Assembly (NCBI GenBank): GCA_945983355.1
Contig: CAMFSU010000048.1
Span: 20,367 to 84,366 of the forward strand
Length of the DNA stretch: 64,000 nt
From: an uncultured Clostridia bacterium
Lineage (GTDB): Bacteria; Bacillota; Clostridia; Oscillospirales; Acutalibacteraceae
Direction: 5' to 3'
Positions 1-64,000 of this stretch are shown piece after piece; positions within the stretch are counted from its first letter, which is position 1; each line of letters begins with the position of its first letter. Position numbers and translations under genes: made by a program. Below the pieces are notes generated by a model. That model ran no database searches. It was not told the origin of the DNA and was given only the letters and a program-made list of their open reading frames with translations.

Positions 1-1044
1 AAGCCCGAAAAGGATGCAAAGTCTATTCTTGCGGCTAAAAATGCGCCGCAGTCAAGCTACCCCAAATGCTTGCTTTGTAAAGAGTGTGAGGGTTATGCCG
101 GACGCATTAACTTCCCGGCCCGTCAAAATCACCGCATTCTTCCCGTTACCTTAAACGGTGAACAATGGTTTTGGCAATACTCCCCCTATGTTTATTATAA
201 CGAGCATTGCATTGCCTTTAATGGTGAGCACACACCAATGAAAATCGATGCTACCACCCTTAAAAAGCTTTTTGATTTTGTTAAAACCTATCCGCATTAC
301 TTCATTGGCTCAAACGCGGGGCTTCCCATTGTTGGTGGTTCTATCTTGGCGCACGAGCATTTCCAAGGCGGTCGTTATACCTTTGCAATGGCAAAGGCCG
401 AATTAGAATATGAAACAACCTTTGACGGCTTTGAAGACATAAAAGCAGGCATTGTAAAATGGCCAATGTCGGTTATCCGCTTAAACGGCGCTGACTGTGA
501 CCGTGTGGTAGAGCTTGGCGGCAAAATTTTAGCCGCTTGGGAAAGTTATACCGATAAGGATGCCTTTATCTTTGCCGAAACCGATGGTGAAAAGCACAAT
601 GCTATCACCCCTATTGCCCGCAAGCGCGGTGAAAATTTCGAGCTTGACCTTGTGCTTCGCAACAACATCACCACCGAAGAATATCCAATGGGTGTTTACC
701 ATCCACACGCAGAAAAGCACCACATTAAAAAGGAAAATATCGGTCTTATTGAGGTTATGGGCTTGGCAGTTCTCCCCGGCCGCTTAAAGCAAGAAATGGC
801 AGATTTAGAAATTGCAATTTTAGAAAACCGTGATATTAAAAATGATGAGGCACTTGCAAAGCACGCCGACTGGGCAGAGGAAATTAAGGCAAAATATCAA
901 GACCTTAATAAAGACAATATCGGCGATATTATTAAAAAAGAAATCGGTATTGTTTTCTCAAAGGTGCTTGAGGATGCAGGTGTTTACAAGCGTGACCAAA
1001 AGGGTCAGGCCGCATTTAAGAAGTTTATAGAAAGCGTAAAATAA
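1..1044 (+). CDS. galT: galactose-1-phosphate uridylyltransferase (type 2 GalT), 5'-truncated by window edge
   Basis: Frame 1 is open from base 1, so the listed TTG at 70 is internal. Motifs YPKCLLCKECEGY and SNAGLPIVGGSILAHEHFQGG are typical of Gram-positive GalT. Confidence 0.85.
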   Translation, partial: KPEKDAKSILAAKNAPQSSYPKCLLCKECEGYAGRINFPARQNHRILPVTLNGEQWFWQYSPYVYYNEHCIAFNGEHTPMKIDATTLKKLFDFVKTYPHYFIGSNAGLPIVGGSILAHEHFQGGRYTFAMAKAELEYETTFDGFEDIKAGIVKWPMSVIRLNGADCDRVVELGGKILAAWESYTDKDAFIFAETDGEKHNAITPIARKRGENFELDLVLRNNITTEEYPMGVYHPHAEKHHIKKENIGLIEVMGLAVLPGRLKQEMADLEIAILENRDIKNDEALAKHADWAEEIKAKYQDLNKDNIGDIIKKEIGIVFSKVLEDAGVYKRDQKGQAAFKKFIESVK

Positions 1045-1967
1045 TGTTTGTCACCGTATTAACACAGGTTGTTATACTTTTTATTCTTATTTTTGTTGGT
1101 TTTATACTTACAAAAATAAAAATGCTAAACGACCAAAGTGTGAAAAGCTTAACCGACTTGGCGCTGATTTTGGTGACGGCTTGTGTTATTATTAAATCTT
1201 TCTTTCGGCAGTTTAATAAATCTGACCTTAAAGATTTGCTTTTAAGCTTTTTGTTGGGAATTATACTTCACACCGTATTTATTCTTTTAACCCTTTTGTT
1301 TTTAAAAGATAAGGATAAAAACCGCCAAGCAGTACTACACTATGCCGCCGTTTTTTCAAATTGCGGATTTATGGCATTACCGCTTCAAGAAGCGTTACTT
1401 GGTGATGACGGAGTGTTTTTGTGTTCTTCCTTTGTGGCAATTTTTAATGCGTTTGTGTGGAGTTGGGGCATTAGAATTATGAGCGGTGACAAAAAGTCGA
1501 TTAAACCGCTTAAAATTCTCACCCGCCCCGCAATTTTGGCGCTTATAATTGGTTTTATTGTTTTCATACTTTCAATACCTGTACCAAATATTATAAGTCA
1601 ACCAATTTCTATGCTTGCTGCTCTTAACACACCGCTTCCAATGATTATTATTGGGTATCACCTTGCTTCTTCAAATATTTTAAAAGGTTTGGGCGACATA
1701 AAATGCCTTTTAACTATTTTGTTAAGGTTGATTATTTTCCCCGCCGTCGCAATTTTAGGTATGTGGCTGTGTGGTGTAAAGGGTAATATGCTTATATCCC
1801 AGGCAATTTGCTGTGCCGCACCTGTTGCCGCAAACACAACAATGTTTTCGGCAAAATACGGCCGCGATACCGAACTTTCGGTTAATCTTGTTTCCCTTAG
1901 CACTTTATTATCACTTATAACAATGCCAATAATGATTACATTAACAGAAAAATTAGCAACATTATGA
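1044..1967 (+). CDS. AEC (auxin efflux carrier) family membrane transporter
   Basis: 307 aa, about 10 hydrophobic helices, AEC-like signature (NCGFMALPL, ANTTMFSAKYG). ATG overlaps the galT stop. Confidence 0.75.
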   Translation: MFVTVLTQVVILFILIFVGFILTKIKMLNDQSVKSLTDLALILVTACVIIKSFFRQFNKSDLKDLLLSFLLGIILHTVFILLTLLFLKDKDKNRQAVLHYAAVFSNCGFMALPLQEALLGDDGVFLCSSFVAIFNAFVWSWGIRIMSGDKKSIKPLKILTRPAILALIIGFIVFILSIPVPNIISQPISMLAALNTPLPMIIIGYHLASSNILKGLGDIKCLLTILLRLIIFPAVAILGMWLCGVKGNMLISQAICCAAPVAANTTMFSAKYGRDTELSVNLVSLSTLLSLITMPIMITLTEKLATL

Positions 1968-2332
1968 TAAATTACATACACGAACCCACGCCCCTTCAAT
2001 GCGGACAGGCAGTTTTGGCAATGCTTACAGGTATACCTGTTTGTGAAATTGTTAAAACATTAAACAATGAAAAAGAAACAACCCTTAAAGAAATGCTTGA
2101 TTTTTTAAATAAAAACGGCTTTCGGGTGGAAAATAAAAGAATAGCGGTGTCAGACAAAACCGAGCTTCCTAAAATTGCGCTTTTAAGTCTTGAAACACCA
2201 CGCTGTTGGCATTGGTCACTTTATTATGACGGCACCTTTTACGACCCCGAACATAACATTTTAAGTGACTTTCCAACCGCCAAACGAAAATATTATTGGA
2301 AAATTGAAAAAATATCGGAGGATATATGTTAG
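1964..2332 (+). CDS. hypothetical small protein, possibly a Cys/His peptidase-like fold
   Basis: 122-aa ORF with ATGA overlap to the upstream gene. An N-terminal QCGQAVLAML and a later HW...DPEH resemble C39/papain-like catalytic residues, but the similarity is weak. Confidence 0.45.
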   Translation: MINYIHEPTPLQCGQAVLAMLTGIPVCEIVKTLNNEKETTLKEMLDFLNKNGFRVENKRIAVSDKTELPKIALLSLETPRCWHWSLYYDGTFYDPEHNILSDFPTAKRKYYWKIEKISEDIC

Positions 2333-3060
2333 AACTTAAAAACATATGCTTTTCTGCCGAAACAGAAGACGGCAACGAAAAGCAAATTTTAAAGGATGTA
2401 AACCTTAAAATTGATGATGGCTTTGTGGTTATTACCGGCCCAAACGGTGGCGGTAAGTCCACCTTGGCAAAAATAATTGCCGGCATCATTACCCCAACCT
2501 CAGGTCAAATTCTTTTAGACGGTAAGGATATTACAAACCTTTCTATTACCGAGCGTTCAAATCAAGGCATAAGCTTTGCCTTTCAACAGCCCGTTCGCTT
2601 TAAGGGTATCACCGTTTATGACCTTATAAGTCTTGCCGCAGGGGAAGAAATTGACATTACAAAAGCTTGTGGTTATTTGTCACAAGTTGGTCTTTGTGCG
2701 AGGGATTACATCAACCGCGAGGTTAATGCTTCACTTTCAGGTGGCGAGCTTAAACGAATTGAAATAGCAACCGTTTTGGCGCGTTCTACCAAAGTTTCAA
2801 TTTTTGACGAGCCCGAGGCAGGTATCGACCTTTGGAGCTTTAACAGCTTAATTAAAGTTTTTGAAAAAATGCATAATACCCTTGGCGGCAGCATTATAAT
2901 TATCTCACACCAGGAACGCATTTTAAACATTGCCGATAAGGTTGTGGTTATTGCAAACGGAAGCGTAAAGGATGAAGGCAAAAAAGATGATATTTTGCCA
3001 TCTCTTCTACACGCAGCTGATGCCGCTTGCAAGGTGCTGACCGACGCATTGGAGGTGTGA
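2326..3060 (+). CDS. sufC: Fe-S cluster assembly ATPase SufC
   Basis: Walker A GPNGGGKST, ABC signature LSGGELKR, Walker B IFDEPEAGID, H-loop ISHQ. Followed by a SufB/D gene. Confidence 0.9.
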   Translation: MLELKNICFSAETEDGNEKQILKDVNLKIDDGFVVITGPNGGGKSTLAKIIAGIITPTSGQILLDGKDITNLSITERSNQGISFAFQQPVRFKGITVYDLISLAAGEEIDITKACGYLSQVGLCARDYINREVNASLSGGELKRIEIATVLARSTKVSIFDEPEAGIDLWSFNSLIKVFEKMHNTLGGSIIIISHQERILNIADKVVVIANGSVKDEGKKDDILPSLLHAADAACKVLTDALEV

Positions 3061-3064
3061 TTTA

Positions 3065-3982
3065 ATGAACAACACAGAAAAAGAGCTTTTAAAAATGATT
3101 GCCGATATCGACGGCACCCCGTCGGGCGCATTTAATATTCGTGCAAACGGCGCACTTTCCGCCCGTCATATTACTGAAAATGTTGACATAAAGGAAAAAG
3201 CGGGTGTTTCGGGCATTGAAATTATCATTAAACCAAACACCGTTGGTGAAAAAATCCACATCCCTGTAATTATCAGCCAAAGCGGTTTAACCGAAATGGT
3301 TTATAACGATTTTATAATTGGTGACAACTGCGATGTAGAAATTGTTGCGGGTTGCGGTATTCATAACTGCGGCAGCGAGGAATCACGCCATGATGGTATT
3401 CACACCTTTTTCGTTGGCAAAAACGCCAAGGTAAAATATGTTGAAAAGCATGTTGGCGAAGGCGACGGTGAAGGCGGCAAAAATATGAACCCCACCACCG
3501 TTATCAACATTGATGATGGTGGCTATATGGAAATGGAAACCACCCAAATTAAAGGTATTGATTCAACAAAACGCATTACAAAAGCACGCCTTTCTGACAA
3601 TGCAACACTTATTGTTAAAGAAAAGCTTATGACACACGGTAGTCAGTATGCCGAAACCGACTTTACTGTTGACCTTGACGGTGAAAATTCAAGTGCTAAT
3701 GTAATTTCCCGTTCGGTTGCAAAGGATAGGTCAAATCAGCTTTTTGTTTCCCGCATTAACGGCAACAATGTTTGCACAGGCCACACCGAATGTGACGCCA
3801 TTATTATGGATGATGCCCATGTTTCCGCACTTCCCCAAATCACCGCAAACCACATTGATGCCGCCCTTATTCACGAAGCGGCCATTGGTAAAATTGCGGG
3901 CGAACAGCTTATTAAGCTTATGACGCTTGGTCTTTCAGAGCAACAAGCCGAAGAACAAATCGTAAACGGATTTTTAAAATAA
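3065..3982 (+). CDS. SufB/SufD family Fe-S cluster assembly protein
   Basis: 305 aa with a beta-helix-type SufBD core (GHTECDAIIMDD, ALIHEAAIGKIAGEQL) immediately downstream of sufC. Confidence 0.85.
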   Translation: MNNTEKELLKMIADIDGTPSGAFNIRANGALSARHITENVDIKEKAGVSGIEIIIKPNTVGEKIHIPVIISQSGLTEMVYNDFIIGDNCDVEIVAGCGIHNCGSEESRHDGIHTFFVGKNAKVKYVEKHVGEGDGEGGKNMNPTTVINIDDGGYMEMETTQIKGIDSTKRITKARLSDNATLIVKEKLMTHGSQYAETDFTVDLDGENSSANVISRSVAKDRSNQLFVSRINGNNVCTGHTECDAIIMDDAHVSALPQITANHIDAALIHEAAIGKIAGEQLIKLMTLGLSEQQAEEQIVNGFLK

Positions 3983-3992
3983 TATATATGAC

Positions 3993-4026
3993 AAAAACCT
4001 CTTGCAAACGCAAGAGGTTTTAATTT
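3993..4026. terminator. bidirectional rho-independent terminator (sufBD / LUD gene)
   Basis: Stem acctcttgc/gcaagaggt with a 4-nt loop, flanked by an A-run and a T-run. Confidence 0.75.
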
Positions 4027-4677
4027 TTAATATCCCAAATCTTCTTCACATAAAATAACGGTTAAGCGCTTTTCGGGGCGTTGTCGGCCGGACACAAGAT
4101 AGTTTACACAAATGCGGCGGGGGTTTTGGCAGCCGTCGGCAAAGTCGGGACTATCATTATTTAAAAGTGACACACAGTGCCCTAATTTTGCACAGGGGTT
4201 GTCGATACCAAGTCGCACACAGTTTTTAGGTGCGGCAACCCTTTTAACACGCAAAAATGCATCCTTTAAATCTTTTACAATTTTGTTTTTGCCAACCACC
4301 ATAACAACCTTTTTAGGCCCAAAAGCAATAGCGGAAATGCGGTTTGAAAAACCGTCAACATTTAAAAGCTCGCCCTTTTCGGTCACAGCATTTGCCGAAC
4401 AAAAATAAAAATCACAGCCGATAACCTCTTTATATACATTTTGGCGTTCTTCCTCAGTTATGCCGTCGCGGTTGCGGTTATAAAAATTATAGCAGGGCTT
4501 GTTTATAACCTCCCACACACCACTTTCAACAAGCGAAACTGAGCCGCCCGATGAAATTTTAGCACCCTCAAAAAGCATGCCCTCAACTATTGCAGGTATT
4601 TCATCCTTTGTTTTGCAAGTAATTACATTTATATTATTTTGCTTTAACGCGTTTATTACCTTTTCCATAGCTTCCAC
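4027..4677 (-). CDS. LUD (lactate utilization, LutC-like/DUF162) domain protein
   Basis: 216 aa with LUD-type core (GAKISSGGSVSL, AIAFGPKKVVMVVGKNKIV) and a Cys-rich C-terminus. Confidence 0.7.
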   Translation of the reverse strand: MEAMEKVINALKQNNINVITCKTKDEIPAIVEGMLFEGAKISSGGSVSLVESGVWEVINKPCYNFYNRNRDGITEEERQNVYKEVIGCDFYFCSANAVTEKGELLNVDGFSNRISAIAFGPKKVVMVVGKNKIVKDLKDAFLRVKRVAAPKNCVRLGIDNPCAKLGHCVSLLNNDSPDFADGCQNPRRICVNYLVSGRQRPEKRLTVILCEEDLGY

Positions 4678-5143
4678 CTCTGATTTTTAAAAATAAAATT
4701 GTCAGCATAACCCCTGTAAGCACACCGCAAAGGTCAATGCATACATCACCTACTCTACCTGCCCTTCCCTCAACAAAAAGCTGCAGTGTTTCATCAAGTG
4801 AGGCAATAAGCAGGCCATAGCTTAACGCAACAAGCCATTTTAACCTTAATTTTTTAAAATTTAATACGGTTGAAAGTGCCAACACACCAAGCACCATAAA
4901 TTCGGTAAAATGTGCCGCTTTTCGAATAAAATGATGAAAAAGCTCAATGCCCTCATCGGTTATAGGGCCAAATATATTCTCCCACAAGGGTGAAATTATG
5001 TCAAGTATAATACTAAGCACACCGCCACTTAACCTACCCGAATCCTCCCCAACCTTTAAAGACATTGAAAAGATAAAGCCGGTCCACAAAAGTGTAAGCA
5101 CACTTAAAATATACATTTTTTCCTTATTCATAAAAATCCTCAA
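4634..5143 (-). CDS. VanZ family membrane protein
   Basis: 169 aa, 4-5 TM helices, motifs KAAHFTEFMVLG and DETLQLFVEGR typical of VanZ. The start could be any of three nearby Met codons. Confidence 0.75.
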   Translation of the reverse strand: MRIFMNKEKMYILSVLTLLWTGFIFSMSLKVGEDSGRLSGGVLSIILDIISPLWENIFGPITDEGIELFHHFIRKAAHFTEFMVLGVLALSTVLNFKKLRLKWLVALSYGLLIASLDETLQLFVEGRAGRVGDVCIDLCGVLTGVMLTILFLKIRGGSYGKGNKRVKAK

Positions 5144-5203
5144 ATATAAAAAGTGGGTATTTACAAGTTAAACTTGAAAATACCCATTTTTCTTTTAATT
5201 TAA

Positions 5204-5899
5204 TTAGTTGCCGAATTTAGCAACGTTAATCTTCACGCCGGGGCCCATAGTAGTTGCGAGAACGCAAGACTTAACATATTGACCCTTGGTAGCAGCGGGC
5301 TTTGCCTTAATGATAGCGCCCATTAAAGCGTCAAAGTTTTCTTGAACTTTTTCTGCACCGAAAGATACTTTACCAATTGGGCAGTGAATGATGTTTGTTT
5401 TGTCAAGACGGTATTCAATCTTACCTGCTTTTGCTTCGGTAACTGCCTTAGCAACATCAGGAGTAACAGTACCTGCCTTAGGAGTAGGCATTAAGCCACG
5501 GGGACCTAAAACCTTACCAAGACGACCAACAAGACCCATCATATCAGGTGTTGCGATAACAACGTCGAAATCGAGCCAGTTTTCGTTTTGGATTTTAGCA
5601 ATCATTTCTTCTGCGCCAACATAGTCAGAACCGGCAGCTAATGCAGCGTCTGCCTTGTCGCCCTTAGCGATAACAAGGGTTCTAACCTTTTTACCTGTAC
5701 CGTTGGGAAGAACAACAGCGCCGCGAACCTGTTGGTCAGCGTGGCGTGAGTCAACACCCAAACGAACGTGAATTTCAACCGTTTCATCGAATTTTGCAGT
5801 AGCGGTTTTTACAACCAATTCTACAGCTTCGTTAACATCGTAAAGCTTACCGGTTTCAATAAGCTTTGCGCTTTCACTATATTTTTTACCGTGTTTCAT
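5204..5899 (-). CDS. rplA: 50S ribosomal protein L1
   Basis: 231 aa, near-canonical L1 sequence (MKHGKKY...[16 protein letters not shown]). Confidence 0.97.
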
Positions 5900-5947
5900 T
5901 TTTTACCTCCAAGTGGTTAATCGGAATTTTCCTCCCACGAGAGAGAA

Positions 5948-6373
5948 CTAATCTACAACTTCGATACCCATGCTGCGTGCTGTACCGGCGATCATGCTCA
6001 TAGCAGATTCGATAGAAGCAGCGTTTAAGTCGGGCATTTTAGTTTCAGCGATTTTTTGTACTTGCTCTCTTGTGATTTTGGCAACCTTTGTTTTGTTAGG
6101 TGTGCCGGATGCGCTTTCAATACCGCAAGCCTTCTTAATAAGAACAGCAGCAGGCGGAGTCTTTGTGATGAAGCTGAAAGAACGGTCAGCATAAACTGTA
6201 ATTACTACAGGAATGATAAGACCAACATCGTTCTTAGTTCTTTCGTTAAACTCCTTGGTGAAAGCCATGATGTTAACACCATGCTGACCGAGAGCCGGAC
6301 CTACAGGGGGGGCTGGTGTTGCTTTACCTGCGGGGATTTGTAACTTAATGTAGCCAGTAATTTTTTGAGCCAT
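5948..6373 (-). CDS. rplK: 50S ribosomal protein L11
   Basis: Canonical L11 ([35 protein letters not shown]). The second in-frame Met is chosen as the start. Confidence 0.95.
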
Positions 6374-6505
6374 TTTTATTTGCACCTCCATAATTCGTGG
6401 TAACAGTATCTTATAGTCTGATACCTGGCGGGGCGGTCATATTCCGTCCCTCCCACCGTGACACTTTCTTGTGTCGGGGTTTAATAAGCATTTCTGCGTA
6501 TTAAC

Positions 6506-7036
6506 TTAATCGTTTTCGATAGAGATTTGGTCAAGCTCTAACTCAACCGGAGTTTCTCTGCCGAACATTGAAAGAACAACACAAACATTGTTGTTTTCAG
6601 TATCAACTGTTTTAACAGTGCCTGTATATCCTTCCAAGGGACCGCTGATAATTTTAACAATATCGCCGGCCTTATAACCAACCTCAACGCTGTGCTTTTC
6701 TACGCCAAGGGCAGCAACCTCTGCATCGGTAAGGGGAACGGGCTTAGAAGCCGGACCCACAAAGCCGGTACAACCGCGGATGTTTCTTACAACATACCAG
6801 CTGTCGTCGGTTACTATCATTTTAATTAACACATAACCGGGGAAAATTTTACGCTCAACCTCGCGAGTTTTATCTTCCTTAATTTCGGTTACGGTTTCCA
6901 TCGGGATTTTAATATCTTGTATTAAATCCTGCATTCCGCGACTTTCCACCATTGTGGCAAGATCGCTTGCTACCTTGTTTTCATATCCTGAATAGGTATG
7001 GACAACATACCATCTTGCTTCTTTTGTTTCAGACAT
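6506..7036 (-). CDS. nusG: transcription termination/antitermination factor NusG
   Basis: 176 aa with NGN domain (WYVVHTYSGYENKV) and KOW motif (GDIVKIISGPLEGYTG). Confidence 0.95.
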   Translation of the reverse strand: MSETKEARWYVVHTYSGYENKVASDLATMVESRGMQDLIQDIKIPMETVTEIKEDKTREVERKIFPGYVLIKMIVTDDSWYVVRNIRGCTGFVGPASKPVPLTDAEVAALGVEKHSVEVGYKAGDIVKIISGPLEGYTGTVKTVDTENNNVCVVLSMFGRETPVELELDQISIEND

Positions 7037-7052
7037 GATTTACCTCCAAGGA

Positions 7053-7754
7053 TTACTTAACGCTGTTCAAAATCAATTCGATGAGTTTACCCAAACCAAA
7101 GTCAACAGCCCAGATTAAAGCGCCTACAACCGCGCACATAATCAAAACTATACCTGTGTTTTTAATAACTTCCTTGTAATTTGGCCAAACAATCTTTTTA
7201 ATTTCGCTCTTATAATCTCTAAGGAAATGGATAACGCGCTGAGCAATAGTTTTGCCACCGTTTGCCTTTGCTTCAATATAGTCATCAACAAAAAGGTTTG
7301 TAATTGCGAATGCTGCAAATAAGAACATTACAACAACCATAATAATTGCAAACAAGGTGTAATGAACACCTGAAACAGGAGCAATCGGACGAACGTCAAC
7401 AAATCTTGTAACTTCAAGAGCAGTCATACATACCAATGCGTAAATGGCAGTAAAAAGACTTACAGCCGAAACAGTGTAACGAATGCCTTTTTTGTTAACA
7501 AACAAGCCAACAGCACTTAATACAGCAGCGAATGCGGTAAGAATAAGGGTGAATAAAACCTTAGCAGATACTGCCAACTTTACGCCTTCACCTAAAAATT
7601 CTACCTTTGAGCCAAACGCCCATTGAGCTGCGATATAAGAACCTGCCAACTCACCTTTTGAGAAAACGTCAACAAAAGGAAGGAAAAACATTACAAGCGC
7701 ACCTAAACCGAAAACAACAGCGGCAACTTGAGAAATTTTATTTAATATCTTCAT
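7053..7754 (-). CDS. secE: preprotein translocase SecE with a long multi-TM N-terminal extension
   Basis: The C-terminal ~60 aa is SecE-like (FLRDYKSEIKKIVWPNYKEVIKNTGIVLIMCAVVGALIWAVD). It is preceded by ~170 aa with about 4 TM helices. The start at MKILNK has an RBS (aggaggcagcaaaATG). Confidence 0.8.
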   Translation of the reverse strand: MKILNKISQVAAVVFGLGALVMFFLPFVDVFSKGELAGSYIAAQWAFGSKVEFLGEGVKLAVSAKVLFTLILTAFAAVLSAVGLFVNKKGIRYTVSAVSLFTAIYALVCMTALEVTRFVDVRPIAPVSGVHYTLFAIIMVVVMFLFAAFAITNLFVDDYIEAKANGGKTIAQRVIHFLRDYKSEIKKIVWPNYKEVIKNTGIVLIMCAVVGALIWAVDFGLGKLIELILNSVK

Positions 7755-7765
7755 TTTGCTGCCTC

Positions 7766-7915
7766 CTACTTTGTTTCCTTGTGAAGGGTGTGCTTTTTGC
7801 AGAACCTGCAATACTTGTTCATTTCAAGTCTGTCGGGGTCGTTTTTCTTGTTTTTCATTGTGTTGTAGTTGCGTTGCTTACATTCAGTGCAAGCAAGTGT
7901 GATTTTAACTCTCAT
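7766..7915 (-). CDS. rpmG: 50S ribosomal protein L33
   Basis: 49 aa, [25 protein letters not shown]...[14 protein letters not shown], with an RBS (gggaggtgccgttATG). The 125-aa ORF in the track is an upstream over-extension. Confidence 0.93.
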
Positions 7916-8110
7916 AACGGCACCTCCCGCTTTACGGAAATATTTTTTGCTTTTACTCTTGTAAAAGTAAACGCCTCCCTCGGTCGAGGTCTTGAACAAC
8001 CGTGTCATATACCACATTTTGAGGCATACGAAAAGCACCACACGATATGTTGAAAGCCCTTTCAAACCGGTCTTTATTGCAAAAAAAAAGACCTTTTCAG
8101 AGGTAATAGC

Positions 8111-8139
8111 ATTATACCACACCGTCATAAAAAGGTCAA
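8111..8139 (-). promoter_or_regulatory. sigma-A type promoter for the rpmG-secE-nusG operon
   Basis: Minus strand reads TTGACC-N17-TATAAT with TGn extended -10 (TGGTATAAT), about 190 nt upstream of rpmG. Confidence 0.6.
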
Positions 8140-8164
8140 GCATTTTTTGACAATATATTATATA

Positions 8165-8644
8165 TTATTTGTGATAGGTCGAGCCCTCGTTAATTTTGAA
8201 GGCGCGATACACCTGTTCAAGCAGCATTACCCTGAAAAGCTGATGCGGAAAGGTCATTTTTGAAAGTGAAAGCCGAGTTTGTGAAATTTGCTTTACCCTT
8301 TCGCTTAAACCATAAGAGCTGCCGATTATAAGGGCAATTCCCCTGCCCTGCTGAGATAAATTTAAGACGCTTTGGGCAAGACCCTCGCTTGAAAGCTGCT
8401 TACCCTCAACACAAAGGGCAAAAACCTCGCTATTTTTGGGGATTTTTTTAAATATCAGCTCGGCCTCTTTTTGGAGGGCGGCATCAATTTCTGCGGGCGA
8501 TGGCTTTTCGGGCAATCGTATCGGCTCAATTTCCACGATATCCAGCTGGCAATAGCGTGAAAGCCGCTTTTCATATTCGGCGGTCGCCTCACGCAAATAT
8601 TTTTCTTTTAGCTTTCCAAGGGCGATTATAGTTACCTTAATCAT
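8165..8644 (-). CDS. rlmH: 23S rRNA (pseudouridine1915-N3)-methyltransferase RlmH
   Basis: 159 aa from MIKVTIIALGKLKEKYLREA, SPOUT C-terminus (LSLSKMTFPHQLFRVMLLEQVYRA). Confidence 0.9.
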   Translation of the reverse strand: MIKVTIIALGKLKEKYLREATAEYEKRLSRYCQLDIVEIEPIRLPEKPSPAEIDAALQKEAELIFKKIPKNSEVFALCVEGKQLSSEGLAQSVLNLSQQGRGIALIIGSSYGLSERVKQISQTRLSLSKMTFPHQLFRVMLLEQVYRAFKINEGSTYHK

Positions 8645-9429
8645 ATAACCGTCACCCCGCTGATTTTTGGCCTTGCAACTGTCAAGAAATAATCCTTGTT
8701 GTTTTGGGCCCCGCACCTTAAAAGTGCCGCCTCGGCAGTGGCTTTTGCAAGCATTGGCGTGTTGTTGTGCTGACTTAAATGCCCCAAAATAAACCGTGTT
8801 GTACCGCTGTTTAAAAGGGCGAGAAGCTCTGCCGCACAGGCATTGTTTGAAAGGTGACCCCTATCCGACAAAATTCGCACCTTAAGGTGTGGAGGATATG
8901 GTCCTTTTTTCAGCATATCAAGGTCGTGGTTTGACTCTAACAGCACCGCATCACAGCCCGAAATAGCATTTCGCATTTCATCAGTTACAACACCGCTGTC
9001 GGTACAAACGGCAATACTTTTTTGGTCGGGCATTAAAAATCTATACCCGCTTGAGCCATCACAGTCGTGGCTTGTGGCAAAGCGTGTTGCAACAATTCCG
9101 TCAATTTCTAATGGCACACCCTCAAAAACACAAACCTGTGTTTTTTTAGGGATTTTATCATACAAAGCCAAGGCATTAAGTGTTTTTTCAGATGCATAAA
9201 GGGTTGCGTTGGTTTTGTTTAAAAGGGTTTTAAGCCCTTTAATGTGGTCATCATGCTCGTGTGTAATAAAAACGGCGGAAATTTCATCAATATTACCGCC
9301 AATAGCAGTTAAATTTTCACAGATACCCTTAAAGGATGCACCCGCATCCACCAAAACACCCTTGTTTTCAAAACCTATGTATGTGCAGTTGCCACTTGAA
9401 CTGCTGAAAAGCGGACAAATTATTGACAA
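8641..9429 (-). CDS. MBL-fold metallo-hydrolase (YycJ/WalJ-like)
   Basis: 262 aa with HxHxDH motif (THEHDDHIKG). The stop overlaps the rlmH start. Confidence 0.85.
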   Translation of the reverse strand: MSIICPLFSSSSGNCTYIGFENKGVLVDAGASFKGICENLTAIGGNIDEISAVFITHEHDDHIKGLKTLLNKTNATLYASEKTLNALALYDKIPKKTQVCVFEGVPLEIDGIVATRFATSHDCDGSSGYRFLMPDQKSIAVCTDSGVVTDEMRNAISGCDAVLLESNHDLDMLKKGPYPPHLKVRILSDRGHLSNNACAAELLALLNSGTTRFILGHLSQHNNTPMLAKATAEAALLRCGAQNNKDYFLTVARPKISGVTVI

Positions 9430-9482
9430 AAAATCACCACCCTTTAATAAGATAAACAGGCCAACCGCAGTTGACCTGTGAA

Positions 9483-10769
9483 TTATGCTTGTTTTAAAAT
9501 TTCAATTCCGTCAGGATAATAAACACGCTTAATGTCGGCACCAAGGTTTGTAAGCTTTTCAACTACATCCTCATAGCCGCGGTCAATACGCTCAATTTCC
9601 TCAACAAAGGTTTCACCCTCTGCCACTAATCCCGCAATAAGCATTGCAGCACCTGCACGCAAATCAACCGCTTTAACAGGGGCAGCAACAAGCTTTTCAA
9701 CGCCTGTAATAACGGCGGTTTTACCATCAACCTGTGCGTCGGCACCCATTAAGGTGAGTTGTTCGATATATCTGAAGCGATTGTCCCAAACGCCCTCGGT
9801 TACAATGCTTGTCCCCTCGGCAATGGCTAAAACGGTTGCCATTTGGGGTTGCATATCGGTCGGAAAGCCAGGGTGCGGCATTGTTTTAACATTGCATTTT
9901 CTTGGGCGGCGATCCATAGTAACACGCACCGCCTCATCAAATTCGGTAATAACAGCGCCCGTTTCACGAAGCTTTGCAATAATTGATTCCAAATGCTTTG
10001 GTGTAACATTATTTATAAGCACATCACCCTGTGTTGCAACCGCAGCCGCCATATAAGTGCCGGCTTCGATTTGGTCGGGTATTATGCTGTAGGTTGTGCC
10101 TTGAAGATTTTCAACACCGCGAATTTTAATAACGCTTGTGCCGGCGCCCATTATATTTGCACCCATAGAGTTTAAATAGTTCGCAAGGTCAACAATGTGT
10201 GGCTCACGCGCAGCATTCTCAATAACCGTAAGACCTGTTGCCTTTGCCGCCGCAAGCATTATGTTTATGGTGGCGCCAACCGACACAACATCCAAATAAA
10301 CGCTGCTGCCGCGAAGCTCATCCGCCCTTGCGTCAACCATACCCTTTTCAAACGAAACCCTTGCGCCAAGCATTTCAAAACCCTTGATATGCTGGTCAAT
10401 GGGGCGAACACCGAAATTGCAGCCACCGGGCGGTGCAACACGGGCCTTTTTCATTCTGCCAAGCAATGCGCCTAAAAAATAGCTTGAAGCACGCATCCCC
10501 TCTGCCATTTGGGGTGAAACAACAAAGGAATTTACATTTCTGGGGTCAATTTCAACAGTGGATTTATTTATAAACCTAACCTTTGCACCAAGCATTGACA
10601 AAACCTGTAAAATGTTTCTCACGTCGGAAATGTTAGGAAGATTTTCAATAACCGAAGGACTGTCGGCAAGTAAAACTGCCGGAAGAATTGCGACTGCGGC
10701 ATTTTTTGCACCGCTTATCCTGACTTCACCGCATAAGCGGTTACCGCCGGAAATCACAAACTTCTCCAT
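9483..10769 (-). CDS. murA: UDP-N-acetylglucosamine 1-carboxyvinyltransferase
   Basis: MEKFVISGGNRLCGEVRISGAKNAAVAILPA and the full-length MurA pattern. The start is chosen at the Met preceded by ggagggaatttg. Confidence 0.93.
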   Translation of the reverse strand: MEKFVISGGNRLCGEVRISGAKNAAVAILPAVLLADSPSVIENLPNISDVRNILQVLSMLGAKVRFINKSTVEIDPRNVNSFVVSPQMAEGMRASSYFLGALLGRMKKARVAPPGGCNFGVRPIDQHIKGFEMLGARVSFEKGMVDARADELRGSSVYLDVVSVGATINIMLAAAKATGLTVIENAAREPHIVDLANYLNSMGANIMGAGTSVIKIRGVENLQGTTYSIIPDQIEAGTYMAAAVATQGDVLINNVTPKHLESIIAKLRETGAVITEFDEAVRVTMDRRPRKCNVKTMPHPGFPTDMQPQMATVLAIAEGTSIVTEGVWDNRFRYIEQLTLMGADAQVDGKTAVITGVEKLVAAPVKAVDLRAGAAMLIAGLVAEGETFVEEIERIDRGYEDVVEKLTNLGADIKRVYYPDGIEILKQA

Positions 10770-10896
10770 CAAATTCCCTCCTATCACTTTTAATTCACAA
10801 AACAATTATGCCCTAAAATTAAAATTCAAATCAAAACTATAAAGTTATTATATACCATTTTCTTTAAACTGTCAATTTGAAAATTGGCATAGCAAT

Positions 10897-10927
10897 AAAA
10901 AAGACCGACAAACAAAATTTGTCGGTC
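10897..10927 (-). terminator. rho-independent terminator after jag
   Basis: 10-bp stem gaccgacaaa/tttgtcggtc followed on the minus strand by a T-run. Confidence 0.75.
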
Positions 10928-10936
10928 AAAAATTAT

Positions 10937-11875
10937 TTAGTTGATTTTTCCGTAAAGTGGGATATCGCTGTCCTTTTTGGGTTCACGATTGGGTGCAACC
11001 TCAACCTTGTTACTTGGGCGACTTCCACCTCTGCGGCGACGGTCATCTCTTCTGCCGCCACGACGGTCGTTACGGTTTCTTAACGGCTTTAATTCAGTGC
11101 CTTCAAGACCAATAACAACACGGCGATTTATACCCTCATCAAAGGATGCACTTGTAACACCTTCGATTGACTGAACCGCAGTATGGATAATACGGCGTTC
11201 GTAGGGGTTCATAGGTTCAAGTGTTCTGCATTTGCCGGTTTTTAAAACCTGTTCGGCAATGCGTTTTGCAAGGTTTGTTAAGGTGTCTTCACGCTTTTCA
11301 CGATAGTTGCCGATATTAAGTGAAACTTTATAATATCCGCCACCGTTATTAGCGGCAAGACCCGCCAAAAACTGCAATGCGTCAAGTGTTTCACCACGGT
11401 GACCGATAATTGCGCCAAGACCTTCACCTTGAAGGTCTATTAAAGCGGCGTTGTCACGCTGTGCAACCTTAAAGGTAACATTTTCACAGCCAAGATTTTC
11501 TAAAATTGGTTTTAAAAATTCAACCGCTTTAACGGGGCGTGAATCGGCAGGCAATTCGCTAATATCAACCGCTTCGCCATATTCTTTAACAGCATCAGCT
11601 TTCTTTGTTTCTATGTTTTTTGCCTTTTCAGGTGCGGGCTTATTTGCCTTTACCTTTTCGGCTTTTTTCTTTTCTTTTTTGGGTTTTATATCAGGCAATT
11701 CAACAAATGCCCTAACCTCTGCTTTGCTTCCGCCAAAAAGACCAAGTGTCTTTTTCTTGGGGAAAGTAACCACTTCAAACTGAACGTCGGCATCCTCGGC
11801 CAAGCCCAATTTTAAAGCAGCATCTTCTCTTGCTTCGTCGATAGTATCGCCAAAGCCCATTGCTTCTTTAATCAA
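10937..11875 (-). CDS. jag: RNA-binding protein Jag/KhpB (Jag_N, KH, R3H domains)
   Basis: 312 aa. KH/R3H core (AIIGHRGETLDALQFL, LEPMNPYERRIIHTAVQ), Lys-rich linker and Arg-rich tail. Located downstream of yidC. Confidence 0.88.
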   Translation of the reverse strand: MIKEAMGFGDTIDEAREDAALKLGLAEDADVQFEVVTFPKKKTLGLFGGSKAEVRAFVELPDIKPKKEKKKAEKVKANKPAPEKAKNIETKKADAVKEYGEAVDISELPADSRPVKAVEFLKPILENLGCENVTFKVAQRDNAALIDLQGEGLGAIIGHRGETLDALQFLAGLAANNGGGYYKVSLNIGNYREKREDTLTNLAKRIAEQVLKTGKCRTLEPMNPYERRIIHTAVQSIEGVTSASFDEGINRRVVIGLEGTELKPLRNRNDRRGGRRDDRRRRGGSRPSNKVEVAPNREPKKDSDIPLYGKIN

Positions 11876-11892
11876 GGGAATTTCCTCCTATA

Positions 11893-12816
11893 TTATCCTT
11901 CAATTTGTCCAAACTTTTTAATTTGTGTTTCTTCAAAATCGCACTGCTTTGAAAGCTGATTTGCGCGTTCCTTGGACAAAAGCTTATGAGGTCCGTAAAA
12001 CTGTTGTACTAAAATTTGAATAACGCCACCGATAAGTGATGAGCATGCCCAATAGAATGTTACACCGCAAGGGAAGCCAAAGCCAATGAACAACGAAATT
12101 AAAGGCATTGTAAGCATCATACCCATCATACTGGGGGCATCGGGGTTTTGCTTTTTCTGCATAATTGAAGACATTACGCTTGAAAGCATTTGTGTGCCGA
12201 AAGCCAATAAGGGCATAATCCAAGTGCGGTTAAAGTGGCTGAAAATATCAATGTTAAATTTAGGGGTTGCAGTAAGGTCGATACCGAAAAAGCTAAAGCT
12301 CATATCCTTAGCGGCCTCAGCAATTTCGGGGAAATTGATTTTGCCCGAATTTACAGCGCCCAAAATTTGAAGCTCACTTCTTCCCTCAACAACATTTTCG
12401 CCAAGGTCCTTTAAAGCTGCAACAGCGGCCTTAATTGTTTCGGCATCAACATCCAAAAGATAGGTTAAGGGTTGCATTATCATCCAATAAATGCTCATCA
12501 TAACAACAAGGCGCAAAATCATTGGAAGACAGCCGCCCGACATGGAAACGCCCTCTTTTTGATAAAGCTCTTGCATTGCCATGCTGTATTTTTGCTTGTC
12601 ATCGCCGTATTTTTCTTTTAAAGCATCAAGCTTTGGCTTAATGCGAAGCTGCTGTACGGCAGATTTTTGGCTTTTAATTGTAAGCGGAATAAAAGCCAAG
12701 TTAATGAGTAATGTAAATACAAATACCGCTACGGCAAAATTACCGCCGAAAATGTCAGAAATAAACTGTAAAACATACGCAAACGGAATGTTTATAATGT
12801 TAAATAGTGCTTGCAT
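11893..12816 (-). CDS. yidC: membrane protein insertase YidC
   Basis: 307 aa, YidC/Oxa1 core (GCLPMILRLVVMMSIYW, TFYWACSSLIGGVIQ). Confidence 0.9.
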   Translation of the reverse strand: MQALFNIINIPFAYVLQFISDIFGGNFAVAVFVFTLLINLAFIPLTIKSQKSAVQQLRIKPKLDALKEKYGDDKQKYSMAMQELYQKEGVSMSGGCLPMILRLVVMMSIYWMIMQPLTYLLDVDAETIKAAVAALKDLGENVVEGRSELQILGAVNSGKINFPEIAEAAKDMSFSFFGIDLTATPKFNIDIFSHFNRTWIMPLLAFGTQMLSSVMSSIMQKKQNPDAPSMMGMMLTMPLISLFIGFGFPCGVTFYWACSSLIGGVIQILVQQFYGPHKLLSKERANQLSKQCDFEETQIKKFGQIEG

Positions 12817-12854
12817 TTATACACCGTCCATTCTAAAAATGGTAATTTTTAAAT

Positions 12855-13076
12855 TTAATGTTTCTTTTCGGGTACAGGGTCATACCCACCCTTGCAAAAA
12901 GGGTTGCATCTTAAAATTCTCCAAACTGTCAGGGCCGAGCCCTTAAGCGCGCCGTGAGTAGATATTGCCTCAATACCATATTGAGAGCAGGTGGGTGTGA
13001 AACGGCAACAGCTAATTTTTAGCGGAGAAATGTTTTTTTGGTAAAACCTAATTAGAAATATCAGTAATCGTTTCAT
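12855..13076 (-). CDS. yidD: membrane protein insertion efficiency factor YidD
   Basis: 73 aa, [15 protein letters not shown]...[17 protein letters not shown]. Confidence 0.93.
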
Positions 13077-13413
13077 TTTCTTCTTTTAATGCACCGGCGG
13101 CGGAGAGTGCCTTATTTAACATAACAAGTACATCGGTGCTTTTCAAATTCAAAATTCGTGTTCTTGCAACAATTACAAAATCATGCCCGTCGGCAACACG
13201 GGGTAATAAAAAACGAAATGCGGCAGTTATAACACGCTTTGCACGGTTGCGCTTAACCGCCTTGCCAATCTTTTTGCCGACCGTAATACCAAGCCGCACC
13301 GCTTGTTCGCGGTTTTTGTTAACATAAACCACAAACGCAGGTGTAACAAAGCTTTTGCCGCGGTTATAAGCGCGGCGAAAGTCACGGTTTTCCTTTAGCT
13401 TAATTATTTTCAT
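13048..13413 (-). CDS. rnpA: ribonuclease P protein component
   Basis: 121 aa basic protein ([16 protein letters not shown]...[10 protein letters not shown]) between rpmH and yidD. Confidence 0.9.
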
Positions 13414-13447
13414 AATAAAAAAGGAAAAGCCACTAAATATGTGGCTT

Positions 13448-13582
13448 TTAGTATGTCAATTTCTTTCTTCCTTTTGCTCTGCGACGTGCCAAAACCTTGC
13501 GACCGTTAGCAGTTGCCATTCTCTTTAAGAAACCGTGCTCTTTCTTACGATGAAGCTTTTTCGGTTGATATGTTCTCTTCAA
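13448..13582 (-). CDS. rpmH: 50S ribosomal protein L34 (not in the ORF track, TTG start)
   Basis: Hand translation of the minus strand gives (M)[43 protein letters not shown]. The RBS ggaggg lies 5 nt upstream of TTG. Confidence 0.9.
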
Positions 13583-13708
13583 CTTGAACCCTCCTTAACT
13601 GAACAATGATTGTTATATAAGCGGGAATTTCCCTTATACATAACCTTACAGAATAGAATTATACCCAAAACCACCCAAAATGTCAATAAAAATTTACCGA
13701 CAGATAAC

Positions 13709-13736
13709 AAAAAATCCGCACAAGGCGGATTTTTTG
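13709..13736. terminator. bidirectional hairpin terminator downstream of thiT
   Basis: aaaaaatccgc-acaa-gcggatttttt. Confidence 0.7.
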
Positions 13737-13740
13737 TTTT

Positions 13741-14301
13741 TTAATTCATAAGTCGTTTTGTTTGAGGCAAACGGAAAATAATACCCGCCCCCACAGTTGT
13801 AAGCACCAATTCAGGCAACATATAACCGCCATTATAGCAAAGTGAATAAAGCCAAACGCTATCCCATTCGCACCAAATATCAAAGATAAACACACCTGTT
13901 GCAAAGTGGCACAAAAATCTTAATAAAAGCACAAACGCTGTGCCGATAATTATACCAAGATAGCCAAACTTTCTAAATGCGCCCGCAAAGCCAAGCACAA
14001 AGTACGCCAAAACATAGTCAAACACAAAGGTTGCAACCAATACCCAAGGGGTAAGTCCCCAGCTGCAAACCTCGGCAAAGCTTAGCATCATTTGAATAAC
14101 ACCGTAAACAAACGAAATGCCAAGCCCCCATCTCATGCCAAACATACAGGAAAGCATAATAATCGGTAGCATACTAAAAAGGGTAACTCCACCACCAAGC
14201 GGCGGCTCGTAAATTTTTATCATGCTAAGCACTGTGGAAAGCGCAATAAAAACCGCGCTGACAGTCAGCCGAAAAATCGGCTTTTTTACATTTTCTTTCA
14301 T
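13741..14301 (-). CDS. thiT: ECF-type thiamine transporter S component (ThiT-like)
   Basis: 186 aa, 6 TM. The start at MKENVKK has an RBS (aaaggagaaaaacaaaATG) and is preceded by a TPP riboswitch. Confidence 0.75.
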   Translation of the reverse strand: MKENVKKPIFRLTVSAVFIALSTVLSMIKIYEPPLGGGVTLFSMLPIIMLSCMFGMRWGLGISFVYGVIQMMLSFAEVCSWGLTPWVLVATFVFDYVLAYFVLGFAGAFRKFGYLGIIIGTAFVLLLRFLCHFATGVFIFDIWCEWDSVWLYSLCYNGGYMLPELVLTTVGAGIIFRLPQTKRLMN

Positions 14302-14353
14302 TTTGTTTTTCTCCTTTTTACATATATTTGCAATCAGTACCGAAATACAAAAC

Positions 14354-14382
14354 AAAAAAGCCACAGGCAATAAACCTGTGGC
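14354..14382 (-). terminator. attenuator terminator (expression platform of the TPP riboswitch)
   Basis: Stem gccacagg/cctgtggc followed by a T-run on the minus strand, between the aptamer and the thiT RBS. Confidence 0.7.
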
Positions 14383-14396
14383 AATACAAGCGCTGT

Positions 14397-14499
14397 ATTT
14401 CCCTACGGCCGCATTATCGGCATCAGGTAATCGGTCGAAGCCATAGCCGTTTTTTCGGCGGGCATCCTCTCAGCCGGAGTTTCATCCAGCTCCCTAATT
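14397..14499 (-). promoter_or_regulatory. TPP (THI-box) riboswitch aptamer
   Basis: Minus strand reads AUUAGGGAGC...GGCUGAGAGG...ACCGAUUACCUGAUGCCGAUAAUGCGGCCGUAGGGAAAU. It contains the conserved CUGAGA and ACCUGAU...AUAAUGC...CGUAGGGA elements. Confidence 0.85.
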
Positions 14500-14524
14500 G
14501 CAAAAGAATTATACTACTTAAACT

Positions 14525-15085
14525 TTAATTTGTCAAGCGTTCTTTATCCTTTAAAATTTGTTTTTGATAACGGTCTTCCTCGGAAAAGATGCAACCGCAA
14601 TATTTTTGCATATAAAAGCCCTTTTCACGCGCAAGATTATTGCCGTTTCTGAAATTAACCCTAAAATCGCGGTATAAAAACTTGACGCCAAATTCTTTTT
14701 CAAGCTTTTCGCCTGTGGCTTTAATGCCGTCGTGGTCTTGGTATAAACTGCAAAGAAGTGTGGTTGTAAAAGCGTCATATCCATTATCACGGGCAAATTT
14801 TGCGGTTTCATACATACGGATATAATAGCAATATTTACACCTGTTATCAATATCCTCCGCTACCGCTTTTACAAACTGTCGAAGACCGTAATTTTCTTTA
14901 ACCCTAACAGTTAAACCCACTTCTTCGGCATAGCTTAAAAGACAGTCGCGGCGGGCTTTATATTCGGTATAAGGGTGAATATTTGGGTTAAACCAAAACA
15001 AATCGGGGGTTATACCCTCCTCCAAAAGAAAGGGCACCACCGACAAACTGCAAGGTGCACAGCAGGTGTGAACTAAAACTTTCAT
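14525..15085 (-). CDS. queH: epoxyqueuosine reductase QueH (DUF208)
   Basis: MKVLVHTCCAPCS, CKYCYYIRM, YCGCIFSE cysteine motifs. Confidence 0.88.
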   Translation of the reverse strand: MKVLVHTCCAPCSLSVVPFLLEEGITPDLFWFNPNIHPYTEYKARRDCLLSYAEEVGLTVRVKENYGLRQFVKAVAEDIDNRCKYCYYIRMYETAKFARDNGYDAFTTTLLCSLYQDHDGIKATGEKLEKEFGVKFLYRDFRVNFRNGNNLAREKGFYMQKYCGCIFSEEDRYQKQILKDKERLTN

Positions 15086-15086
15086 A

Positions 15087-15560
15087 CTAAACCTCAATAA
15101 TTATCGGCATAATGCCGTTATTTTCAATATCAATTACCGCATAGGTGGCTTTGCTACTACGGGGCGAGCCACAAGACCCAGGATTAACAAGATAAACCCC
15201 ATCCTCATATAATACTAAGGGGCTGTGGGTGTGGCCAAAAAGTGCAATATCGCACCCGTTTTGCTTTGCGGTTTTTAAAAGGTGTGTTGTGGAGGATTTA
15301 ACCCCCAAATTATGCCCGTGGGTGTAAAAGATTTTCTTGCCGCCCAAAAATGCAATATCACTCGACGGAAAGGTGGAAAAATAATCACAATTGCCGCTTA
15401 AAATGTGAAACTGCTTTTCGGGAAAAAGATAAACAAAATCTTCAATATCGCTTGCTAAATCCCCCAAAAAGAAAACATGTGTGGCTTCCTTTTGTGCATA
15501 TAAAATTTTTTCAATTATGTCGCTGCGCTTGTGCGAATCGGAAATTACTAAAATTCTCAT
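15087..15560 (-). CDS. YfcE/MJ0936-family metallophosphoesterase
   Basis: 157 aa, MRILVISDSH...GDL...GNCD...THGH...GHTH motifs. Confidence 0.88.
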   Translation of the reverse strand: MRILVISDSHKRSDIIEKILYAQKEATHVFFLGDLASDIEDFVYLFPEKQFHILSGNCDYFSTFPSSDIAFLGGKKIFYTHGHNLGVKSSTTHLLKTAKQNGCDIALFGHTHSPLVLYEDGVYLVNPGSCGSPRSSKATYAVIDIENNGIMPIIIEV

Positions 15561-15604
15561 ACCGTAACACCAAATTTACATATATATTATTAGGAGCTGA
15601 TTTA

Positions 15605-15850
15605 ATGAATCAAAACAACAAAAACAAAATGATGGATGAAATTTTAAAAAATTCAAACGGCAAGCTTGACACAAAGGCCATTAAGGATGCCGCTAAAAAG
15701 GGCAATACCGAAAAGCTTATAAACTCACTTAAAGATGAAGATAAGCAAAAGCTTTTAAATGTGCTTTCAAACCAAGATGCCCTTAACGAAATTTTAAAAA
15801 GCCCGCAGGCACAGGCAATGCTAAAGCTTTTTGGTGGTAAAAATGGATGA
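15605..15850 (+). CDS. hypothetical small Lys/Asn-rich protein
   Basis: 81 aa from the in-frame ATG at 15605. It is the first of three overlapping small ORFs. No recognisable domain. Confidence 0.5.
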   Translation: MNQNNKNKMMDEILKNSNGKLDTKAIKDAAKKGNTEKLINSLKDEDKQKLLNVLSNQDALNEILKSPQAQAMLKLFGGKNG

Positions 15851-16187
15851 CTTAACAAAACGGCTATCGGAAATTTTAAACGACCCGCAAAGTATGAATA
15901 GGGTCAAGGAAATGGCCGAAAGCATTTTAAACGACAAGCCCGAGCCCGAACCCCAAGAAAATGCCTTGGGCGGTATTTTAGACAGCGGTGAGCTGCTTCA
16001 AGTAATGAATTTGGTGTCAAAGCTGCAAAGCCAAAGCGACGACCCTAAAAGTGCGCTTTTGTTAGCGCTTAAACCCCATTTAAGCGAGGCCAAGCGTGAA
16101 AAGGTGGACACGGCGGTTAAAATCTTACGTCTTTTGGATTTATTGCCCCTTATTAAAGAAACGGGGATTTTAGGTAAGCTTTTATGA
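15843..16187 (+). CDS. hypothetical small protein
   Basis: 114 aa from MDDLTKRL, with an 8-nt overlap with the previous ORF. Confidence 0.5.
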   Translation: MDDLTKRLSEILNDPQSMNRVKEMAESILNDKPEPEPQENALGGILDSGELLQVMNLVSKLQSQSDDPKSALLLALKPHLSEAKREKVDTAVKILRLLDLLPLIKETGILGKLL

Positions 16188-16462
16188 TGCAAAATGACTT
16201 TTCCTTAAGACAGCAAAAAGCCATTGAAGAAATGATGAAAATGAACCAAAAAAGCCAAACCCCAAAACCACAGCCAACCCCCGAAAAGCCACCACAAAGC
16301 AAAACGCCGCAAAACGATTTTTTGTCATCCCTTAATATTCCATTTTTAAACGACCTTAAAAGCGATGGGGATTTAACCTTAATTTTAGGGCTTTTATTGC
16401 TTTTACTGAACGAAAAAGCCGACAAGCGCCTGCTTTTTGCACTTTTATATATTTTACTTTAA
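16184..16462 (+). CDS. hypothetical small protein with Pro/Gln-rich middle and hydrophobic C-terminus
   Basis: 92 aa, ATGA overlap with the previous ORF, C-terminal LILGLLLLLL...LLFALLYILL. Confidence 0.5.
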   Translation: MMQNDFSLRQQKAIEEMMKMNQKSQTPKPQPTPEKPPQSKTPQNDFLSSLNIPFLNDLKSDGDLTLILGLLLLLLNEKADKRLLFALLYILL

Positions 16463-16499
16463 AAGAGTATATTCACAAAACGGAATATACTCTTTTTTA

Positions 16500-17267
16500 T
16501 TATTTTAAAAACCTTTTATAATTAAATGCCGCAATAAAAAGTGTTATGGCGGTAAGCACCACCTGTGAGGTCGGCGGAATGTGTGAATAACCACCCAAAG
16601 AAGTTGCATTTGCAATTAAATTTGAAAAAGCCGTAACAAAGCAGACTGTAAACGCCAAAACAGAACGCATATAAAGTGAAGCACCATTTATATATACCTT
16701 GCATTTGTTACCTGCATAGCTTATAAAAAACAAAAGCGACACACAATATGATGCGATAAGAAAAATATTTTCGTTAATAAGCGAAAGTGAGCCGATACCG
16801 ATAAATGAGCATATAATTCTTATAATCATATAAATAGCGGGCAATGTGTGGCATAAGTCAGGTATTTTGAAGCTAAAAAATGCCGAAAACAGTATTGCCG
16901 CAAAATACACCGCAGTTAAAAAGCCGACTGTTTTCATTGCTATTGCTTGCCAAGTGGTATCACCAAAAACGAACTGTTCATTAAACGCTTCATAAAAAAG
17001 CGAAATAGCAAGTATTCCCGAAGCAATGGCAATAATCTTGCTTTCTTTTTCAGTTTCTTTGGTTTGAAAATCGCAAAATCGTGCCACAACAGCCGCCGCA
17101 ATACACAAAATCACAACGGACACCATTAAAAAAGTGCCAAGTGCGGTTTTTTCCGTTATTAAAAAGCCGGTGCTTTGGTCAATAGTGCAAAAAATTTGCA
17201 AGGTTCTTAACACAAAAGCCAAAAGCGTGGCAATACAAATTACAAGGGTTGATTTTTTAAATTTCAT
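16500..17267 (-). CDS. hypothetical polytopic membrane protein
   Basis: About 255 aa with about 8 TM helices and no recognised motif. Confidence 0.6.
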   Translation of the reverse strand: MKFKKSTLVICIATLLAFVLRTLQIFCTIDQSTGFLITEKTALGTFLMVSVVILCIAAAVVARFCDFQTKETEKESKIIAIASGILAISLFYEAFNEQFVFGDTTWQAIAMKTVGFLTAVYFAAILFSAFFSFKIPDLCHTLPAIYMIIRIICSFIGIGSLSLINENIFLIASYCVSLLFFISYAGNKCKVYINGASLYMRSVLAFTVCFVTAFSNLIANATSLGGYSHIPPTSQVVLTAITLFIAAFNYKRFLK

Positions 17268-17364
17268 TATGTACATCCAATCATTAAATTAGAAATTTTA
17301 GCATATATAATAATACCGCTTGCCTTTTAAAAAGTCAACTTTATTATAAAAAAGAGGGATTTTA

Positions 17365-18312
17365 ATGAAAAAAATTTTGGCCTTTGCATCTTTAATATTG
17401 GCATTTTTATTGCTTTTGCCCCTAACGGTATTGGGACAACCCTCTAAACCGACTATTGAGAGCGTTGAAATTGAAAAAATCGACCCCGTTAAAACCTTTA
17501 AAATTTTAAGAACAGAAAAAAACGAGGTTGAAGAAATTTCTTATGATGATTACATATTCGGGGTGGTTGCCGCCGAAATGCCCGCCCTTTACGAGCTGGA
17601 TGCCTTAAAGGCGCAGGCGGTTGCCGCCCACACCTTTGCGCTTTATCGTTCGGTATCTAACAAAGAAAATGGCTATGACATAACCGACAATTTTGAGGTT
17701 GACCAAGCGTTTATAACCGAAAATGATGCCAAAGAAAAATGGGGCGACAAGGCAGAGGAATATATTAAAAAAATCAAAACCGCTGTTAAAGAAACCCAAA
17801 ACCTTGCTTTAACCTGTAATGGTGAAATAATACTTTCGGCATACCACGCAATATCGGCAGGTAAAACCGAGGACTGTAAGAATGTTTGGGGCGGAGAAAG
17901 AAGCTATCTTGTGTCGGTTGACAGCGTTGGGGATAAATTATCGCCCAACTTCATATCCACCAAAACCGTTACAAAGGATGAAATAAAAACGCTTTTTGCC
18001 GACCTTAACCTAACCGATGACCATACCGCCTATTTCAAAGAAATTAAAAAAACCGATGCAGGCAGAGTTTTAACCCTTAAAATGTGCGAAAATGAGGTTA
18101 GAGGTGCTGATATACGGGAAAAATTAGATTTGCGCTCGGCTTGTTTTGATGTAAAATTTGAAAACGATGCTTTCACCTTTACGGTTTACGGCTATGGCCA
18201 CGGGGTTGGTATGAGCCAATACGGCGCAAACTATATGGCACAGCAGGGCGCCGATTTTAAAGAAATTTTATGCCACTATTATACCGGCTGTGAAATTACC
18301 GAAATAAAATAA
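17365..18312 (+). CDS. spoIID: stage II sporulation protein D (SpoIID/LytB family)
   Basis: Signal peptide, then YIFGVVAAEMP, LKAQAVAAHTFALY, GYGHGVGMSQYGANYMA. Confidence 0.88.
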   Translation: MKKILAFASLILAFLLLLPLTVLGQPSKPTIESVEIEKIDPVKTFKILRTEKNEVEEISYDDYIFGVVAAEMPALYELDALKAQAVAAHTFALYRSVSNKENGYDITDNFEVDQAFITENDAKEKWGDKAEEYIKKIKTAVKETQNLALTCNGEIILSAYHAISAGKTEDCKNVWGGERSYLVSVDSVGDKLSPNFISTKTVTKDEIKTLFADLNLTDDHTAYFKEIKKTDAGRVLTLKMCENEVRGADIREKLDLRSACFDVKFENDAFTFTVYGYGHGVGMSQYGANYMAQQGADFKEILCHYYTGCEITEIK

Positions 18313-18340
18313 AAATCGGCTCACGAGAGCCGATTTTTTT
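18311..18340. terminator. bidirectional terminator (spoIID / acyltransferase)
   Basis: aaaaatcggctc-acga-gagccgattttttt. Confidence 0.8.
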
Positions 18341-19604
18341 ATTTTTCATTAACAATTTTAAAAAGCTCTTCGGCGGCTAAACGCACCTTTGCAACACTCA
18401 CCGACTTGTCCTTTGGGAAGCAGTAATAAAGCACCTTGCCGTTGCCGATGCAAACCATATCCCCTATTTCATACCAATAATAGTCGGAATAAAGCGAATA
18501 AGAAAGCTCGGGCGGTTGGGTGTAACAAAGCGCACCATCGTCACCTGTTAGCGTAAAGCCGTCTTTGGTGTGGGTAAGATGCCCGCTACCGATATTATAA
18601 ATCGCCTTTAAATTTGTCAGAACATAAATGTCAACATCACAGTAAAGGTTATATTTCCCATTTAAAAGCTCTTGTCTAACGCTTTCACGCTCGTAATTAT
18701 ACCAGTCAGGTATGTGGGGGTATTCAGTGTCGCCCTTTAATGCTTTCATAAAGCCGTCTTCGGTTAATTCCCACACCTTGCCGCAATGGTTACAGGTAAG
18801 GGTTGTCCCCTTGCCCACAGTTTCACCTTCGGCCTTACAATTTGGGCATTTATAAAGCACGCGGTGTAAGTAATCTGCCCTGAATTTTTCAGTAATTTTA
18901 ACGCCGTTTTCTTGTTGCCATTTAAAGTTGTCAAACTTAAACCTTTCGCCTATTACGGTGTTAATTTCTTCAAAGGTCATATTTTCAATTTGGTCAGCAG
19001 TTAAAATACACTCCATTTCGGCCGAAATTTTAACCTTTCGTTTTTGCAAATTGTTATAAAGCGGTTGGTGTGCAAAAGCACCCTTTGTGATAATGGTAAC
19101 AACAGGTACGCCAAGTTTTTTAATAAGCTTGCCCAAGCTTTCGGGCAGGGTGGTTGCCGTGCCGTCAAAGCTATAACTTGCTTCGGGATACATTAAAACC
19201 GAGGTTTTGTTTTTCTTAATGCTGTGGAAAATATCCCGCACCAAAACGCTGTCGCTTACAAACTTTTGGGTGGGTATGCAGCCAATGGTTTTCATAAGCA
19301 AATTTTTGCCCACAAACCCGTCGGATGTCATAATTATATTATATCTTTTGGGCCATAAAAGCTTTGATGCAATTTGCAAATCAACAAAAGCCGAATGATT
19401 CATTAAAATAAGGCAGGGCTGTTTTTTGCCGATTTTTTCCATACCGACCTTTTTGTATTTGAAGCCCAGCGGTAAAAGTGTGAAAAAGGACAAAACACGA
19501 ATTAAGGTTTGCATAACAAAAAGCGGTTTCATTGGCTTTTTGTGCTTTAAATCTGCAACCGCCAGTGCCTCTTCATAGCTTTTAACTTTAACTGTTGTTT
19601 TCAT
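18339..19604 (-). CDS. PlsC-type acyltransferase with C-terminal zinc-ribbon-containing domain
   Basis: HX4D motif (NHSAFVD), YPEASYS, later CPNC...CNHC. The start is chosen at MKTTVKVK. Confidence 0.75.
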   Translation of the reverse strand: MKTTVKVKSYEEALAVADLKHKKPMKPLFVMQTLIRVLSFFTLLPLGFKYKKVGMEKIGKKQPCLILMNHSAFVDLQIASKLLWPKRYNIIMTSDGFVGKNLLMKTIGCIPTQKFVSDSVLVRDIFHSIKKNKTSVLMYPEASYSFDGTATTLPESLGKLIKKLGVPVVTIITKGAFAHQPLYNNLQKRKVKISAEMECILTADQIENMTFEEINTVIGERFKFDNFKWQQENGVKITEKFRADYLHRVLYKCPNCKAEGETVGKGTTLTCNHCGKVWELTEDGFMKALKGDTEYPHIPDWYNYERESVRQELLNGKYNLYCDVDIYVLTNLKAIYNIGSGHLTHTKDGFTLTGDDGALCYTQPPELSYSLYSDYYWYEIGDMVCIGNGKVLYYCFPKDKSVSVAKVRLAAEELFKIVNEK

Positions 19605-19696
19605 AATCAAAACCCCTTTAATGCGATTATACCACAACCGAAATTTTTACACAAGAAAAAATGCGGGGCAAAATGCCCCGCATTAAATTTCAAAGG

Positions 19697-21109
19697 TTAT
19701 TTAAACAAGCCAACAATTAAATCAATACCTGTTTTACCGTCGGTATATTCAAAGGTTAAAAGACCGTAAATCAAAATTACAAGCACGAAAATCGGCAAAA
19801 TGAACTGCATATAAATACGCATCCAATTTTGTACCTTTAAGCCCTTACCGGTGTTGGCCTCTTCCTTAAAGTTTTTCCAGCCCCAGCCAAATTTCCAGGT
19901 ACAGAAAACAATAAACAAGAATGCGCCAACAGGCAACATAATAAAGTTAACGATAAAGTCTTCTAAATCAAGGAAGTTTGTTCCCGATTTAAAGGGAACA
20001 AAGTCAGCCCAAACATTAAAGCCAAGCGCACAAGGAAGTGACAACACAAAGAGTGCAATACCATTAATAAGACAAGCTTTTTTACGGCCCCACTTAAACA
20101 TATCCATACTGCAAGCAATAATATTTTCGAAAACTGCAATAACGGTTGAAAGCGCCGCAAAGGACATAAACACGAAGAAAAGTGTGCCCCAAATTCTGCC
20201 GCCGGGCAAATTATTAAATACATTAGGTAATGTGATGAAAATAAGGTTTGGACCTGCATCAACAGGGATATTAAAGGCAAATGCCGCAGGGAAAATGATA
20301 AGACCCGAAGTAAATGCCACAAAGGTGTCAAGCGATGCAACATTTACCGCTTCACCCATAAGCGAACGCTTTTTGTCAAGATAGCTGCCGAAAATTGCCA
20401 TTGAGCCGATACCAAGCGACAAGGTAAAGAAGGCCTGATTCATAGCGCCAACCACAACAGAGCCGGGATTGTTGTTTATAAACTTATTCCAGTCGGGCAA
20501 TAAATAGAATTTAAGACCCGCATTACCACCTTTAAGGAAACAGCTGTTAATTGCAAGCACAACCATAATTGCAAGAAGGGCGAGCATCATATATTTGCTT
20601 ACCTTTTCAACACCCTTATTAACACCCAAGGCACAAACGCCAATGCCAATAATTACGGCAATAGCCATAAATAGCACCATTTGAATTGGGTCTGAAACCA
20701 TTTCGCCAAATATATTCGGTACGGTTTCGGGTGTTGTGCCAACGAATTTACCACTTGCCATTTTAACGAAGTAGTTAATCATCCAACCGGTAACGGTGGT
20801 ATAAAACATCATTAAAATATAGTTGCCCGCAAAAGCGGTATAACCGTGCCAATGCCATTTAGAACCCTTTGGCTCTAACTGCTTATACATTGCGGCAGGG
20901 CTTTTTTGCGAAGCGCGACCAAGCGAGAATTCCATTGTCATAACGGGAATACCCATAACAATTAAAAAGAACAAATAAATAAGTACAAAAATTGCGCCGC
21001 CGTATTGACCAACCATCCACGGAAATTTCCATACATTGCCAATACCTATGGCACAGCCGGCCGAAAGCAATATAAAGCCCAAGCGGCTTGAAAGCTTTTC
21101 TCTCTCCAT
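19697..21109 (-). CDS. sodium-dependent transporter, SNF/NSS family
   Basis: 470 aa, N-terminal SRLGFILLSAGCAIGIGNVWKFPW signature, 11-12 TM. Confidence 0.9.
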   Translation of the reverse strand: MEREKLSSRLGFILLSAGCAIGIGNVWKFPWMVGQYGGAIFVLIYLFFLIVMGIPVMTMEFSLGRASQKSPAAMYKQLEPKGSKWHWHGYTAFAGNYILMMFYTTVTGWMINYFVKMASGKFVGTTPETVPNIFGEMVSDPIQMVLFMAIAVIIGIGVCALGVNKGVEKVSKYMMLALLAIMVVLAINSCFLKGGNAGLKFYLLPDWNKFINNNPGSVVVGAMNQAFFTLSLGIGSMAIFGSYLDKKRSLMGEAVNVASLDTFVAFTSGLIIFPAAFAFNIPVDAGPNLIFITLPNVFNNLPGGRIWGTLFFVFMSFAALSTVIAVFENIIACSMDMFKWGRKKACLINGIALFVLSLPCALGFNVWADFVPFKSGTNFLDLEDFIVNFIMLPVGAFLFIVFCTWKFGWGWKNFKEEANTGKGLKVQNWMRIYMQFILPIFVLVILIYGLLTFEYTDGKTGIDLIVGLFK

Positions 21110-21187
21110 TTAAACATCCTCCAAATAAGGTTTTTCTTTAATATATCATATTTATAAGCTTTAAACAAGATAATTTTTTGCTTTTGC

Positions 21188-21216
21188 TTGACAAAGCGGG
21201 GTTTATGTGGTACATT
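21188..21216 (+). promoter_or_regulatory. sigma-A type promoter of the lysine-riboswitch/dapA-lysA unit
   Basis: TTGACA-N17-TACATT, about 10 nt upstream of riboswitch P1. Confidence 0.6.
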
Positions 21217-21225
21217 TTAAAGCAA

Positions 21226-21383
21226 GATAGAGGCGCGATGTGTCAAAAGTATCAGTCAATGCTAATCTCGGCGGAGAGATGTGACTGTGAAAGGGGCAGT
21301 CGCCGAAAGAAACTGTCGGCAGGCAGTTTTCTTGGTAATTCGGAATAATATCCGCTTTACTGTCGCATTTGCGGAGTGCTATC
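21226..21383 (+). promoter_or_regulatory. lysine (L-box) riboswitch aptamer
   Basis: P1 GAUAG...CUAUC. Conserved AGAGGCGC, GAAAGGGGCAGUCGCCGAA and CUGUCG...GCGGAGUGCUAUC. Followed by two U-tailed hairpins (about 21395-21418 and 21429-21458). Upstream of dapA-lysA. Confidence 0.85.
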
Positions 21384-21486
21384 AAAATAAGAAGCCCTTA
21401 ATTTTTAAGGTTTTTTCTGATTTTTTGGTAGTCGAGCAATCGGCTATTTTTTTATTACATAATTTTAAAAATGGAAGTGTTTAAAA

Positions 21487-22374
21487 ATGAAACCCGTAAT
21501 TTTTGAAGGTATGGCTACCGCCATTATCACACCCATCACCGAAAACGGTATTGACTATGATGCATTTGGCAAACTTATTGACTGGCAAATTTCAGAGGGT
21601 ATTGACGCTATTGTAGTGTGCGGTACAACAGGCGAAGCATCTACTATGACCGATGATGAGCACCGCGATGCTATTGCATTTGCAGTAAAGCACGCCAACA
21701 AGCGTGTACCCATTATTGCAGGTGCGGGCTCGAACGATACATTATACGCACTTGACCTTACCCGTTGTGCTTGCGAAGCAGGTGCTGACGCAATTTTGGT
21801 GGTAACACCCTATTACAACAAGGCAACCCAAAACGGTCTTATTAAAATGTTTACCCAAATTGCCGACTATTCAACAGTACCCGTTATTTTATACGATGTA
21901 CCCTCGCGCACAGGTGTTGGGTTAGAGCCGCAAACCGTTGCCACCTTGGCCGAGCACCCCAACATTGTAGCCCTTAAGGCCGCAAGCGGTAACATTTCAA
22001 AAATTGCCGAAACTGCACACCTTTGCGGCGACAAAATTGCAATTTATTCAGGCAATGATGACCAAATTATCCCCATTATGTCACTTGGCGGTAAGGGTTG
22101 CATTTCGGTGCTTTCAAACCTTTTACCAAAAGAAAGCGCCCTTATGTGCAAAAAATTCTTTGAGGGTGATGTTAAAACAGCCGCCAAAATGCAGCTTGAT
22201 TATATCCCCCTTATAAACGCCCTTTTCTGTGAGGTTAACCCCATTCCCGTGAAGGCGGCAATGGCCAAAATGGGCTGGTGCGAGGATTATTTACGCCTGC
22301 CCCTAACCCCAATGGAAGATGCACACCGCGAGGTTTTATTTGAGGAAATGAGAAAAGCCGGAATTAAAATTTAG
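21487..22374 (+). CDS. dapA: 4-hydroxy-tetrahydrodipicolinate synthase
   Basis: 295 aa, VVCGTTGEASTMT, YNKATQ, ALKAASG (Schiff-base Lys context). Confidence 0.93.
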   Translation: MKPVIFEGMATAIITPITENGIDYDAFGKLIDWQISEGIDAIVVCGTTGEASTMTDDEHRDAIAFAVKHANKRVPIIAGAGSNDTLYALDLTRCACEAGADAILVVTPYYNKATQNGLIKMFTQIADYSTVPVILYDVPSRTGVGLEPQTVATLAEHPNIVALKAASGNISKIAETAHLCGDKIAIYSGNDDQIIPIMSLGGKGCISVLSNLLPKESALMCKKFFEGDVKTAAKMQLDYIPLINALFCEVNPIPVKAAMAKMGWCEDYLRLPLTPMEDAHREVLFEEMRKAGIKI

Positions 22375-22385
22375 GAGAATTTTTA

Positions 22386-23681
22386 ATGATTTGCGACAAT
22401 ATAACGGTGAATAAGGAAAATCACCTTTGCTTTGCCGGTTTTGATACAGTAGAAATGGCTAAAAAATACGGCACACCCCTTTATTTAATGGATGAAGCCA
22501 AAATAAGACAGCATATAAACGAATATAAAAACGCATTTAAAAAGTATTTTCCCGTTGGCTCTGCCCCCGAATTTGCAAGTAAGTCCTTTTCAGCAAAGCA
22601 AATTTACCGCATTATGCAGGATGAGGGTATGAACATTGATGTAGTGTCGGTTGGTGAAATTTACACCGCAAAAGCCGCAGGGTTTGACCTTTCTCACTGC
22701 TTTTTCCACGGAAATAACAAAACCGATTTTGATATTGCCTTTGCGCTTGACAGTGGCGTTGGTTATTTTGTAATCGACAGCTTTGAAGAGATTGAAGCTG
22801 TAAACCTTATGGCAAAAGACAAAGGCATTGTTCAAAAGGCACTTCTTCGCATAACCCCCGGTATTGACACCCACACCCACCAAAAAATTTCAACAGGTAA
22901 TGTTGATTCTAAATTTGGCTTTGCAATAGCAACAGGTATGGCTGACGAGGCAGTTAAAGCGGTTTTAAAATGTGAAAACATTTCGCTTTGCGGTTTTCAT
23001 TGTCATATCGGCTCACAAATATTTGAATCCGACCCGTTTATTTTAGCCTGTGACTTAATGCTTCATTTTATTGCTCACATTAAAGCAACCCAAAATTATA
23101 CCGCCGAAATTTTAAATTTGGGCGGCGGCTTTGGTGTTAAATATACTAACGACCAACCCACCCTTAATTTAGATGAAAAAATCGGCGAGGTTGCGGCGGC
23201 AATCAACCAAAAATGTGGTGAGCTTAAAATAGCAGTTCCCAAAATCGCGATGGAGCCGGGCCGAAGCATTGTAGCTGATGCGGGTATGACACTTTACACA
23301 GTTGGCTCGGTTAAAGAAATTAAGGGCTATAAAAACTATGTTTCTATCGACGGCGGTATGACCGATAACCCGCGCTTTGCCCTTTATGAATCACCCTATA
23401 CCGTAATGCTTGCCTCACGTGCAAACGACAGGGCGGATTTTAAAGCAACCATTGCGGGAAGGTGCTGTGAATCGGGCGATATTATTCAAAATGATGTCAC
23501 CATTCCAAAACCGCAGCGCAATGAAATTTTAGCAGTGCTGACAACAGGTGCTTATAATTATTCAATGGCTTCAAACTATAACCGTGTTGCCCGCCCCGCT
23601 GTTGTAATGCTTTCAGATAAGGGCGATTACATAGCAGTAAAACGCGAAACCCTTGATGATATTTGTTCGCTTGATATTTGA
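22386..23681 (+). CDS. lysA: diaminopimelate decarboxylase
   Basis: 431 aa, PLP-fold (FASKSF, HCHIGSQ, LNLGGGFGV, EPGRSIVA, CESGD). Confidence 0.93.
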   Translation: MICDNITVNKENHLCFAGFDTVEMAKKYGTPLYLMDEAKIRQHINEYKNAFKKYFPVGSAPEFASKSFSAKQIYRIMQDEGMNIDVVSVGEIYTAKAAGFDLSHCFFHGNNKTDFDIAFALDSGVGYFVIDSFEEIEAVNLMAKDKGIVQKALLRITPGIDTHTHQKISTGNVDSKFGFAIATGMADEAVKAVLKCENISLCGFHCHIGSQIFESDPFILACDLMLHFIAHIKATQNYTAEILNLGGGFGVKYTNDQPTLNLDEKIGEVAAAINQKCGELKIAVPKIAMEPGRSIVADAGMTLYTVGSVKEIKGYKNYVSIDGGMTDNPRFALYESPYTVMLASRANDRADFKATIAGRCCESGDIIQNDVTIPKPQRNEILAVLTTGAYNYSMASNYNRVARPAVVMLSDKGDYIAVKRETLDDICSLDI

Positions 23682-23743
23682 AAAATTATATCCGTCGCAA
23701 AGCGACACCTTAACTATTCACTATTCACTTTTCACTATTAACT

Positions 23744-23774
23744 AAAAAAGCACCTCCGCAGAGGTGCTTTTTTT
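23744..23774. terminator. bidirectional terminator (lysA / antiporter)
   Basis: aaaaaagcacctc-cgca-gaggtgcttttttt. Confidence 0.8.
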
Positions 23775-25106
23775 CTATTTAGCATTTTGTTTTTCCAAAA
23801 ATTCTTTACGGTTAAAGCCTTCGGTAGTCTTTTCTTTAATGTCGCCCGCTTTTGTAAGAGCAATCTTAGTAAGCATAGGACCAACGATTTCATAAACTAA
23901 AACCGAGAATAAAATTATATTTCTAACTAACACGCCGTCATTACCCCAGGTTGAGATAACTATGGCTGACATACCAAGTGCAACACCTGCTTGCGGAAGC
24001 AAGGTAATACCCAAATATTTTTGAATGTTTTTATCACACTTAACCAGTTTTGCGCTAAAATATGTTCCGACATATTTACCAAGCGAACGGCTTAAAATAT
24101 AAACCGCACCGATAACAAGCACCCAAACATCAGCCAAAATATCAAGGCGAAGCTCGGCACCGCTAAGCACAAAGAACATTACAAAAAGCGGTGCTGTCCA
24201 CTTGTCTGCACGGTCCATAATGTCGGCTGAAAAATCACACAAATTGCAAAATACTGTGCCAAGCATCATACAAACCAAAAGTGATGAGAAGCCGATGTGT
24301 ACCTCACCGATATGTACCTTAATCATTGAAATTGCAACAGTTAATAAAACAAAGCTAATGGATAAAGACATACGCTTTGAGCCGGAATGGAAAATCTTTT
24401 CACAAGCGGTAAATACCCAGCCCATAAGTGCACCAAGTAATAAAGATAAAGTAACTTCTATAAGGGGGTTGACAATCATTGAAATTACGCTGATTTTACC
24501 ATCTTCAATCGCGCGTGCAACACCGAAGGAAACCGAAAAAATTATAAGACCAACAGCATCATCAAGCGCAACAATGGGAAGTAATAAATCAGTTAACGGG
24601 CCCTTTGCCTTATATTGTCTTACAACCATTAAGGTTGCCGCAGGGGCGGTGGCAGATGCAATGGCGCCTAAAATAATTGCGTTTGAAATTGATAAAACAT
24701 CAGGCATTAAAAAATGCAAGCCAATAAGTGCCGCGTCAACCAAAACGGTGGCTGCAACCGCTTGTAAAACACCAATAACAAATGCCTGCTTACCAATGGA
24801 TTTTATATCGCTCATTCTAAATTCGTTGCCTATTGCAAAAGCGATAAAGCCAAGCGCAACCTGACCGAAAAGTTCTAACGCAACATTTTTTTCGCCGCCG
24901 TCAAGACCAAAGTCACTTGGTGAAAAGCCAATATGCGAAAAGCCCATATTTAAAAACGAAAAGTCAATTTTTCCAAGTAAATACGGCCCCACAATAAGAC
25001 CTGCAATAAGATACGCCGTAACGGCAGGAAGCTTGAAAAGCTTTGTAACGCGTGACATTAAAAGACCTGCCACAATCGCTATTGAAAGTGTTACTAAAAT
25101 TTGCAT
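23775..25106 (-). CDS. cation:proton antiporter (CPA family Na+/H+ exchanger-like)
   Basis: 443 aa with about 12 TM, and motifs LPAVTAYLIAGLIVGP and ALDDAVGLI typical of the Na_H_exchanger family. Confidence 0.8.
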   Translation of the reverse strand: MQILVTLSIAIVAGLLMSRVTKLFKLPAVTAYLIAGLIVGPYLLGKIDFSFLNMGFSHIGFSPSDFGLDGGEKNVALELFGQVALGFIAFAIGNEFRMSDIKSIGKQAFVIGVLQAVAATVLVDAALIGLHFLMPDVLSISNAIILGAIASATAPAATLMVVRQYKAKGPLTDLLLPIVALDDAVGLIIFSVSFGVARAIEDGKISVISMIVNPLIEVTLSLLLGALMGWVFTACEKIFHSGSKRMSLSISFVLLTVAISMIKVHIGEVHIGFSSLLVCMMLGTVFCNLCDFSADIMDRADKWTAPLFVMFFVLSGAELRLDILADVWVLVIGAVYILSRSLGKYVGTYFSAKLVKCDKNIQKYLGITLLPQAGVALGMSAIVISTWGNDGVLVRNIILFSVLVYEIVGPMLTKIALTKAGDIKEKTTEGFNRKEFLEKQNAK

Positions 25107-25192
25107 AATAATACGCCTCTATATCCCTTAAAAAATTCAACCCATTGATTATATACCAACGGGTTGATTTTTGCAATAGTCATTTTAAAAAA

Positions 25193-26215
25193 TTACTGAA
25201 AAGTTGGGGTTACTGCCTTTTTAGCAATACAAACCCAAGAATTTCCTTGACTTACCTCCAAGGTTTGTCCGTTTAAATCGGTAAATTTAAAGGAATCCGA
25301 TGCTGCGCCCTTGCTCCAACGAATTGGCATATATGTACCGTTTACGCAGTAATAACCGTCGCCACCCTCAAGCGAAACCTTTCTATGATAGCCATCGGAA
25401 TAGTCGGTAATGGATGTAAGCAAAACAAAAACATTTTCAAAATATTCGCTTTCGCCTGTTATGTAATCCTTACGAAGTGTATCTTTAAAATATCTTACAT
25501 ATTTACCTTTCTCGGTATCATATTTAAATACCGATTTATAACTGTTTGAAAAAGGAACAGTAACAGTATTTGCAACATTTTCAAAAGCAACATTTTTGTC
25601 AGAAGACGCAAAATTTTGCCAGGTTTTCACTTTGTTAAGGTCTAAATCAAACTTGGTTTTGTTTTCAAAATGCTTCCAAAGCTTTGCGCCGTCACCATAA
25701 AGCGTATGCTCAGTCGCTAAACCGTTTTTAACGCGCTTGCCCGCATTATTTGTATCAAGAGTAAAGGCCTGCGTATCTTTAAGGTGGGGCTTGCAGTAAA
25801 CCTTATCTAAACCGTGGTGAACATAAATTGCATCGTGTCCCATTGCCAAGTCAACATAAACATAACGGGCAGAACGAACTGTACCAAATTGCTGCACCTT
25901 TGAAATATCCTTAAAAACTGCTAAAAGGCGGGTAATACCACCCTCAACCTCGGTTTCATAAACGATATCGGCTTGATTTAAACCTGTTTGCACCTTTTGT
26001 GCAACCGACATATTATTTATCATAACCGCAACAGGACGACGGTTTAAAACCTCTTCACTTTCGATATCCTCTACACCTGTTAAGGGATTGACATACAAAA
26101 TCGGCTTGGGTGGAGTGCTTGATGTGTCATCAACGGGGTTATTAGCGGTTTCATTGCAACCCGCAAGGCACAAAATAGTAAGGCATAAAGCTGCCGCAAA
26201 AATCTTTTTAAGCAT
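25193..26215 (-). CDS. DUF3048-domain lipoprotein
   Basis: The start at MLKKIFAAALCLTILCLAGC (lipobox) has an RBS ggaggaaa. RPVAVMINN and ITRLLAVF motifs are YerB/DUF3048-like. The upstream 83 codons of the listed ORF overlap the yebC 3' end and are rejected. Confidence 0.8.
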   Translation of the reverse strand: MLKKIFAAALCLTILCLAGCNETANNPVDDTSSTPPKPILYVNPLTGVEDIESEEVLNRRPVAVMINNMSVAQKVQTGLNQADIVYETEVEGGITRLLAVFKDISKVQQFGTVRSARYVYVDLAMGHDAIYVHHGLDKVYCKPHLKDTQAFTLDTNNAGKRVKNGLATEHTLYGDGAKLWKHFENKTKFDLDLNKVKTWQNFASSDKNVAFENVANTVTVPFSNSYKSVFKYDTEKGKYVRYFKDTLRKDYITGESEYFENVFVLLTSITDYSDGYHRKVSLEGGDGYYCVNGTYMPIRWSKGAASDSFKFTDLNGQTLEVSQGNSWVCIAKKAVTPTFQ

Positions 26216-26357
26216 AGAAAAATTTCCTCCCAAGAAATGTATATATTGTATTATACAACACCCCATTTTTAATTTCAACCCAAAATACAGTTTTTTAACT
26301 GTTATTTTGTGGAATTTTGTAGAAAAAACGGTCGGTTTCCCGACCGTAAATTTTATC

Positions 26358-27089
26358 TTATTCTTCAGGCATTTCCCAGTTATGCCAAACTGCCTGAACG
26401 TCATCATTTTCTTCAAGCATATCAATAAGCTTTTCCATTTTTGTAACCATATCGCCGTCATCAATACTGCTCATGGTTTGGGGCACATAAGCCACCTCAG
26501 CCGATACAAAGGTATAGCCCTTACCTTCAAGTGCGTCACGAACTGCGCCCAAATCGTTCGGTGCGGTTGAAATTTCAAAAATTTCACCATCAAACTCAAA
26601 GTCCTCAGCGCCTGCTTCCAAAGCGTCTTCCATAACGGTATCTTCGTCTAAGCCCTCGGCTTCAATAACGATAATACCCTTGCGGTCAAACATAAACATA
26701 ACCGAGCCCGACTGACCCAAATTTCCGCCGCATTTATCAAAATAGTGGCGCATTTCACCGGCTGTACGATTGCGGTTATCGGTCAAGGTTTCAACCACAA
26801 CTGCAACACCGCAGGGGCCATAGCCCTCGTAAATAAGCTCTTCATAGTTAGCGCCGTCACCCTCGCCCGCAGCTTTTTTGATAATTCTTTCGATATTATC
26901 ATTTGGCACATTTGCCGCCTTTGCTTTGGCAATAACATCTTTTAATTTGCTGTTTTCGTTAGGGTTTGCACCGCCCTGCTTTACAACAACGGCAATTTCG
27001 CGACCTATTTTAGTAAAAATCTTTGCCTTTGCGGCATCGGTTTTTTCTTTTTTTCTTTTAATATTACTCCATTTAGAATGTCCTGACAT
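26358..27089 (-). CDS. YebC/PmpR family DNA-binding transcriptional regulator
   Basis: MSGHSKWSNIKRKKEKTDAAKAKIFTK... is the canonical YebC N-terminus. Confidence 0.92.
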   Translation of the reverse strand: MSGHSKWSNIKRKKEKTDAAKAKIFTKIGREIAVVVKQGGANPNENSKLKDVIAKAKAANVPNDNIERIIKKAAGEGDGANYEELIYEGYGPCGVAVVVETLTDNRNRTAGEMRHYFDKCGGNLGQSGSVMFMFDRKGIIVIEAEGLDEDTVMEDALEAGAEDFEFDGEIFEISTAPNDLGAVRDALEGKGYTFVSAEVAYVPQTMSSIDDGDMVTKMEKLIDMLEENDDVQAVWHNWEMPEE

Positions 27090-27117
27090 CAATAATCATC
27101 CTTTCGACTTAACGATA

Positions 27118-28089
27118 TTACCACAAATCCTTGTTTTGTTCAAGTGCAATTTCAATTATTTTTTCAATGTCGTTTAAGCTTGAAATCTCACCACACATAC
27201 GGCGAAGAGAAGCCGCACCTTGAAGCCCTGTCATATACCAGGCGGTGTGCTTTCTTGACTCTAAAATTGCATTATAAGGGTCCTTATATTTCATCATTAA
27301 ACCAACCTGCTCACGCAAAACCTCAAACCTTTTTGCAAGGGTTGGCATATTGTAATTTTCACCCTTTAAAAAGGCGTTAATTTCGCTGAAAACAAAAGGG
27401 TTCCCCTGTGCGGCACGCCCAACCATTAAATAGTCACACTCTGTAATTTCAAGCATATTTAAGGCCGTTTTTCCGTCAACAATATCACCGTTTGCAACAA
27501 CGGGAATTTTAACCGCTTTTTTAACATTTTTTATGGTGGCAAAATCAACCGGCGGTGCATACATTTGCACCCTTGTTCTGCCGTGAACGGTAAGCATTGA
27601 AGCCCCTGCATTTTCACACCTTTTCGCAAGCTCAACCGCGGTCAAATTGTCGCTGTCCCACCCTGTTCGCATCTTAACAGTAACGGGAATTTGGACCGCA
27701 TCTACAACCGCTTTTACAATTTTTTCTGCTAAAACAGGGTCCTTCATTAAAGCGCTACCGCCCCCGTTTCCCGCAACCTTTGGGGCGGGACAACCCATAT
27801 TTATATCAATAAAATCGGGTGAAAATTCAAGCGCTTTTTGGGCGGCTGCAGCCATAGTTTCGGGCTCACACCCAAAAAGCTGCGAAGCCATTGGGCGTTC
27901 CTTATCGGATATAGTTAAAAGCGAAAAGGATTTTTTATCACCCAAAGCCACACCCTTGGCGCTTGTAAGCTCGCCAACAGTAAAGCCCGCACCGTATTTT
28001 ACACATATTTCCCTCATTGCTCTGTCGGCGACACCTGCCATTGGAGCCAGGGCACAAAATCCGTTAATTTCTAAATTTTTAATCCTCAT
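27118..28089 (-). CDS. dusB: tRNA dihydrouridine synthase B
   Basis: LAPMAGVADRAMR, IDINMGCP, VKMRTGW, VHGRT motifs. The start is chosen at MRIKNLEI. Confidence 0.9.
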   Translation of the reverse strand: MRIKNLEINGFCALAPMAGVADRAMREICVKYGAGFTVGELTSAKGVALGDKKSFSLLTISDKERPMASQLFGCEPETMAAAAQKALEFSPDFIDINMGCPAPKVAGNGGGSALMKDPVLAEKIVKAVVDAVQIPVTVKMRTGWDSDNLTAVELAKRCENAGASMLTVHGRTRVQMYAPPVDFATIKNVKKAVKIPVVANGDIVDGKTALNMLEITECDYLMVGRAAQGNPFVFSEINAFLKGENYNMPTLAKRFEVLREQVGLMMKYKDPYNAILESRKHTAWYMTGLQGAASLRRMCGEISSLNDIEKIIEIALEQNKDLW

Positions 28090-28208
28090 AAACCCAATTA
28101 TATACAACAAGATAAAAAGTGTCAATTTTTTTGTAAAAATAGCGTGACATATCAATGTAAAAGTGGTATAATCTAAATATATATGTCTAAATTTTGGGGT
28201 GAACTGTA

Positions 28209-30728
28209 ATGAAACTGCTTTGTATTGACGGAAACAGCTTAATAAACCGTGCTTTTTACGGCATAAAGCTGCTTACCACCAAAAGCGGTCAATATACAAA
28301 CGCCATTTATGGTTTTATAAATATTTTGCACCGTTTGGAAGAACTTGAAAAGCCCGACGGTGTTGTTGTTGCGTTTGACCTTAAAGCCCCAACCTTTCGC
28401 CATTTGAAGTATGACGCATATAAGGCAGGCCGTAAAGGTATGCCTGATGAGCTTCGCAGCCAAGTCCCCCTTTTAAAGCAGTGGCTTGATTTGGCGGGCT
28501 ATGTCCGCCTTGAGTGTGAGGGCTATGAAGCCGACGATATTTTGGGCACCCTTGCCCGACTTTGTGAAGAAAACGGCGACGAATGTGTCATTTCAACAGG
28601 CGACCGTGATTCTTTGCAGTTAATTTCCGAAAAAACCCGTGTTTTACTTGCTACCACCAAAATGGGCAAGCCCGAAATTATAAACTACACTGTGGATGAG
28701 CTTAAAGCCAAATACGGCCTTACCCCAAATGAAATGATTGAGCTTAAAGCGTTAATGGGTGATAGCTCTGACAATATACCGGGTGTTGCAGGGGTTGGCG
28801 AAAAAACCGCTACCGACCTTGTTACCCGTTACCACAGCATTGATTATATTTACGAAAATCTTGATACACTTGATATTAAAGCGGGTGTTAAGTCAAAGCT
28901 TGAAAATGATAAGGATAATGCCTTTTTAAGCCGTGAGCTTGGCACAATTTGTAAAACCGCACCGATAGAAAGTGAGCTTTCAGGTTATAAATATAAACCA
29001 CAAAATAGTAACGAGCTTACCACCTTTATGACAGGGCTTGAGCTTTTTAAACTCATGGAAAAAATGGGGCTTCACGCAGTAGTTAAAGCCGACACCGCAA
29101 AAACAGAAAGCAAAACTCTTTCGGTTTCGGCATTACCCTTGGTTAATAAAACTGCTACCCTTTACTGCCAAAACGGTGAGTGGGCGGTTATAAGTGACGG
29201 CAACGCATTTTTATGTGATGAATGCTTTATTCGTGACATTTTAAAGGATGAAGCTGTTGAAAAACGCGTTTACGATTATAAAAACCTTTACAAACAGTTT
29301 AAGGATGTTAAAAATATCGGCTTTGATGCACTTTTAGCAGGTTATATTTGCAACCCGTCGGCATCAAGCTATGATACCTGCCGCCTTTGCCAAGAATACG
29401 GCGCTGCTTTGCCAAGCTTTAACGGTGAGGCAGATGAAATTATAAAAAACGCTGCCTTGTTTGATGACTGCTGTGACCTTTTGAAAATCGAGCTTACAAA
29501 AAGCGGTCAGCTTGATTTATTTAAAAATATTGAATTACCACTTGCCAAGGTTTTAGGCGATATGGAGCTTTGCGGCTTTAAAGTAAACCTTGAGGGACTT
29601 CAAAATATGTCCTTACAGCTTGGTGAAAGAATTAAAGTTATTGAAAACGAAATTTACGCCCTTGTGGGTTATGAATTCAACCTTAATTCGCCAAAGCAGT
29701 TGGGTGTTGCACTTTTTGAAAAATTGGGGCTTCCCGCCAAAAAGAAAACCAAAAGCGGTTACAGCACCAATGCCGAGGTGCTTGAAGAATTAAAGGATTT
29801 GCACCCCGCGGTAAGCTTACTTTTAGAATATCGCACCCTTGCGAAATTAAAATCCACCTATGCCGATGGGCTTCAGGGCTGTGTTGCCGATGACGGCAGA
29901 ATTCATACCACCTTTAACCAAACCGAAACCCGCACAGGCCGTATAAGCTCGCTTGAGCCGAATTTGCAAAATATCCCCGTCAGAACAAACGAGGGTAAGC
30001 ACCTTCGCGAGTTTTTTGTGGCCGAAAACGGCAAGGTTTTGGTCGATGCCGACTATTCACAAATTGAGCTTCGTGTTTTGGCAAGTATGTCGGGGGACGA
30101 AAATATGATTTCGGCATTTAAAAGCGGGGTTGATATTCACACCGCTACCGCCGCACAGGTTTTTGGTCTTCCTGTTGAAATGGTTACCCCCGTTCTTCGC
30201 AGTCGCGCAAAAGCGGTAAACTTTGGTATTGTTTACGGCATTGGCGCATTTTCGCTTGCAAAGGATATCGGCGTTTCACGAAAAGAGGCCGACAATTATA
30301 TAAAATCCTATCTTGCAACATATCCAAAGGTTTCGGCTTATATGGAAAACACCATAAACGATGCCAAATTAAACGGTTATGTTACCACCCTTTTTGGCAG
30401 AAAACGCTATTTGCCTGAGCTTTCAAATTCAAATGGTATGATTCGTGCCTTTGGTGAAAGGGTTGCCCGAAACGCCCCAATTCAAGGTACTGCCGCTGAT
30501 ATTATTAAGCTTGCAATGGTTAAGGTTTTTAACCGCCTTGAAAATGAGGTGCCAACCGCAAAGCTTATTTTACAGGTACACGACGAGCTTATTGTTGAGT
30601 GTGATGAAAAAGACGCAGTAAAGGTTTGTGACCTTTTAAAATGCGAAATGGAAGCCGCCGCTGATTTGGCAGTAACCCTTACCGCCGATGCCGCTTTCGG
30701 TAAAAACTGGTTGGAGAGCAAGGGCTGA
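28209..30728 (+). CDS. polA: DNA polymerase I
   Basis: 839 aa, 5'-nuclease N-terminus, pol motifs DYSQIELRVLA, RSRAKAVNFGIVYG, QVHDELIVE. Confidence 0.95.
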   Translation: MKLLCIDGNSLINRAFYGIKLLTTKSGQYTNAIYGFINILHRLEELEKPDGVVVAFDLKAPTFRHLKYDAYKAGRKGMPDELRSQVPLLKQWLDLAGYVRLECEGYEADDILGTLARLCEENGDECVISTGDRDSLQLISEKTRVLLATTKMGKPEIINYTVDELKAKYGLTPNEMIELKALMGDSSDNIPGVAGVGEKTATDLVTRYHSIDYIYENLDTLDIKAGVKSKLENDKDNAFLSRELGTICKTAPIESELSGYKYKPQNSNELTTFMTGLELFKLMEKMGLHAVVKADTAKTESKTLSVSALPLVNKTATLYCQNGEWAVISDGNAFLCDECFIRDILKDEAVEKRVYDYKNLYKQFKDVKNIGFDALLAGYICNPSASSYDTCRLCQEYGAALPSFNGEADEIIKNAALFDDCCDLLKIELTKSGQLDLFKNIELPLAKVLGDMELCGFKVNLEGLQNMSLQLGERIKVIENEIYALVGYEFNLNSPKQLGVALFEKLGLPAKKKTKSGYSTNAEVLEELKDLHPAVSLLLEYRTLAKLKSTYADGLQGCVADDGRIHTTFNQTETRTGRISSLEPNLQNIPVRTNEGKHLREFFVAENGKVLVDADYSQIELRVLASMSGDENMISAFKSGVDIHTATAAQVFGLPVEMVTPVLRSRAKAVNFGIVYGIGAFSLAKDIGVSRKEADNYIKSYLATYPKVSAYMENTINDAKLNGYVTTLFGRKRYLPELSNSNGMIRAFGERVARNAPIQGTAADIIKLAMVKVFNRLENEVPTAKLILQVHDELIVECDEKDAVKVCDLLKCEMEAAADLAVTLTADAAFGKNWLESKG

Positions 30729-31528
30729 TGAAAGTTTTATTTATTTGCACAGGTAACACCTGTCGCAGCCCTATGGCTGAGGGATATTTAAAAACAAAAG
30801 GTATTTACTGTGAAAGCCGTGGTCTTGCGGCTGACGGCAGTGCGGTTTCACAAAACGCCAAAACCGTTATGAAAGAAATCGGCATCGATATAAGCGGTCA
30901 CATTTCAAAGCAATTAACTAATGATGATATAAAAAGCTTTGACAAAATTATTTGCCTTTCTAAAAGCCATTTTGATTATCTTTCATCGCTTGGTATTAAG
31001 TGCGAGGTTTTAGGCGACGGTATATCCGACCCGTTTGGTCGTGATTTAACTGTTTACCGAAATTGCCGCGATGAAATTATTCGTGAAATCGACAAGCTTT
31101 TTGTTAATGATATGGAAGACCGCCACATAAACGATGTTTTAGAAATTGAAAATGCTTGTTTTAGCCACCCTTGGACAAAACAAAATATAATCGATGCAAA
31201 AAATAACCACACACACTTTTTTGTTTATGAAGCAAACGGCAAGGCAGTTGGTTATGTTGGGATTTCGGTTATATTGGATGAGGGGTATATCACAAACATT
31301 GCGGTACTGCCCGAATTTAGAAAAAAAGGCATTGCCACCGCACTTTTAAATAAATTAGATGATTTTGCAAAAACTAATAAACTCTGCTTCATTTCACTTG
31401 AAGTAAGGGTAAGCAATGAAAATGCCATTTCACTTTATGAGAAATTTGGCTATAAAAAAGAAGGGTGCCGAAAAAACTTTTACGACACACCAAAGGAAGA
31501 CGCCCTTATTTTAACAAAAAGGTTTTGA
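30728..31528 (+). CDS. fusion protein: LMW phosphatase (YwlE-like, CTGNTCRS P-loop) + RimI-type GNAT acetyltransferase
   Basis: The N-terminal ~125 aa has MKVLFICTGNTCRSPMAEGY and a DPFG acid loop. The C-terminal ~140 aa is GNAT with RimI-like HPWT, ITNIAVLPEFRKKGIATALL, LEVRVSNENAISLYEKFGY. The ATG overlaps the polA TGA. Confidence 0.8.
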   Translation: MKVLFICTGNTCRSPMAEGYLKTKGIYCESRGLAADGSAVSQNAKTVMKEIGIDISGHISKQLTNDDIKSFDKIICLSKSHFDYLSSLGIKCEVLGDGISDPFGRDLTVYRNCRDEIIREIDKLFVNDMEDRHINDVLEIENACFSHPWTKQNIIDAKNNHTHFFVYEANGKAVGYVGISVILDEGYITNIAVLPEFRKKGIATALLNKLDDFAKTNKLCFISLEVRVSNENAISLYEKFGYKKEGCRKNFYDTPKEDALILTKRF

Positions 31529-31532
31529 TATT

Positions 31533-32540
31533 TTGAAAATTTTAGCCATTGAAAGCTCGTGCGATGAAACCTCAGTCGCTGTGGTTGAAGACCGCACTGT
31601 GCTTTCAAACATTGTTTCAACACAGGTTGAAGAACATAAAATTTACGGCGGTGTTGTGCCTGAAATTGCATCCCGCCGCCACACCGAAGCCATAAGCGCC
31701 GTTTGTGATGAAGCACTTAAAACGGCAGGTATCGGATACAGTGATATTGATGCTGTTGCAGTCACCTTTGCGCCTGGGCTTATCGGTGCGCTTTTGGTTG
31801 GCGTAAACTTTGCAAAGGGGCTTTCAATGTCACTTGGGGTTCCGCTTATCCCTGTTCACCATTTGCGTTCGCACATTGCGGCAAATTATCTTGCCCACCC
31901 CGACCTTAAACCGCCATTTTTATGCCTTTTGGTGTCAGGCGGTAACACAGTTATCGCAAAGGTGAGCGATTACACAAAATTTGAAATTATCGGTCAAACC
32001 CGTGACGATGCCGCAGGCGAATGCTTTGACAAGGTGGCACGCCAAATGGGGCTTGCTTACCCCGGGGGCGTAACCCTTGATAAAATTGCAACGGTGGCTG
32101 ACCATAAAAAATATCCGCTACCCCACCCCAAAGTATCGGGCGGCGAATTTGATTTCAGCTTTTCGGGGCTTAAAACTGCGGTAATAAATTTAGTGCATAA
32201 TGCAAAGCAAAAAAACGAAGAAATCGATGTGCCTGTTTTGTGCGCAACGGTTAGAGAGCGTGTTTGCGATTTGCTTATAAAAAACACAATGGCGGCGGCT
32301 GAAGAAACCGGCTTTACCACCATTGCGGTTGCAGGCGGTGTTTCTGCTAACAGCGAGCTTCGCCGAAGGTTAGATGAGGAGTGCAAAAACAAAGGATATT
32401 CACTTTACTACCCACCGCTTAAATATTGCGGTGACAATGCGGCGATGGTAGGCGCACAAGCATTACACGAATATCTTGACGGCAATTTAGGGGATACCTC
32501 CCTTAATGCAACTGCCACATTACCAATAAATTACAGGTGA
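31533..32540 (+). CDS. tsaD: tRNA N6-adenosine threonylcarbamoyltransferase TsaD
   Basis: MKILAIESSCDETSVAVV, VPEIASRRH, SGGNT, GGVSANS motifs. Confidence 0.95.
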   Translation: MKILAIESSCDETSVAVVEDRTVLSNIVSTQVEEHKIYGGVVPEIASRRHTEAISAVCDEALKTAGIGYSDIDAVAVTFAPGLIGALLVGVNFAKGLSMSLGVPLIPVHHLRSHIAANYLAHPDLKPPFLCLLVSGGNTVIAKVSDYTKFEIIGQTRDDAAGECFDKVARQMGLAYPGGVTLDKIATVADHKKYPLPHPKVSGGEFDFSFSGLKTAVINLVHNAKQKNEEIDVPVLCATVRERVCDLLIKNTMAAAEETGFTTIAVAGGVSANSELRRRLDEECKNKGYSLYYPPLKYCGDNAAMVGAQALHEYLDGNLGDTSLNATATLPINYR

Positions 32541-33445
32541 TAAAAATGCAAAACAAAAAACTGCTACTCATTGTTAACCCCTGTTCCGGCAGGGCAAAAA
32601 TGTATACCGAGCTTTTAAAGGTTGTGGAAATTTTTTCTTATGCCGATTATGTCGTTTCGGTTTACCCCACAAAATGCAAAGGCGATGCCACCGAATATGC
32701 TAAAAAGCTTACAAAGGATGATTTTGACCTTATTGTTGTTTGCGGCGGTGACGGCACCTTAAACGAGGTTATTGAAGGCATAATGACCAGCGGTAGTGAT
32801 ATTCCGCTTGGTTATATTCCGTCAGGCACTTTAAACGAATGGTCAAGCGGTCTTAATATTTCAAGAAACATTGAAACAGCCGCAAAGGATATTATAAACG
32901 GCAAAAAAGCCAAGCTTGATATCGGCAAATTTAACGATAAATATTTTTCATATACCGCATCTTTCGGGGCGTTTACAAGCGCGTCATATTCCGCCCCGCA
33001 GGAAATTAAAAATGTTTTAGGTCAAAGCGCCTATTTCTTCGAAGGCATTAAAAGTCTTGGCACCATAAAGCCGATTCACATGAAGCTTACAAGCGATGAT
33101 AGTGTAATTGAGGGCGACTTTCTATTCGGTGCAATTTCAAATTCAATGTCGGTTGGCGGTATTGTTAAATATGATAAAACCCCCGTTGGTCTTAATGATG
33201 GAATTTTTGAAGTTATTTTAATCCGCAACCCTGACAATATAATTAAACTTCAACCCTTGGTTGACGGTATTTTAAAGCACGAATTTGACCGCGAGGGTAT
33301 TGAGTTTTTCCGCACCCAAAAACTGCTTATTGAAGCAAATGAAGAGGTTTCGTGGACACTTGACGGCGAATACGCCAAGGGTGACGGCCCCATAAATATT
33401 GAAAATATTCACAGTGCAATTACATTTATTGTGCCGAATAAATAG
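32537..33445 (+). CDS. diacylglycerol/lipid kinase (YegS/DagK family)
   Basis: LLIVNPCSGR, VVCGGDGTLNEV, IPSGTLNEW motifs. Confidence 0.88.
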   Translation: MIKMQNKKLLLIVNPCSGRAKMYTELLKVVEIFSYADYVVSVYPTKCKGDATEYAKKLTKDDFDLIVVCGGDGTLNEVIEGIMTSGSDIPLGYIPSGTLNEWSSGLNISRNIETAAKDIINGKKAKLDIGKFNDKYFSYTASFGAFTSASYSAPQEIKNVLGQSAYFFEGIKSLGTIKPIHMKLTSDDSVIEGDFLFGAISNSMSVGGIVKYDKTPVGLNDGIFEVILIRNPDNIIKLQPLVDGILKHEFDREGIEFFRTQKLLIEANEEVSWTLDGEYAKGDGPINIENIHSAITFIVPNK

Positions 33446-33472
33446 CCAAACGAAAAGTAAAAGGAGAAAATT

Positions 33473-34492
33473 ATGTTTACAACAGATATTGGTGTTGACC
33501 TGGGCACCGCTAACACCTTGGTTTGTGTTAAGGGCAAGGGAATTATTATGAGAGAGCCGTCGGTTGTGGCTTATGATATAAGAAACGATGTAGTAAGAGC
33601 CGTAGGTCAAGAAGCAAAGGATATGATTGGCCGTACCCCCGGCTCAATCGTTGCAGTACGTCCACTTAAAAACGGTGTTATTGCAAACTTTGATGTCACT
33701 GCGGCAATGCTTAAACGCTTTGTTAAAATTGCCCTTAAAGGTTCATTTTTTAACAGAGTTAGAATGGTTATTTGTATTCCATCGGGCGTTACCGAGGTTG
33801 AAAGCCGTGCCGTTTGGGATGCCGCAAAGCAAGCAGGTGCCACCGAAATTGACTTGGTGGAGGAGCCCATGGCAGCTGCTGTTGGTGCAGGTCTTCCCGT
33901 TTGGGAGGCCACAGGCAATATGATTGTTGACATCGGCGGCGGCACAAGCGAGGTTGCAGTTATATCGCTTGGTGACATTGTTACCGCACAGTCTATTCGT
34001 GTTGCAGGCGACGACCTTGATGAAGCAATTATCAACTACATCCGCAAAAAGCACAACCTTTTAATTGGTGAACGCACAGCTGAACAAATTAAAATTGAAA
34101 TTGGCTCGGCAAAGCCGTATGAGGATGAGACAAGCATTGAAATTAAGGGTAGAAATCAGGTTGACGGTCTGCCTAAAAACATTATCATTTCATCCGAAGA
34201 AGTGCGTAATGCAATGGCCGATACAATTAACCAAATTATTGATATTATCCGTTTAACACTTGAAAAAACTCCACCCGAGCTTTCGGCCGATATTATTGAC
34301 CGCGGTATCACCCTTACAGGTGGTGGTGCATTGCTTCGCGGCTTGGCAGAGCTTATTGCCGAGGAAACAGGTATGCCTGTAACCGTTGCCGCAAACCCTA
34401 TTGACTGTGTTGTTTTGGGCACAGCAAAACGCCTTGAAGCAAATTCGGGCTTTGAAAATTATGTTTTCCGCCGTGGAAAGCATTTCAGATAA
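33473..34492 (+). CDS. mreB: rod shape-determining protein MreB
   Basis: [13 protein letters not shown], actin-fold motifs, 339 aa. Confidence 0.95.
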
Positions 34493-34505
34493 CGGAGGTT
34501 AAAAA

Positions 34506-35366
34506 ATGCGATTTTTCTTTCGCAGTAGACAGTTTAAGGTTATTTTAACAATTTTAATTGCCTTAATTGCGGTTTCGGTTATATTTTCAGTAATCGGCAG
34601 TCAGTTATCGCCACAAGCAAATATTGTTGGTACCATTACTGCACCCTTTCGCACTGCCGCAACAAGTATATGGAACGCTTTCGAAGATTATGTAAAGGCA
34701 TTTAATGAAGGTAACCGCTTAATGACCCACAACGCCGAGCTTGAAGCAGAGGTTAACGATTTACGCGAACAGCTTGCCGATTATCAGCAAACCGCCACCG
34801 AAAATGAATTTTATAAAAAATACTTAAAAATTGCCGAGCAAAACCCCGATTTTCAGTTTTCCCCCGCAACACTTATCTCGCGGGATAACGACGACCCCTA
34901 TGGCAGCTTTGTTATAAATAAGGGCTCGCTCAACGGCATTGCCGCTTATGACCCTGTTATAACCGATGCGGGTCTTGTCGGTTATGTTTCACAGGTTGGG
35001 CTTACCACCTCAAAGGTGACAACCGTTTTAAGCCCGCAATTATCGCTTGGCGCACTTGACAACCGCACAAACGATTCGGGCATTATATCAGGCGACCTTG
35101 AAACCGCAAAGCAAAACAAAACCAAATTTAAAAATTTGGCACGCTCTTGCAGTATTGCTATCGGCGACTATGTTATAACCTCGGGTGAGGGTATTTTCCC
35201 AAAGGGTCTGCTTATTGGCAAAATTGATTCTATCGGCAACGATAAATATAATACATCAATTTATGCAACCGTTACCCCCTTTGCCAATGTTAGCGAAATT
35301 AGACAGGTTATGGTAATAACCGACTTCGAAGGTCAGGGCAATATGATTTACGAGGTTGGTGAATAG
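34506..35366 (+). CDS. mreC: rod shape-determining protein MreC
   Basis: N-terminal TM, coiled coil, beta-rich C-terminus (VITSGEGIFPKGLLIGKI). Sits between mreB and mreD. Confidence 0.88.
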   Translation: MRFFFRSRQFKVILTILIALIAVSVIFSVIGSQLSPQANIVGTITAPFRTAATSIWNAFEDYVKAFNEGNRLMTHNAELEAEVNDLREQLADYQQTATENEFYKKYLKIAEQNPDFQFSPATLISRDNDDPYGSFVINKGSLNGIAAYDPVITDAGLVGYVSQVGLTTSKVTTVLSPQLSLGALDNRTNDSGIISGDLETAKQNKTKFKNLARSCSIAIGDYVITSGEGIFPKGLLIGKIDSIGNDKYNTSIYATVTPFANVSEIRQVMVITDFEGQGNMIYEVGE

Positions 35367-35368
35367 AA

Positions 35369-35872
35369 ATGCCTAAAAATCTTAAAAAAAGCTTTATCTT
35401 CATATTTAATGTTATAATTTTCTTTATTTTCTCAATGCTTCCCCACTCATCATTTATAAACATTAAGCTGTTTGATATAAGCATAAGCTTTATAATTCCG
35501 CTTTTGGTGGCATTTGCGCTTTACCATTCCCCCATTGCCGCCGCAATGGCAGGCGTGCTTTCGGGTATTGTTATGGATTCCACCGCAGCAGACAGCTATT
35601 GCTTCAATGCCATTGTTTTACTTATTATCGGCACATTTGTGGCGGTTTCATCCAACACGCTTTTCAATAAAAACATACCATCCGCCGCTGTGATGTCGCT
35701 TTTGTCCGCATTATTTTACTTTGTGGCACAGTGGATATTTTTCCACGCTTTTCACGACGGAATTAACCAATCGCTTACATTTTTGCTACGCCATTCATTA
35801 CCGTCGGCAGTTTTAAGCGCTGTGTTTATTTTTCCGTTTTATTTTCTTTACTCTTATGTTAAAAAACTTTAG
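35369..35872 (+). CDS. mreD: rod shape-determining protein MreD
   Basis: 167 aa polytopic membrane protein in the canonical position. Confidence 0.75.
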   Translation: MPKNLKKSFIFIFNVIIFFIFSMLPHSSFINIKLFDISISFIIPLLVAFALYHSPIAAAMAGVLSGIVMDSTAADSYCFNAIVLLIIGTFVAVSSNTLFNKNIPSAAVMSLLSALFYFVAQWIFFHAFHDGINQSLTFLLRHSLPSAVLSAVFIFPFYFLYSYVKKL

Positions 35873-35887
35873 AAAGGACATATAAAA

Positions 35888-37867
35888 GTGCCTTTTAAGA
35901 AAAAACACCAAACCGAAATAAATATTCTTGCCATATTGTTGGTTGTTGTTATAGTGCTTTTTTCCGCCCGCATTTACTTTTTACAGGTTGTAAATGCCAA
36001 TGCCTTTAAAAAGACATTACCCTATGGTGCGGCAAGCTCGCACACTGCAACGATTAAAGCTCCCCGCGGTGAAATTTTGGACTGCTATGGCAGACAAATT
36101 GCCGTAAACCGCGACGGCTATAACATTGTTTTCAATAAGGCCTATGTAAAGGATAATTTAAATTCGATAATATTAACACTTATAAACGAGGCAGTTGAAT
36201 ATGAAACCGAATGGGTTGATAATTTGCCTATAAGCACTACCGCACCTTATATATATAAGGAGGGTGAAAAAACCGACAAGCTTTTAAAAAAGCTTGACCT
36301 TGCAAATTATGCCACCGCTCAAAACTGCTTTGATGAAATGGTTACAAGATATAAATTAGAAAACTACACCAAAGACGAGCAACGCAAAATTATGGGTGTA
36401 AGATACAGTATGGAAATTTCCGACTTTTCAATTTCTTACCCCTTCACCTTTGCGGAGGATATCCCTACAGAATTTATGCGCAAGGTTTCTGAAACAAATT
36501 TCACCTTGCAAGGTGTTTCTATCGAGGTTGTCCCCTTTCGTGAATATGCCGACACCTCTCTTGCCGTAAACCTTATCGGTACGGTTGGCCCAATTTTTGA
36601 AGAAGACTGGGAAACATATAAAGAAAAAGGTTATTCATATAACGATAAAGTTGGTAAAAGCGGCATTGAAAAATGGGGCGAGGAATATTTAAGAGGTATC
36701 GACGGGCAAATCACCTATTATTTAAGTGCCAAGGGCGAAATTATAAAAAGTGAAGTCACTAAGGAGCCCATACCCGGCAAAACCATTATGCTGTCACTTG
36801 ATAAAAATATCCAACGCCTTGCACAAGATTCATTAAAAGAAAAGGTGCGTGCATTGCAGTCAAAGGGTGGCACCTGTAAAGCAGGTACTGCAGTTGCCAT
36901 TGAAATTTCCACAGGCAAAATTTTGGCGGCGGCAAACTATCCGTCTTATGACCTTGCAACAATGAATAAGGAATATAACAAGCTTCAAGCCGACCCCGCA
37001 AAGCCGCTTATGGACCGTGCTTTTCAAGGCATTTACCCCGTTGGCTCAACCATTAAGCCCGCAGTTGCCGTTGCCGCGATGGAGCTTGGCAAATACCATA
37101 CGGGCGAGGTTGTAAGATGCGTACAAACATACGATTACTTTGAAGATTATAAACCAAAATGTCTTCACTATCACGGCAACCTAAACCTTAAAAACGCCAT
37201 TTCAAAAAGCTGCAACTATTTCTTTTTTGAAATGGGTAAACGAATTGGCGCCACCACACTTACCGATTACTTTAAGCAATTTGGCTTGGGTGTCAGAACA
37301 GGTGTTGAGGTTAACGACAGCGCAGGCCTTTTATTAGAGCCAAGCTCTGACCGTGTGGGCGGTACAACCCTTCAAATTTCTATTGGCCAAATGAATGCAT
37401 TTACACCGCTTCAGCTTGCAAATTACACCGCAACCTTGGCAAACGGCGGTACACATTATAACGCAAGTCTTATTGATAGAATTGTAAGCTATGATATGTC
37501 AAATGTTATTAAAACATTTGAACCACAAATTAAAAACAAAATGAAAATAAGCGATAACACACTTAAAGCCGTAAAAGAAGGTATGTTGTCTGTTACCGAA
37601 GAAGGTACAGGCCGTTTGGCATTAAGTGATTACCCCATTAAAGTTGGCGGTAAAACAGGTACCTCACAGGTTGCAAACGCACCTGACCACAGCGTGTTTA
37701 TCGCTTATGCACCATTTGATAACCCCGAAATTGCCATTTCGGTTGTGCTTGAAAACGGTCAAATGGGCTCTACCGCGGGTACTATTGTTCGCGACATATT
37801 AGATGCACATTTCTTTTCAAAAGAAAGTGCTGATAAGGTCGATTTTCCGTTTACCATATTAGATTGA
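35888..37867 (+). CDS. mrdA: penicillin-binding protein 2 (class B transpeptidase)
   Basis: GTG start, N-terminal TM, STIK (SxxK) and KTGTS (KTG) motifs. Confidence 0.88.
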   Translation: MPFKKKHQTEINILAILLVVVIVLFSARIYFLQVVNANAFKKTLPYGAASSHTATIKAPRGEILDCYGRQIAVNRDGYNIVFNKAYVKDNLNSIILTLINEAVEYETEWVDNLPISTTAPYIYKEGEKTDKLLKKLDLANYATAQNCFDEMVTRYKLENYTKDEQRKIMGVRYSMEISDFSISYPFTFAEDIPTEFMRKVSETNFTLQGVSIEVVPFREYADTSLAVNLIGTVGPIFEEDWETYKEKGYSYNDKVGKSGIEKWGEEYLRGIDGQITYYLSAKGEIIKSEVTKEPIPGKTIMLSLDKNIQRLAQDSLKEKVRALQSKGGTCKAGTAVAIEISTGKILAAANYPSYDLATMNKEYNKLQADPAKPLMDRAFQGIYPVGSTIKPAVAVAAMELGKYHTGEVVRCVQTYDYFEDYKPKCLHYHGNLNLKNAISKSCNYFFFEMGKRIGATTLTDYFKQFGLGVRTGVEVNDSAGLLLEPSSDRVGGTTLQISIGQMNAFTPLQLANYTATLANGGTHYNASLIDRIVSYDMSNVIKTFEPQIKNKMKISDNTLKAVKEGMLSVTEEGTGRLALSDYPIKVGGKTGTSQVANAPDHSVFIAYAPFDNPEIAISVVLENGQMGSTAGTIVRDILDAHFFSKESADKVDFPFTILD

Positions 37868-37914
37868 CAAAAAAATTGACTTATGATAAAATGTTAAATT
37901 ATTGAGGTGAAAAT

Positions 37915-38640
37915 ATGGGCAAAATTTTTGCTGTGACCTCCGGCAAGGGCGGTGTGGGTAAATCCACCGTTTCGGCGGGGTTGGCAGTCAGCTTTTCAAC
38001 GCTTGGATACAAAACCTTGGTTGTTGATATGGACGAGGGTCTTCGTTGCCTTGACTTAATGCTTGGCGTGGACAAGCAGGTGGTGCTTGACCTTTCGGAT
38101 ATACTAAGCGGCAGAGAGATAAGCGATGCAGTTTACGAAGTGAAGCAAAACCTGTTTTTAATTCCCGCTCCCCAAAAAATCGGCTTGATTGATGCCTTTT
38201 CACTTGCTAATTTTGCAAACGATGTCAATAATTTATATGATATTGTTATATTTGATTTTCCCGCAGGGATTGACTTTTCCCTTTACGGCTCGCTTCCAAA
38301 GGATTCACTTTTTTTAACAGTTGCTTTTCCCGATGCGGTCACCGTGCGTGATGCGGCTGTTGTAAGCGGTCTTTTGGGCGAAATGGGGCTTTCTTCCCGC
38401 CTTATTATAAACCGCTTTGAATATAAGCTTTCTAAAAAGCGTGGGTTTAAGGGCATTGATGATATTATCGATGAAGCGTATTTACAGCTTGTTGGCATTG
38501 TGCCAAACAGCGATGAGCTGAAGAATCTATCATCAGGGAAAATTCCAAAACATAAAAGCAAACCCATGAAAGCTTTTATAAGAATTGCAAAACGCCTTTT
38601 GGGTGAAAATATACTTCTTCCAAAGGTTAAAAAAATATGA
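37915..38640 (+). CDS. minD: MinD/ParA-family P-loop ATPase (MinD-like, no minC/minE nearby)
   Basis: Deviant Walker A SGKGGVGKST, 241 aa, in the position where minCDE usually follows mrdA. Confidence 0.7.
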   Translation: MGKIFAVTSGKGGVGKSTVSAGLAVSFSTLGYKTLVVDMDEGLRCLDLMLGVDKQVVLDLSDILSGREISDAVYEVKQNLFLIPAPQKIGLIDAFSLANFANDVNNLYDIVIFDFPAGIDFSLYGSLPKDSLFLTVAFPDAVTVRDAAVVSGLLGEMGLSSRLIINRFEYKLSKKRGFKGIDDIIDEAYLQLVGIVPNSDELKNLSSGKIPKHKSKPMKAFIRIAKRLLGENILLPKVKKI

Positions 38641-38654
38641 GAGGATAATGAAAA

Positions 38655-39059
38655 ATGACAATTGCACTTATCGCACACGATGCTAAAAAGGAACTTATGG
38701 TTCAATTTTGCATTGCTTATTGTGGCATTTTAAGCCGTTACAACCTTGTTGCAACAGGCGGTACAGGTAAAGTTGTGTCAGAAGCAACCGGTCTTCAAAT
38801 CGCAACCTTTTTAAGCGGTTCGCAGGGCGGCTCGCAGCAAATTGCTTCCCGCATTGGCTGTGATGAAATTGACCTTTTACTTCTTTTTAGAAATCCTCTT
38901 GACCCCAAACCGCACGAGCCCGACGAACACGCTCTTTTACGACTTTGTGATGTGCATAACATTCCTGTTGCAACCAACATCGCCACCGCTGAAATGCTTA
39001 TCCACGGTTTAGAGCGCGGCGACCTCGACTGGCGTGATATTATAAAATCCAACCACTAA
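38655..39059 (+). CDS. mgsA: methylglyoxal synthase
   Basis: [27 protein letters not shown] motifs. Confidence 0.92.
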
Positions 39060-39076
39060 TTTTAAGAAGGTTTATT

Positions 39077-40381
39077 ATGAGTGAAATTAACCGTGCCGTT
39101 AAAGGCACTAACGATATTTTACCCGCCGACAGCTATAAATGGCAGTTTGTTGAGGGGAAAATGATTGAAACCGCCCGTATGTTCGGCTATGAAGAAATTC
39201 GTGTGCCGGTTTTCGAGCATACCGAGGTTTTCAAAAGAAGCGTGGGCGACACAACCGATGTAGTTCAAAAAGAAATGTACACCTTTGATGATAAGGGCGG
39301 CCGTTCTATTACGCTTCGCCCCGAGCTTACCGCAGGTGTTGTCAGAAGCGCAATCGAAAAAGGCCTTGTAAACGGTGCATTACCCCAAAAGGTTTGTTAT
39401 ATCGGCGGTTGCTACCGCTATGAAAAGCCACAAGCGGGTCGACTTCGTGAATTTCACCAATTTGGTGTTGAGTGTATGGGTGCCCCCTCTCCCAATGCCG
39501 ATGCTGAGGTTATAATGCTTGCAAAACAGGTTCTTGACAGCGTTAGAATTGAAAAAATTTCATTGGAAATTAACTCTATCGGCTGTCCCGAGTGCCGCAA
39601 AAATTACCAAGCGGCATTAAAGCAATATTTCACCGAAAATATTGATACCCTTTGTGGCACCTGTAAGGAGCGACTTGACCGCAACCCAATGCGTATTTTG
39701 GACTGTAAGTCACCTGTGTGCTCTGACCTTGCAAAAAATGCACCTGTTGTTATTGATTATCTTTGTGATGACTGTAAGGCACACTTTGAGGGTGTTAAAA
39801 GCCACCTTGATGCCGCAGGTGTTGAATATACCGTAAATCCACACATTGTACGCGGTCTTGATTATTACACCCGCACCGTTTTTGAATTTGTATCTGGTGA
39901 TATAGGCGCTCAAAGCACAGTTTGCGGCGGTGGCCGTTATGATGGTCTTATTGCACAAATGGGCGGGCCAAATGTTCCCTCCTTGGGCTTTGGTATGGGT
40001 ATCGAACGCCTGATGCTTGTTTTACAGGCACAAAACACCGAATTACCAATGGTGCAAAAATGTGACCTTTATATCGCCACAATGGGTGAAGCCGCAGCCC
40101 TTAAAGCAACCAAGCTTTGCTATAATTTGCGAAACGACGGCTTTAAGGTGCAGACCGATATTGTCGGCCGCGGTTTAAAGGCACAAATGAAATTTGCCGA
40201 CAAAATCGGTGCAGCATATACTATGGTTTTGGGTGACAGCGAAATTGAAGCCGACACCGCAAAGCTTAAAAATATGCAAAGCGGTGAGGAAATTTCCATT
40301 GGCTTAAACAATTTAAGCGACGAGCTTTTTGCCGCTTTAAACAAGGCATCTCTTGATGCTTTAATTGAGGTTTTAGATTAG
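39077..40381 (+). CDS. hisS: histidine--tRNA ligase
   Basis: GTNDILP, LRPELTAGVVR, RYEKPQAGRLREFHQFG, GGGRYDGL. Confidence 0.95.
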   Translation: MSEINRAVKGTNDILPADSYKWQFVEGKMIETARMFGYEEIRVPVFEHTEVFKRSVGDTTDVVQKEMYTFDDKGGRSITLRPELTAGVVRSAIEKGLVNGALPQKVCYIGGCYRYEKPQAGRLREFHQFGVECMGAPSPNADAEVIMLAKQVLDSVRIEKISLEINSIGCPECRKNYQAALKQYFTENIDTLCGTCKERLDRNPMRILDCKSPVCSDLAKNAPVVIDYLCDDCKAHFEGVKSHLDAAGVEYTVNPHIVRGLDYYTRTVFEFVSGDIGAQSTVCGGGRYDGLIAQMGGPNVPSLGFGMGIERLMLVLQAQNTELPMVQKCDLYIATMGEAAALKATKLCYNLRNDGFKVQTDIVGRGLKAQMKFADKIGAAYTMVLGDSEIEADTAKLKNMQSGEEISIGLNNLSDELFAALNKASLDALIEVLD

Positions 40382-40394
40382 GAGTGTTTTTTTC

Positions 40395-42179
40395 GTGCAG
40401 CTTGATAGAATGGACGGATTAAAGCGTACCGATTATTGTGGTACATTAAGAAAAAACGATTTAGATAAAGAGGTTGTAGTTTGCGGCTGGGTACAGCGTC
40501 AGCGTGACCTTGGCGGTCTTATCTTTATTGATTTAAGAGATAGAACAGGTATTGTTCAGCTTGCCTTTGACGATAACACCGACAGAGAAATTTTTGAAAA
40601 AGCAAGCGCTATCAGAAGCGAATATGTTCTTATGGTTAAGGGCAAGGTTCGTATGCGTTCTTCAATAAATCACGATATCCCCACAGGCGATATTGAAATT
40701 GAAGTTACAACCCTTAAAATTTTGGGTGCAAGTGAAACTACACCCTTTGAAATTTTGGATAAATGCCTTGCAAATGAAGAGCTTCGCCTTAAATACCGCT
40801 ATCTTGATTTGCGACGCCCTGTTATTCAAAATAACATTTTGCTTCGCCACAAGATTGCAAAGGTAACCCGCGATTATTTTGATGAAAACGGCTTTATTGA
40901 AATTGAAACCCCCACCTTTATTAAATCCACACCCGAGGGTGCACGCGACTATTTGGTGCCATCCCGTGTTCATAAGGGCAGCTTTTTTGCGCTTCCACAG
41001 TCGCCCCAGCTTTACAAGCAGCTTTTAATGCTTTCCGGCTTTGACCGTTATATGCAGTTGGCAAGATGCTATCGCGATGAAGACCTTCGTGCTGACCGCC
41101 AACCCGAATTTACCCAAATCGACCTTGAAATGTCCTTTGTTGATATGGAAGATATCTTCACCATTGCCGAGGGCTTTGTAAGCCGTTTGTTTAAGGATGT
41201 TTTAAATGTTGAAATTGCCACACCGCTTCCCCGCCTCACCTATACCGAGGCAATGAACGATTACGGCAGCGACAAGCCCGACACCCGCTTTGAAATGAAG
41301 ATTAAGGATTTGTCGGATATTGTCGAAAACTGTGGCTTCGGTGTGTTTGCCGACACGGTTAAAAACGGCGGTACCGTACGCGCCATTACCGCAAAAAATG
41401 CGGCAGGCGTTTACACAAGAAAAGAAATTGATAAATTAACCGAAGATGCAAAGGGCATTGGCGCAAAGGGTCTTGCCTTTATCCGTTGGGTTGAGGATGC
41501 TCCCACCTGCTCTTTCTCAAAGTTTATGACTGATGAGGAAATGGCAGCTATTATCGAGCGCACAGGCGCCGAAAAGGGCGACGTTGTGCTTATTGTTGCT
41601 GATAAGAAAAATATTTGTCTTTCAGTTTTGGGCGCACTTCGTTTAACCGTTGCCAAGCGTCTTGATATTATACCCGAGGGCTTTAACTTCCTTTGGATTA
41701 CAGAATTCCCCTTCTTTGAATATAACGAAGAAACAGGTAATTGGGATGCAATGCACCACCCATTCACCTCACCCTTGGATGAATGCTTACAATATCTTGA
41801 CACCGCACCTGAAAAGGTTTTTGCCAAAGCGTATGACCTTGTGCTTAACGGTGTTGAGCTTTCAAGCGGCTCTATCCGTATTTCTGACCCAACACTTCAA
41901 AAGAAGATGTTTTCTGCCCTTGGACTATCAGATGAAGAAGCGGCTGAAAAGTTTGGCTTTTTGGTGGATGCTTACCGCTATGGCGCACCACCTCACGGTG
42001 GTATGGGCATTGGTCTTGACCGCCTTGTAATGATTATGTGCGAATGTGATTCACTTCGTGATGTTATCGCCTTCCCTAAGGTTTCCAACACAGGCGAGCT
42101 TATGTCAGGCGCACCATCAAAGGTTGACCCGCAGCAGCTTTTGGACCTTTCAATAGGAATAATAGAAAACGATAAATAA
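40395..42179 (+). CDS. aspS: aspartate--tRNA ligase
   Basis: GTG start, FQLARCYRDEDLRADRQPEFTQID, GGMGIGLDRL. Confidence 0.95.
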   Translation: MQLDRMDGLKRTDYCGTLRKNDLDKEVVVCGWVQRQRDLGGLIFIDLRDRTGIVQLAFDDNTDREIFEKASAIRSEYVLMVKGKVRMRSSINHDIPTGDIEIEVTTLKILGASETTPFEILDKCLANEELRLKYRYLDLRRPVIQNNILLRHKIAKVTRDYFDENGFIEIETPTFIKSTPEGARDYLVPSRVHKGSFFALPQSPQLYKQLLMLSGFDRYMQLARCYRDEDLRADRQPEFTQIDLEMSFVDMEDIFTIAEGFVSRLFKDVLNVEIATPLPRLTYTEAMNDYGSDKPDTRFEMKIKDLSDIVENCGFGVFADTVKNGGTVRAITAKNAAGVYTRKEIDKLTEDAKGIGAKGLAFIRWVEDAPTCSFSKFMTDEEMAAIIERTGAEKGDVVLIVADKKNICLSVLGALRLTVAKRLDIIPEGFNFLWITEFPFFEYNEETGNWDAMHHPFTSPLDECLQYLDTAPEKVFAKAYDLVLNGVELSSGSIRISDPTLQKKMFSALGLSDEEAAEKFGFLVDAYRYGAPPHGGMGIGLDRLVMIMCECDSLRDVIAFPKVSNTGELMSGAPSKVDPQQLLDLSIGIIENDK

Positions 42180-42183
42180 TCTC

Positions 42184-42217
42184 AACACCCGAAACGCTGT
42201 TTCGGGTGTTCTTTTTT
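42184..42217 (+). terminator. rho-independent terminator of hisS-aspS
   Basis: Stem aacacccgaaac/gtttcgggtgtt followed by a T6 run. This is the last clearly chromosomal feature. Confidence 0.85.
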
Positions 42218-42272
42218 CAAAATATACTGAAAAGTCAAGGGGTAAATGCGAAAAAGTGCAAAAAAATTTAAT

Positions 42273-43310
42273 TTAGGCAGATAAAAGGCTATTTACGCAC
42301 GCCTCGTAGAGGTCTGCGGAGGTAAAATAGTTAAAAATCCCTCTTGGATAATTGTTTATCCACTTTTCAAGCCTGCGGGTGTCGGCGGGCGTTACCCGCT
42401 CAAAGCTAACGCCTTTCGGATAGTGGCGGCGTATCATTTTATTTTGATTTTCATTTGAGCCGCGCTCGTAGGAGCTGTACGGGTGGCAATAGTAAACCTT
42501 TGTACGGGTACCGACGCGGCGGCAGCTCTGCTCGAGTCCCTCATAATCGGAAAACTCGGAGCCGTTGTCTATGGTGATACTTTGAAAGATTTTATAAAAG
42601 TCTGCGCCGTATGCCCGCTCGATACCGTTAAGGGCTTTTACAACGCTCGCGGCGGTGTGGTCTTTCATAATACGGATAATCTCGTAGCGGGTGTAACGCT
42701 CGGTCAATACGAGCATAGTTTTTTTAGTGCCTTTTTTGCCCTCTACGCAGTCCATTTCCCAATGTCCGAAAGTGGTACGCTCCGCAATCTCTGCGGGGCG
42801 TTTCTCTATGCTCTCGCCTTTGGAGGCGCGAGCCGCTCTCACTTTCTTATATTTGCGGGTGCTCTTATTTCTCTTAACGGGTAAATTGTCGTTTGTGATA
42901 GTGAGGAAAACGCCCTGCTCGATATAGCGGTACAGAGTCGGAGCCGATATGCTCGTACTAAACTCTACGCCCTGGCGTTTGATTTCGCCCAGGACGGCGC
43001 GAGGAGAGTATTTCTCCACTCTTATTTTATACTCGATATACTGCGCGTACTCGTGGTCGGAGCCGATTTTAAGCGGCGCACCTTTAGCGCGGAGGTTAGC
43101 CTGGTTTTTCTCCTCGGCAATATCGGGGCTGTATCTCTGCTCGGTGGTATAATCGGAATTAAGGTGCTCATACTGTCCGCGCTTGAGCTCTCTATAAATA
43201 GTGCTGATATGTACGCCGAGCTTTTCAGCCATTACTCGAGGGGAGGTGCCTACCTTTTGCCAAGCCTCAATTTTTAATCTGTCGTTAAATGTTAAATGTT
43301 TGTATGTCAT
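42273..43310 (-). CDS. IS30 family transposase
   Basis: 345 aa from MTYKHLTFNDRLKIEAW (HTH). DDE core HWEMD...TIDNGSEF...ERGSNEN is typical of IS30. Confidence 0.9.
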   Translation of the reverse strand: MTYKHLTFNDRLKIEAWQKVGTSPRVMAEKLGVHISTIYRELKRGQYEHLNSDYTTEQRYSPDIAEEKNQANLRAKGAPLKIGSDHEYAQYIEYKIRVEKYSPRAVLGEIKRQGVEFSTSISAPTLYRYIEQGVFLTITNDNLPVKRNKSTRKYKKVRAARASKGESIEKRPAEIAERTTFGHWEMDCVEGKKGTKKTMLVLTERYTRYEIIRIMKDHTAASVVKALNGIERAYGADFYKIFQSITIDNGSEFSDYEGLEQSCRRVGTRTKVYYCHPYSSYERGSNENQNKMIRRHYPKGVSFERVTPADTRRLEKWINNYPRGIFNYFTSADLYEACVNSLLSA

Positions 43311-43389
43311 AATAAAATCACTCCGTTTTATATGATAGGATAAAAAATAGCCCGCTCCCAAATAGGAACGGGCTAAACTGTTGTAGGGT

Positions 43390-43785
43390 TTAACGGTCTG
43401 CTATATTAAGCTCGCGCTTGAGTGCCGCTTGTAACGCCTGCGAAAAGTTAATATTTGCTTTCTCTGCCTCGTAACAAAGCCAACTCGGGAGAGTGCAATT
43501 TTTCTTAACAACTTTCATTTCGTTTTTGCGGCGGTATTCTGCAAAGTCAACATCTACGAGGGAAATAATTTCACCCTCTGCGGGTTTTACATCTTTTGCA
43601 GAGCTTGCAGCGGGTATAGTCTTTCCGTCGTCCTCCATATCAATACCCATTAAGCCGATAGCGTCGCGTGCCATTTCTATAGCCTCGGTCAAGTCGTCGC
43701 CCTGGGTGTTGATATTAAAATCGGGTATAAATACAGTAAAGCCTTTTTCCTCGGGTGTTAAAATAATAGGGTATGAATTTTTCAT
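43390..43785 (-). CDS. hicB: type II antitoxin HicB
   Basis: 131 aa from MKNSYPIILTPEEKGFTVFIPDF (HicB N-domain) with a C-terminal RHH-like segment (LPSWLCYEAEKANINFSQALQAALKREL). RBS ggaggtt. Confidence 0.85.
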   Translation of the reverse strand: MKNSYPIILTPEEKGFTVFIPDFNINTQGDDLTEAIEMARDAIGLMGIDMEDDGKTIPAASSAKDVKPAEGEIISLVDVDFAEYRRKNEMKVVKKNCTLPSWLCYEAEKANINFSQALQAALKRELNIADR

Positions 43786-43847
43786 ACAATAACCTCCATA
43801 AATAAATGATATAATATATTCACAAGCAAGGGTGCAAGGGGCGGGGC

Positions 43848-44030
43848 TTATTTCAGCCCCCGCCTTTTGATTATTGCCCTTGCTAAATTCTCTTTGATTT
43901 CTCGGTGCCTCGGGATTGTTTCGGTTTCCGTTCCGTTGGTGTATATGTCGTGTCCGCCTCCGTTCCTCTTTAAGTACCAACCGTTTCTCTCGAGCAGTTT
44001 TATTAAGTCTGTCCGTTTCGTTTGTATCAC
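43848..44030 (-). CDS. hicA: type II toxin HicA (mRNA interferase)
   Basis: (V/M)IQTKRTDLIKLLERNGWYLKRNGGGHDIYTNG is the HicA signature. The only plausible start is a GTG that overlaps its own GGAGG, so the start is uncertain. Confidence 0.75.
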   Translation of the reverse strand: MIQTKRTDLIKLLERNGWYLKRNGGGHDIYTNGTETETIPRHREIKENLARAIIKRRGLK

Positions 44031-44048
44031 CTCCTCTTTACATTTACT

Positions 44049-44077
44049 ATTATACGCCTTTAATGCGTATTTGTCAA
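44049..44077 (-). promoter_or_regulatory. consensus sigma-A promoter of hicAB with a palindrome in the spacer
   Basis: Minus strand reads TTGACA-N17-TATAAT. The spacer contains ATACGC...GCGTAT inverted half-sites, a likely HicB operator. Confidence 0.65.
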
Positions 44078-44149
44078 GAGTTTTCTTAAAATATTTTGCA
44101 CTTTTTCGCAGAAAATATTTATTTTTCGAGGCAAGTATGCTATAATGTA

Positions 44150-44322
44150 GGCACCACACTAATTTAATATGGTGTTTTATACTATAAGTGCGCTGTTTTT
44201 ACTTTGGTAAAAATGCGGGCTCGTTTTTGCGTCTTATAGCGTAAAACATAGAATTAGTGTGGTAGCAATTCGGAGCTTGCGTTTTTCGTGCGTGCAGCGT
44301 TTCGAGTTGCACGCACTTTTTT
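44150..44322 (+). ncRNA. candidate structured leader/sRNA: extended -10 promoter, ~110-nt rod-like hairpin, intrinsic terminator
   Basis: TGCTATAAT at 44138-44146. A 12-bp closing stem pairs 44153-44164 with 44252-44263, with inner helices 44174-79/44242-47, 44182-88/44233-39 and 44196-202/44207-13. The terminator stem 44288-96/44308-16 is followed by T6. Class unknown. Confidence 0.4.
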
Positions 44323-44340
44323 ATTATGGGAGTTGTCGCT

Positions 44341-44790
44341 ATGAAAAAATTAAAAACCTGGCAAAAAGTATTACTCATTATCTGTTACCCCGTAGGCATT
44401 GTCTATTTTATTATTTGGCTTTGCAACCGCAACAAAGGCGGAGCCGCTACGGTCAATCCCTCCAAGCTAACCGTTATTAGAGATTTTAATACAAAGGTCG
44501 TAGGCGTTACCTTTGGAAACGACGACGGCTCAAGCCGTCAAGCAATTATAAAGAATTGCAAAGCGGGAGAGGATATTATTTTTAAGCCCGTACCTACGGC
44601 GGAATACCCCGACGCTATCGGCGTATTTAATAAACGCGGTCAGCAGCTCGGGCACCTTAACGCAGAGCTTGCCGCTGAAATGAAAAACAAATACCCCAAT
44701 AACCCTATGAGCGTTACTATAAATAACATCACGGGCGGCGGCGACAAGAGCTACGGTTGCAATTTACATATTATCATATACGCAGTATAA
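44341..44790 (+). CDS. membrane-anchored HIRAN-domain protein
   Basis: 149 aa from MKKLKTW (RBS gggag, 8-nt spacer). One N-terminal TM helix, then VVGVTFGNDDGSSRQAII...GEDIIFKPVPTAEYPDAIGVFNKRGQQLGHLNAELAAEM, which is HIRAN-like. Confidence 0.6.
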   Translation: MKKLKTWQKVLLIICYPVGIVYFIIWLCNRNKGGAATVNPSKLTVIRDFNTKVVGVTFGNDDGSSRQAIIKNCKAGEDIIFKPVPTAEYPDAIGVFNKRGQQLGHLNAELAAEMKNKYPNNPMSVTINNITGGGDKSYGCNLHIIIYAV

Positions 44791-44834
44791 ACGACAAAAA
44801 GGCAGAGGCTAATTAAAGCCCCTGCCTTTATTAT

Positions 44835-45365
44835 TTAGTCGTCCTCCTGGTCGGGGCTGTCGTCAACCTTGAGCCCCGCTTGTTCAAGCGTTTTACTAAT
44901 TTCTGCAAGATATTTTTCTTGTGCCGCTCGGATTTCGCCTATATTATTTTGTACCGTATTTCTTAATACATTTGTAGCCCGTGTGCCTGGGTGCTGAACG
45001 CTACGCCCGTACATAGTGTCATTATATGCGAGCATTTTTGCGTTTTTCGTGGTTATCGTATGCGGTTTAACTCCGTACTCTATCCAATGCGGGGAGGCGT
45101 GCGAGGGTACTTTCTTTTTCTTTTTTACCGTCTGCCAACTATAAAACCCTATTTCGAGCCGTATTTGCCCCGTTGATTTATCTATCCTTTTCCAGGTGCC
45201 TATATGGTTTTTTAACCTATTAGAGCGTATAGGTAAATTTTCTCGGAGGTGTTTTCTTATCACCTTTCCCGCTTCACCGAGAGCCGAGCGCGATAACCCT
45301 TTTATTGTGTCTTTAACCTCTTTGCTTGTGTTTATGAAAGTTACTGTACTTTTATTGCCTGCCAT
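44835..45365 (-). CDS. HK97 gp10-family phage protein (head-tail joining/tail completion type)
   Basis: 176 aa. ...PHWIEYGVKPH...VQHPGTRATNVLRNTV matches the gp10-family pattern (EyGT...hPG). Acidic tail. Confidence 0.65.
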   Translation of the reverse strand: MAGNKSTVTFINTSKEVKDTIKGLSRSALGEAGKVIRKHLRENLPIRSNRLKNHIGTWKRIDKSTGQIRLEIGFYSWQTVKKKKKVPSHASPHWIEYGVKPHTITTKNAKMLAYNDTMYGRSVQHPGTRATNVLRNTVQNNIGEIRAAQEKYLAEISKTLEQAGLKVDDSPDQEDD

Positions 45366-45453
45366 AGCATAAACTCCTCTCTAAATGCGAAAAGACGGCG
45401 GGCGCAGTTTCCCGCTAACCCGCCGCCCTTTCTTTATATGGATTTAAGGAGGA

Positions 45454-46446
45454 CTATTTAAGCAGCTCGTTTACGCGCTTTTGTACAGCGGAGTAGTCGT
45501 ACCCCGCTGCCGTGAGCTTTTGTTTACGAGTTGCGCCGTTGCCCCATTTGCCCGCGATAACCTCGCGCGCGATTTCGTCAACGGACTTTTTAGCGGGTGC
45601 CTCCGCAGCGACGGCGGTACCGCCTTTCGTTGTAATGTAGGTATCAAAGCCCGCTTTCTTGAGCTTGTCAGCCATAGCGTCGGCGTTAGCCTTGACGCTG
45701 TAGGCTCCTACTTGCACCTTGTAGAGGCTGCCGCTCTGCACGATATAGGTATCAAAGCCCGCTTTCTTGAGCTTTTCTGCAAGGGCGGTAGCGTTAGCTT
45801 TTTTGCTAAAAGCTCCCGTTTGTACTCTGTAGAGAGTCTTTGCAGGCTCGGCGGGTGTTGCGGGTTTTGTTTCCTCGTCGGGTTTCATAGCCGACGCAAC
45901 AGCCTTTCTAAAGCCGTCCATAGTGTAGCCCATTTTTAAGCCGTTCCACAAGTGCTCGGGGTCGCCGTGATTGGAGGCGATACCGCGGGCGTGTCCCTCT
46001 CGGTGGCTGATAATTACGCCGTCTGCGAGGGGGTCGAGGTTGTACTGTTTGCAAAGGAAAGCGAACAGCTCCACGGCTGCCTCGTAAGTACGCTTTACTA
46101 CAGCCTTTGCGGTAGCGGTATCGGAGCAAGTGAAATTTGAGCCGCTCGTATACTTGATACACGCAGGCTCGCACATCTCAACGCCGATATGCGTATTATT
46201 AGAGGCTCCGCCGCCGTGCCAGCCTCTATGGCTCCACGGCAAGCATTGATAAATAACGCCCGTATTTCCGTCGATAAAGGCGTGTACGCACGCTCTGTCG
46301 TATGTACTCTTATTCCAATTATTGACGAAAACGAGCGCGGACGGCTGCGGGCAGCCTACGCTATGGAGCATAAGCCCCTTTACGGCGATAGTTTTACCCG
46401 CTTTGTAGCAAGGGTTATTTGTTAAAATGGTTTCTTTAATCTGCAT
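45454..46446 (-). CDS. endolysin: N-acetylmuramoyl-L-alanine amidase (Amidase_2/PGRP) + two SPOR repeats + Cpl-7-like C-terminal repeat
   Basis: N-terminus has HSVGCPQ...HAFID...GWHGG...GVEMCEP. Two YRVQTGAFS/YKVQVGAYS...KLKKAGFDTYI repeats follow. C-terminus is GKWGNGATRKQKLTAAGYDYSAVQKRVNELL. Confidence 0.85.
   Translation of the reverse strand: MQIKETILTNNPCYKAGKTIAVKGLMLHSVGCPQPSALVFVNNWNKSTYDRACVHAFIDGNTGVIYQCLPWSHRGWHGGGASNNTHIGVEMCEPACIKYTSGSNFTCSDTATAKAVVKRTYEAAVELFAFLCKQYNLDPLADGVIISHREGHARGIASNHGDPEHLWNGLKMGYTMDGFRKAVASAMKPDEETKPATPAEPAKTLYRVQTGAFSKKANATALAEKLKKAGFDTYIVQSGSLYKVQVGAYSVKANADAMADKLKKAGFDTYITTKGGTAVAAEAPAKKSVDEIAREVIAGKWGNGATRKQKLTAAGYDYSAVQKRVNELLK
45638..45774 (-). 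repeat. 29-bp perfect direct repeat (two copies, 108 bp apart) within the SPOR-repeat coding region
   Basis: taggtatcaaagcccgctttcttgagctt occurs at 45638-45666 and 45746-45774, reflecting an internal domain duplication (KLKKAGFDTYI). Confidence 0.85.
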
Positions 46447-46448
46447 AC

Positions 46449-46712
46449 TTATTCCTCCGTATACTCAATGTCGTTTGCTTTCAGCTCCGCTAAATACTTG
46501 TCCGCCTGGATAGCCTCGGGAGTAAAGCTGTTATTTTTCCACCAAGCCCACAAAGTAGCCGCCACGGTAGCAGCCGCAGAGAGCCAGGCGTAGAGCTCCT
46601 CCTCCGCAAAGGGCAGGGGGTTTTTACCGCTCATTGTCAAAATGGTATTTACCAAAGTAACAAAAAGCACAATAGCTCTAATAATGGTTTCTGTAGGGAT
46701 TTTCTTACTCAT
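46449..46712 (-). CDS. phage holin (small two-TM protein, phiLC3-like)
   Basis: 87 aa from MSKKIPTETIIRAIVLFVTLVN, with a second hydrophobic helix and a charged C-terminus. Immediately upstream of the endolysin. Confidence 0.75.
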   Translation of the reverse strand: MSKKIPTETIIRAIVLFVTLVNTILTMSGKNPLPFAEEELYAWLSAAATVAATLWAWWKNNSFTPEAIQADKYLAELKANDIEYTEE

Positions 46713-47052
46713 TGCTCGCGCCTCCTTTCTTTGCTTTTTCTCTCGGCGAGTGCTCGGGGAGCTCCATTGTTTGCTCGTATAGTCCCGTAGCAACATCATT
46801 TCCGCCTAAAGTATGGTAACTATGATAAGCCCGCTTTAACGCCTCTTTAGCGTAAATAGGGCAATAGCCCCGCTCGTCCCATTTCTCATATTGTCCGATA
46901 ATCTCGGCTCGGAGGAGGCATTGCAAGCCCTCTCCGAGTGCGTCTTGTTTCTTTTTGCCGAGCTTAATACGCCCGATAACGACTCCTAAAGCTGATACAG
47001 CCCCGCCACACAAAAACGGTATGAGCCATTTAATAAAGGTTTCAAAATACAT
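46705..47052 (-). CDS. hypothetical phage membrane-anchored protein (lysis-cassette associated)
   Basis: 115 aa, one N-terminal TM, 8-nt overlap with the holin start. Confidence 0.55.
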   Translation of the reverse strand: MYFETFIKWLIPFLCGGAVSALGVVIGRIKLGKKKQDALGEGLQCLLRAEIIGQYEKWDERGYCPIYAKEALKRAYHSYHTLGGNDVATGLYEQTMELPEHSPREKAKKGGASNE

Positions 47053-47063
47053 AGCTTTTCTCC

Positions 47064-47246
47064 TTAATTACACTCGCTGTCGATTAGCTCAAGCTCGGCG
47101 GCTGCTGTGTCCCGCTTTTTCTGTAGCTCCTCGTCGGTGCTTAATGTTATATTTGCCTGCTCAAGAGCTAACGCCTGCTCCTTGATAATATCCGCCTGCA
47201 AGTGAGCAATAGCGCAGAGCCTCTCTACAAGCTCAAATAGGCTCAT
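47064..47246 (-). CDS. hypothetical small coiled-coil phage protein
   Basis: 60-aa ORF overlapping the upstream gene end. Confidence 0.45.
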   Translation of the reverse strand: MSLFELVERLCAIAHLQADIIKEQALALEQANITLSTDEELQKKRDTAAAELELIDSECN

Positions 47247-47613
47247 TGTCGGAGCCCTCCTCGCTGTCGGGAGGTGTCGGGAAAGTTACATTAAACGGAA
47301 AGCCCGCTTGTGTAGGCAAGTCCCTTAAAGCCTGGCGGTATACAGCCCAGGCTCCCGTAAAGATTTTCGAGAGCGAGGCAATAAATTTCGTAGCCGTTGA
47401 GGTGTCAAGCCCCAGGCGGTCAAGCGACATTTGCGCGTCGCTGTTATCAAGCAGCTTATTACGGATTTTGCGGACGAGTGCCGCCGCCTCCTCCTCGTTC
47501 TGCTCCTCACAAGCGGCAGCGTATGCCGCCTTTAAGGTTTCCTCGAGTTCTGCTTTTGTGGCTGCTGCCATTGCCTCAACCTGGGCGAGGCGTTTGTGGT
47601 AATTGTTTTTCAC
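47233..47613 (-). CDS. phage tail-fiber-assembly/chaperone-like protein
   Basis: GTG start with RBS ggaggg plus an 8-nt spacer. VRKIRNKLLDNSDAQMSLDR and WAVYRQALRDLP resemble Tfa-type chaperone motifs. Overlaps the RT 3' end by 38 nt. Confidence 0.5.
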   Translation of the reverse strand: MKNNYHKRLAQVEAMAAATKAELEETLKAAYAAACEEQNEEEAAALVRKIRNKLLDNSDAQMSLDRLGLDTSTATKFIASLSKIFTGAWAVYRQALRDLPTQAGFPFNVTFPTPPDSEEGSDNEPI

Positions 47614-48640
47614 GGTAAGAGCCCTCCAATTCTTTATAGAAATTTATCATTTTCCGCCGCTCGTGGTAGGTATCTCCTCGGGCAGCGTTTGCGAGCCAAG
47701 AAACGAGGGACTCGTGAGCCGTCCCTGGTGCATAGTCGCCGCTCTGCTCTTTAGCGTATAGCTTTTTGAGCTTGCGGCGTTGCTTGCCTTGTTTCTTTTT
47801 ACCCATTTTGCGTATAATCGCTCCCGAGTCGGTAACGATAAAACGCCATTGCAACATTTTTACGCCCTGTCGGAGAGGATAGAGAGTAGTTTTGCCGTTG
47901 AGCTCAAGCCCGATAGCGTTTACTTGCTTTTCTATCTCCGCGCGGCAATGCTGCAAAAATTCCTTGTCCTCGTGGATTAGTATAAAATCGTCCATATATC
48001 GTATATAGTGCTTGACTCGGAGCCGCTCTTTTATAAAGTGGTCGAGGTCGTCCAGGACGGCAAGAGCTACAAGCTGCGATACCTGGGAGCCGAGCCCTAT
48101 ACCAACATCACCGCCGAAAGAGTCTACAATGTCGCAGGCGTGCGCCGCTATTTGAGCGTCTTTAACCCGCTTACATATTGCAGCCTTTGCTATGTCGTGG
48201 CGTATGCTCGGGAAATAGTGGTGTATATCACACTTGAGCACCCACCCGTCGCAGCCGTGAGCTTTATAATAACGGCGTAAATGCGCCGTGATACGGTTTA
48301 GGGTATAATCGACTCCACGCCCGCGCAGGCAGGCGCAATTATCAGTTATAAACGATTTCGTTATCTGCTCATAAAGTCCGTTATCACATAGCGAGCGTTG
48401 AAATTGTCGGTCTTTTAACCTGGTCGCCACAATGTCGCGGCGTTTCGGCTCGTATATGGTAAAGTGTTGGTACCTATCTATTTTGTATTTGCCGCTCAAG
48501 AGGCTTTCTCGTAAGCGGTAAGTATTCTTTAGGGCGTTGCCCTCATAGCCTACGGTACTATCTTTCCAACGGATATTACGGCAGCTTTGTTTTAACCCCT
48601 TGTAGAGGTTGTCAAAAGATATTACTTGTTCGTATGACAT
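47576..48640 (-). CDS. DGR reverse transcriptase
   Basis: 354 aa from MSYEQVISFDNLYKGL. Contains EPKRRDIVATRLKDRQFQRSL, IGLGSQVSQ (DGR-type [IL]GxxxSQ) and YMDDFILIH (YxDD). Lies next to TR. The listed 425-aa ORF over-extends through TR. Confidence 0.9.
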   Translation of the reverse strand: MSYEQVISFDNLYKGLKQSCRNIRWKDSTVGYEGNALKNTYRLRESLLSGKYKIDRYQHFTIYEPKRRDIVATRLKDRQFQRSLCDNGLYEQITKSFITDNCACLRGRGVDYTLNRITAHLRRYYKAHGCDGWVLKCDIHHYFPSIRHDIAKAAICKRVKDAQIAAHACDIVDSFGGDVGIGLGSQVSQLVALAVLDDLDHFIKERLRVKHYIRYMDDFILIHEDKEFLQHCRAEIEKQVNAIGLELNGKTTLYPLRQGVKMLQWRFIVTDSGAIIRKMGKKKQGKQRRKLKKLYAKEQSGDYAPGTAHESLVSWLANAARGDTYHERRKMINFYKELEGSYREKQLPQTPRPG

Positions 48641-48787
48641 AATAAAGTAGGCGGACGCATATAAAAGGACTACCCCGTAAGGTACCTTTGTCGCCCGCAA
48701 TATTCCCTCCTTTCGGAGGTAGGACGGTCGCTCCTTGTGTGAGCTGCGCTGCTTTGGTCTATTGACTACTTGATACGGGCTATTCTC

Positions 48788-48916
48788 ACAATCGGGGGCG
48801 ACTCCGTTACCGTTAATCGCGTTGTTGTTGTTCAACGCTCCCGAGGTGTTCACATTGCGCTCGTTGTTCGCGTTCCCAGGGTTAGGGGAACGGAGCCAAC
48901 AGTTACGCGCCGAGCC
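48788..48916 (-). repeat. DGR template repeat (TR)
   Basis: 129 bp aligning with 49402-49530 at a constant offset of 614. Read in the VR frame it encodes GSARNCWLRSPNPGNANNERNVNTSGALNNNNAINGNGVAPDC, rich in AAC/AAT codons. Confidence 0.9.
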
Positions 48917-48934
48917 GAAAATATAGCAACCGCC

Positions 48935-49345
48935 CTACATATCTTTGTATTTTTCTTTGTCGGACTTTATCCAGGCTTTTAATAGGTCGTCTGTCTTGAG
49001 TATTAACCCCGTCCAAAACTCCGCTTTATCACCCGAAATATAGCCCGCGTCGTATGCGTCGTCGATAAGGTCTAATAGAGCGTCGAGGTGTGCGTGCGCC
49101 TTTACTTGTTCCATACGGCGGTAGCTGTATTCCTCGGCGTTGGTTACATATACCGAGTTAGCGTGCCGTATGCAAATACACGCCTCGCGTACCTCTGTAG
49201 CAATCGGCGAGGCATAAAGCCAACGGGTACTTTTTGGAAAGTGTTTCTCGTTTTTGAGTGCTGCTAATGAATACTTTTTAAGCTCTCGAGCTTTATTAAG
49301 CACTTGCAGCTTGCCCTCGCCTCTGTCGCCTTTTCTAACGCTCAT
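48935..49345 (-). CDS. avd: DGR accessory variability determinant (Avd-like helical bundle protein)
   Basis: 136 aa, helical and basic, located between VR and TR as in canonical DGRs. Carries an FPK...R...ANSVYV...R..Q pattern like four-helix-bundle Avd proteins. Confidence 0.7.
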   Translation of the reverse strand: MSVRKGDRGEGKLQVLNKARELKKYSLAALKNEKHFPKSTRWLYASPIATEVREACICIRHANSVYVTNAEEYSYRRMEQVKAHAHLDALLDLIDDAYDAGYISGDKAEFWTGLILKTDDLLKAWIKSDKEKYKDM

Positions 49346-49363
49346 ATTAAAACCTCCTTTTTA

Positions 49364-49381
49364 CCGCCTCTACCGAGGCGG
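49364..49381 (-). promoter_or_regulatory. hairpin with 4-nt GGTA loop downstream of VR (DGR target-recognition hairpin/cruciform candidate)
   Basis: Coding strand reads CCGCCTC-GGTA-GAGGCGG. It begins 8 nt after the target-gene stop and about 20 nt after the VR end. Confidence 0.65.
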
Positions 49382-49389
49382 ATTTTAGA

Positions 49390-51093
49390 TTATGCGATTA
49401 TACAAGCGGGGGCGACTCCGTAACCGCCAATCGCGCTGTAGCCGTACCACGCTCCCGAGGTGTACACATAGCGCTCGTAGCTCGCGTCCCCAGGGTTAGG
49501 GGAACGGAGCCAACAGTAACGCGCCGAGCCCGCCGCGTCATATTTGATACGCTCAATATTTGTAAAGCCCTCGTAATATTCCAACAGCTCGCCGTCTTTA
49601 ATAGCGGAGCTGTCCCAATCTCCGTAGATTTCGGGACGAGAGAGCATAAAAAACATATCGTTTAAGGTGTATACATTGTTTACGCTAAACTCGGTACCGT
49701 CGAGGCTGTTTACCTCAAATACGGAGTTAGTGCGGCAAGGAATAGCCGCAGGCTGTACCGCTGCCAAAAAGTCAGCGGGTAAACCTTTCATAAAGCCCGC
49801 TTTAGAGGTAGCCCAGGACGGGGCGCGGTCAAATTTGTTTGTAGGAGTCCACACGGAGCCCTCCGCTGCGTCGCTGTTGAGCCATTGACGAGCTGCGCTC
49901 TGTGCGTAGTTATTGGAGCCCCACATAATGCGTTGAGCACAATTAAGATTTTCGCTTGTGGCAGATGTCGCGGCAATGGTGCCGAGGCTTGTACCCTCCG
50001 AGCCCTCTGTAACAACAATACCGCTCTCAATAGCAGCAGTAGCCGCTACGGTAGCGTAAGTCGCAATCTTGCAGCCCGTAATTGCGGTAGAGCTCGAGTT
50101 AGTACCGAGCACAATTTGCCCGCCTGCGGGTACCGCTTTTGTCAATGTAAATTGATAGGTACCGTTTACCATACTTCCCGTAGCATAATTCCAGGTAAAA
50201 TTATAAGTGCCTGCGGGGATTTCCTCGGCTGCGTAGTAAAGTGCCTCGTATGCGTCAAATACGAGGGTTAAGTAGGTGCCCGCGCTGTTGCTGTATACAT
50301 ACTTTGCCTCGAGCGTCATACTGTGAGTGAGCTTACCGTTTGCCGCTGCGTGCTTGTCGTGGTCGCGTACAACCCAAGTAATAACCGCTCCCGTAGTAGC
50401 GTCCTCGGTTGTAAACTCGTAACCAACGGGAAATAGTTTTGCACCGAGCCCGAGGCGGACGGCGTTTTTAATATCCTCCCAGGTATTAACCGCTGTAAGC
50501 GTGTCAATATGTACGGTGGTTACAGTACCCTCTCTGTCGGTTACGCTGATAGTCGCGCCCGTTTCGGTCTGCACCGCTGAAATATTAACCTTTTCCGCGC
50601 CCTCGGCTGCGCCGTTGGCGTTGTCTGCTGCCTCGTTTGCAATTTCCGATGCAATGGTAGCCGCTCTCTCTGCTACGGTATTAACCTCCGCAAGAGCAGC
50701 GGTAAGAGCGTTAAACTCGTCGGAGCTTGCGGGTGCGTCTTTATCGAAAGCCGCCCGCTCCACATCAATATAGAAAATTTGTGAGCTCAAGAGAGCCTCG
50801 CCCTTATAAAGTCCGATTTCGGCAACCGCCACGCCTGCGGCTGCGAGTGCCTGCGGTGTCAGTTCGACAACGATAACGCCGTTTTCTACGGTTGCGTCAT
50901 TGAGTACGGTATGCCCGTCAGCTTTGGTAAGCTGCAAGCGGGGCGTTACGCCGTCCTCGATAGCGTAAGCCTGCCCGCAATTAAGCGGGGTAATTTCAAG
51001 AAAACGGGTTTTTGTGTCGTTCTGCTTTGCAAATACCGTAATAGGGTGCGTATCTCTGCCAAAATCGAGAGAAAGTTTTTGCCTAATTTCCAT
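49390..51093 (-). CDS. DGR target protein: BppU-like N-terminal baseplate/fiber domain + C-terminal C-type-lectin-fold variable region
   Basis: 567 aa. The N-terminus MEIRQKLSLDFGRDTHPITVFAKQNDTKTRFL is BppU_N-like. The C-terminus ARYCWLRSPNPGDASYERYVYTSGAWYGYSAIGGYGVAPACIIA is the VR. Confidence 0.88.
   Translation of the reverse strand: MEIRQKLSLDFGRDTHPITVFAKQNDTKTRFLEITPLNCGQAYAIEDGVTPRLQLTKADGHTVLNDATVENGVIVVELTPQALAAAGVAVAEIGLYKGEALLSSQIFYIDVERAAFDKDAPASSDEFNALTAALAEVNTVAERAATIASEIANEAADNANGAAEGAEKVNISAVQTETGATISVTDREGTVTTVHIDTLTAVNTWEDIKNAVRLGLGAKLFPVGYEFTTEDATTGAVITWVVRDHDKHAAANGKLTHSMTLEAKYVYSNSAGTYLTLVFDAYEALYYAAEEIPAGTYNFTWNYATGSMVNGTYQFTLTKAVPAGGQIVLGTNSSSTAITGCKIATYATVAATAAIESGIVVTEGSEGTSLGTIAATSATSENLNCAQRIMWGSNNYAQSAARQWLNSDAAEGSVWTPTNKFDRAPSWATSKAGFMKGLPADFLAAVQPAAIPCRTNSVFEVNSLDGTEFSVNNVYTLNDMFFMLSRPEIYGDWDSSAIKDGELLEYYEGFTNIERIKYDAAGSARYCWLRSPNPGDASYERYVYTSGAWYGYSAIGGYGVAPACIIA
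49402..49530 (-). repeat. DGR variable repeat (VR)
   Basis: 113 of 129 positions are identical to TR. 15 of the 16 differences are at TR adenines on the coding strand, and one is T to G. Confidence 0.9.
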
Positions 51094-51105
51094 AGGTAAG
51101 CCTCC

Positions 51106-53082
51106 TTATACTGTGGTTAATGTAACGCTTTTCCAAGCGTACCATTTATTATCGTATCGGGTGCGAACATATACGGCGGAGTTATCGTAGGCGGTGTACC
51201 GCTGCATAATATATCCGCTCGGGTTAGCCATAACCTCCAAAAAGCCCGCAATAGCTTTCGGGTAGTGCTTGTCGGTGCTTGCGTTAGCGTTTAACGCCTG
51301 GGTGTATATGCCGCCCGCCACGAGGTTATTTAAGTCCTCTGTACCGTCGAGAGCCGCCACGAGTCCGAGCACATTAAAACCGTTCATCATAACCGAGCCG
51401 TCAACATCTAAAGCCGCCGCAGGCTCGCGCTTGTTTATACCCACCTTTTTACGGCGGAGCGCAAGTAGCGGCGTGCCCTGCGGTACCGTTATTGTAACGG
51501 TGTCCGAGGTCAGCTTGTCGGTAACGAGGAATTGCACATAATAGGAGTAGTCGGCGTCCAGGCTTAACCACTCGTCGGACTTAAAATTAAAGCCGCTGTC
51601 GTCGTATTCTGTGTAGCTCGTAATATCCGTATAGCTGCCGTATGAGCTGTCGCTCGTCTTTCGGTATCGGTAATACAAATAGCGGAGGCTGTTTTTGTTT
51701 ACGCCGCCAATGGTTACGGGCGTAATGTCGCCGCCGATTGTTACCTGGGTTGTGTCCTCAACCTCATTTACACGGCGCATAGTGTACTCGGTAATATTGA
51801 TACCCTCATACTCGAGGACGGTAATATTAACCGTTACCGCTGTCGTGTAGCCTCGAGAGTCGATAGCCGTAACGATAACGGGGACGGTGCCTTTATCGGG
51901 TAAGGTGCCTACCGTTATTGTGGTAGTTGTACCCGAGGCGGTTTTAGAGCCCGCCACAACAGAATAGCTCGAAATGGTCGCGCCGTTCTTTGCTGTAGCT
52001 GCTGTCAAAGTCAGCTTTAGCGTTGAGATATTCTGTATTAAAATTTGGTTGTTACCCGTAACGCCTACGGCTGTTGCGTTGGAGTCCTCAAAGGTAAACG
52101 CCGTAAAGGTCGGCGCAGAGTTCGCGGAGGTCGTCTGCACCGTCGCCGTTTTCTCCGAGGCGGTACCTATTTGCGTTGTGCCGCTATAGGTAGTCAGCGT
52201 AAAGGTACCCGTAAAGCTCTTTAGAGCCGACATAGCCGCAAGCACCGTAGAGCGTTGCGCTGCGGTAAGCGTTATAGTGTTCGAGCCGTTGGATAAGCTC
52301 AAGCCCGTTATAGTTAAAATGGTTGTAGAGCCGTTTTTAATAACGAGCGTGTGCGTGTAGCTCGTGTTGTATACCGTTACCGACATTGTTATTTTTGCCG
52401 TAGCTGCGTCGGCGGTAAAGGCACTCACGGAGTATATAACCGAGCCGCCAAGCGTTTTTACGGAGGTTTTACTCGAGTAGCCGTCTACATCATTTGTCTT
52501 TTTTCTCGCGCATACTTGTATGCTGTACGAGGTGTTAGGCGTAAGCCCCGTTATTGTGTATTCTTTAGAGGTGCCGTCCGTAGAGTTAAACTCCACCCAA
52601 GAGGAGCCGCCGTTTGTTGAATACCACCAACGATTAGCGGTAGTCGAGGCTGTAACCGTAATTTTTACGCTTGAGGCTGTTATATTAGAGGTTGCAAGAG
52701 TAACCGTAGGAGCTGTGCGGTCAATATTTGTAAGAGTCATACTGCCGCCGTACTCTTGCTCGGTGGAGTAGTATACTCTCGTCGAAAATCCTACCGTAAT
52801 ACTCTTTTTGCCGTCCGAGCCGTGAGCAACGGTAATAGTGCCGCTCGTTGAGCCTTTAGCTGCGGGAAATACTTTTGAGTCCCAAGAGGTCGCGCCTTTG
52901 CTATAAACGACGGTACCGTTAATTGTTACGGTAGTCGGGGCGGTGGAGTAGTAGTTTACCGAGCCGCCCAAGCATTGCAGCGTCCAGGTAAGCGTAGAGG
53001 TGTTAGCCTTTACATTTACAGACTCGGTAATAGTGAGCTGTAAGTATCTGCCCTCATAAGAATTACTCTTAAATGTTGCCAT
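51106..53082 (-). CDS. phage tail fiber/receptor-binding protein (DUF859-like N-domain, FN3-like repeats, pyocin-knob-like C-terminus)
   Basis: 658 aa. MATFKSNSYEGRYLQLTITES...TLTWTL is DUF859-like. WWYSTNGGSSWVEF...YTITGLTPNTSY is FN3-like. C-terminus is GIYTQ...GFLEVMANPSGYIMQRYTAYDNSAVYVRTRYDNKWYAWKSV. Confidence 0.7.
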   Translation of the reverse strand: MATFKSNSYEGRYLQLTITESVNVKANTSTLTWTLQCLGGSVNYYSTAPTTVTINGTVVYSKGATSWDSKVFPAAKGSTSGTITVAHGSDGKKSITVGFSTRVYYSTEQEYGGSMTLTNIDRTAPTVTLATSNITASSVKITVTASTTANRWWYSTNGGSSWVEFNSTDGTSKEYTITGLTPNTSYSIQVCARKKTNDVDGYSSKTSVKTLGGSVIYSVSAFTADAATAKITMSVTVYNTSYTHTLVIKNGSTTILTITGLSLSNGSNTITLTAAQRSTVLAAMSALKSFTGTFTLTTYSGTTQIGTASEKTATVQTTSANSAPTFTAFTFEDSNATAVGVTGNNQILIQNISTLKLTLTAATAKNGATISSYSVVAGSKTASGTTTTITVGTLPDKGTVPVIVTAIDSRGYTTAVTVNITVLEYEGINITEYTMRRVNEVEDTTQVTIGGDITPVTIGGVNKNSLRYLYYRYRKTSDSSYGSYTDITSYTEYDDSGFNFKSDEWLSLDADYSYYVQFLVTDKLTSDTVTITVPQGTPLLALRRKKVGINKREPAAALDVDGSVMMNGFNVLGLVAALDGTEDLNNLVAGGIYTQALNANASTDKHYPKAIAGFLEVMANPSGYIMQRYTAYDNSAVYVRTRYDNKWYAWKSVTLTTV

Positions 53083-53094
53083 AGTGTCGCCTCC

Positions 53095-55437
53095 TTAATC
53101 GAGCAGTACAATATCAAGCCCCGCGCTCTGCGGTACAAACTTGCCTTTGCCTACTGTCAGCTCGTCCGTTACCTCGGTTTTGCGTAAAGTAGTAAGGTCT
53201 TTGTTTACGGTAAGGACTACCGCTCCCGCGTGCTTAACTGCAAATTGCGTATGGTCTATAATGGTTTCTGTGGAGCTCTCGGAGTTCGTAATATTAATGC
53301 CTCGGCGGTCTATCTTTACATTTTCGGTATAGATTTCGTTAGGTGCTGGAGTCCAATTTTGCTTTTGGCTGCCCTCCGCTAACATAAAGTCCGCCACATA
53401 CAAATAATAGCCCGTAGTACCCGCTGTAAGTGTTACGGTGTTACCCGCTGCCGTAAAGGTTAAAGAATACTCCGCCCAGGTGTTATTTATTGCCTGCTCA
53501 TCAAAAATAAAGGTATCATTACCGCCGTTATTGATAAGCACATAGCAGCGGTTAGCGGTGCCTCTTTTTGCCTTAAAGGTCAGCGTATACTCTTTGCCCT
53601 GCAAAACGGTTATTTCTTGCGATAGGGTACCGACGCGCAAGCGAAACATAGAGCCCGAGGCGGTATTGTTTACCGCGTCTGCCGTCTGCTGCGCTACAAC
53701 CGAGCCCGTATAGCTCCAATCGTCCGAAACGCCATTTAAGCCGCTCGAGTTTTTAATATTGTTTATACCGCCCGTTGTTTTGGTGGTATAAGAGAGCGTC
53801 AAGCTGTCTATTTTCTGCTCGAGGCTTGATATGGTCGTTTCGAGTGTTTCTACATCACCGTAAAAAACGGTTTCAATTCCTTTAATAACGCTCAATAGGT
53901 GCTCGTCGGCTGCGATAAATGCCTGCTCGACGCTCGAGGTAGCTACGCCTATTTCGTTTGTAACCGCCGTTTTGTACTCTTGAGAGATAGAGGAGGCTTG
54001 CACCGAGTCCGCCTGCAAGAGGGCACCGTTAAGAATACCCGCGTTAATAAAGTCGGCGACTATTGCGCCGTCCATTGTCATAGCGAGCGCGTACTCGCCA
54101 TTGTAGCCCGTAGAGGAGTAACCCAAGCCGCCGCTATTCCACCGCCACACATTAACAGCCTCCTCGATGGTAGGCGCGTCAAGTATGAGGATTTCTTGCG
54201 GCTTTTCCGCAGGGTTGAGGACGACATAGCCGCCCGAGTGTCCCGTAATAAGGCTCGTAGCGTTTGCTATTGCCTTTTTGAGCTGCTCTGTAGCTGCTGC
54301 CTGCCCTTTTTGTACAGAGGTCTTAATTTCCTCTATAGCTGCCTGCTGCTTGTTTACGGTGTCCGCAAACGAGCTTTTAGCGTCGCCGAGTTCGACGCTA
54401 TCGTATTTCTCCTCGAGGGTGTTATAGGTTGTCTTTATAACCTTTGCGCGAGCTGTTACGCCGAGCTTTGAAAATCGGACGGCTACGGTATCGCACATCA
54501 TAACCCGCTCAAGAGGTGCTATGTTTTTATATTCCTCGGTCTGCCATAGCTGAATAAAAGAAACGGTAATATTAACCTTTGGCACGCCGAGCTCCGCTGC
54601 CGCAGCGTATGCGGTAGCTTTGGCTCGTAAAGCCTCCTCGGTAATTGCCTCTCCCTCTCCGAAACGGTCTGTAAAATCCATAATATAGGCTTTACTGTGT
54701 CCGATATTTTCGGCGTTGTTAAGAGGCAGCACCTTTTCCGAGAGGTAAATATATACCTCTATTTTCTCGTCGCCCTCTCCGTCCTGGGAGTAGCGAGCAT
54801 ACGGCATAAGGTGCGTATAGCAATCGGCTATATTTGCCTCTTGCTTGAGGTCTTTTAAGTTTTTACCGTACTCGATACTTACGCCTCTATCGGAGCCGCG
54901 GTGCTTATGGAGCTTGACTACGAAATTATCAAACTCAAACTCGCCGCCCCACACATCAAGCACCGAGCCCGCCTGCCCGCCCAGGATAGCGCGGACGGAG
55001 CAAGGCGTTAAAATGGTCGAGCTGTTGAGGGTAGAAATATCGCTTATAGCAGTAAACGCGGACGGCAAGCCCGCGTCCTGGATAGCTCGAGTAATAGCCG
55101 CTTGCGGCGTTACATTTTTAACAGAAAAACCGAGAGTCGGTATGCCGTTAAGGTCGTAGCTGATATGCTCCGCTGAATATGTAACAATACCTTTAAGAGG
55201 CTTGCTCGATTTGTAAATACGGAATAGCTGCGGCTCGCTCGTGTCGTTGGCTTTCGCCTTGATAATGCAGCCCTCCGTAATTTGGTCGTACCATTGTCCC
55301 GTAATAGGGTACTGTAAAGAGCACTCATAGGAGCCGTTACGCTCCTCGGTTACGGTACACTTTGTAGCGTCTTTTAGAAAACCGATACCGTTATGCGTAA
55401 AGGTGCTCTCGTTTTTTGTGTATAAAATTGGTATCAT
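53095..55437 (-). CDS. tail-associated protein Tal (prophage tail endopeptidase family) with C-terminal carbohydrate-binding-like module
   Basis: MIPILYTKNESTFTHNGIGFL is the typical N-terminus of phage minor structural/Tal proteins. 780 aa. ATGA overlap with Dit. Confidence 0.8.
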   Translation of the reverse strand: MIPILYTKNESTFTHNGIGFLKDATKCTVTEERNGSYECSLQYPITGQWYDQITEGCIIKAKANDTSEPQLFRIYKSSKPLKGIVTYSAEHISYDLNGIPTLGFSVKNVTPQAAITRAIQDAGLPSAFTAISDISTLNSSTILTPCSVRAILGGQAGSVLDVWGGEFEFDNFVVKLHKHRGSDRGVSIEYGKNLKDLKQEANIADCYTHLMPYARYSQDGEGDEKIEVYIYLSEKVLPLNNAENIGHSKAYIMDFTDRFGEGEAITEEALRAKATAYAAAAELGVPKVNITVSFIQLWQTEEYKNIAPLERVMMCDTVAVRFSKLGVTARAKVIKTTYNTLEEKYDSVELGDAKSSFADTVNKQQAAIEEIKTSVQKGQAAATEQLKKAIANATSLITGHSGGYVVLNPAEKPQEILILDAPTIEEAVNVWRWNSGGLGYSSTGYNGEYALAMTMDGAIVADFINAGILNGALLQADSVQASSISQEYKTAVTNEIGVATSSVEQAFIAADEHLLSVIKGIETVFYGDVETLETTISSLEQKIDSLTLSYTTKTTGGINNIKNSSGLNGVSDDWSYTGSVVAQQTADAVNNTASGSMFRLRVGTLSQEITVLQGKEYTLTFKAKRGTANRCYVLINNGGNDTFIFDEQAINNTWAEYSLTFTAAGNTVTLTAGTTGYYLYVADFMLAEGSQKQNWTPAPNEIYTENVKIDRRGINITNSESSTETIIDHTQFAVKHAGAVVLTVNKDLTTLRKTEVTDELTVGKGKFVPQSAGLDIVLLD

Positions 55438-56156
55438 AAGCAGCACCACCTCGGGACGATTTCAAGCTGCGTAACATCACCAACCCAGGAAATAGCATTG
55501 CTGCCAGGTAGCAGCGTAGGGAAAGCCGCTCCCGACATTTTGTTATTTTGGGGCTGTATGCCCTTATAAGCGTTCATAATGTCGGAGTCTACCTCGATAT
55601 ACTCGTCAATATCCGTAAAGGTAAACGAGTCATTGTTTACGGTTAAAGTAACCGTCCCGCTGCCCGTGATTTTGATATACGGCGCGGACGGGTAAAACTC
55701 TGCATTGTAGAGGGTGCCTGCTGCCGTGAATACGACGGGCTGTTGTCCCTCGAAAGAATACTTAAACGGCTTACAGTTAAAAGAGAGCTTTACCTCGCCG
55801 AGGTCGCGGAGCTCTTGCTCTATGTCTACCTCGTCGGAGTAGGAGCCCAGGCGAAAATACTTTTTATCGTAGCTATCCCACAAACGGAAATAGCCCTGCT
55901 CCGCCAGGAGCCAACCTTTAATTTGGTGTGTAAGCTCGACAAATTCCCGCTCGGTATTGTTGAGCAATACGCAGTTATACGGGATTTTGATATTTTTATA
56001 GCGTCCGTTGTCTGTGATAAGGTCGCCGCTGCGCCCTGGGACGCTTGTATAGCTAATATCCCGAGAGGCTCCCTTGTAGGAGCCTTTCTCGGAAATAAGC
56101 AACCCAAACTCGAGGGAGCTATGGTCTTTGAACATAAAAAACGGTAATTTTTCCAT
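55434..56156 (-). CDS. distal tail protein Dit (siphovirus tail component)
   Basis: 240 aa between TMP and Tal, FGLLISEKGSYKGASRDISYTSVPGRSGDL pattern. Confidence 0.75.
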   Translation of the reverse strand: MEKLPFFMFKDHSSLEFGLLISEKGSYKGASRDISYTSVPGRSGDLITDNGRYKNIKIPYNCVLLNNTEREFVELTHQIKGWLLAEQGYFRLWDSYDKKYFRLGSYSDEVDIEQELRDLGEVKLSFNCKPFKYSFEGQQPVVFTAAGTLYNAEFYPSAPYIKITGSGTVTLTVNNDSFTFTDIDEYIEVDSDIMNAYKGIQPQNNKMSGAAFPTLLPGSNAISWVGDVTQLEIVPRWCCL

Positions 56157-58345
56157 TATGCAAATACAACTCCCTTTCTTTGGATTTTCTCGGCTATAAA
56201 CTCTAACAAGAGGTCAACAAAGCTCTCTACATCTTGCTCGCTGTCGCCTTTGAGGTTTTCAATGTAAATAGCCTTTTCGCCGAGCTCGATTTTGATAACG
56301 AGCCGTCCCTCTTTGTCGTCGCCTGCTGCCGCCGTAGACATAGCGGCGGAGTATTCCTTGTTTTCGCCTGCGGTCAATACGCGCTCGCCCTTGTGGAGCA
56401 ACGCGGGGTACTCGTCATAAGGTACATACTCCATACCGATACGGAGGCGGGAGAGTTCCTTAATGTTGAGTCCTAAACCGCCTACGCCTGGTACCCAATC
56501 GGGTATTTTTAGCTTGTTAAGCCCTCGGATAAAAACATTTATACCGTCAATTATCCAATTTATAGGCACCTTAAAGGCGTTTTTGATACCCTCAAAAATA
56601 TTCTTGAAAATACTTACTACTGCGTCCCAGGCTCCGCGCCAATTACCCGTAAAGACATTTTTAACAAAGTCGATAATACCCTGGAAAATTCCCTTGACAT
56701 TCTCGAAAACCTTTTTAATGCCCTCAAAGGCGTTTTTGAAAACGCCGCCGACAATATCCGCTACGCCCGAGAAAGCCTTTTGCAGGGGCGGTAAGAGCTT
56801 GTCAAACAGCATTTTAATAAAGTCGCACAACGGCGGTAAAATGAGGTTGAGTAAGTCCAGGAGAGGCTCTAACAGCACCATTAAAATATCGAGTATCGGC
56901 TGAATAACGGGCAAGAGCGCGTCAAGCAGCGAGATAACCACGGGCAAAATAGCCTCGATTATCTGTATAGCGATAGGTACGATAGTTTCGATTAACTTTA
57001 AGAGGATAGGTAATACCTGGTCTATAATTTGCAAAATCGGAGGCAATAGCATTTCGATTAACTGAATAATCACGGGCAAAATAGCCTCGATAATGCGTAC
57101 CACCAACGGCAAAATAAGGTTGATAAGGTTTATAATTACGGGCAAAATGGTATTTACTATCTGCAAAATAGGCGGTAGTAACATCTGCAAAAGCTGAATT
57201 ACAACGGGGAGTATAGCCTGGATAATTTGCAAGATAGGCGGTAAAATCGCTTGTATTAGCTGAATAAGGATAGGTAGTACCGTATTTATAATCTGCATAA
57301 CAAGCGGCATAAGCCCGTTAATTAGGTCAACCACTATAGGGAGCACTTGCTCTATAATTTGGATAAGGAACGGTAGGAGCTGCTGAAATAGGCTGATTAT
57401 AACGGGCAGAATTGCCGTAATAATCGACTCAATAGGAGGCAGCAGAGCCGTTACTAAATCCATAAGGACGGGAAATAGCGTTTCAATCAGCGTAAACAAA
57501 GGCGGTAAAAGCTGCTCGAAAATACTTGTAATAACGGGTATCAGCCTATCAAATAAGGCTTGAATTTTAGGGAGTCCCGCTATTATCATATCGGCGACTT
57601 TTTGTATAAGCGGAATTGCCGCCGCGCCTATTCTGTTCATAAGCCCGCCGAAAGCGTCCTTAATGTTTGCTATCGTATCTCCGAGGACTACGCCCGCTTT
57701 TACGGTGTCCTCCGACATAACTATACCGAGGTCGTCCGCCTCTTTCTTTAGAGCCGCCATACCCTCGGAGCCTGCGTTAAGCAGCGGTAGCATTTCGGTA
57801 TAGCTTTTTCCGAGGAGGTCGTTACCCAGGGCGTTACGCTCTGCGCCGTCCTCCATATCCGCAAGAGCTGCGGTAATGGTGTTAAACTTTTCCTCGGTTG
57901 ACATAGCGTTAAGGTCGTCCAGGGATAGCCCCAAACGCTCTATAGCTGTTGCTGCTGTTTTGGAGCCGTTGTTTGCGTCGTCCACAACATCAGACATTTT
58001 TTTAATACCGTTTTTGAAAGAGTCAACACTAACGCCGCTTTGGTCGGCGGCGTGTTTCCACCGTTGCAGCTCCTCGCGGTTTATTCCCGTTCTCTCGGAG
58101 AGCTTGTCGATATAATCGGCTTGCTCGGCTGTTTTCATTGCCATACCGTAAGCGGCGGTACCGACAGCCGCGGCTCCCGTTATAACCGCCGCTCCCATAG
58201 CGGCGGCACCCTTTGCAATAGAGGAGAAAGCGGAGCCTACCTTTGAGCCGCTCTTTTCCGCCTTTTCGGTTGTCGTGTCGATACTTTTATCAGCCTCGGC
58301 ATTGTCAATAAAGATAGTACCGAAAAGCGAAAAAATACTTGCCAT
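56156..58345 (-). CDS. tail tape measure protein
   Basis: 729 aa. N-terminal TMP domain (IDKLSERTGINREELQRWKHAADQSGVS), a long helical repeat core, and position after the G/GT chaperones. Confidence 0.9.
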   Translation of the reverse strand: MASIFSLFGTIFIDNAEADKSIDTTTEKAEKSGSKVGSAFSSIAKGAAAMGAAVITGAAAVGTAAYGMAMKTAEQADYIDKLSERTGINREELQRWKHAADQSGVSVDSFKNGIKKMSDVVDDANNGSKTAATAIERLGLSLDDLNAMSTEEKFNTITAALADMEDGAERNALGNDLLGKSYTEMLPLLNAGSEGMAALKKEADDLGIVMSEDTVKAGVVLGDTIANIKDAFGGLMNRIGAAAIPLIQKVADMIIAGLPKIQALFDRLIPVITSIFEQLLPPLFTLIETLFPVLMDLVTALLPPIESIITAILPVIISLFQQLLPFLIQIIEQVLPIVVDLINGLMPLVMQIINTVLPILIQLIQAILPPILQIIQAILPVVIQLLQMLLPPILQIVNTILPVIINLINLILPLVVRIIEAILPVIIQLIEMLLPPILQIIDQVLPILLKLIETIVPIAIQIIEAILPVVISLLDALLPVIQPILDILMVLLEPLLDLLNLILPPLCDFIKMLFDKLLPPLQKAFSGVADIVGGVFKNAFEGIKKVFENVKGIFQGIIDFVKNVFTGNWRGAWDAVVSIFKNIFEGIKNAFKVPINWIIDGINVFIRGLNKLKIPDWVPGVGGLGLNIKELSRLRIGMEYVPYDEYPALLHKGERVLTAGENKEYSAAMSTAAAGDDKEGRLVIKIELGEKAIYIENLKGDSEQDVESFVDLLLEFIAEKIQRKGVVFA
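56880..57570 (-). repeat. about 21 tandem 33-bp (11-codon) repeats inside the tape measure gene
   Basis: A Leu-Pro pair recurs every 11 residues, with Pro at aa 259, 270, 281 ... 479 (for example AILPVIIQLIE / MLLPPILQIID). A 20-bp exact DNA recurrence (cacgggcaaaatagcctcgat) is also present. Confidence 0.8.
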
Positions 58346-58348
58346 AGG

Positions 58349-59040
58349 TTAGCCTCCTTTCTGTTTATCAGCCGCAACAATCGGCGCAAAGTCCGCCATA
58401 ATGTCCTCGGCTGTTCTTTTCTTTTCTGTTTTAGGCTGCGGGGCGGGCTCGTCCGATAGCACACTCGCTAAAAATTCGGGATAGTCCATAACCTCGAGCC
58501 CTGGTTTTATTTTTGCTGCTGCATAATTTACGAGCCACAAAGGGAAAAGCCGCTTTTCGATTTCCGCTTTTTGCAGGCGTTCCTCCTCTTTGCGGGCGAA
58601 AGAAAGCAGCTCACCGAGAGCCGTTAAAGGTAGACTCTCGATAAGCTGCCAATCGTAGTATTTATGCAGTAGCGTTAAGCTCCTTGCTCTACTTTCTTTC
58701 GTAGAGCACGCTTGAAAAAACTTACGATACCCTCGTCGTTGATAAGGTCGTTAATTACCTCGGCTGCGTCTTTCTTGTACGCCTCCTCGAGGGAAATATC
58801 GTAGTAAGCCGCCACGAGGGGCGGGAGGTCGTCGGCAATCTTGCCGAGCTGCGGGGTGAGTTCGCATAAGATTTCGCAGGCTAAAATACCTACCTTTTCG
58901 CGGGAAAGCTGTTTCATAGCGTCCTTTGCGTCCTTTGCGTCCTCGAAAATGTCAAGCCCTTTGAGCATTTCTACAGCGGGCTTAATATCGAGCTTGCCTA
59001 CGATTTTAAGCAACATAGGCATAGTCTTAATAGTGAGCAT
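58349..59040 (-). CDS. tail assembly chaperone frameshift product (gpGT-like, -1 PRF)
   Basis: The -1 frame is open from the slippery site through 58349 (FFQACSTKESRARSLTLLHKYYDWQLIES...WLVNYAAAK...). It lacks its own start/RBS upstream. Confidence 0.65.
58675..59040 (-). CDS. tail assembly chaperone (gpG-like)
   Basis: 121-aa acidic protein between the major tail and TMP genes. Confidence 0.75.
   Translation of the reverse strand: MLTIKTMPMLLKIVGKLDIKPAVEMLKGLDIFEDAKDAKDAMKQLSREKVGILACEILCELTPQLGKIADDLPPLVAAYYDISLEEAYKKDAAEVINDLINDEGIVSFFKRALRKKVEQGA
58714..58720 (-). promoter_or_regulatory. -1 programmed ribosomal frameshift slippery heptamer T TTT TTC
   Basis: In gpG frame it reads AGT TTT TTC, 12 codons before the gpG stop. 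A shift to -1 joins the downstream open frame. Confidence 0.65.
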
Positions 59041-59132
59041 ATTTTGGCTCCTCCTTAAATCCTGGTATTATTCCTCGGTGTCGGTACCGTCGTCGGTGCC
59101 ACCGTCTGCGGCGGGCTGTTCACCCTCCGTAT

Positions 59133-59711
59133 TTACCCTGCGGCTGCGGCTGCCGCTGCCTGCGCGGGTGCCTGGGTGATTTCCTCCACTTTCCACAAGG
59201 TGCCGTCGAGGTCGGTATGCGCGTAATGAGCCAAAAACTCAAAGGCGAGTTCGCCCTCGGCTTTCTGTACCGCTTTAGCAGTAAAGCCCGTTTCGTGCAT
59301 AGGGTTGAAAATGGTAATTTTCTTATATTTGCCGCTGATGAGCTTTGCAAACATAGTAATATTTTTGAGGTATGCGCTATCGGGAATAATGCCCGTTTTG
59401 GGATTTGTGATAGCGTTACCCTCCGCGTCGCTTACGGTGCAACCAGGAATAGCGCGGGCGAGGTTTTCCTGGCTCATACAAAGAGTAGTAACCTTAATAG
59501 AGGCTCCCTGCTCCTCGATAACCTGGGTACCCGCTGTCTTGCCGTGTCTGCCGTCAAATTCAATATCGCGGACGGTTACAGTAGCGGCAAACTCGCCGCC
59601 GCCACGAGTAGGAGCCAGGAAACGCTCGGTAGTTTCTCCATAGTCGAGGAAAATAACCGACTCGTCAATCTGGATACTCTCGATTTGCTGTTTGGTAAGA
59701 TTAGTAACCAT
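59133..59711 (-). CDS. major tail protein
   Basis: 192 aa in the canonical position. RGGGEFAATVTVRDIEFDG pattern of phi13/TP901-type major tail proteins. Poly-Ala C-terminus. Confidence 0.8.
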   Translation of the reverse strand: MVTNLTKQQIESIQIDESVIFLDYGETTERFLAPTRGGGEFAATVTVRDIEFDGRHGKTAGTQVIEEQGASIKVTTLCMSQENLARAIPGCTVSDAEGNAITNPKTGIIPDSAYLKNITMFAKLISGKYKKITIFNPMHETGFTAKAVQKAEGELAFEFLAHYAHTDLDGTLWKVEEITQAPAQAAAAAAAG

Positions 59712-59722
59712 TTCGTTACCTC

Positions 59723-60103
59723 CTAATAGTAGAATAATCTTGCCGACATAGATAAACGACGGTGCGCTATATCAAACTCGCTGTCGGCTACGGTGTTTTG
59801 GTTGTCAAAGCCGATATGCCCGTACAAGCCAGGCGCGGCTATAATGGCATTATAAAGCCCGTTGCGGAGGCTGTCGCACGCCCTCTCGAGGTTTATTGTT
59901 GCGTCGGCGGCTTTTTCGTCCGCCCAAACATCAATATAGAAAGAGGCGAGGTCGCCGCTCTCGAGGTCAATAATGTTAATGCCGCTGACTACTGCAAAAA
60001 TCGGAGGCGCATTTTTTGTAGGTGCCTCCTCGTAGGTCGTCGGCAAAATGGTATTAACCCGCTCCGTAAGAGCTGTTATAAATGCCTCGATATTTACTTT
60101 CAT
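59723..60103 (-). CDS. tail terminator/tail completion-like protein (DUF3168-like)
   Basis: 126 aa directly upstream of the major tail gene. Assignment is mainly positional. Confidence 0.5.
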   Translation of the reverse strand: MKVNIEAFITALTERVNTILPTTYEEAPTKNAPPIFAVVSGINIIDLESGDLASFYIDVWADEKAADATINLERACDSLRNGLYNAIIAAPGLYGHIGFDNQNTVADSEFDIAHRRLSMSARLFYY

Positions 60104-60125
60104 AAGGGCGTTACCTCCTCTCGCT

Positions 60126-60434
60126 TTAAGTGGTTTCGACTACGAGAGCTTGACATATCAGCTCGAGGCACTCGTTTTTAATGGGATATGTACGGATAAC
60201 TCGGTACATCTTGCCGTTATACTCAAAGTGTCCCTCTCCGTTATAGTCGAGCTCCTTAATCTCTACGCAAAGCTCGGGGCGGTAGCCCTGGGCTTGTGCC
60301 TGGTAAAACTCGTTTCTCTTTACGCCTTTAGAATTACAAAAAACCTCGCGTTTCTCGTAGTCCTTATACGGCTTGCGGAGCTTGTCGAGCTTTTCTGTTT
60401 CCACGCACAAAAAGCCGATTTCTCGCCAATACAT
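60126..60434 (-). CDS. head closure / head-tail adaptor protein (SPP1 gp16-like)
   Basis: 102 aa, position and size. ...FEYNGKMYRVIRTYP pattern typical of head-tail adaptors. Confidence 0.6.
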   Translation of the reverse strand: MYWREIGFLCVETEKLDKLRKPYKDYEKREVFCNSKGVKRNEFYQAQAQGYRPELCVEIKELDYNGEGHFEYNGKMYRVIRTYPIKNECLELICQALVVETT

Positions 60435-60436
60435 AG

Positions 60437-60736
60437 CTACGCCTCCTCGATATATTCACTTGATAGCTGCAAATGCCGCTTGAGCATTTCGTAGCTGTTG
60501 CGGTACTTTTCAGCGTCCGCGTTATCGAGTCCAAACTCGGCTTTTACATAACAGACAATAGCCCGCTTTATAAGAGCGTCGCTCTCGTCCTCAACCTTTT
60601 CCGCTTTGATACCGCCTAATAAGAGGTCGGCTTGCGCCGCTCCTATTAGGTCGGTAATTTCTGCGTCAAAATGAGTATGGCTTATGCGTAGGTATCGGCG
60701 AACATCATAAACAAATTGCTTTGAGATATTCGCCAT
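60437..60736 (-). CDS. gp6-like head-tail connector protein
   Basis: 99 aa. VRRYLRISHTHFDAEITDLIGAAQADL is the characteristic phage gp6-like motif. Confidence 0.75.
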   Translation of the reverse strand: MANISKQFVYDVRRYLRISHTHFDAEITDLIGAAQADLLLGGIKAEKVEDESDALIKRAIVCYVKAEFGLDNADAEKYRNSYEMLKRHLQLSSEYIEEA

Positions 60737-60753
60737 AGGTCAGCCCTCCGAGA

Positions 60754-61890
60754 TTAGGCTGTAGCCTTAATAAACTTAACGAAAGCCTCGGTAGCCTGCA
60801 CCTTGCCGTCGAACATAGCGCAGCCCAGGAAGTCGTAGGCGTTTTCGCGGGTTACAAACTGCGAGGTAACATTGATTTCCTCGGGCATATTGCCGATATA
60901 ACCACGATAGATATTGCAGAGGTAGCCCTCGTGTACGGTAATTCTATCGTCAAAGCTAACGGGATAACCCATTACGCGGTATACGCCGTTTTCGTGAGTA
61001 ACAATATTATCCTTGCTGTTATTCATAAGGGGGTGAAAATCAGCAAAGAAAGTAGTTTTACTCATAATCCACTCTGCGCCGTTGTCGTAGCCGCCGTTGA
61101 GCAATCCCACGAGGGTTTTAACATCAGCAGCAGCAAGAGAGGCAGCCTTTGCAACAGTAACAGAGTTAGCAGCCGTCCAGGTGATTTTGTCAAAACCCTG
61201 CGCCTCGCCGCTACCGCTACCGTATACGATAAGCTGGTTGATTTTCTCCGCAATCTTGCGGGCAATCTTATTTACGAGCCAATTCTCGAAAGCGTCAATA
61301 GACATTTTCTCGACAGACTTTGAAATAGTTACGAGCTTTGTAACCTCGTAGCCTGTCAATGCAACCTCTACGAGAGTATCTGCGTCGGCAGTAATGGCTA
61401 CGCCCTCCTTGTGAGTCTTTGCGTCGGTAGTTGTACCCTCTGCAGGTACCTTTACGCCGCCAGGCACACGGAGCAAGTCGATTTTATCGAGTAGCGGGCA
61501 ATACTGCTTAACTTTCTCGATAATCTTGTTTTGAGTGATAGTAGGCACCGCAGAGCCTACAGAGCCCGCAGCAGTAGTAAGGGCTCTTGTTTCAGTTTCG
61601 GAGAGCTCAAGCCCTCTAACACTGCGGAGCCAAGCTGTGCGGTATTCCTTTTCGCTGTCGCTTGCAACATCTGCACGAGCTGCAACGGGGTTAGGAATTT
61701 CGGTAGCAGGGATAGTACCCATATTGATACCGTCGATAGTAGCCTTTCTCTTTTCGAGTTCCTTAAACTCGGTATCGAGCTCGCGCAACTCCTTTTCGAT
61801 TTCGTCGAGGTTTACCTCGTCTGTGCCCTGGAGCATTGCGCGGAGTTCCGCCTTACGGTCGTTAATTTCTTTCATACGCTTAATAAACAT
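60754..61890 (-). CDS. major capsid protein, HK97 family (with N-terminal delta/scaffold-like coiled coil)
   Basis: 378 aa. N-terminal coiled coil (ELRAMLQ...EKELRELDTEFKELEKRK), then the HK97 fold region. Follows the prohead protease. Confidence 0.88.
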   Translation of the reverse strand: MFIKRMKEINDRKAELRAMLQGTDEVNLDEIEKELRELDTEFKELEKRKATIDGINMGTIPATEIPNPVAARADVASDSEKEYRTAWLRSVRGLELSETETRALTTAAGSVGSAVPTITQNKIIEKVKQYCPLLDKIDLLRVPGGVKVPAEGTTTDAKTHKEGVAITADADTLVEVALTGYEVTKLVTISKSVEKMSIDAFENWLVNKIARKIAEKINQLIVYGSGSGEAQGFDKITWTAANSVTVAKAASLAAADVKTLVGLLNGGYDNGAEWIMSKTTFFADFHPLMNNSKDNIVTHENGVYRVMGYPVSFDDRITVHEGYLCNIYRGYIGNMPEEINVTSQFVTRENAYDFLGCAMFDGKVQATEAFVKFIKATA

Positions 61891-61926
61891 AGTTCTTTTC
61901 TCCTTGTCGTTTTGATTTTTTAGGGG

Positions 61927-62532
61927 TTAGCAGTAGGTTAAAGCTATCAGCTTTTGACGGCGTGCGCGTTCCTCCAACGCCTTAAACTCTTTCTCGTGCT
62001 CCTCCGAGAAAAAGCCTCTTGCCGTTGTAATGCTTGTTTCGTTGTATGCGGGAAAATCCACCGCCGAAACATCAAACAGCTTTTTTATTTTAGTTATCGT
62101 TCTTGTGTGGGTTTCTCTGTCGTAAGAGTGCTCCCTCACAATAAACGAAAAACTCATTTTATCAACGCGGCGTTTCATAACATCACGGTGTAAATTGCGG
62201 TGCCGCTCGTCCTCGCTGTCGAGGTGTGCCGCAATGTCGAGCCCTCTATCCGTAATGGAATAGTCGAGGGATTTGTTACGAGTGCGGGCGTACACGGTAG
62301 AGTCGTTCTGCCCGTGGTTGCGATTAAAGATAAAATCCGACATATCGCAGCCGTCGAGAGCACCGCGAGCGATAACCTCCTTGTACTGTACGCCGTCAAT
62401 TTCGCAAATAACGGTAGGCGTATCAAACACAATAGGGGTACCACGCAGCACGAGCTCGTCGCTGCTGTCGTCGTCGGGAGTAGTAAACGGAGCTAATGCT
62501 CTATACTCCCTCTCGTTTGGTTTATAAGGCAT
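61927..62532 (-). CDS. HK97-family prohead protease
   Basis: 201 aa, LRGTPIVFD...FNRNHG...SFSF pattern, between portal and capsid. Confidence 0.85.
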   Translation of the reverse strand: MPYKPNEREYRALAPFTTPDDDSSDELVLRGTPIVFDTPTVICEIDGVQYKEVIARGALDGCDMSDFIFNRNHGQNDSTVYARTRNKSLDYSITDRGLDIAAHLDSEDERHRNLHRDVMKRRVDKMSFSFIVREHSYDRETHTRTITKIKKLFDVSAVDFPAYNETSITTARGFFSEEHEKEFKALEERARRQKLIALTYC

Positions 62533-62534
62533 AT

Positions 62535-63869
62535 TTACTCGTCCTCCTCTCCGTCGTTCTCGCCCTTTTTAGGTGCCGCAGCGGGTGCGGTACCGTCCTC
62601 GAGGTCGTCCTCGTCGTCCTCGGTGCCTGCGGGCGGTGTTTTTTCTTTTCCCTTGTCGCCTAATTGGTACTCGTCGGCTTTCACCGCATTAACCATATTG
62701 AGCGTCTGTACGCGGCGTTTGCCCTCCTCGCCGCCGATAGGCGGAAAACCGAGCGTTACTAATGCCTGGTCGAGCATTAAACCGCCGATTTCGGAGAGAT
62801 ACTTAACCGCTGCGAGCTTGTCGGAGAGTTTCGCGTATTGGAGCTTGTTTCCCTCTGCGACAATTTCGTTACCGTAACCGCGCTCTTTGCGGGTAAAGAA
62901 ACAATTTGTAAAAGCCTGCTCAAGCTGCATATAAAACGGCTTGATTTCGCCGTCGTAAAAGTCGTCCTCCTGGTCGGGTGTAGCTTTGTTTTGTACGATA
63001 GCCTCGTTAGTGCCGAGGTAGTCGTAAATTTCGGTCTTGATATATTGGAGCTGCCCCTGCGGGAGTGGCGTTTGCTTGTCCTGGATAGGCGTATACTCGT
63101 ACTTATTGTCTGTAACGATAACGCCCGCGCCGTTGTTCTCCATTTTGAGGTTATCTCGTATAAAGTCGTCGCGGCGGCTTTTCAAGTCCTCGTTTTTTGT
63201 GGAGGCTGCAACTTTCAAAATACCGCGTACAACCGCCACAAGCTCGGCAAACTTACCCATAGATTGGTTAAAGGTGTCCGCCGTTTTCAAAACGGGTAAA
63301 AGCGCGTTATTGCTGCTGCCGAAAAGCTCATTATCGGCAAACATAGAGCCGATATGTATAATATCCGTGTACGGGAAAGTATAGGTTTTCCCGCCGTAAA
63401 AACGGAATTTTAAGTATAGCTCTCCCTTGTGCTCAAGCAGCTTTATTTCCTGGGCGTTAATATTGTACATAGCCTCGAGCTTGCCCGTGTATTCGTTCCA
63501 TACAGGAAAAATAAAAGCGTTGTTATAGAGCTTGTACTGCGCCGCCAGGCGGTAGTAGAATTTGTACGCCGTCGTAAGCGGGTTAGGTTGGTACTGCAAA
63601 ATGTAGTTAAGGTTGCTGCCCTCCACATCTTGCAATTTTCCGTCGCCTTTTCGGATATGTCGTGGTTGCACCCTTGCCGCTCTGCGGGCGAAAGAGTGAA
63701 TAGCAGCGCGGACGGTGTTTACCTCCCAGGCATTGCCCGAAAACGGTACAAAATTCGTTTGATAGGAATTGAGGAGCCTAAACTCGGTAAAGCTCTGCTC
63801 GCGCGGAGGCTCTTTGCCAAAGATAAGCTCATAAAGTCCTCGTCTTTCTTTCATTTTTTCACCCCACAT
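62535..63869 (-). CDS. phage portal protein (HK97 family)
   Basis: 444 aa with an acidic C-terminal tail, in the position upstream of the protease. The start may be the second Met (MKERRGLYE). Confidence 0.85.
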   Translation of the reverse strand: MWGEKMKERRGLYELIFGKEPPREQSFTEFRLLNSYQTNFVPFSGNAWEVNTVRAAIHSFARRAARVQPRHIRKGDGKLQDVEGSNLNYILQYQPNPLTTAYKFYYRLAAQYKLYNNAFIFPVWNEYTGKLEAMYNINAQEIKLLEHKGELYLKFRFYGGKTYTFPYTDIIHIGSMFADNELFGSSNNALLPVLKTADTFNQSMGKFAELVAVVRGILKVAASTKNEDLKSRRDDFIRDNLKMENNGAGVIVTDNKYEYTPIQDKQTPLPQGQLQYIKTEIYDYLGTNEAIVQNKATPDQEDDFYDGEIKPFYMQLEQAFTNCFFTRKERGYGNEIVAEGNKLQYAKLSDKLAAVKYLSEIGGLMLDQALVTLGFPPIGGEEGKRRVQTLNMVNAVKADEYQLGDKGKEKTPPAGTEDDEDDLEDGTAPAAAPKKGENDGEEDE

Positions 63870-64000
63870 TGTACATAAAGTCGTCGTAATATTTTACATA
63901 GATAACCCAAGCGTTAAGTAACGATACCGCCCCGTCAATGCGGCGTTTATCGGTTATCTTGACGGGTTGAATATTATTAACCCCGCTTTTCTTTACTGCC
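63859..64000 (-). CDS. 3' end of upstream packaging gene (probably terminase large subunit), truncated
   Basis: Hand translation gives an open frame ending ...AWVIYVKYYDDFMYNVG* whose TGA overlaps the portal start. Identity is inferred from position only. Confidence 0.35.
   Translation of the reverse strand, partial: AVKKSGVNNIQPVKITDKRRIDGAVSLLNAWVIYVKYYDDFMYNVG

Follow-up and report, generated by a model that had tools for sequence, protein, structure and literature searches.

Diversity-generating retroelements (DGRs) are known from phage BPP-1, where the order is mtd-avd-TR-brt, from the Faecalibacterium prophages Lelie, Roos, Pioen and CP11 (PMC11792537) and from the gut phages nd4 and nd12 (PMC10743442). 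In BPP-1, a (GC)14 element and a 21-bp IMH carrying fixed mismatches have been described, and these are the basis of the analogy drawn below (PMC3240598). The same work provides a rule for the hairpin, namely a GC stem of 7-10 bp with a 4-nt 5'GRNA loop, located 4-34 bp from VR (PMC3240598). The architecture of the BPP-1 avd:Sp duplex is taken from bioRxiv 10.1101/2023.10.23.563531. DUF6273 has been described as a DGR target domain that resembles C-type lectins and has VR at the C-terminal end (PMC10743442, PMC11792537), and the Hoc-like and tentaclin DGR targets provide precedent proposals of an accessory-adhesin role.

Against this background, we analyzed a 64-kb stretch of DNA (the window) from a gut Clostridia bacterium, Acutalibacteraceae/Oscillospiraceae-like, which hosts a siphovirus-type prophage. 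Its minus strand almost certainly carries a complete canonical DGR in the order target(VR)-avd-TR-spacer-RT, an ordinary example of a well-known sort of system and not a new one. The initial annotation had listed all DGR parts in canonical order on this strand, embedded in a prophage tail module. The ORFs and repeats were found where it had placed them (Table 1), and the cassette sits within the tail/baseplate module of the prophage, with genes of the siphovirus-type prophage flanking the target gene: Dit, Tal and DUF859 genes on one side, and chaperone, holin and endolysin genes on the other. The hairpin and the structured DGR RNA are parts absent from that earlier list.

Table 1. Coordinates of the DGR features and of one neighboring gene in the window
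Feature	Coordinates	Strand	Basis
DGR target gene, 567 aa, putative baseplate-anchored receptor-binding protein	49390..51093	(-)	ORF
BppU_N domain, residues 6-138	50680-51078	(-)	Pfam E 3.2e-11
DUF6273 domain, residues 392-566, carries VR	49396-49920	(-)	Pfam E 1e-15
Variable repeat (VR), last 43 full codons of the repeat	49402..49530	(-)	MAFFT alignment, direct-repeat search
IMH-like 3' end of VR, GGAGTCGCCCCCGCTTGT	49402..49419	(-)	Fixed A125->C, 16/16 loci
Hairpin/cruciform, CCGCCTC-GGTA-GAGGCGG	49364..49381	(-)	Stem-loop detection
avd-type accessory gene, 136 aa, pI 8.8	48935..49345	(-)	ORF
Upstream duplex strand, GTAGGGCGGTTGCT, overlaps avd stop codon	48925..48938	(-)	Complementarity to Sp
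Template repeat (TR), 129 nt, 32 adenines	48788..48916	(-)	MAFFT alignment, direct-repeat search
Spacer (Sp), 147 nt, TR to RT start, structured DGR RNA	48641..48787	(-)	RNAalifold
CTCACA in Sp, pairs with TGTGAG at TR 3' boundary (48785-48790)	48738-48743	(-)	
Conserved CAAGGA motif, Sp nt 51-56	48732-48737	(-)	
Sp strand of long-range duplex	48719-48732	(-)	
GAAA-loop hairpin in Sp	48706-48719	(-)	
Covarying 3' stem-loop in Sp	48651-48698	(-)	
DGR reverse transcriptase (RT), 354 aa	47576..48640	(-)	Pfam RVT_1
LGSQVSQ motif of RT	48074-48094	(-)	
YMDD motif of RT	47987-47998	(-)	
Tail assembly chaperone-like gene (Phage_tail_APC)	47233..47613	(-)	Pfam PF16778 E 7.6e-14

The Phage_tail_APC gene is listed as context of the cassette, and we do not claim it as a member of the DGR. 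Read from its GTG start, it would overlap the RT stop by 38 nt, and it likewise lies 3' of the RT in loci L081-L085. One relative (P0021, 482 aa) has RVT_1 and PF16778 fused in a single product.

Reverse transcriptase and accessory protein

The mechanically called RT ORF begins at GTG 48853, inside TR, and the ATG at 48640 is the start called in five related contigs, whose products are also 354 aa long. With this start, the RT extent proposed initially is recovered, as are its YMDD and DGR-type motifs. The best PDB match is the bRT of BPP-1 in the DGR RNP, 8ub7_A (E 2.2e-22, full-length alignment, query residues 4-324), with the next best match at 3e-7 and group II and retron-type RTs at 3e-7 or worse, which places the RT with DGR RTs on the question of class raised in the initial annotation (DGR versus retron or group II). 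RT residues D138 and D217/D218 align with bRT D138 and D215/D216, the fingertip residues F60, R68 and I70 align with bRT F66, R74 and I76, and L183/G184/Q189 align with bRT I181/G182/Q187, the DGR signature [I/L]GxxxSQ being kept. In tblastn searches, the nearest phage RTs all come from DGR-bearing phages, i.e., nd12, nd4, Faecalibacterium FP_Brigit and FP_Toutatis, Lelie, and Bordetella phages.

A search of the RT against NCBIfam returned no DGR-RT family, and the best models there, each scoring far short of its cutoff, were group II intron RT (E 1.2e-19), Drt3a and retron. Such matches would fit a reading in which TR and VR are an ordinary duplicated or gene-converted stretch beside an unrelated RT (retron, group II intron or Abi/DRT defence) and owe their adenine bias to chance or composition. 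However, no other PDB entry comes near bRT as a match, the RT has the DGR signature motif, and an Avd, a hairpin, an IMH-like end and the canonical gene order are all there. No Rfam match to an intron-type RNA or a retron msr/msd was found.

The small ORF between target and TR, which the initial annotation had called Avd-like, has weak sequence support. It matches NCBIfam DivGenRetAVD (NF033474) over the full profile at E 3.8e-4, below the family cutoff, Pfam bAvd is found in 11 of 21 homologs, and a plain sequence search of the PDB detected no match. Its AlphaFold2 model, a four-helix bundle with a pLDDT of 87.5, supports the assignment to the Avd/23S-IVS family: Foldseek aligned it to 2rld and 2gsc with TM scores of 0.67-0.74 (query-normalized) and 0.82-0.89 (target-normalized), to 8ub7_C, the Avd chain of the DGR RNP, with 0.61 and 0.73, and to 4dwl_D (bAvd) with 0.50 and 0.61, respectively.

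Adenine-templated differences between the repeats

Aligned with MAFFT, both on the minus strand, TR and VR share 129 columns without gaps and differ at 16 of them; a repeat search found this pair to be the largest direct repeat of the region, with a spacing of 614. TR adenines account for 15 of the 16 mismatches (32 adenines in 129 nt, hypergeometric P = 5.2e-10). In the target frame, all 16 mismatches fall on the first or second position of a codon, and in the VR frame the TR adenines lie mostly within AAC/AAT codons. Length, offset, mismatch count and adenine-templated count had all been given in the initial annotation and are reproduced by the exact alignment, whose mismatches are adenine-biased as that pairwise comparison was meant to check, and the translations of both repeats are identical to those it reported. 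The sole non-adenine mismatch is a T-to-G change at repeat position 83 (TR 48834, VR 49448) that replaces Leu with Trp, so at least one change did not come from adenine mutagenesis.

Diversification is seen over repeat positions 4-110, and in the window itself the substitutions run from 49421 to 49518. The 64-kb window has no other VR-like copy of TR, the best third match agreeing at 44 of 97 non-A positions. The source genome is represented by one assembly and thus by one VR sequence.

VR hypervariability, which the initial annotation had proposed to check and which we approximated with related contigs, occurs across related prophages in VR only and at adenine-templated sites, with TR almost invariant. 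A-biased TR/VR pairs were found in 28 related loci. Among 16 close loci, there are 16 distinct VRs versus 8 TRs, and substitutions occur at 222 of 516 A sites (43%) versus 13 of 1548 non-A sites (0.8%), VR substitutions being limited to TR-adenine positions and TRs staying almost constant among close relatives. This bias, seen independently at so many loci, leaves practically no probability for a duplication beside an unrelated RT, which is effectively refuted by the adenine bias together with the bRT match and the DGR parts.

IMH-like end, hairpin and structured RNA

All the adenine-templated mismatches had initially been read as adenine mutagenesis. This holds for 14 of them, but not for the A-to-C difference at repeat position 125, which is the same in 16 of 16 related loci and is therefore a fixed TR/VR difference, so that only 14 mismatches are attributable to adenine mutagenesis. 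This difference sets C at 49406 of VR against A at 48792 of TR; it is a directional marker of the IMH/IMH* type and the one fixed difference of the IMH-like end, whose GC-rich core is common to TR and VR. The hairpin, with a 7-bp GC-rich stem and a 4-nt GRNA-type loop (GGTA), starts 20 nt past the end of TR/VR homology, fits the rule of PMC3240598 and is unchanged in 16 loci. By analogy with phage BPP-1, it may have the role of the hairpin there.

The spacer forms a conserved, covarying RNA structure. From 11 aligned loci, the most distant at about 50% RT identity, RNAalifold predicted 28 pairs, 17 of which show compensatory changes. Overall, 93% of cells are paired, versus 80% in shuffles and 35-54% in slid controls, and none of 500 shuffles equaled the observed value on all five measures. 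No Rfam family matched the spacer RNA. The duplex between the avd 3' end and Sp has 14 of 14 pairs in the window and 13-14 in 10 of the 12 tested loci (11 in L017 and 9 in L019), and its five unrelated sequence versions are all kept complementary by compensatory changes. It is the predicted counterpart of the avd:Sp 'cPRT Stop' duplex in BPP-1. The register is nearly the same in both systems, as the avd:Sp duplex involves Sp nt 56-69 here versus 59-70 in BPP-1, and the TR:Sp duplex Sp nt 45-56 here versus 47-56.

These parts suggest a mechanism in which the avd 3' end, TR and spacer would be transcribed as a single structured RNA. The RT-Avd complex would bind this RNA, copy TR to cDNA, self-priming from a spacer adenosine that BPP-1 analogy predicts at Sp nt 56 (window position 48732), and misincorporate opposite template adenines. 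The mutated cDNA would then replace VR, with directionality set by the GC-rich IMH-like end, the fixed TR/VR mismatch and the downstream hairpin.

The DGR is probably functional, and BPP-1 analogy suggests that it may be active in the source strain today. The element could instead be intact but now silent or decaying, with the inter-strain VR diversity reflecting past activity and no retrohoming in this lysogen, a possibility that we consider somewhat unlikely. The T-to-G change in the window's VR is a non-adenine change outside the mechanism, and an intact DGR can be silent, since the DUF6273-target DGRs of Faecalibacterium prophages showed no clear activity on induction, for which temporary inactivation has been hypothesized (PMC11792537). 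However, many relatives show non-A mismatches at a similarly low rate, every ORF is full length with catalytic residues intact, and the intact TR, IMH-like end, hairpin and RNA duplexes are the same as in relatives with differing VRs. The exact RT protein of the window is present on 8 public contigs, and contigs with 100% identical RT proteins nevertheless each have a different VR (differing at 9-18 of 32 A positions, with TR differing at 0-3 of 129), which makes homing recent on the scale of RT divergence. Lineage-specific non-A differences in TR also recur in the cognate VR, a sign that TR sequence has been transferred to VR repeatedly.

Target protein and comparison with described systems

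The gene that the initial annotation had named as the target, with VR at its 3' end, encodes BppU_N and DUF6273 domains, and VR falls within DUF6273. The AlphaFold2 model of the C-terminal 228 aa (pLDDT 84) has viral DUF6273 proteins among its BFVD matches, with E values as low as 1.4e-13. A Foldseek search of the PDB did not recover Mtd or TvpA, the only match being 9qa6, a bacterial IgA protease region; the C-type-lectin fold of the target therefore rests on the DUF6273 literature. Mutagenic homing would recode about 13 Asn codons (AAY) of this C-type-lectin-like tip, on the face that binds the ligand, and recoding the tip of a BppU_N-anchored baseplate protein would change receptor specificity. 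The DGR would thereby rewrite the tip of a tail receptor-binding protein via error-prone reverse transcription.

Receptor binding by the target is suggested by analogy with BPP-1. A real DGR could also diversify an accessory adhesin for mucus, glycans or other environmental ligands, as non-host ligands have been proposed for some DUF6273 proteins, the tentaclins (PMC10743442). The match to 9qa6, the one solved structure found, would be in keeping with this, and primary receptor binding could fall to the large adjoining DUF859 and Tal-CBM proteins. We nevertheless consider this role unlikely, given that BppU_N (E 3e-11) is the module by which the baseplate upper proteins of lactococcal phages attach to the baseplate and that the gene directly follows Dit, Tal and DUF859 and precedes the tail-assembly-chaperone-like gene, the slot that a siphovirus receptor-binding protein usually takes.

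As a putative receptor-binding protein, the target resembles BppU of Lactococcus phage TP901-1 in its N-terminal 133 aa, which match BppU_N, and in its position just after Dit and Tal. The TP901-1 BppU holds a separate receptor-binding protein, BppL. In contrast, the BppU_N anchor here is fused to its own DGR-diversified lectin-like tip.

The element as a whole shares with BPP-1 a target with a 3' VR followed by avd, TR, spacer and RT in the same order, repeats of similar length (129 nt here versus 134 nt), adenine-specific differences that fall mostly on AAY codons, a GC-rich IMH-like end where TR and VR have fixed mismatches (one within the repeat here versus five in the 21-bp element of BPP-1), a GC-rich hairpin past VR that closes on a 4-nt GRNA loop, and a spacer of about 140-147 nt. 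It differs in the moderate similarity of its RT to bRT (83 bits), in an Avd beyond the reach of a plain PDB sequence search, in a BppU_N and DUF6273 target where BPP-1 has Mtd, and in belonging to a siphovirus-type phage of a Gram-positive gut Clostridia host.

The Faecalibacterium prophages and phages nd4 and nd12 likewise come from gut Bacillota and carry DGRs with DUF6273 targets. Among named phages, it is their RTs that come closest to that of the window, with nd12 at 43% identity and Lelie, FP_Brigit and FP_Toutatis at about 37%, and identity to any deposited phage record is at most 43-53% by tblastn. Lelie, CP11, nd4 and nd12 have two VRs/targets versus one in the 64-kb window, and the N-terminal anchor of the Faecalibacterium, nd4 and nd12 targets is gp105-like or Ig/Fn3 (tentaclin), whereas here it is BppU_N.

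We found no publication specifically on this Oscillospiraceae/Acutalibacteraceae DGR lineage. Its members in prophages of metagenome-assembled genomes (e.g., JAZUAU010000005; FR884134, Oscillibacter sp. CAG:241; CP091724, Anaerotruncus sp.) have RTs 80-99% identical to that of the window. Where contigs have an identical RT, their target genes still form a mosaic in the central part, with about 79% identity there or no alignment at all. Cassette order, hairpin and RNA elements are common to these prophage DGRs and TR is almost identical, but each has a VR sequence of its own.

Template and variable repeats

The initial annotation had described a DGR whose 129-nt template repeat (TR) and variable repeat (VR) lie at a constant spacing of 614 and differ almost exclusively at TR adenines. 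Pairwise alignment of the two segments recovered the repeat exactly where it had been placed, with 129 ungapped columns and 16 mismatches, and a repeat search returned the pair, at the same spacing, as the largest direct repeat in the region. Fifteen of the 16 mismatches fall at TR adenines (hypergeometric P = 5e-10, with 32 A in the 129-nt TR), and in the target's reading frame every mismatch is at a first or second codon position. The translations of both repeats also matched those of the annotation, with Asn codons in TR corresponding to Y/D/S/G in VR. The homology breaks off sharply at either end, and a scan of the 64-kb window found no second or remote VR copy of the TR.

The sole non-adenine mismatch is a T->G change at repeat position 83 (VR 49448, TR 48834) that replaces Leu with Trp. 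It is peculiar to the window among 16 close loci, other loci having rare non-A differences of their own, and such differences stem either from point mutations acquired after homing or from occasional RT errors opposite template bases other than A. The mismatch also bears on the main rival reading, under which the DGR is intact but currently silent. This reading overlaps with canonical mutagenic retrohoming rather than competing with it; its support consists of the single non-A mismatch in the window and reports of silent prophage DGRs (PMC11792537), and we regard it as not very likely. Under canonical mutagenic retrohoming, the element may well be active in the present-day lysogen.

A one-genome-per-species scan yielded 80 loci encoding relatives, and 27 of the first 40 examined contained a total of 28 TR/VR pairs with at least 75% adenine-biased mismatches. 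Sixteen close loci (RT identity 80-100%) carry 16 different VRs versus 8 TRs, and the sites substituted in the cognate VR amount to 222/516 at TR adenines (43%) versus 13/1548 at non-adenine sites (0.8%). In pairwise comparisons of 11 loci, the VRs diverge by 58% at adenine positions and by 15% at the remaining positions, and the TRs by 10% and 14%. Close copies of the element are present in many public MAGs and metagenomes, and the window's exact RT protein is found on 8 public contigs from different samples. Within an identical-RT set comprising the window and 4 contigs, differences between VRs number 9-18 at the 32 adenine positions and 1-6 at the 97 others; between TRs there are 0-3 in 129 positions, and the 485 nt separating VR from TR contain 2-13. 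The hypervariability of VR, not TR, at A-templated sites that the initial annotation had anticipated is thus seen across samples, which serve here as a proxy for reads of the present genome. Lineage-specific non-A changes in TR recur in the cognate VR, e.g., GAGT at positions 72-75 in the related locus L001, as expected from repeated TR-to-VR copying.

One more distant relative, L018 (Kiritimatiellae MAG JAFYDR010000069, 52% RT identity), has two VRs, at 1964-2073 and 3212-3321, for one TR. These VRs have 14 and 18 mismatches, 14 and 17 of them at adenines, so that the wider RT clade also includes elements with two targets.

The TR adenines at repeat positions 78 (48839) and 114 (48803) are synonymous third positions of GGA codons in GGAG context, and they are never substituted in cognate VRs (0/10 and 0/11, i.e., 0/21 among loci L001-L013 and L081-L085). 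Adenines of AAY codons are substituted 12-75% of the time. Across 61 TR/VR pairs of related loci, adenine substitution is 50% in AA runs, 25% at isolated adenines, and 10% in GAG context. Since protein-level selection cannot explain synonymous sites, a sequence-context effect on mutagenesis is possible. We suggest only tentatively, and jointly with the reading of the RNA architecture discussed below, that isolated GAG/GGAG adenines are spared for mechanistic and not selective reasons; if true, adenine mutagenesis by DGRs would appear to follow a sequence-context rule.

Encoded proteins and prophage context

The RT (354 aa, with a Pfam RVT_1 match) had been assigned to the DGR type in the initial annotation, and its best PDB match, over query residues 4-324, points to the same affiliation: 8ub7_A (E 2.2e-22), described in its Foldseek entry as the RT of the Bordetella phage DGR ribonucleoprotein. 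Other RT classes matched at 3e-7 or worse (8bgj, group II maturases, the 'retron-type' 5hhj, Cas6-RT-Cas1, and Drt3a). The annotated motif holds up as well, with LGSQVSQ aligning to IGSLTSQ of the Bordetella phage RT (bRT) and YMDD to YMDD. Furthermore, D138, D217/D218, and L183-G184-Q189 align with bRT D138, D215/D216, and I181-G182-Q187, and F60, R68, and I70 align with bRT F66, R74, and I76, the bRT residues being catalytic or template/dNTP-contacting per the cryo-EM study (bioRxiv 10.1101/2023.10.23.563531). NCBIfam searches with the RT returned group II, Drt, and retron models, all far under their cutoffs, and no DGR-RT family. In a tblastn search of GenBank phages, the RTs closest to that of the window belong to uncultured human faecal phages (53%, with none of the deposited phage genomes above this value) and nd12 (43%), with further relatives in the Faecalibacterium phages FP_Brigit, FP_Toutatis, and Lelie (~37%) and in Bordetella phages; all of the named phages matched contain DGRs. 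A blastn search of the 4-kb cassette against GenBank phages produced one weak match covering 11% of the query and no close deposited phage.

The 136 aa ORF adjoining the TR (pI 8.8) had been called Avd-like, a designation with which its predicted fold and its position next to TR agree; its sequence scores lie under curated cutoffs. NCBIfam DivGenRetAVD (NF033474) matches it over the whole profile with E 3.8e-4 and 20.7 bits versus a cutoff of 80. Pfam gave no match for the window protein, and Pfam bAvd (PF22296) weakly matches 11 of 21 Avd-like homologs (E 8e-5 or weaker). Because neither phmmer nor a 21-sequence profile retrieved an Avd match from PDB sequences (chance-level YopO and SO2669 only), fold comparison was needed. 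The AlphaFold (AF2) model, built with 21 homologs (pLDDT 87.5), is a four-helix bundle, for which the best Foldseek matches are 2rld and 2gsc (TM 0.67-0.74 by query, 0.82-0.89 by target), members, as we take it, of the S23/23S-IVS family of four-helix proteins, in which Avd is also placed. From the DGR ribonucleoprotein, the Avd chain 8ub7_C matches with TM 0.61 by query and 0.73 by target, and bAvd itself, 4dwl_D, with 0.50 and 0.61.

The 567 aa target protein contains a BppU_N domain (PF10651) at residues 6-138 (E 3.2e-11, 43.6 bits versus a cutoff of 23.1) and has Dit, Tal, and DUF859 neighbours, as is characteristic of a BppU-type baseplate protein. The VR lies within the coding sequence, as annotated, at the extreme end of a DUF6273 domain (residues 392-566). 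The C-terminal 228 aa, modelled with pLDDT 84, match viral DUF6273 proteins down to E 1e-13; Foldseek and profile searches of the PDB with this C-terminal domain did not recover Mtd or TvpA, the DGR variable proteins that define the C-type-lectin-fold class, and a lectin fold is therefore only putative for the target. The sole PDB match of the DUF6273 domain, 9qa6, is to the N-terminal part of an IgA protease from Thomasclavelia ramosa (E 1e-7 by Foldseek and 2.6e-7 by profile). WLNS and WLR(S/T)P motifs are common to both, which suggests that a DUF6273-type lectin-like module is carried by a bacterial IgA protease. Database homologs of the C-terminal domain are mostly 300-400 aa long and are without a precomputed BppU_N match. 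Our literature search found no paper on a BppU_N-DUF6273 target specifically, nor on the present DGR lineage.

In three contigs with a 100% identical RT (L081, L082, and L084), the target is 584 aa long. Its centre (window 49870-50700; nt 887-1720 in the three contigs) is ~79% identical or unalignable, with flanks at 92-97%, and the middle of the target gene appears to have been exchanged by recombination independently of the DGR.

To judge from its gene content, the prophage is of siphovirus type, and the cassette sits at the expected place of a receptor-binding protein gene. The first 42 kb (1-42 kb) of the window hold host genes, among them an ORF at 21487-22374 downstream of a lysine riboswitch (RF00168, 84 bits, E 1.5e-20), and the prophage continues past the right end of the window. 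The nearest genomes are gut-derived MAGs assigned to Acutalibacteraceae, Clostridia, and Oscillospiraceae. A gene with a Phage_tail_APC (tail assembly chaperone) domain directly follows the RT, with a 38-nt overlap if this gene is read from its GTG start, and the cassette thus appears inserted between the putative receptor-binding protein gene and its putative chaperone; in a 482 aa relative, P0021, RVT_1 and PF16778 occur in a single product. At or just past the lysis-module end of the prophage, a transposase-like gene (phrog_4646, E 8.5e-136) is accompanied by one with a HicB-like antitoxin domain (phrog_497). This side showed no integrase, and the other prophage end is outside the window. 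A 176 aa ORF with a weak tail-completion/Neck1 match (phrog_5, E 1.7e-8) is oddly placed after the endolysin, outside the structural module.

Coordinates of the DGR cassette, its parts, and other features along the window
Feature	Position	Strand
Portal	62535-63869	-
Head maturation protease	61927-62532	-
Major head protein	60754-61890	-
Major tail protein	59133-59711	-
Tape measure protein	56156-58345	-
Dit	55434-56156	-
Tal	53095-55449	-
DUF859 protein	51106-53082	-
DGR cassette (target, avd, TR, spacer, RT)	47576-51093	-
Target gene	49390-51093	-
C-terminal domain of target (searched against the PDB)	49393-50076	-
VR	49402-49530	-
Hairpin	49364-49381	
Avd-like ORF	48935-49345	-
TR	48788-48916	-
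Spacer	48641-48787	-
RT	47576-48640	-
Phage_tail_APC chaperone-like gene	47233-47613	-
Holin-like ORFs	46449-47052	-
Amidase/SPOR/CW_7 endolysin	45454-46446	-
Neck1-like ORF	44835-45365	-
HicB-like antitoxin-domain gene	43390-43980	-
Transposase-like gene	42273-43361	-
Lysine riboswitch	21220-21389	+

The end of the repeat and the structured RNA

The TR/VR repeat is closed by a GC-rich block, GTCGCCCCCG. At repeat position 125, TR has A (48792) and VR has C (49406) in 16/16 close loci, and this fixed difference is therefore of the IMH/IMH* type and not a product of mutagenesis. Differences of this type set directionality in the Bordetella phage DGR of BPP-1 (PMC3240598). Consequently, the initial reading of the 15 adenine mismatches as mutagenesis stands with respect to the bias and fails for A125->C. 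Starting 20 nt past the end of the homology is a hairpin, CCGCCTC-GGTA-GAGGCGG, which is unchanged in 16/16 close loci. Its stem, loop, and distance from VR fit the rule for phage DGRs, i.e., a GC-rich stem of 7-10 bp with a 4-nt 5'GRNA loop, 4-34 bp from VR (PMC3240598), and it probably functions likewise. Both an IMH-type end and a downstream hairpin, by which DGRs are recognised, are thus present, neither having been listed in the initial annotation.

The 147-nt spacer (Sp) between TR and RT is highly conserved. Its RNAalifold consensus fold across 11 loci, down to ~50% RT identity, has 28 pairs, 17 of them with compensatory changes; 93% of cells are paired versus 80% in column shuffles and 35-54% in slid controls, and the observed value was reached by 0/500 shuffles on any of five measures. 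A long-range duplex is predicted between 48925-48938 (GTAGGGCGGTTGCT, 14 nt over the avd stop codon) and the complementary Sp nt 56-69 (48719-48732). As MAFFT failed to align the upstream duplex strand in divergent loci, complementarity was scored by an anchored scan: of the 12 loci tested, 10 retain pairs at 13-14 of the 14 positions, L017 at 11, and L019 at 9, and there are five unrelated sequence versions of the duplex, all complementary. Helix 1 of the RNAalifold fold, which pairs the GC-rich end of TR with spacer GGAGCG, overlaps this better-supported duplex and is considered alternative or uncertain. Rfam families gave no match at the DGR, whether 44-52 kb was searched at E <= 1 or the whole window at gathering score, and a sigma-70 promoter scan, with fewer matches than shuffled sequence, was set aside.

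Just 5' of the duplex on the spacer strand are a conserved CAAGGA (nt 51-56) and CTCACA (nt 45-50), the latter paired to TGTGAG, which lies at the 3' boundary of TR. The arrangement parallels that of BPP-1. In that phage, TR 117-129 is the partner of Sp 47-56, which ends in the priming A56, and the 'cPRT Stop' is a duplex of Sp 59-70 with the 3' end of avd (bioRxiv 10.1101/2023.10.23.563531). From this parallel, we infer that cDNA would be self-primed from the spacer adenosine at 48732.

Mechanism and comparison with known DGRs

The best explanation for the element is canonical mutagenic retrohoming. The RT and Avd would bind the structured RNA of the avd 3' end, TR, and spacer, TR would be reverse-transcribed with misincorporation opposite adenines, and the cDNA would replace VR under the guidance of the IMH-like end and the hairpin. 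Some 13 Asn codons would be recoded in this way at the tip of a baseplate-anchored, putatively lectin-like and receptor-binding protein.

No natural system other than DGRs is known to direct hypermutation to particular proteins in prokaryotes, and those of gut prophages shape the host range of phages. The value of the present element is modest and lies in rich natural covariation for DGR RNA elements together with many natural VR variants. As a clean example with all of its parts assigned, a covariation-supported RNA, and many VR variants, the element of this prophage lineage of uncultured Acutalibacteraceae/Oscillospiraceae therefore provides a usable comparative dataset for work on the RNA elements whose structures were recently defined in BPP-1, for the engineering of DGRs intended for Gram-positive hosts, and for annotating BppU_N-DUF6273 proteins as variable receptor-binding proteins.

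One proposal is that, despite only distant RT similarity, this Bacillota lineage retains the RNA control architecture of the BPP-1 DGR in nearly exact nucleotide register, including the TR:Sp duplex, the 'cPRT Stop' duplex of avd with Sp, and a conserved adenosine at nt 56 of the spacer. Together with the mechanistic sparing of GAG-context adenines, we consider this proposal unlikely; if true, the lineage would be a natural, covariation-rich Gram-positive model for the self-priming mechanism. As far as sequence can tell, every defining feature of a DGR is present. The target-avd-TR-RT order is a common DGR architecture, nothing about the element is new in kind, and both the domain class of its target and its host group have already been described in the literature (PMC10743442, PMC11792537).
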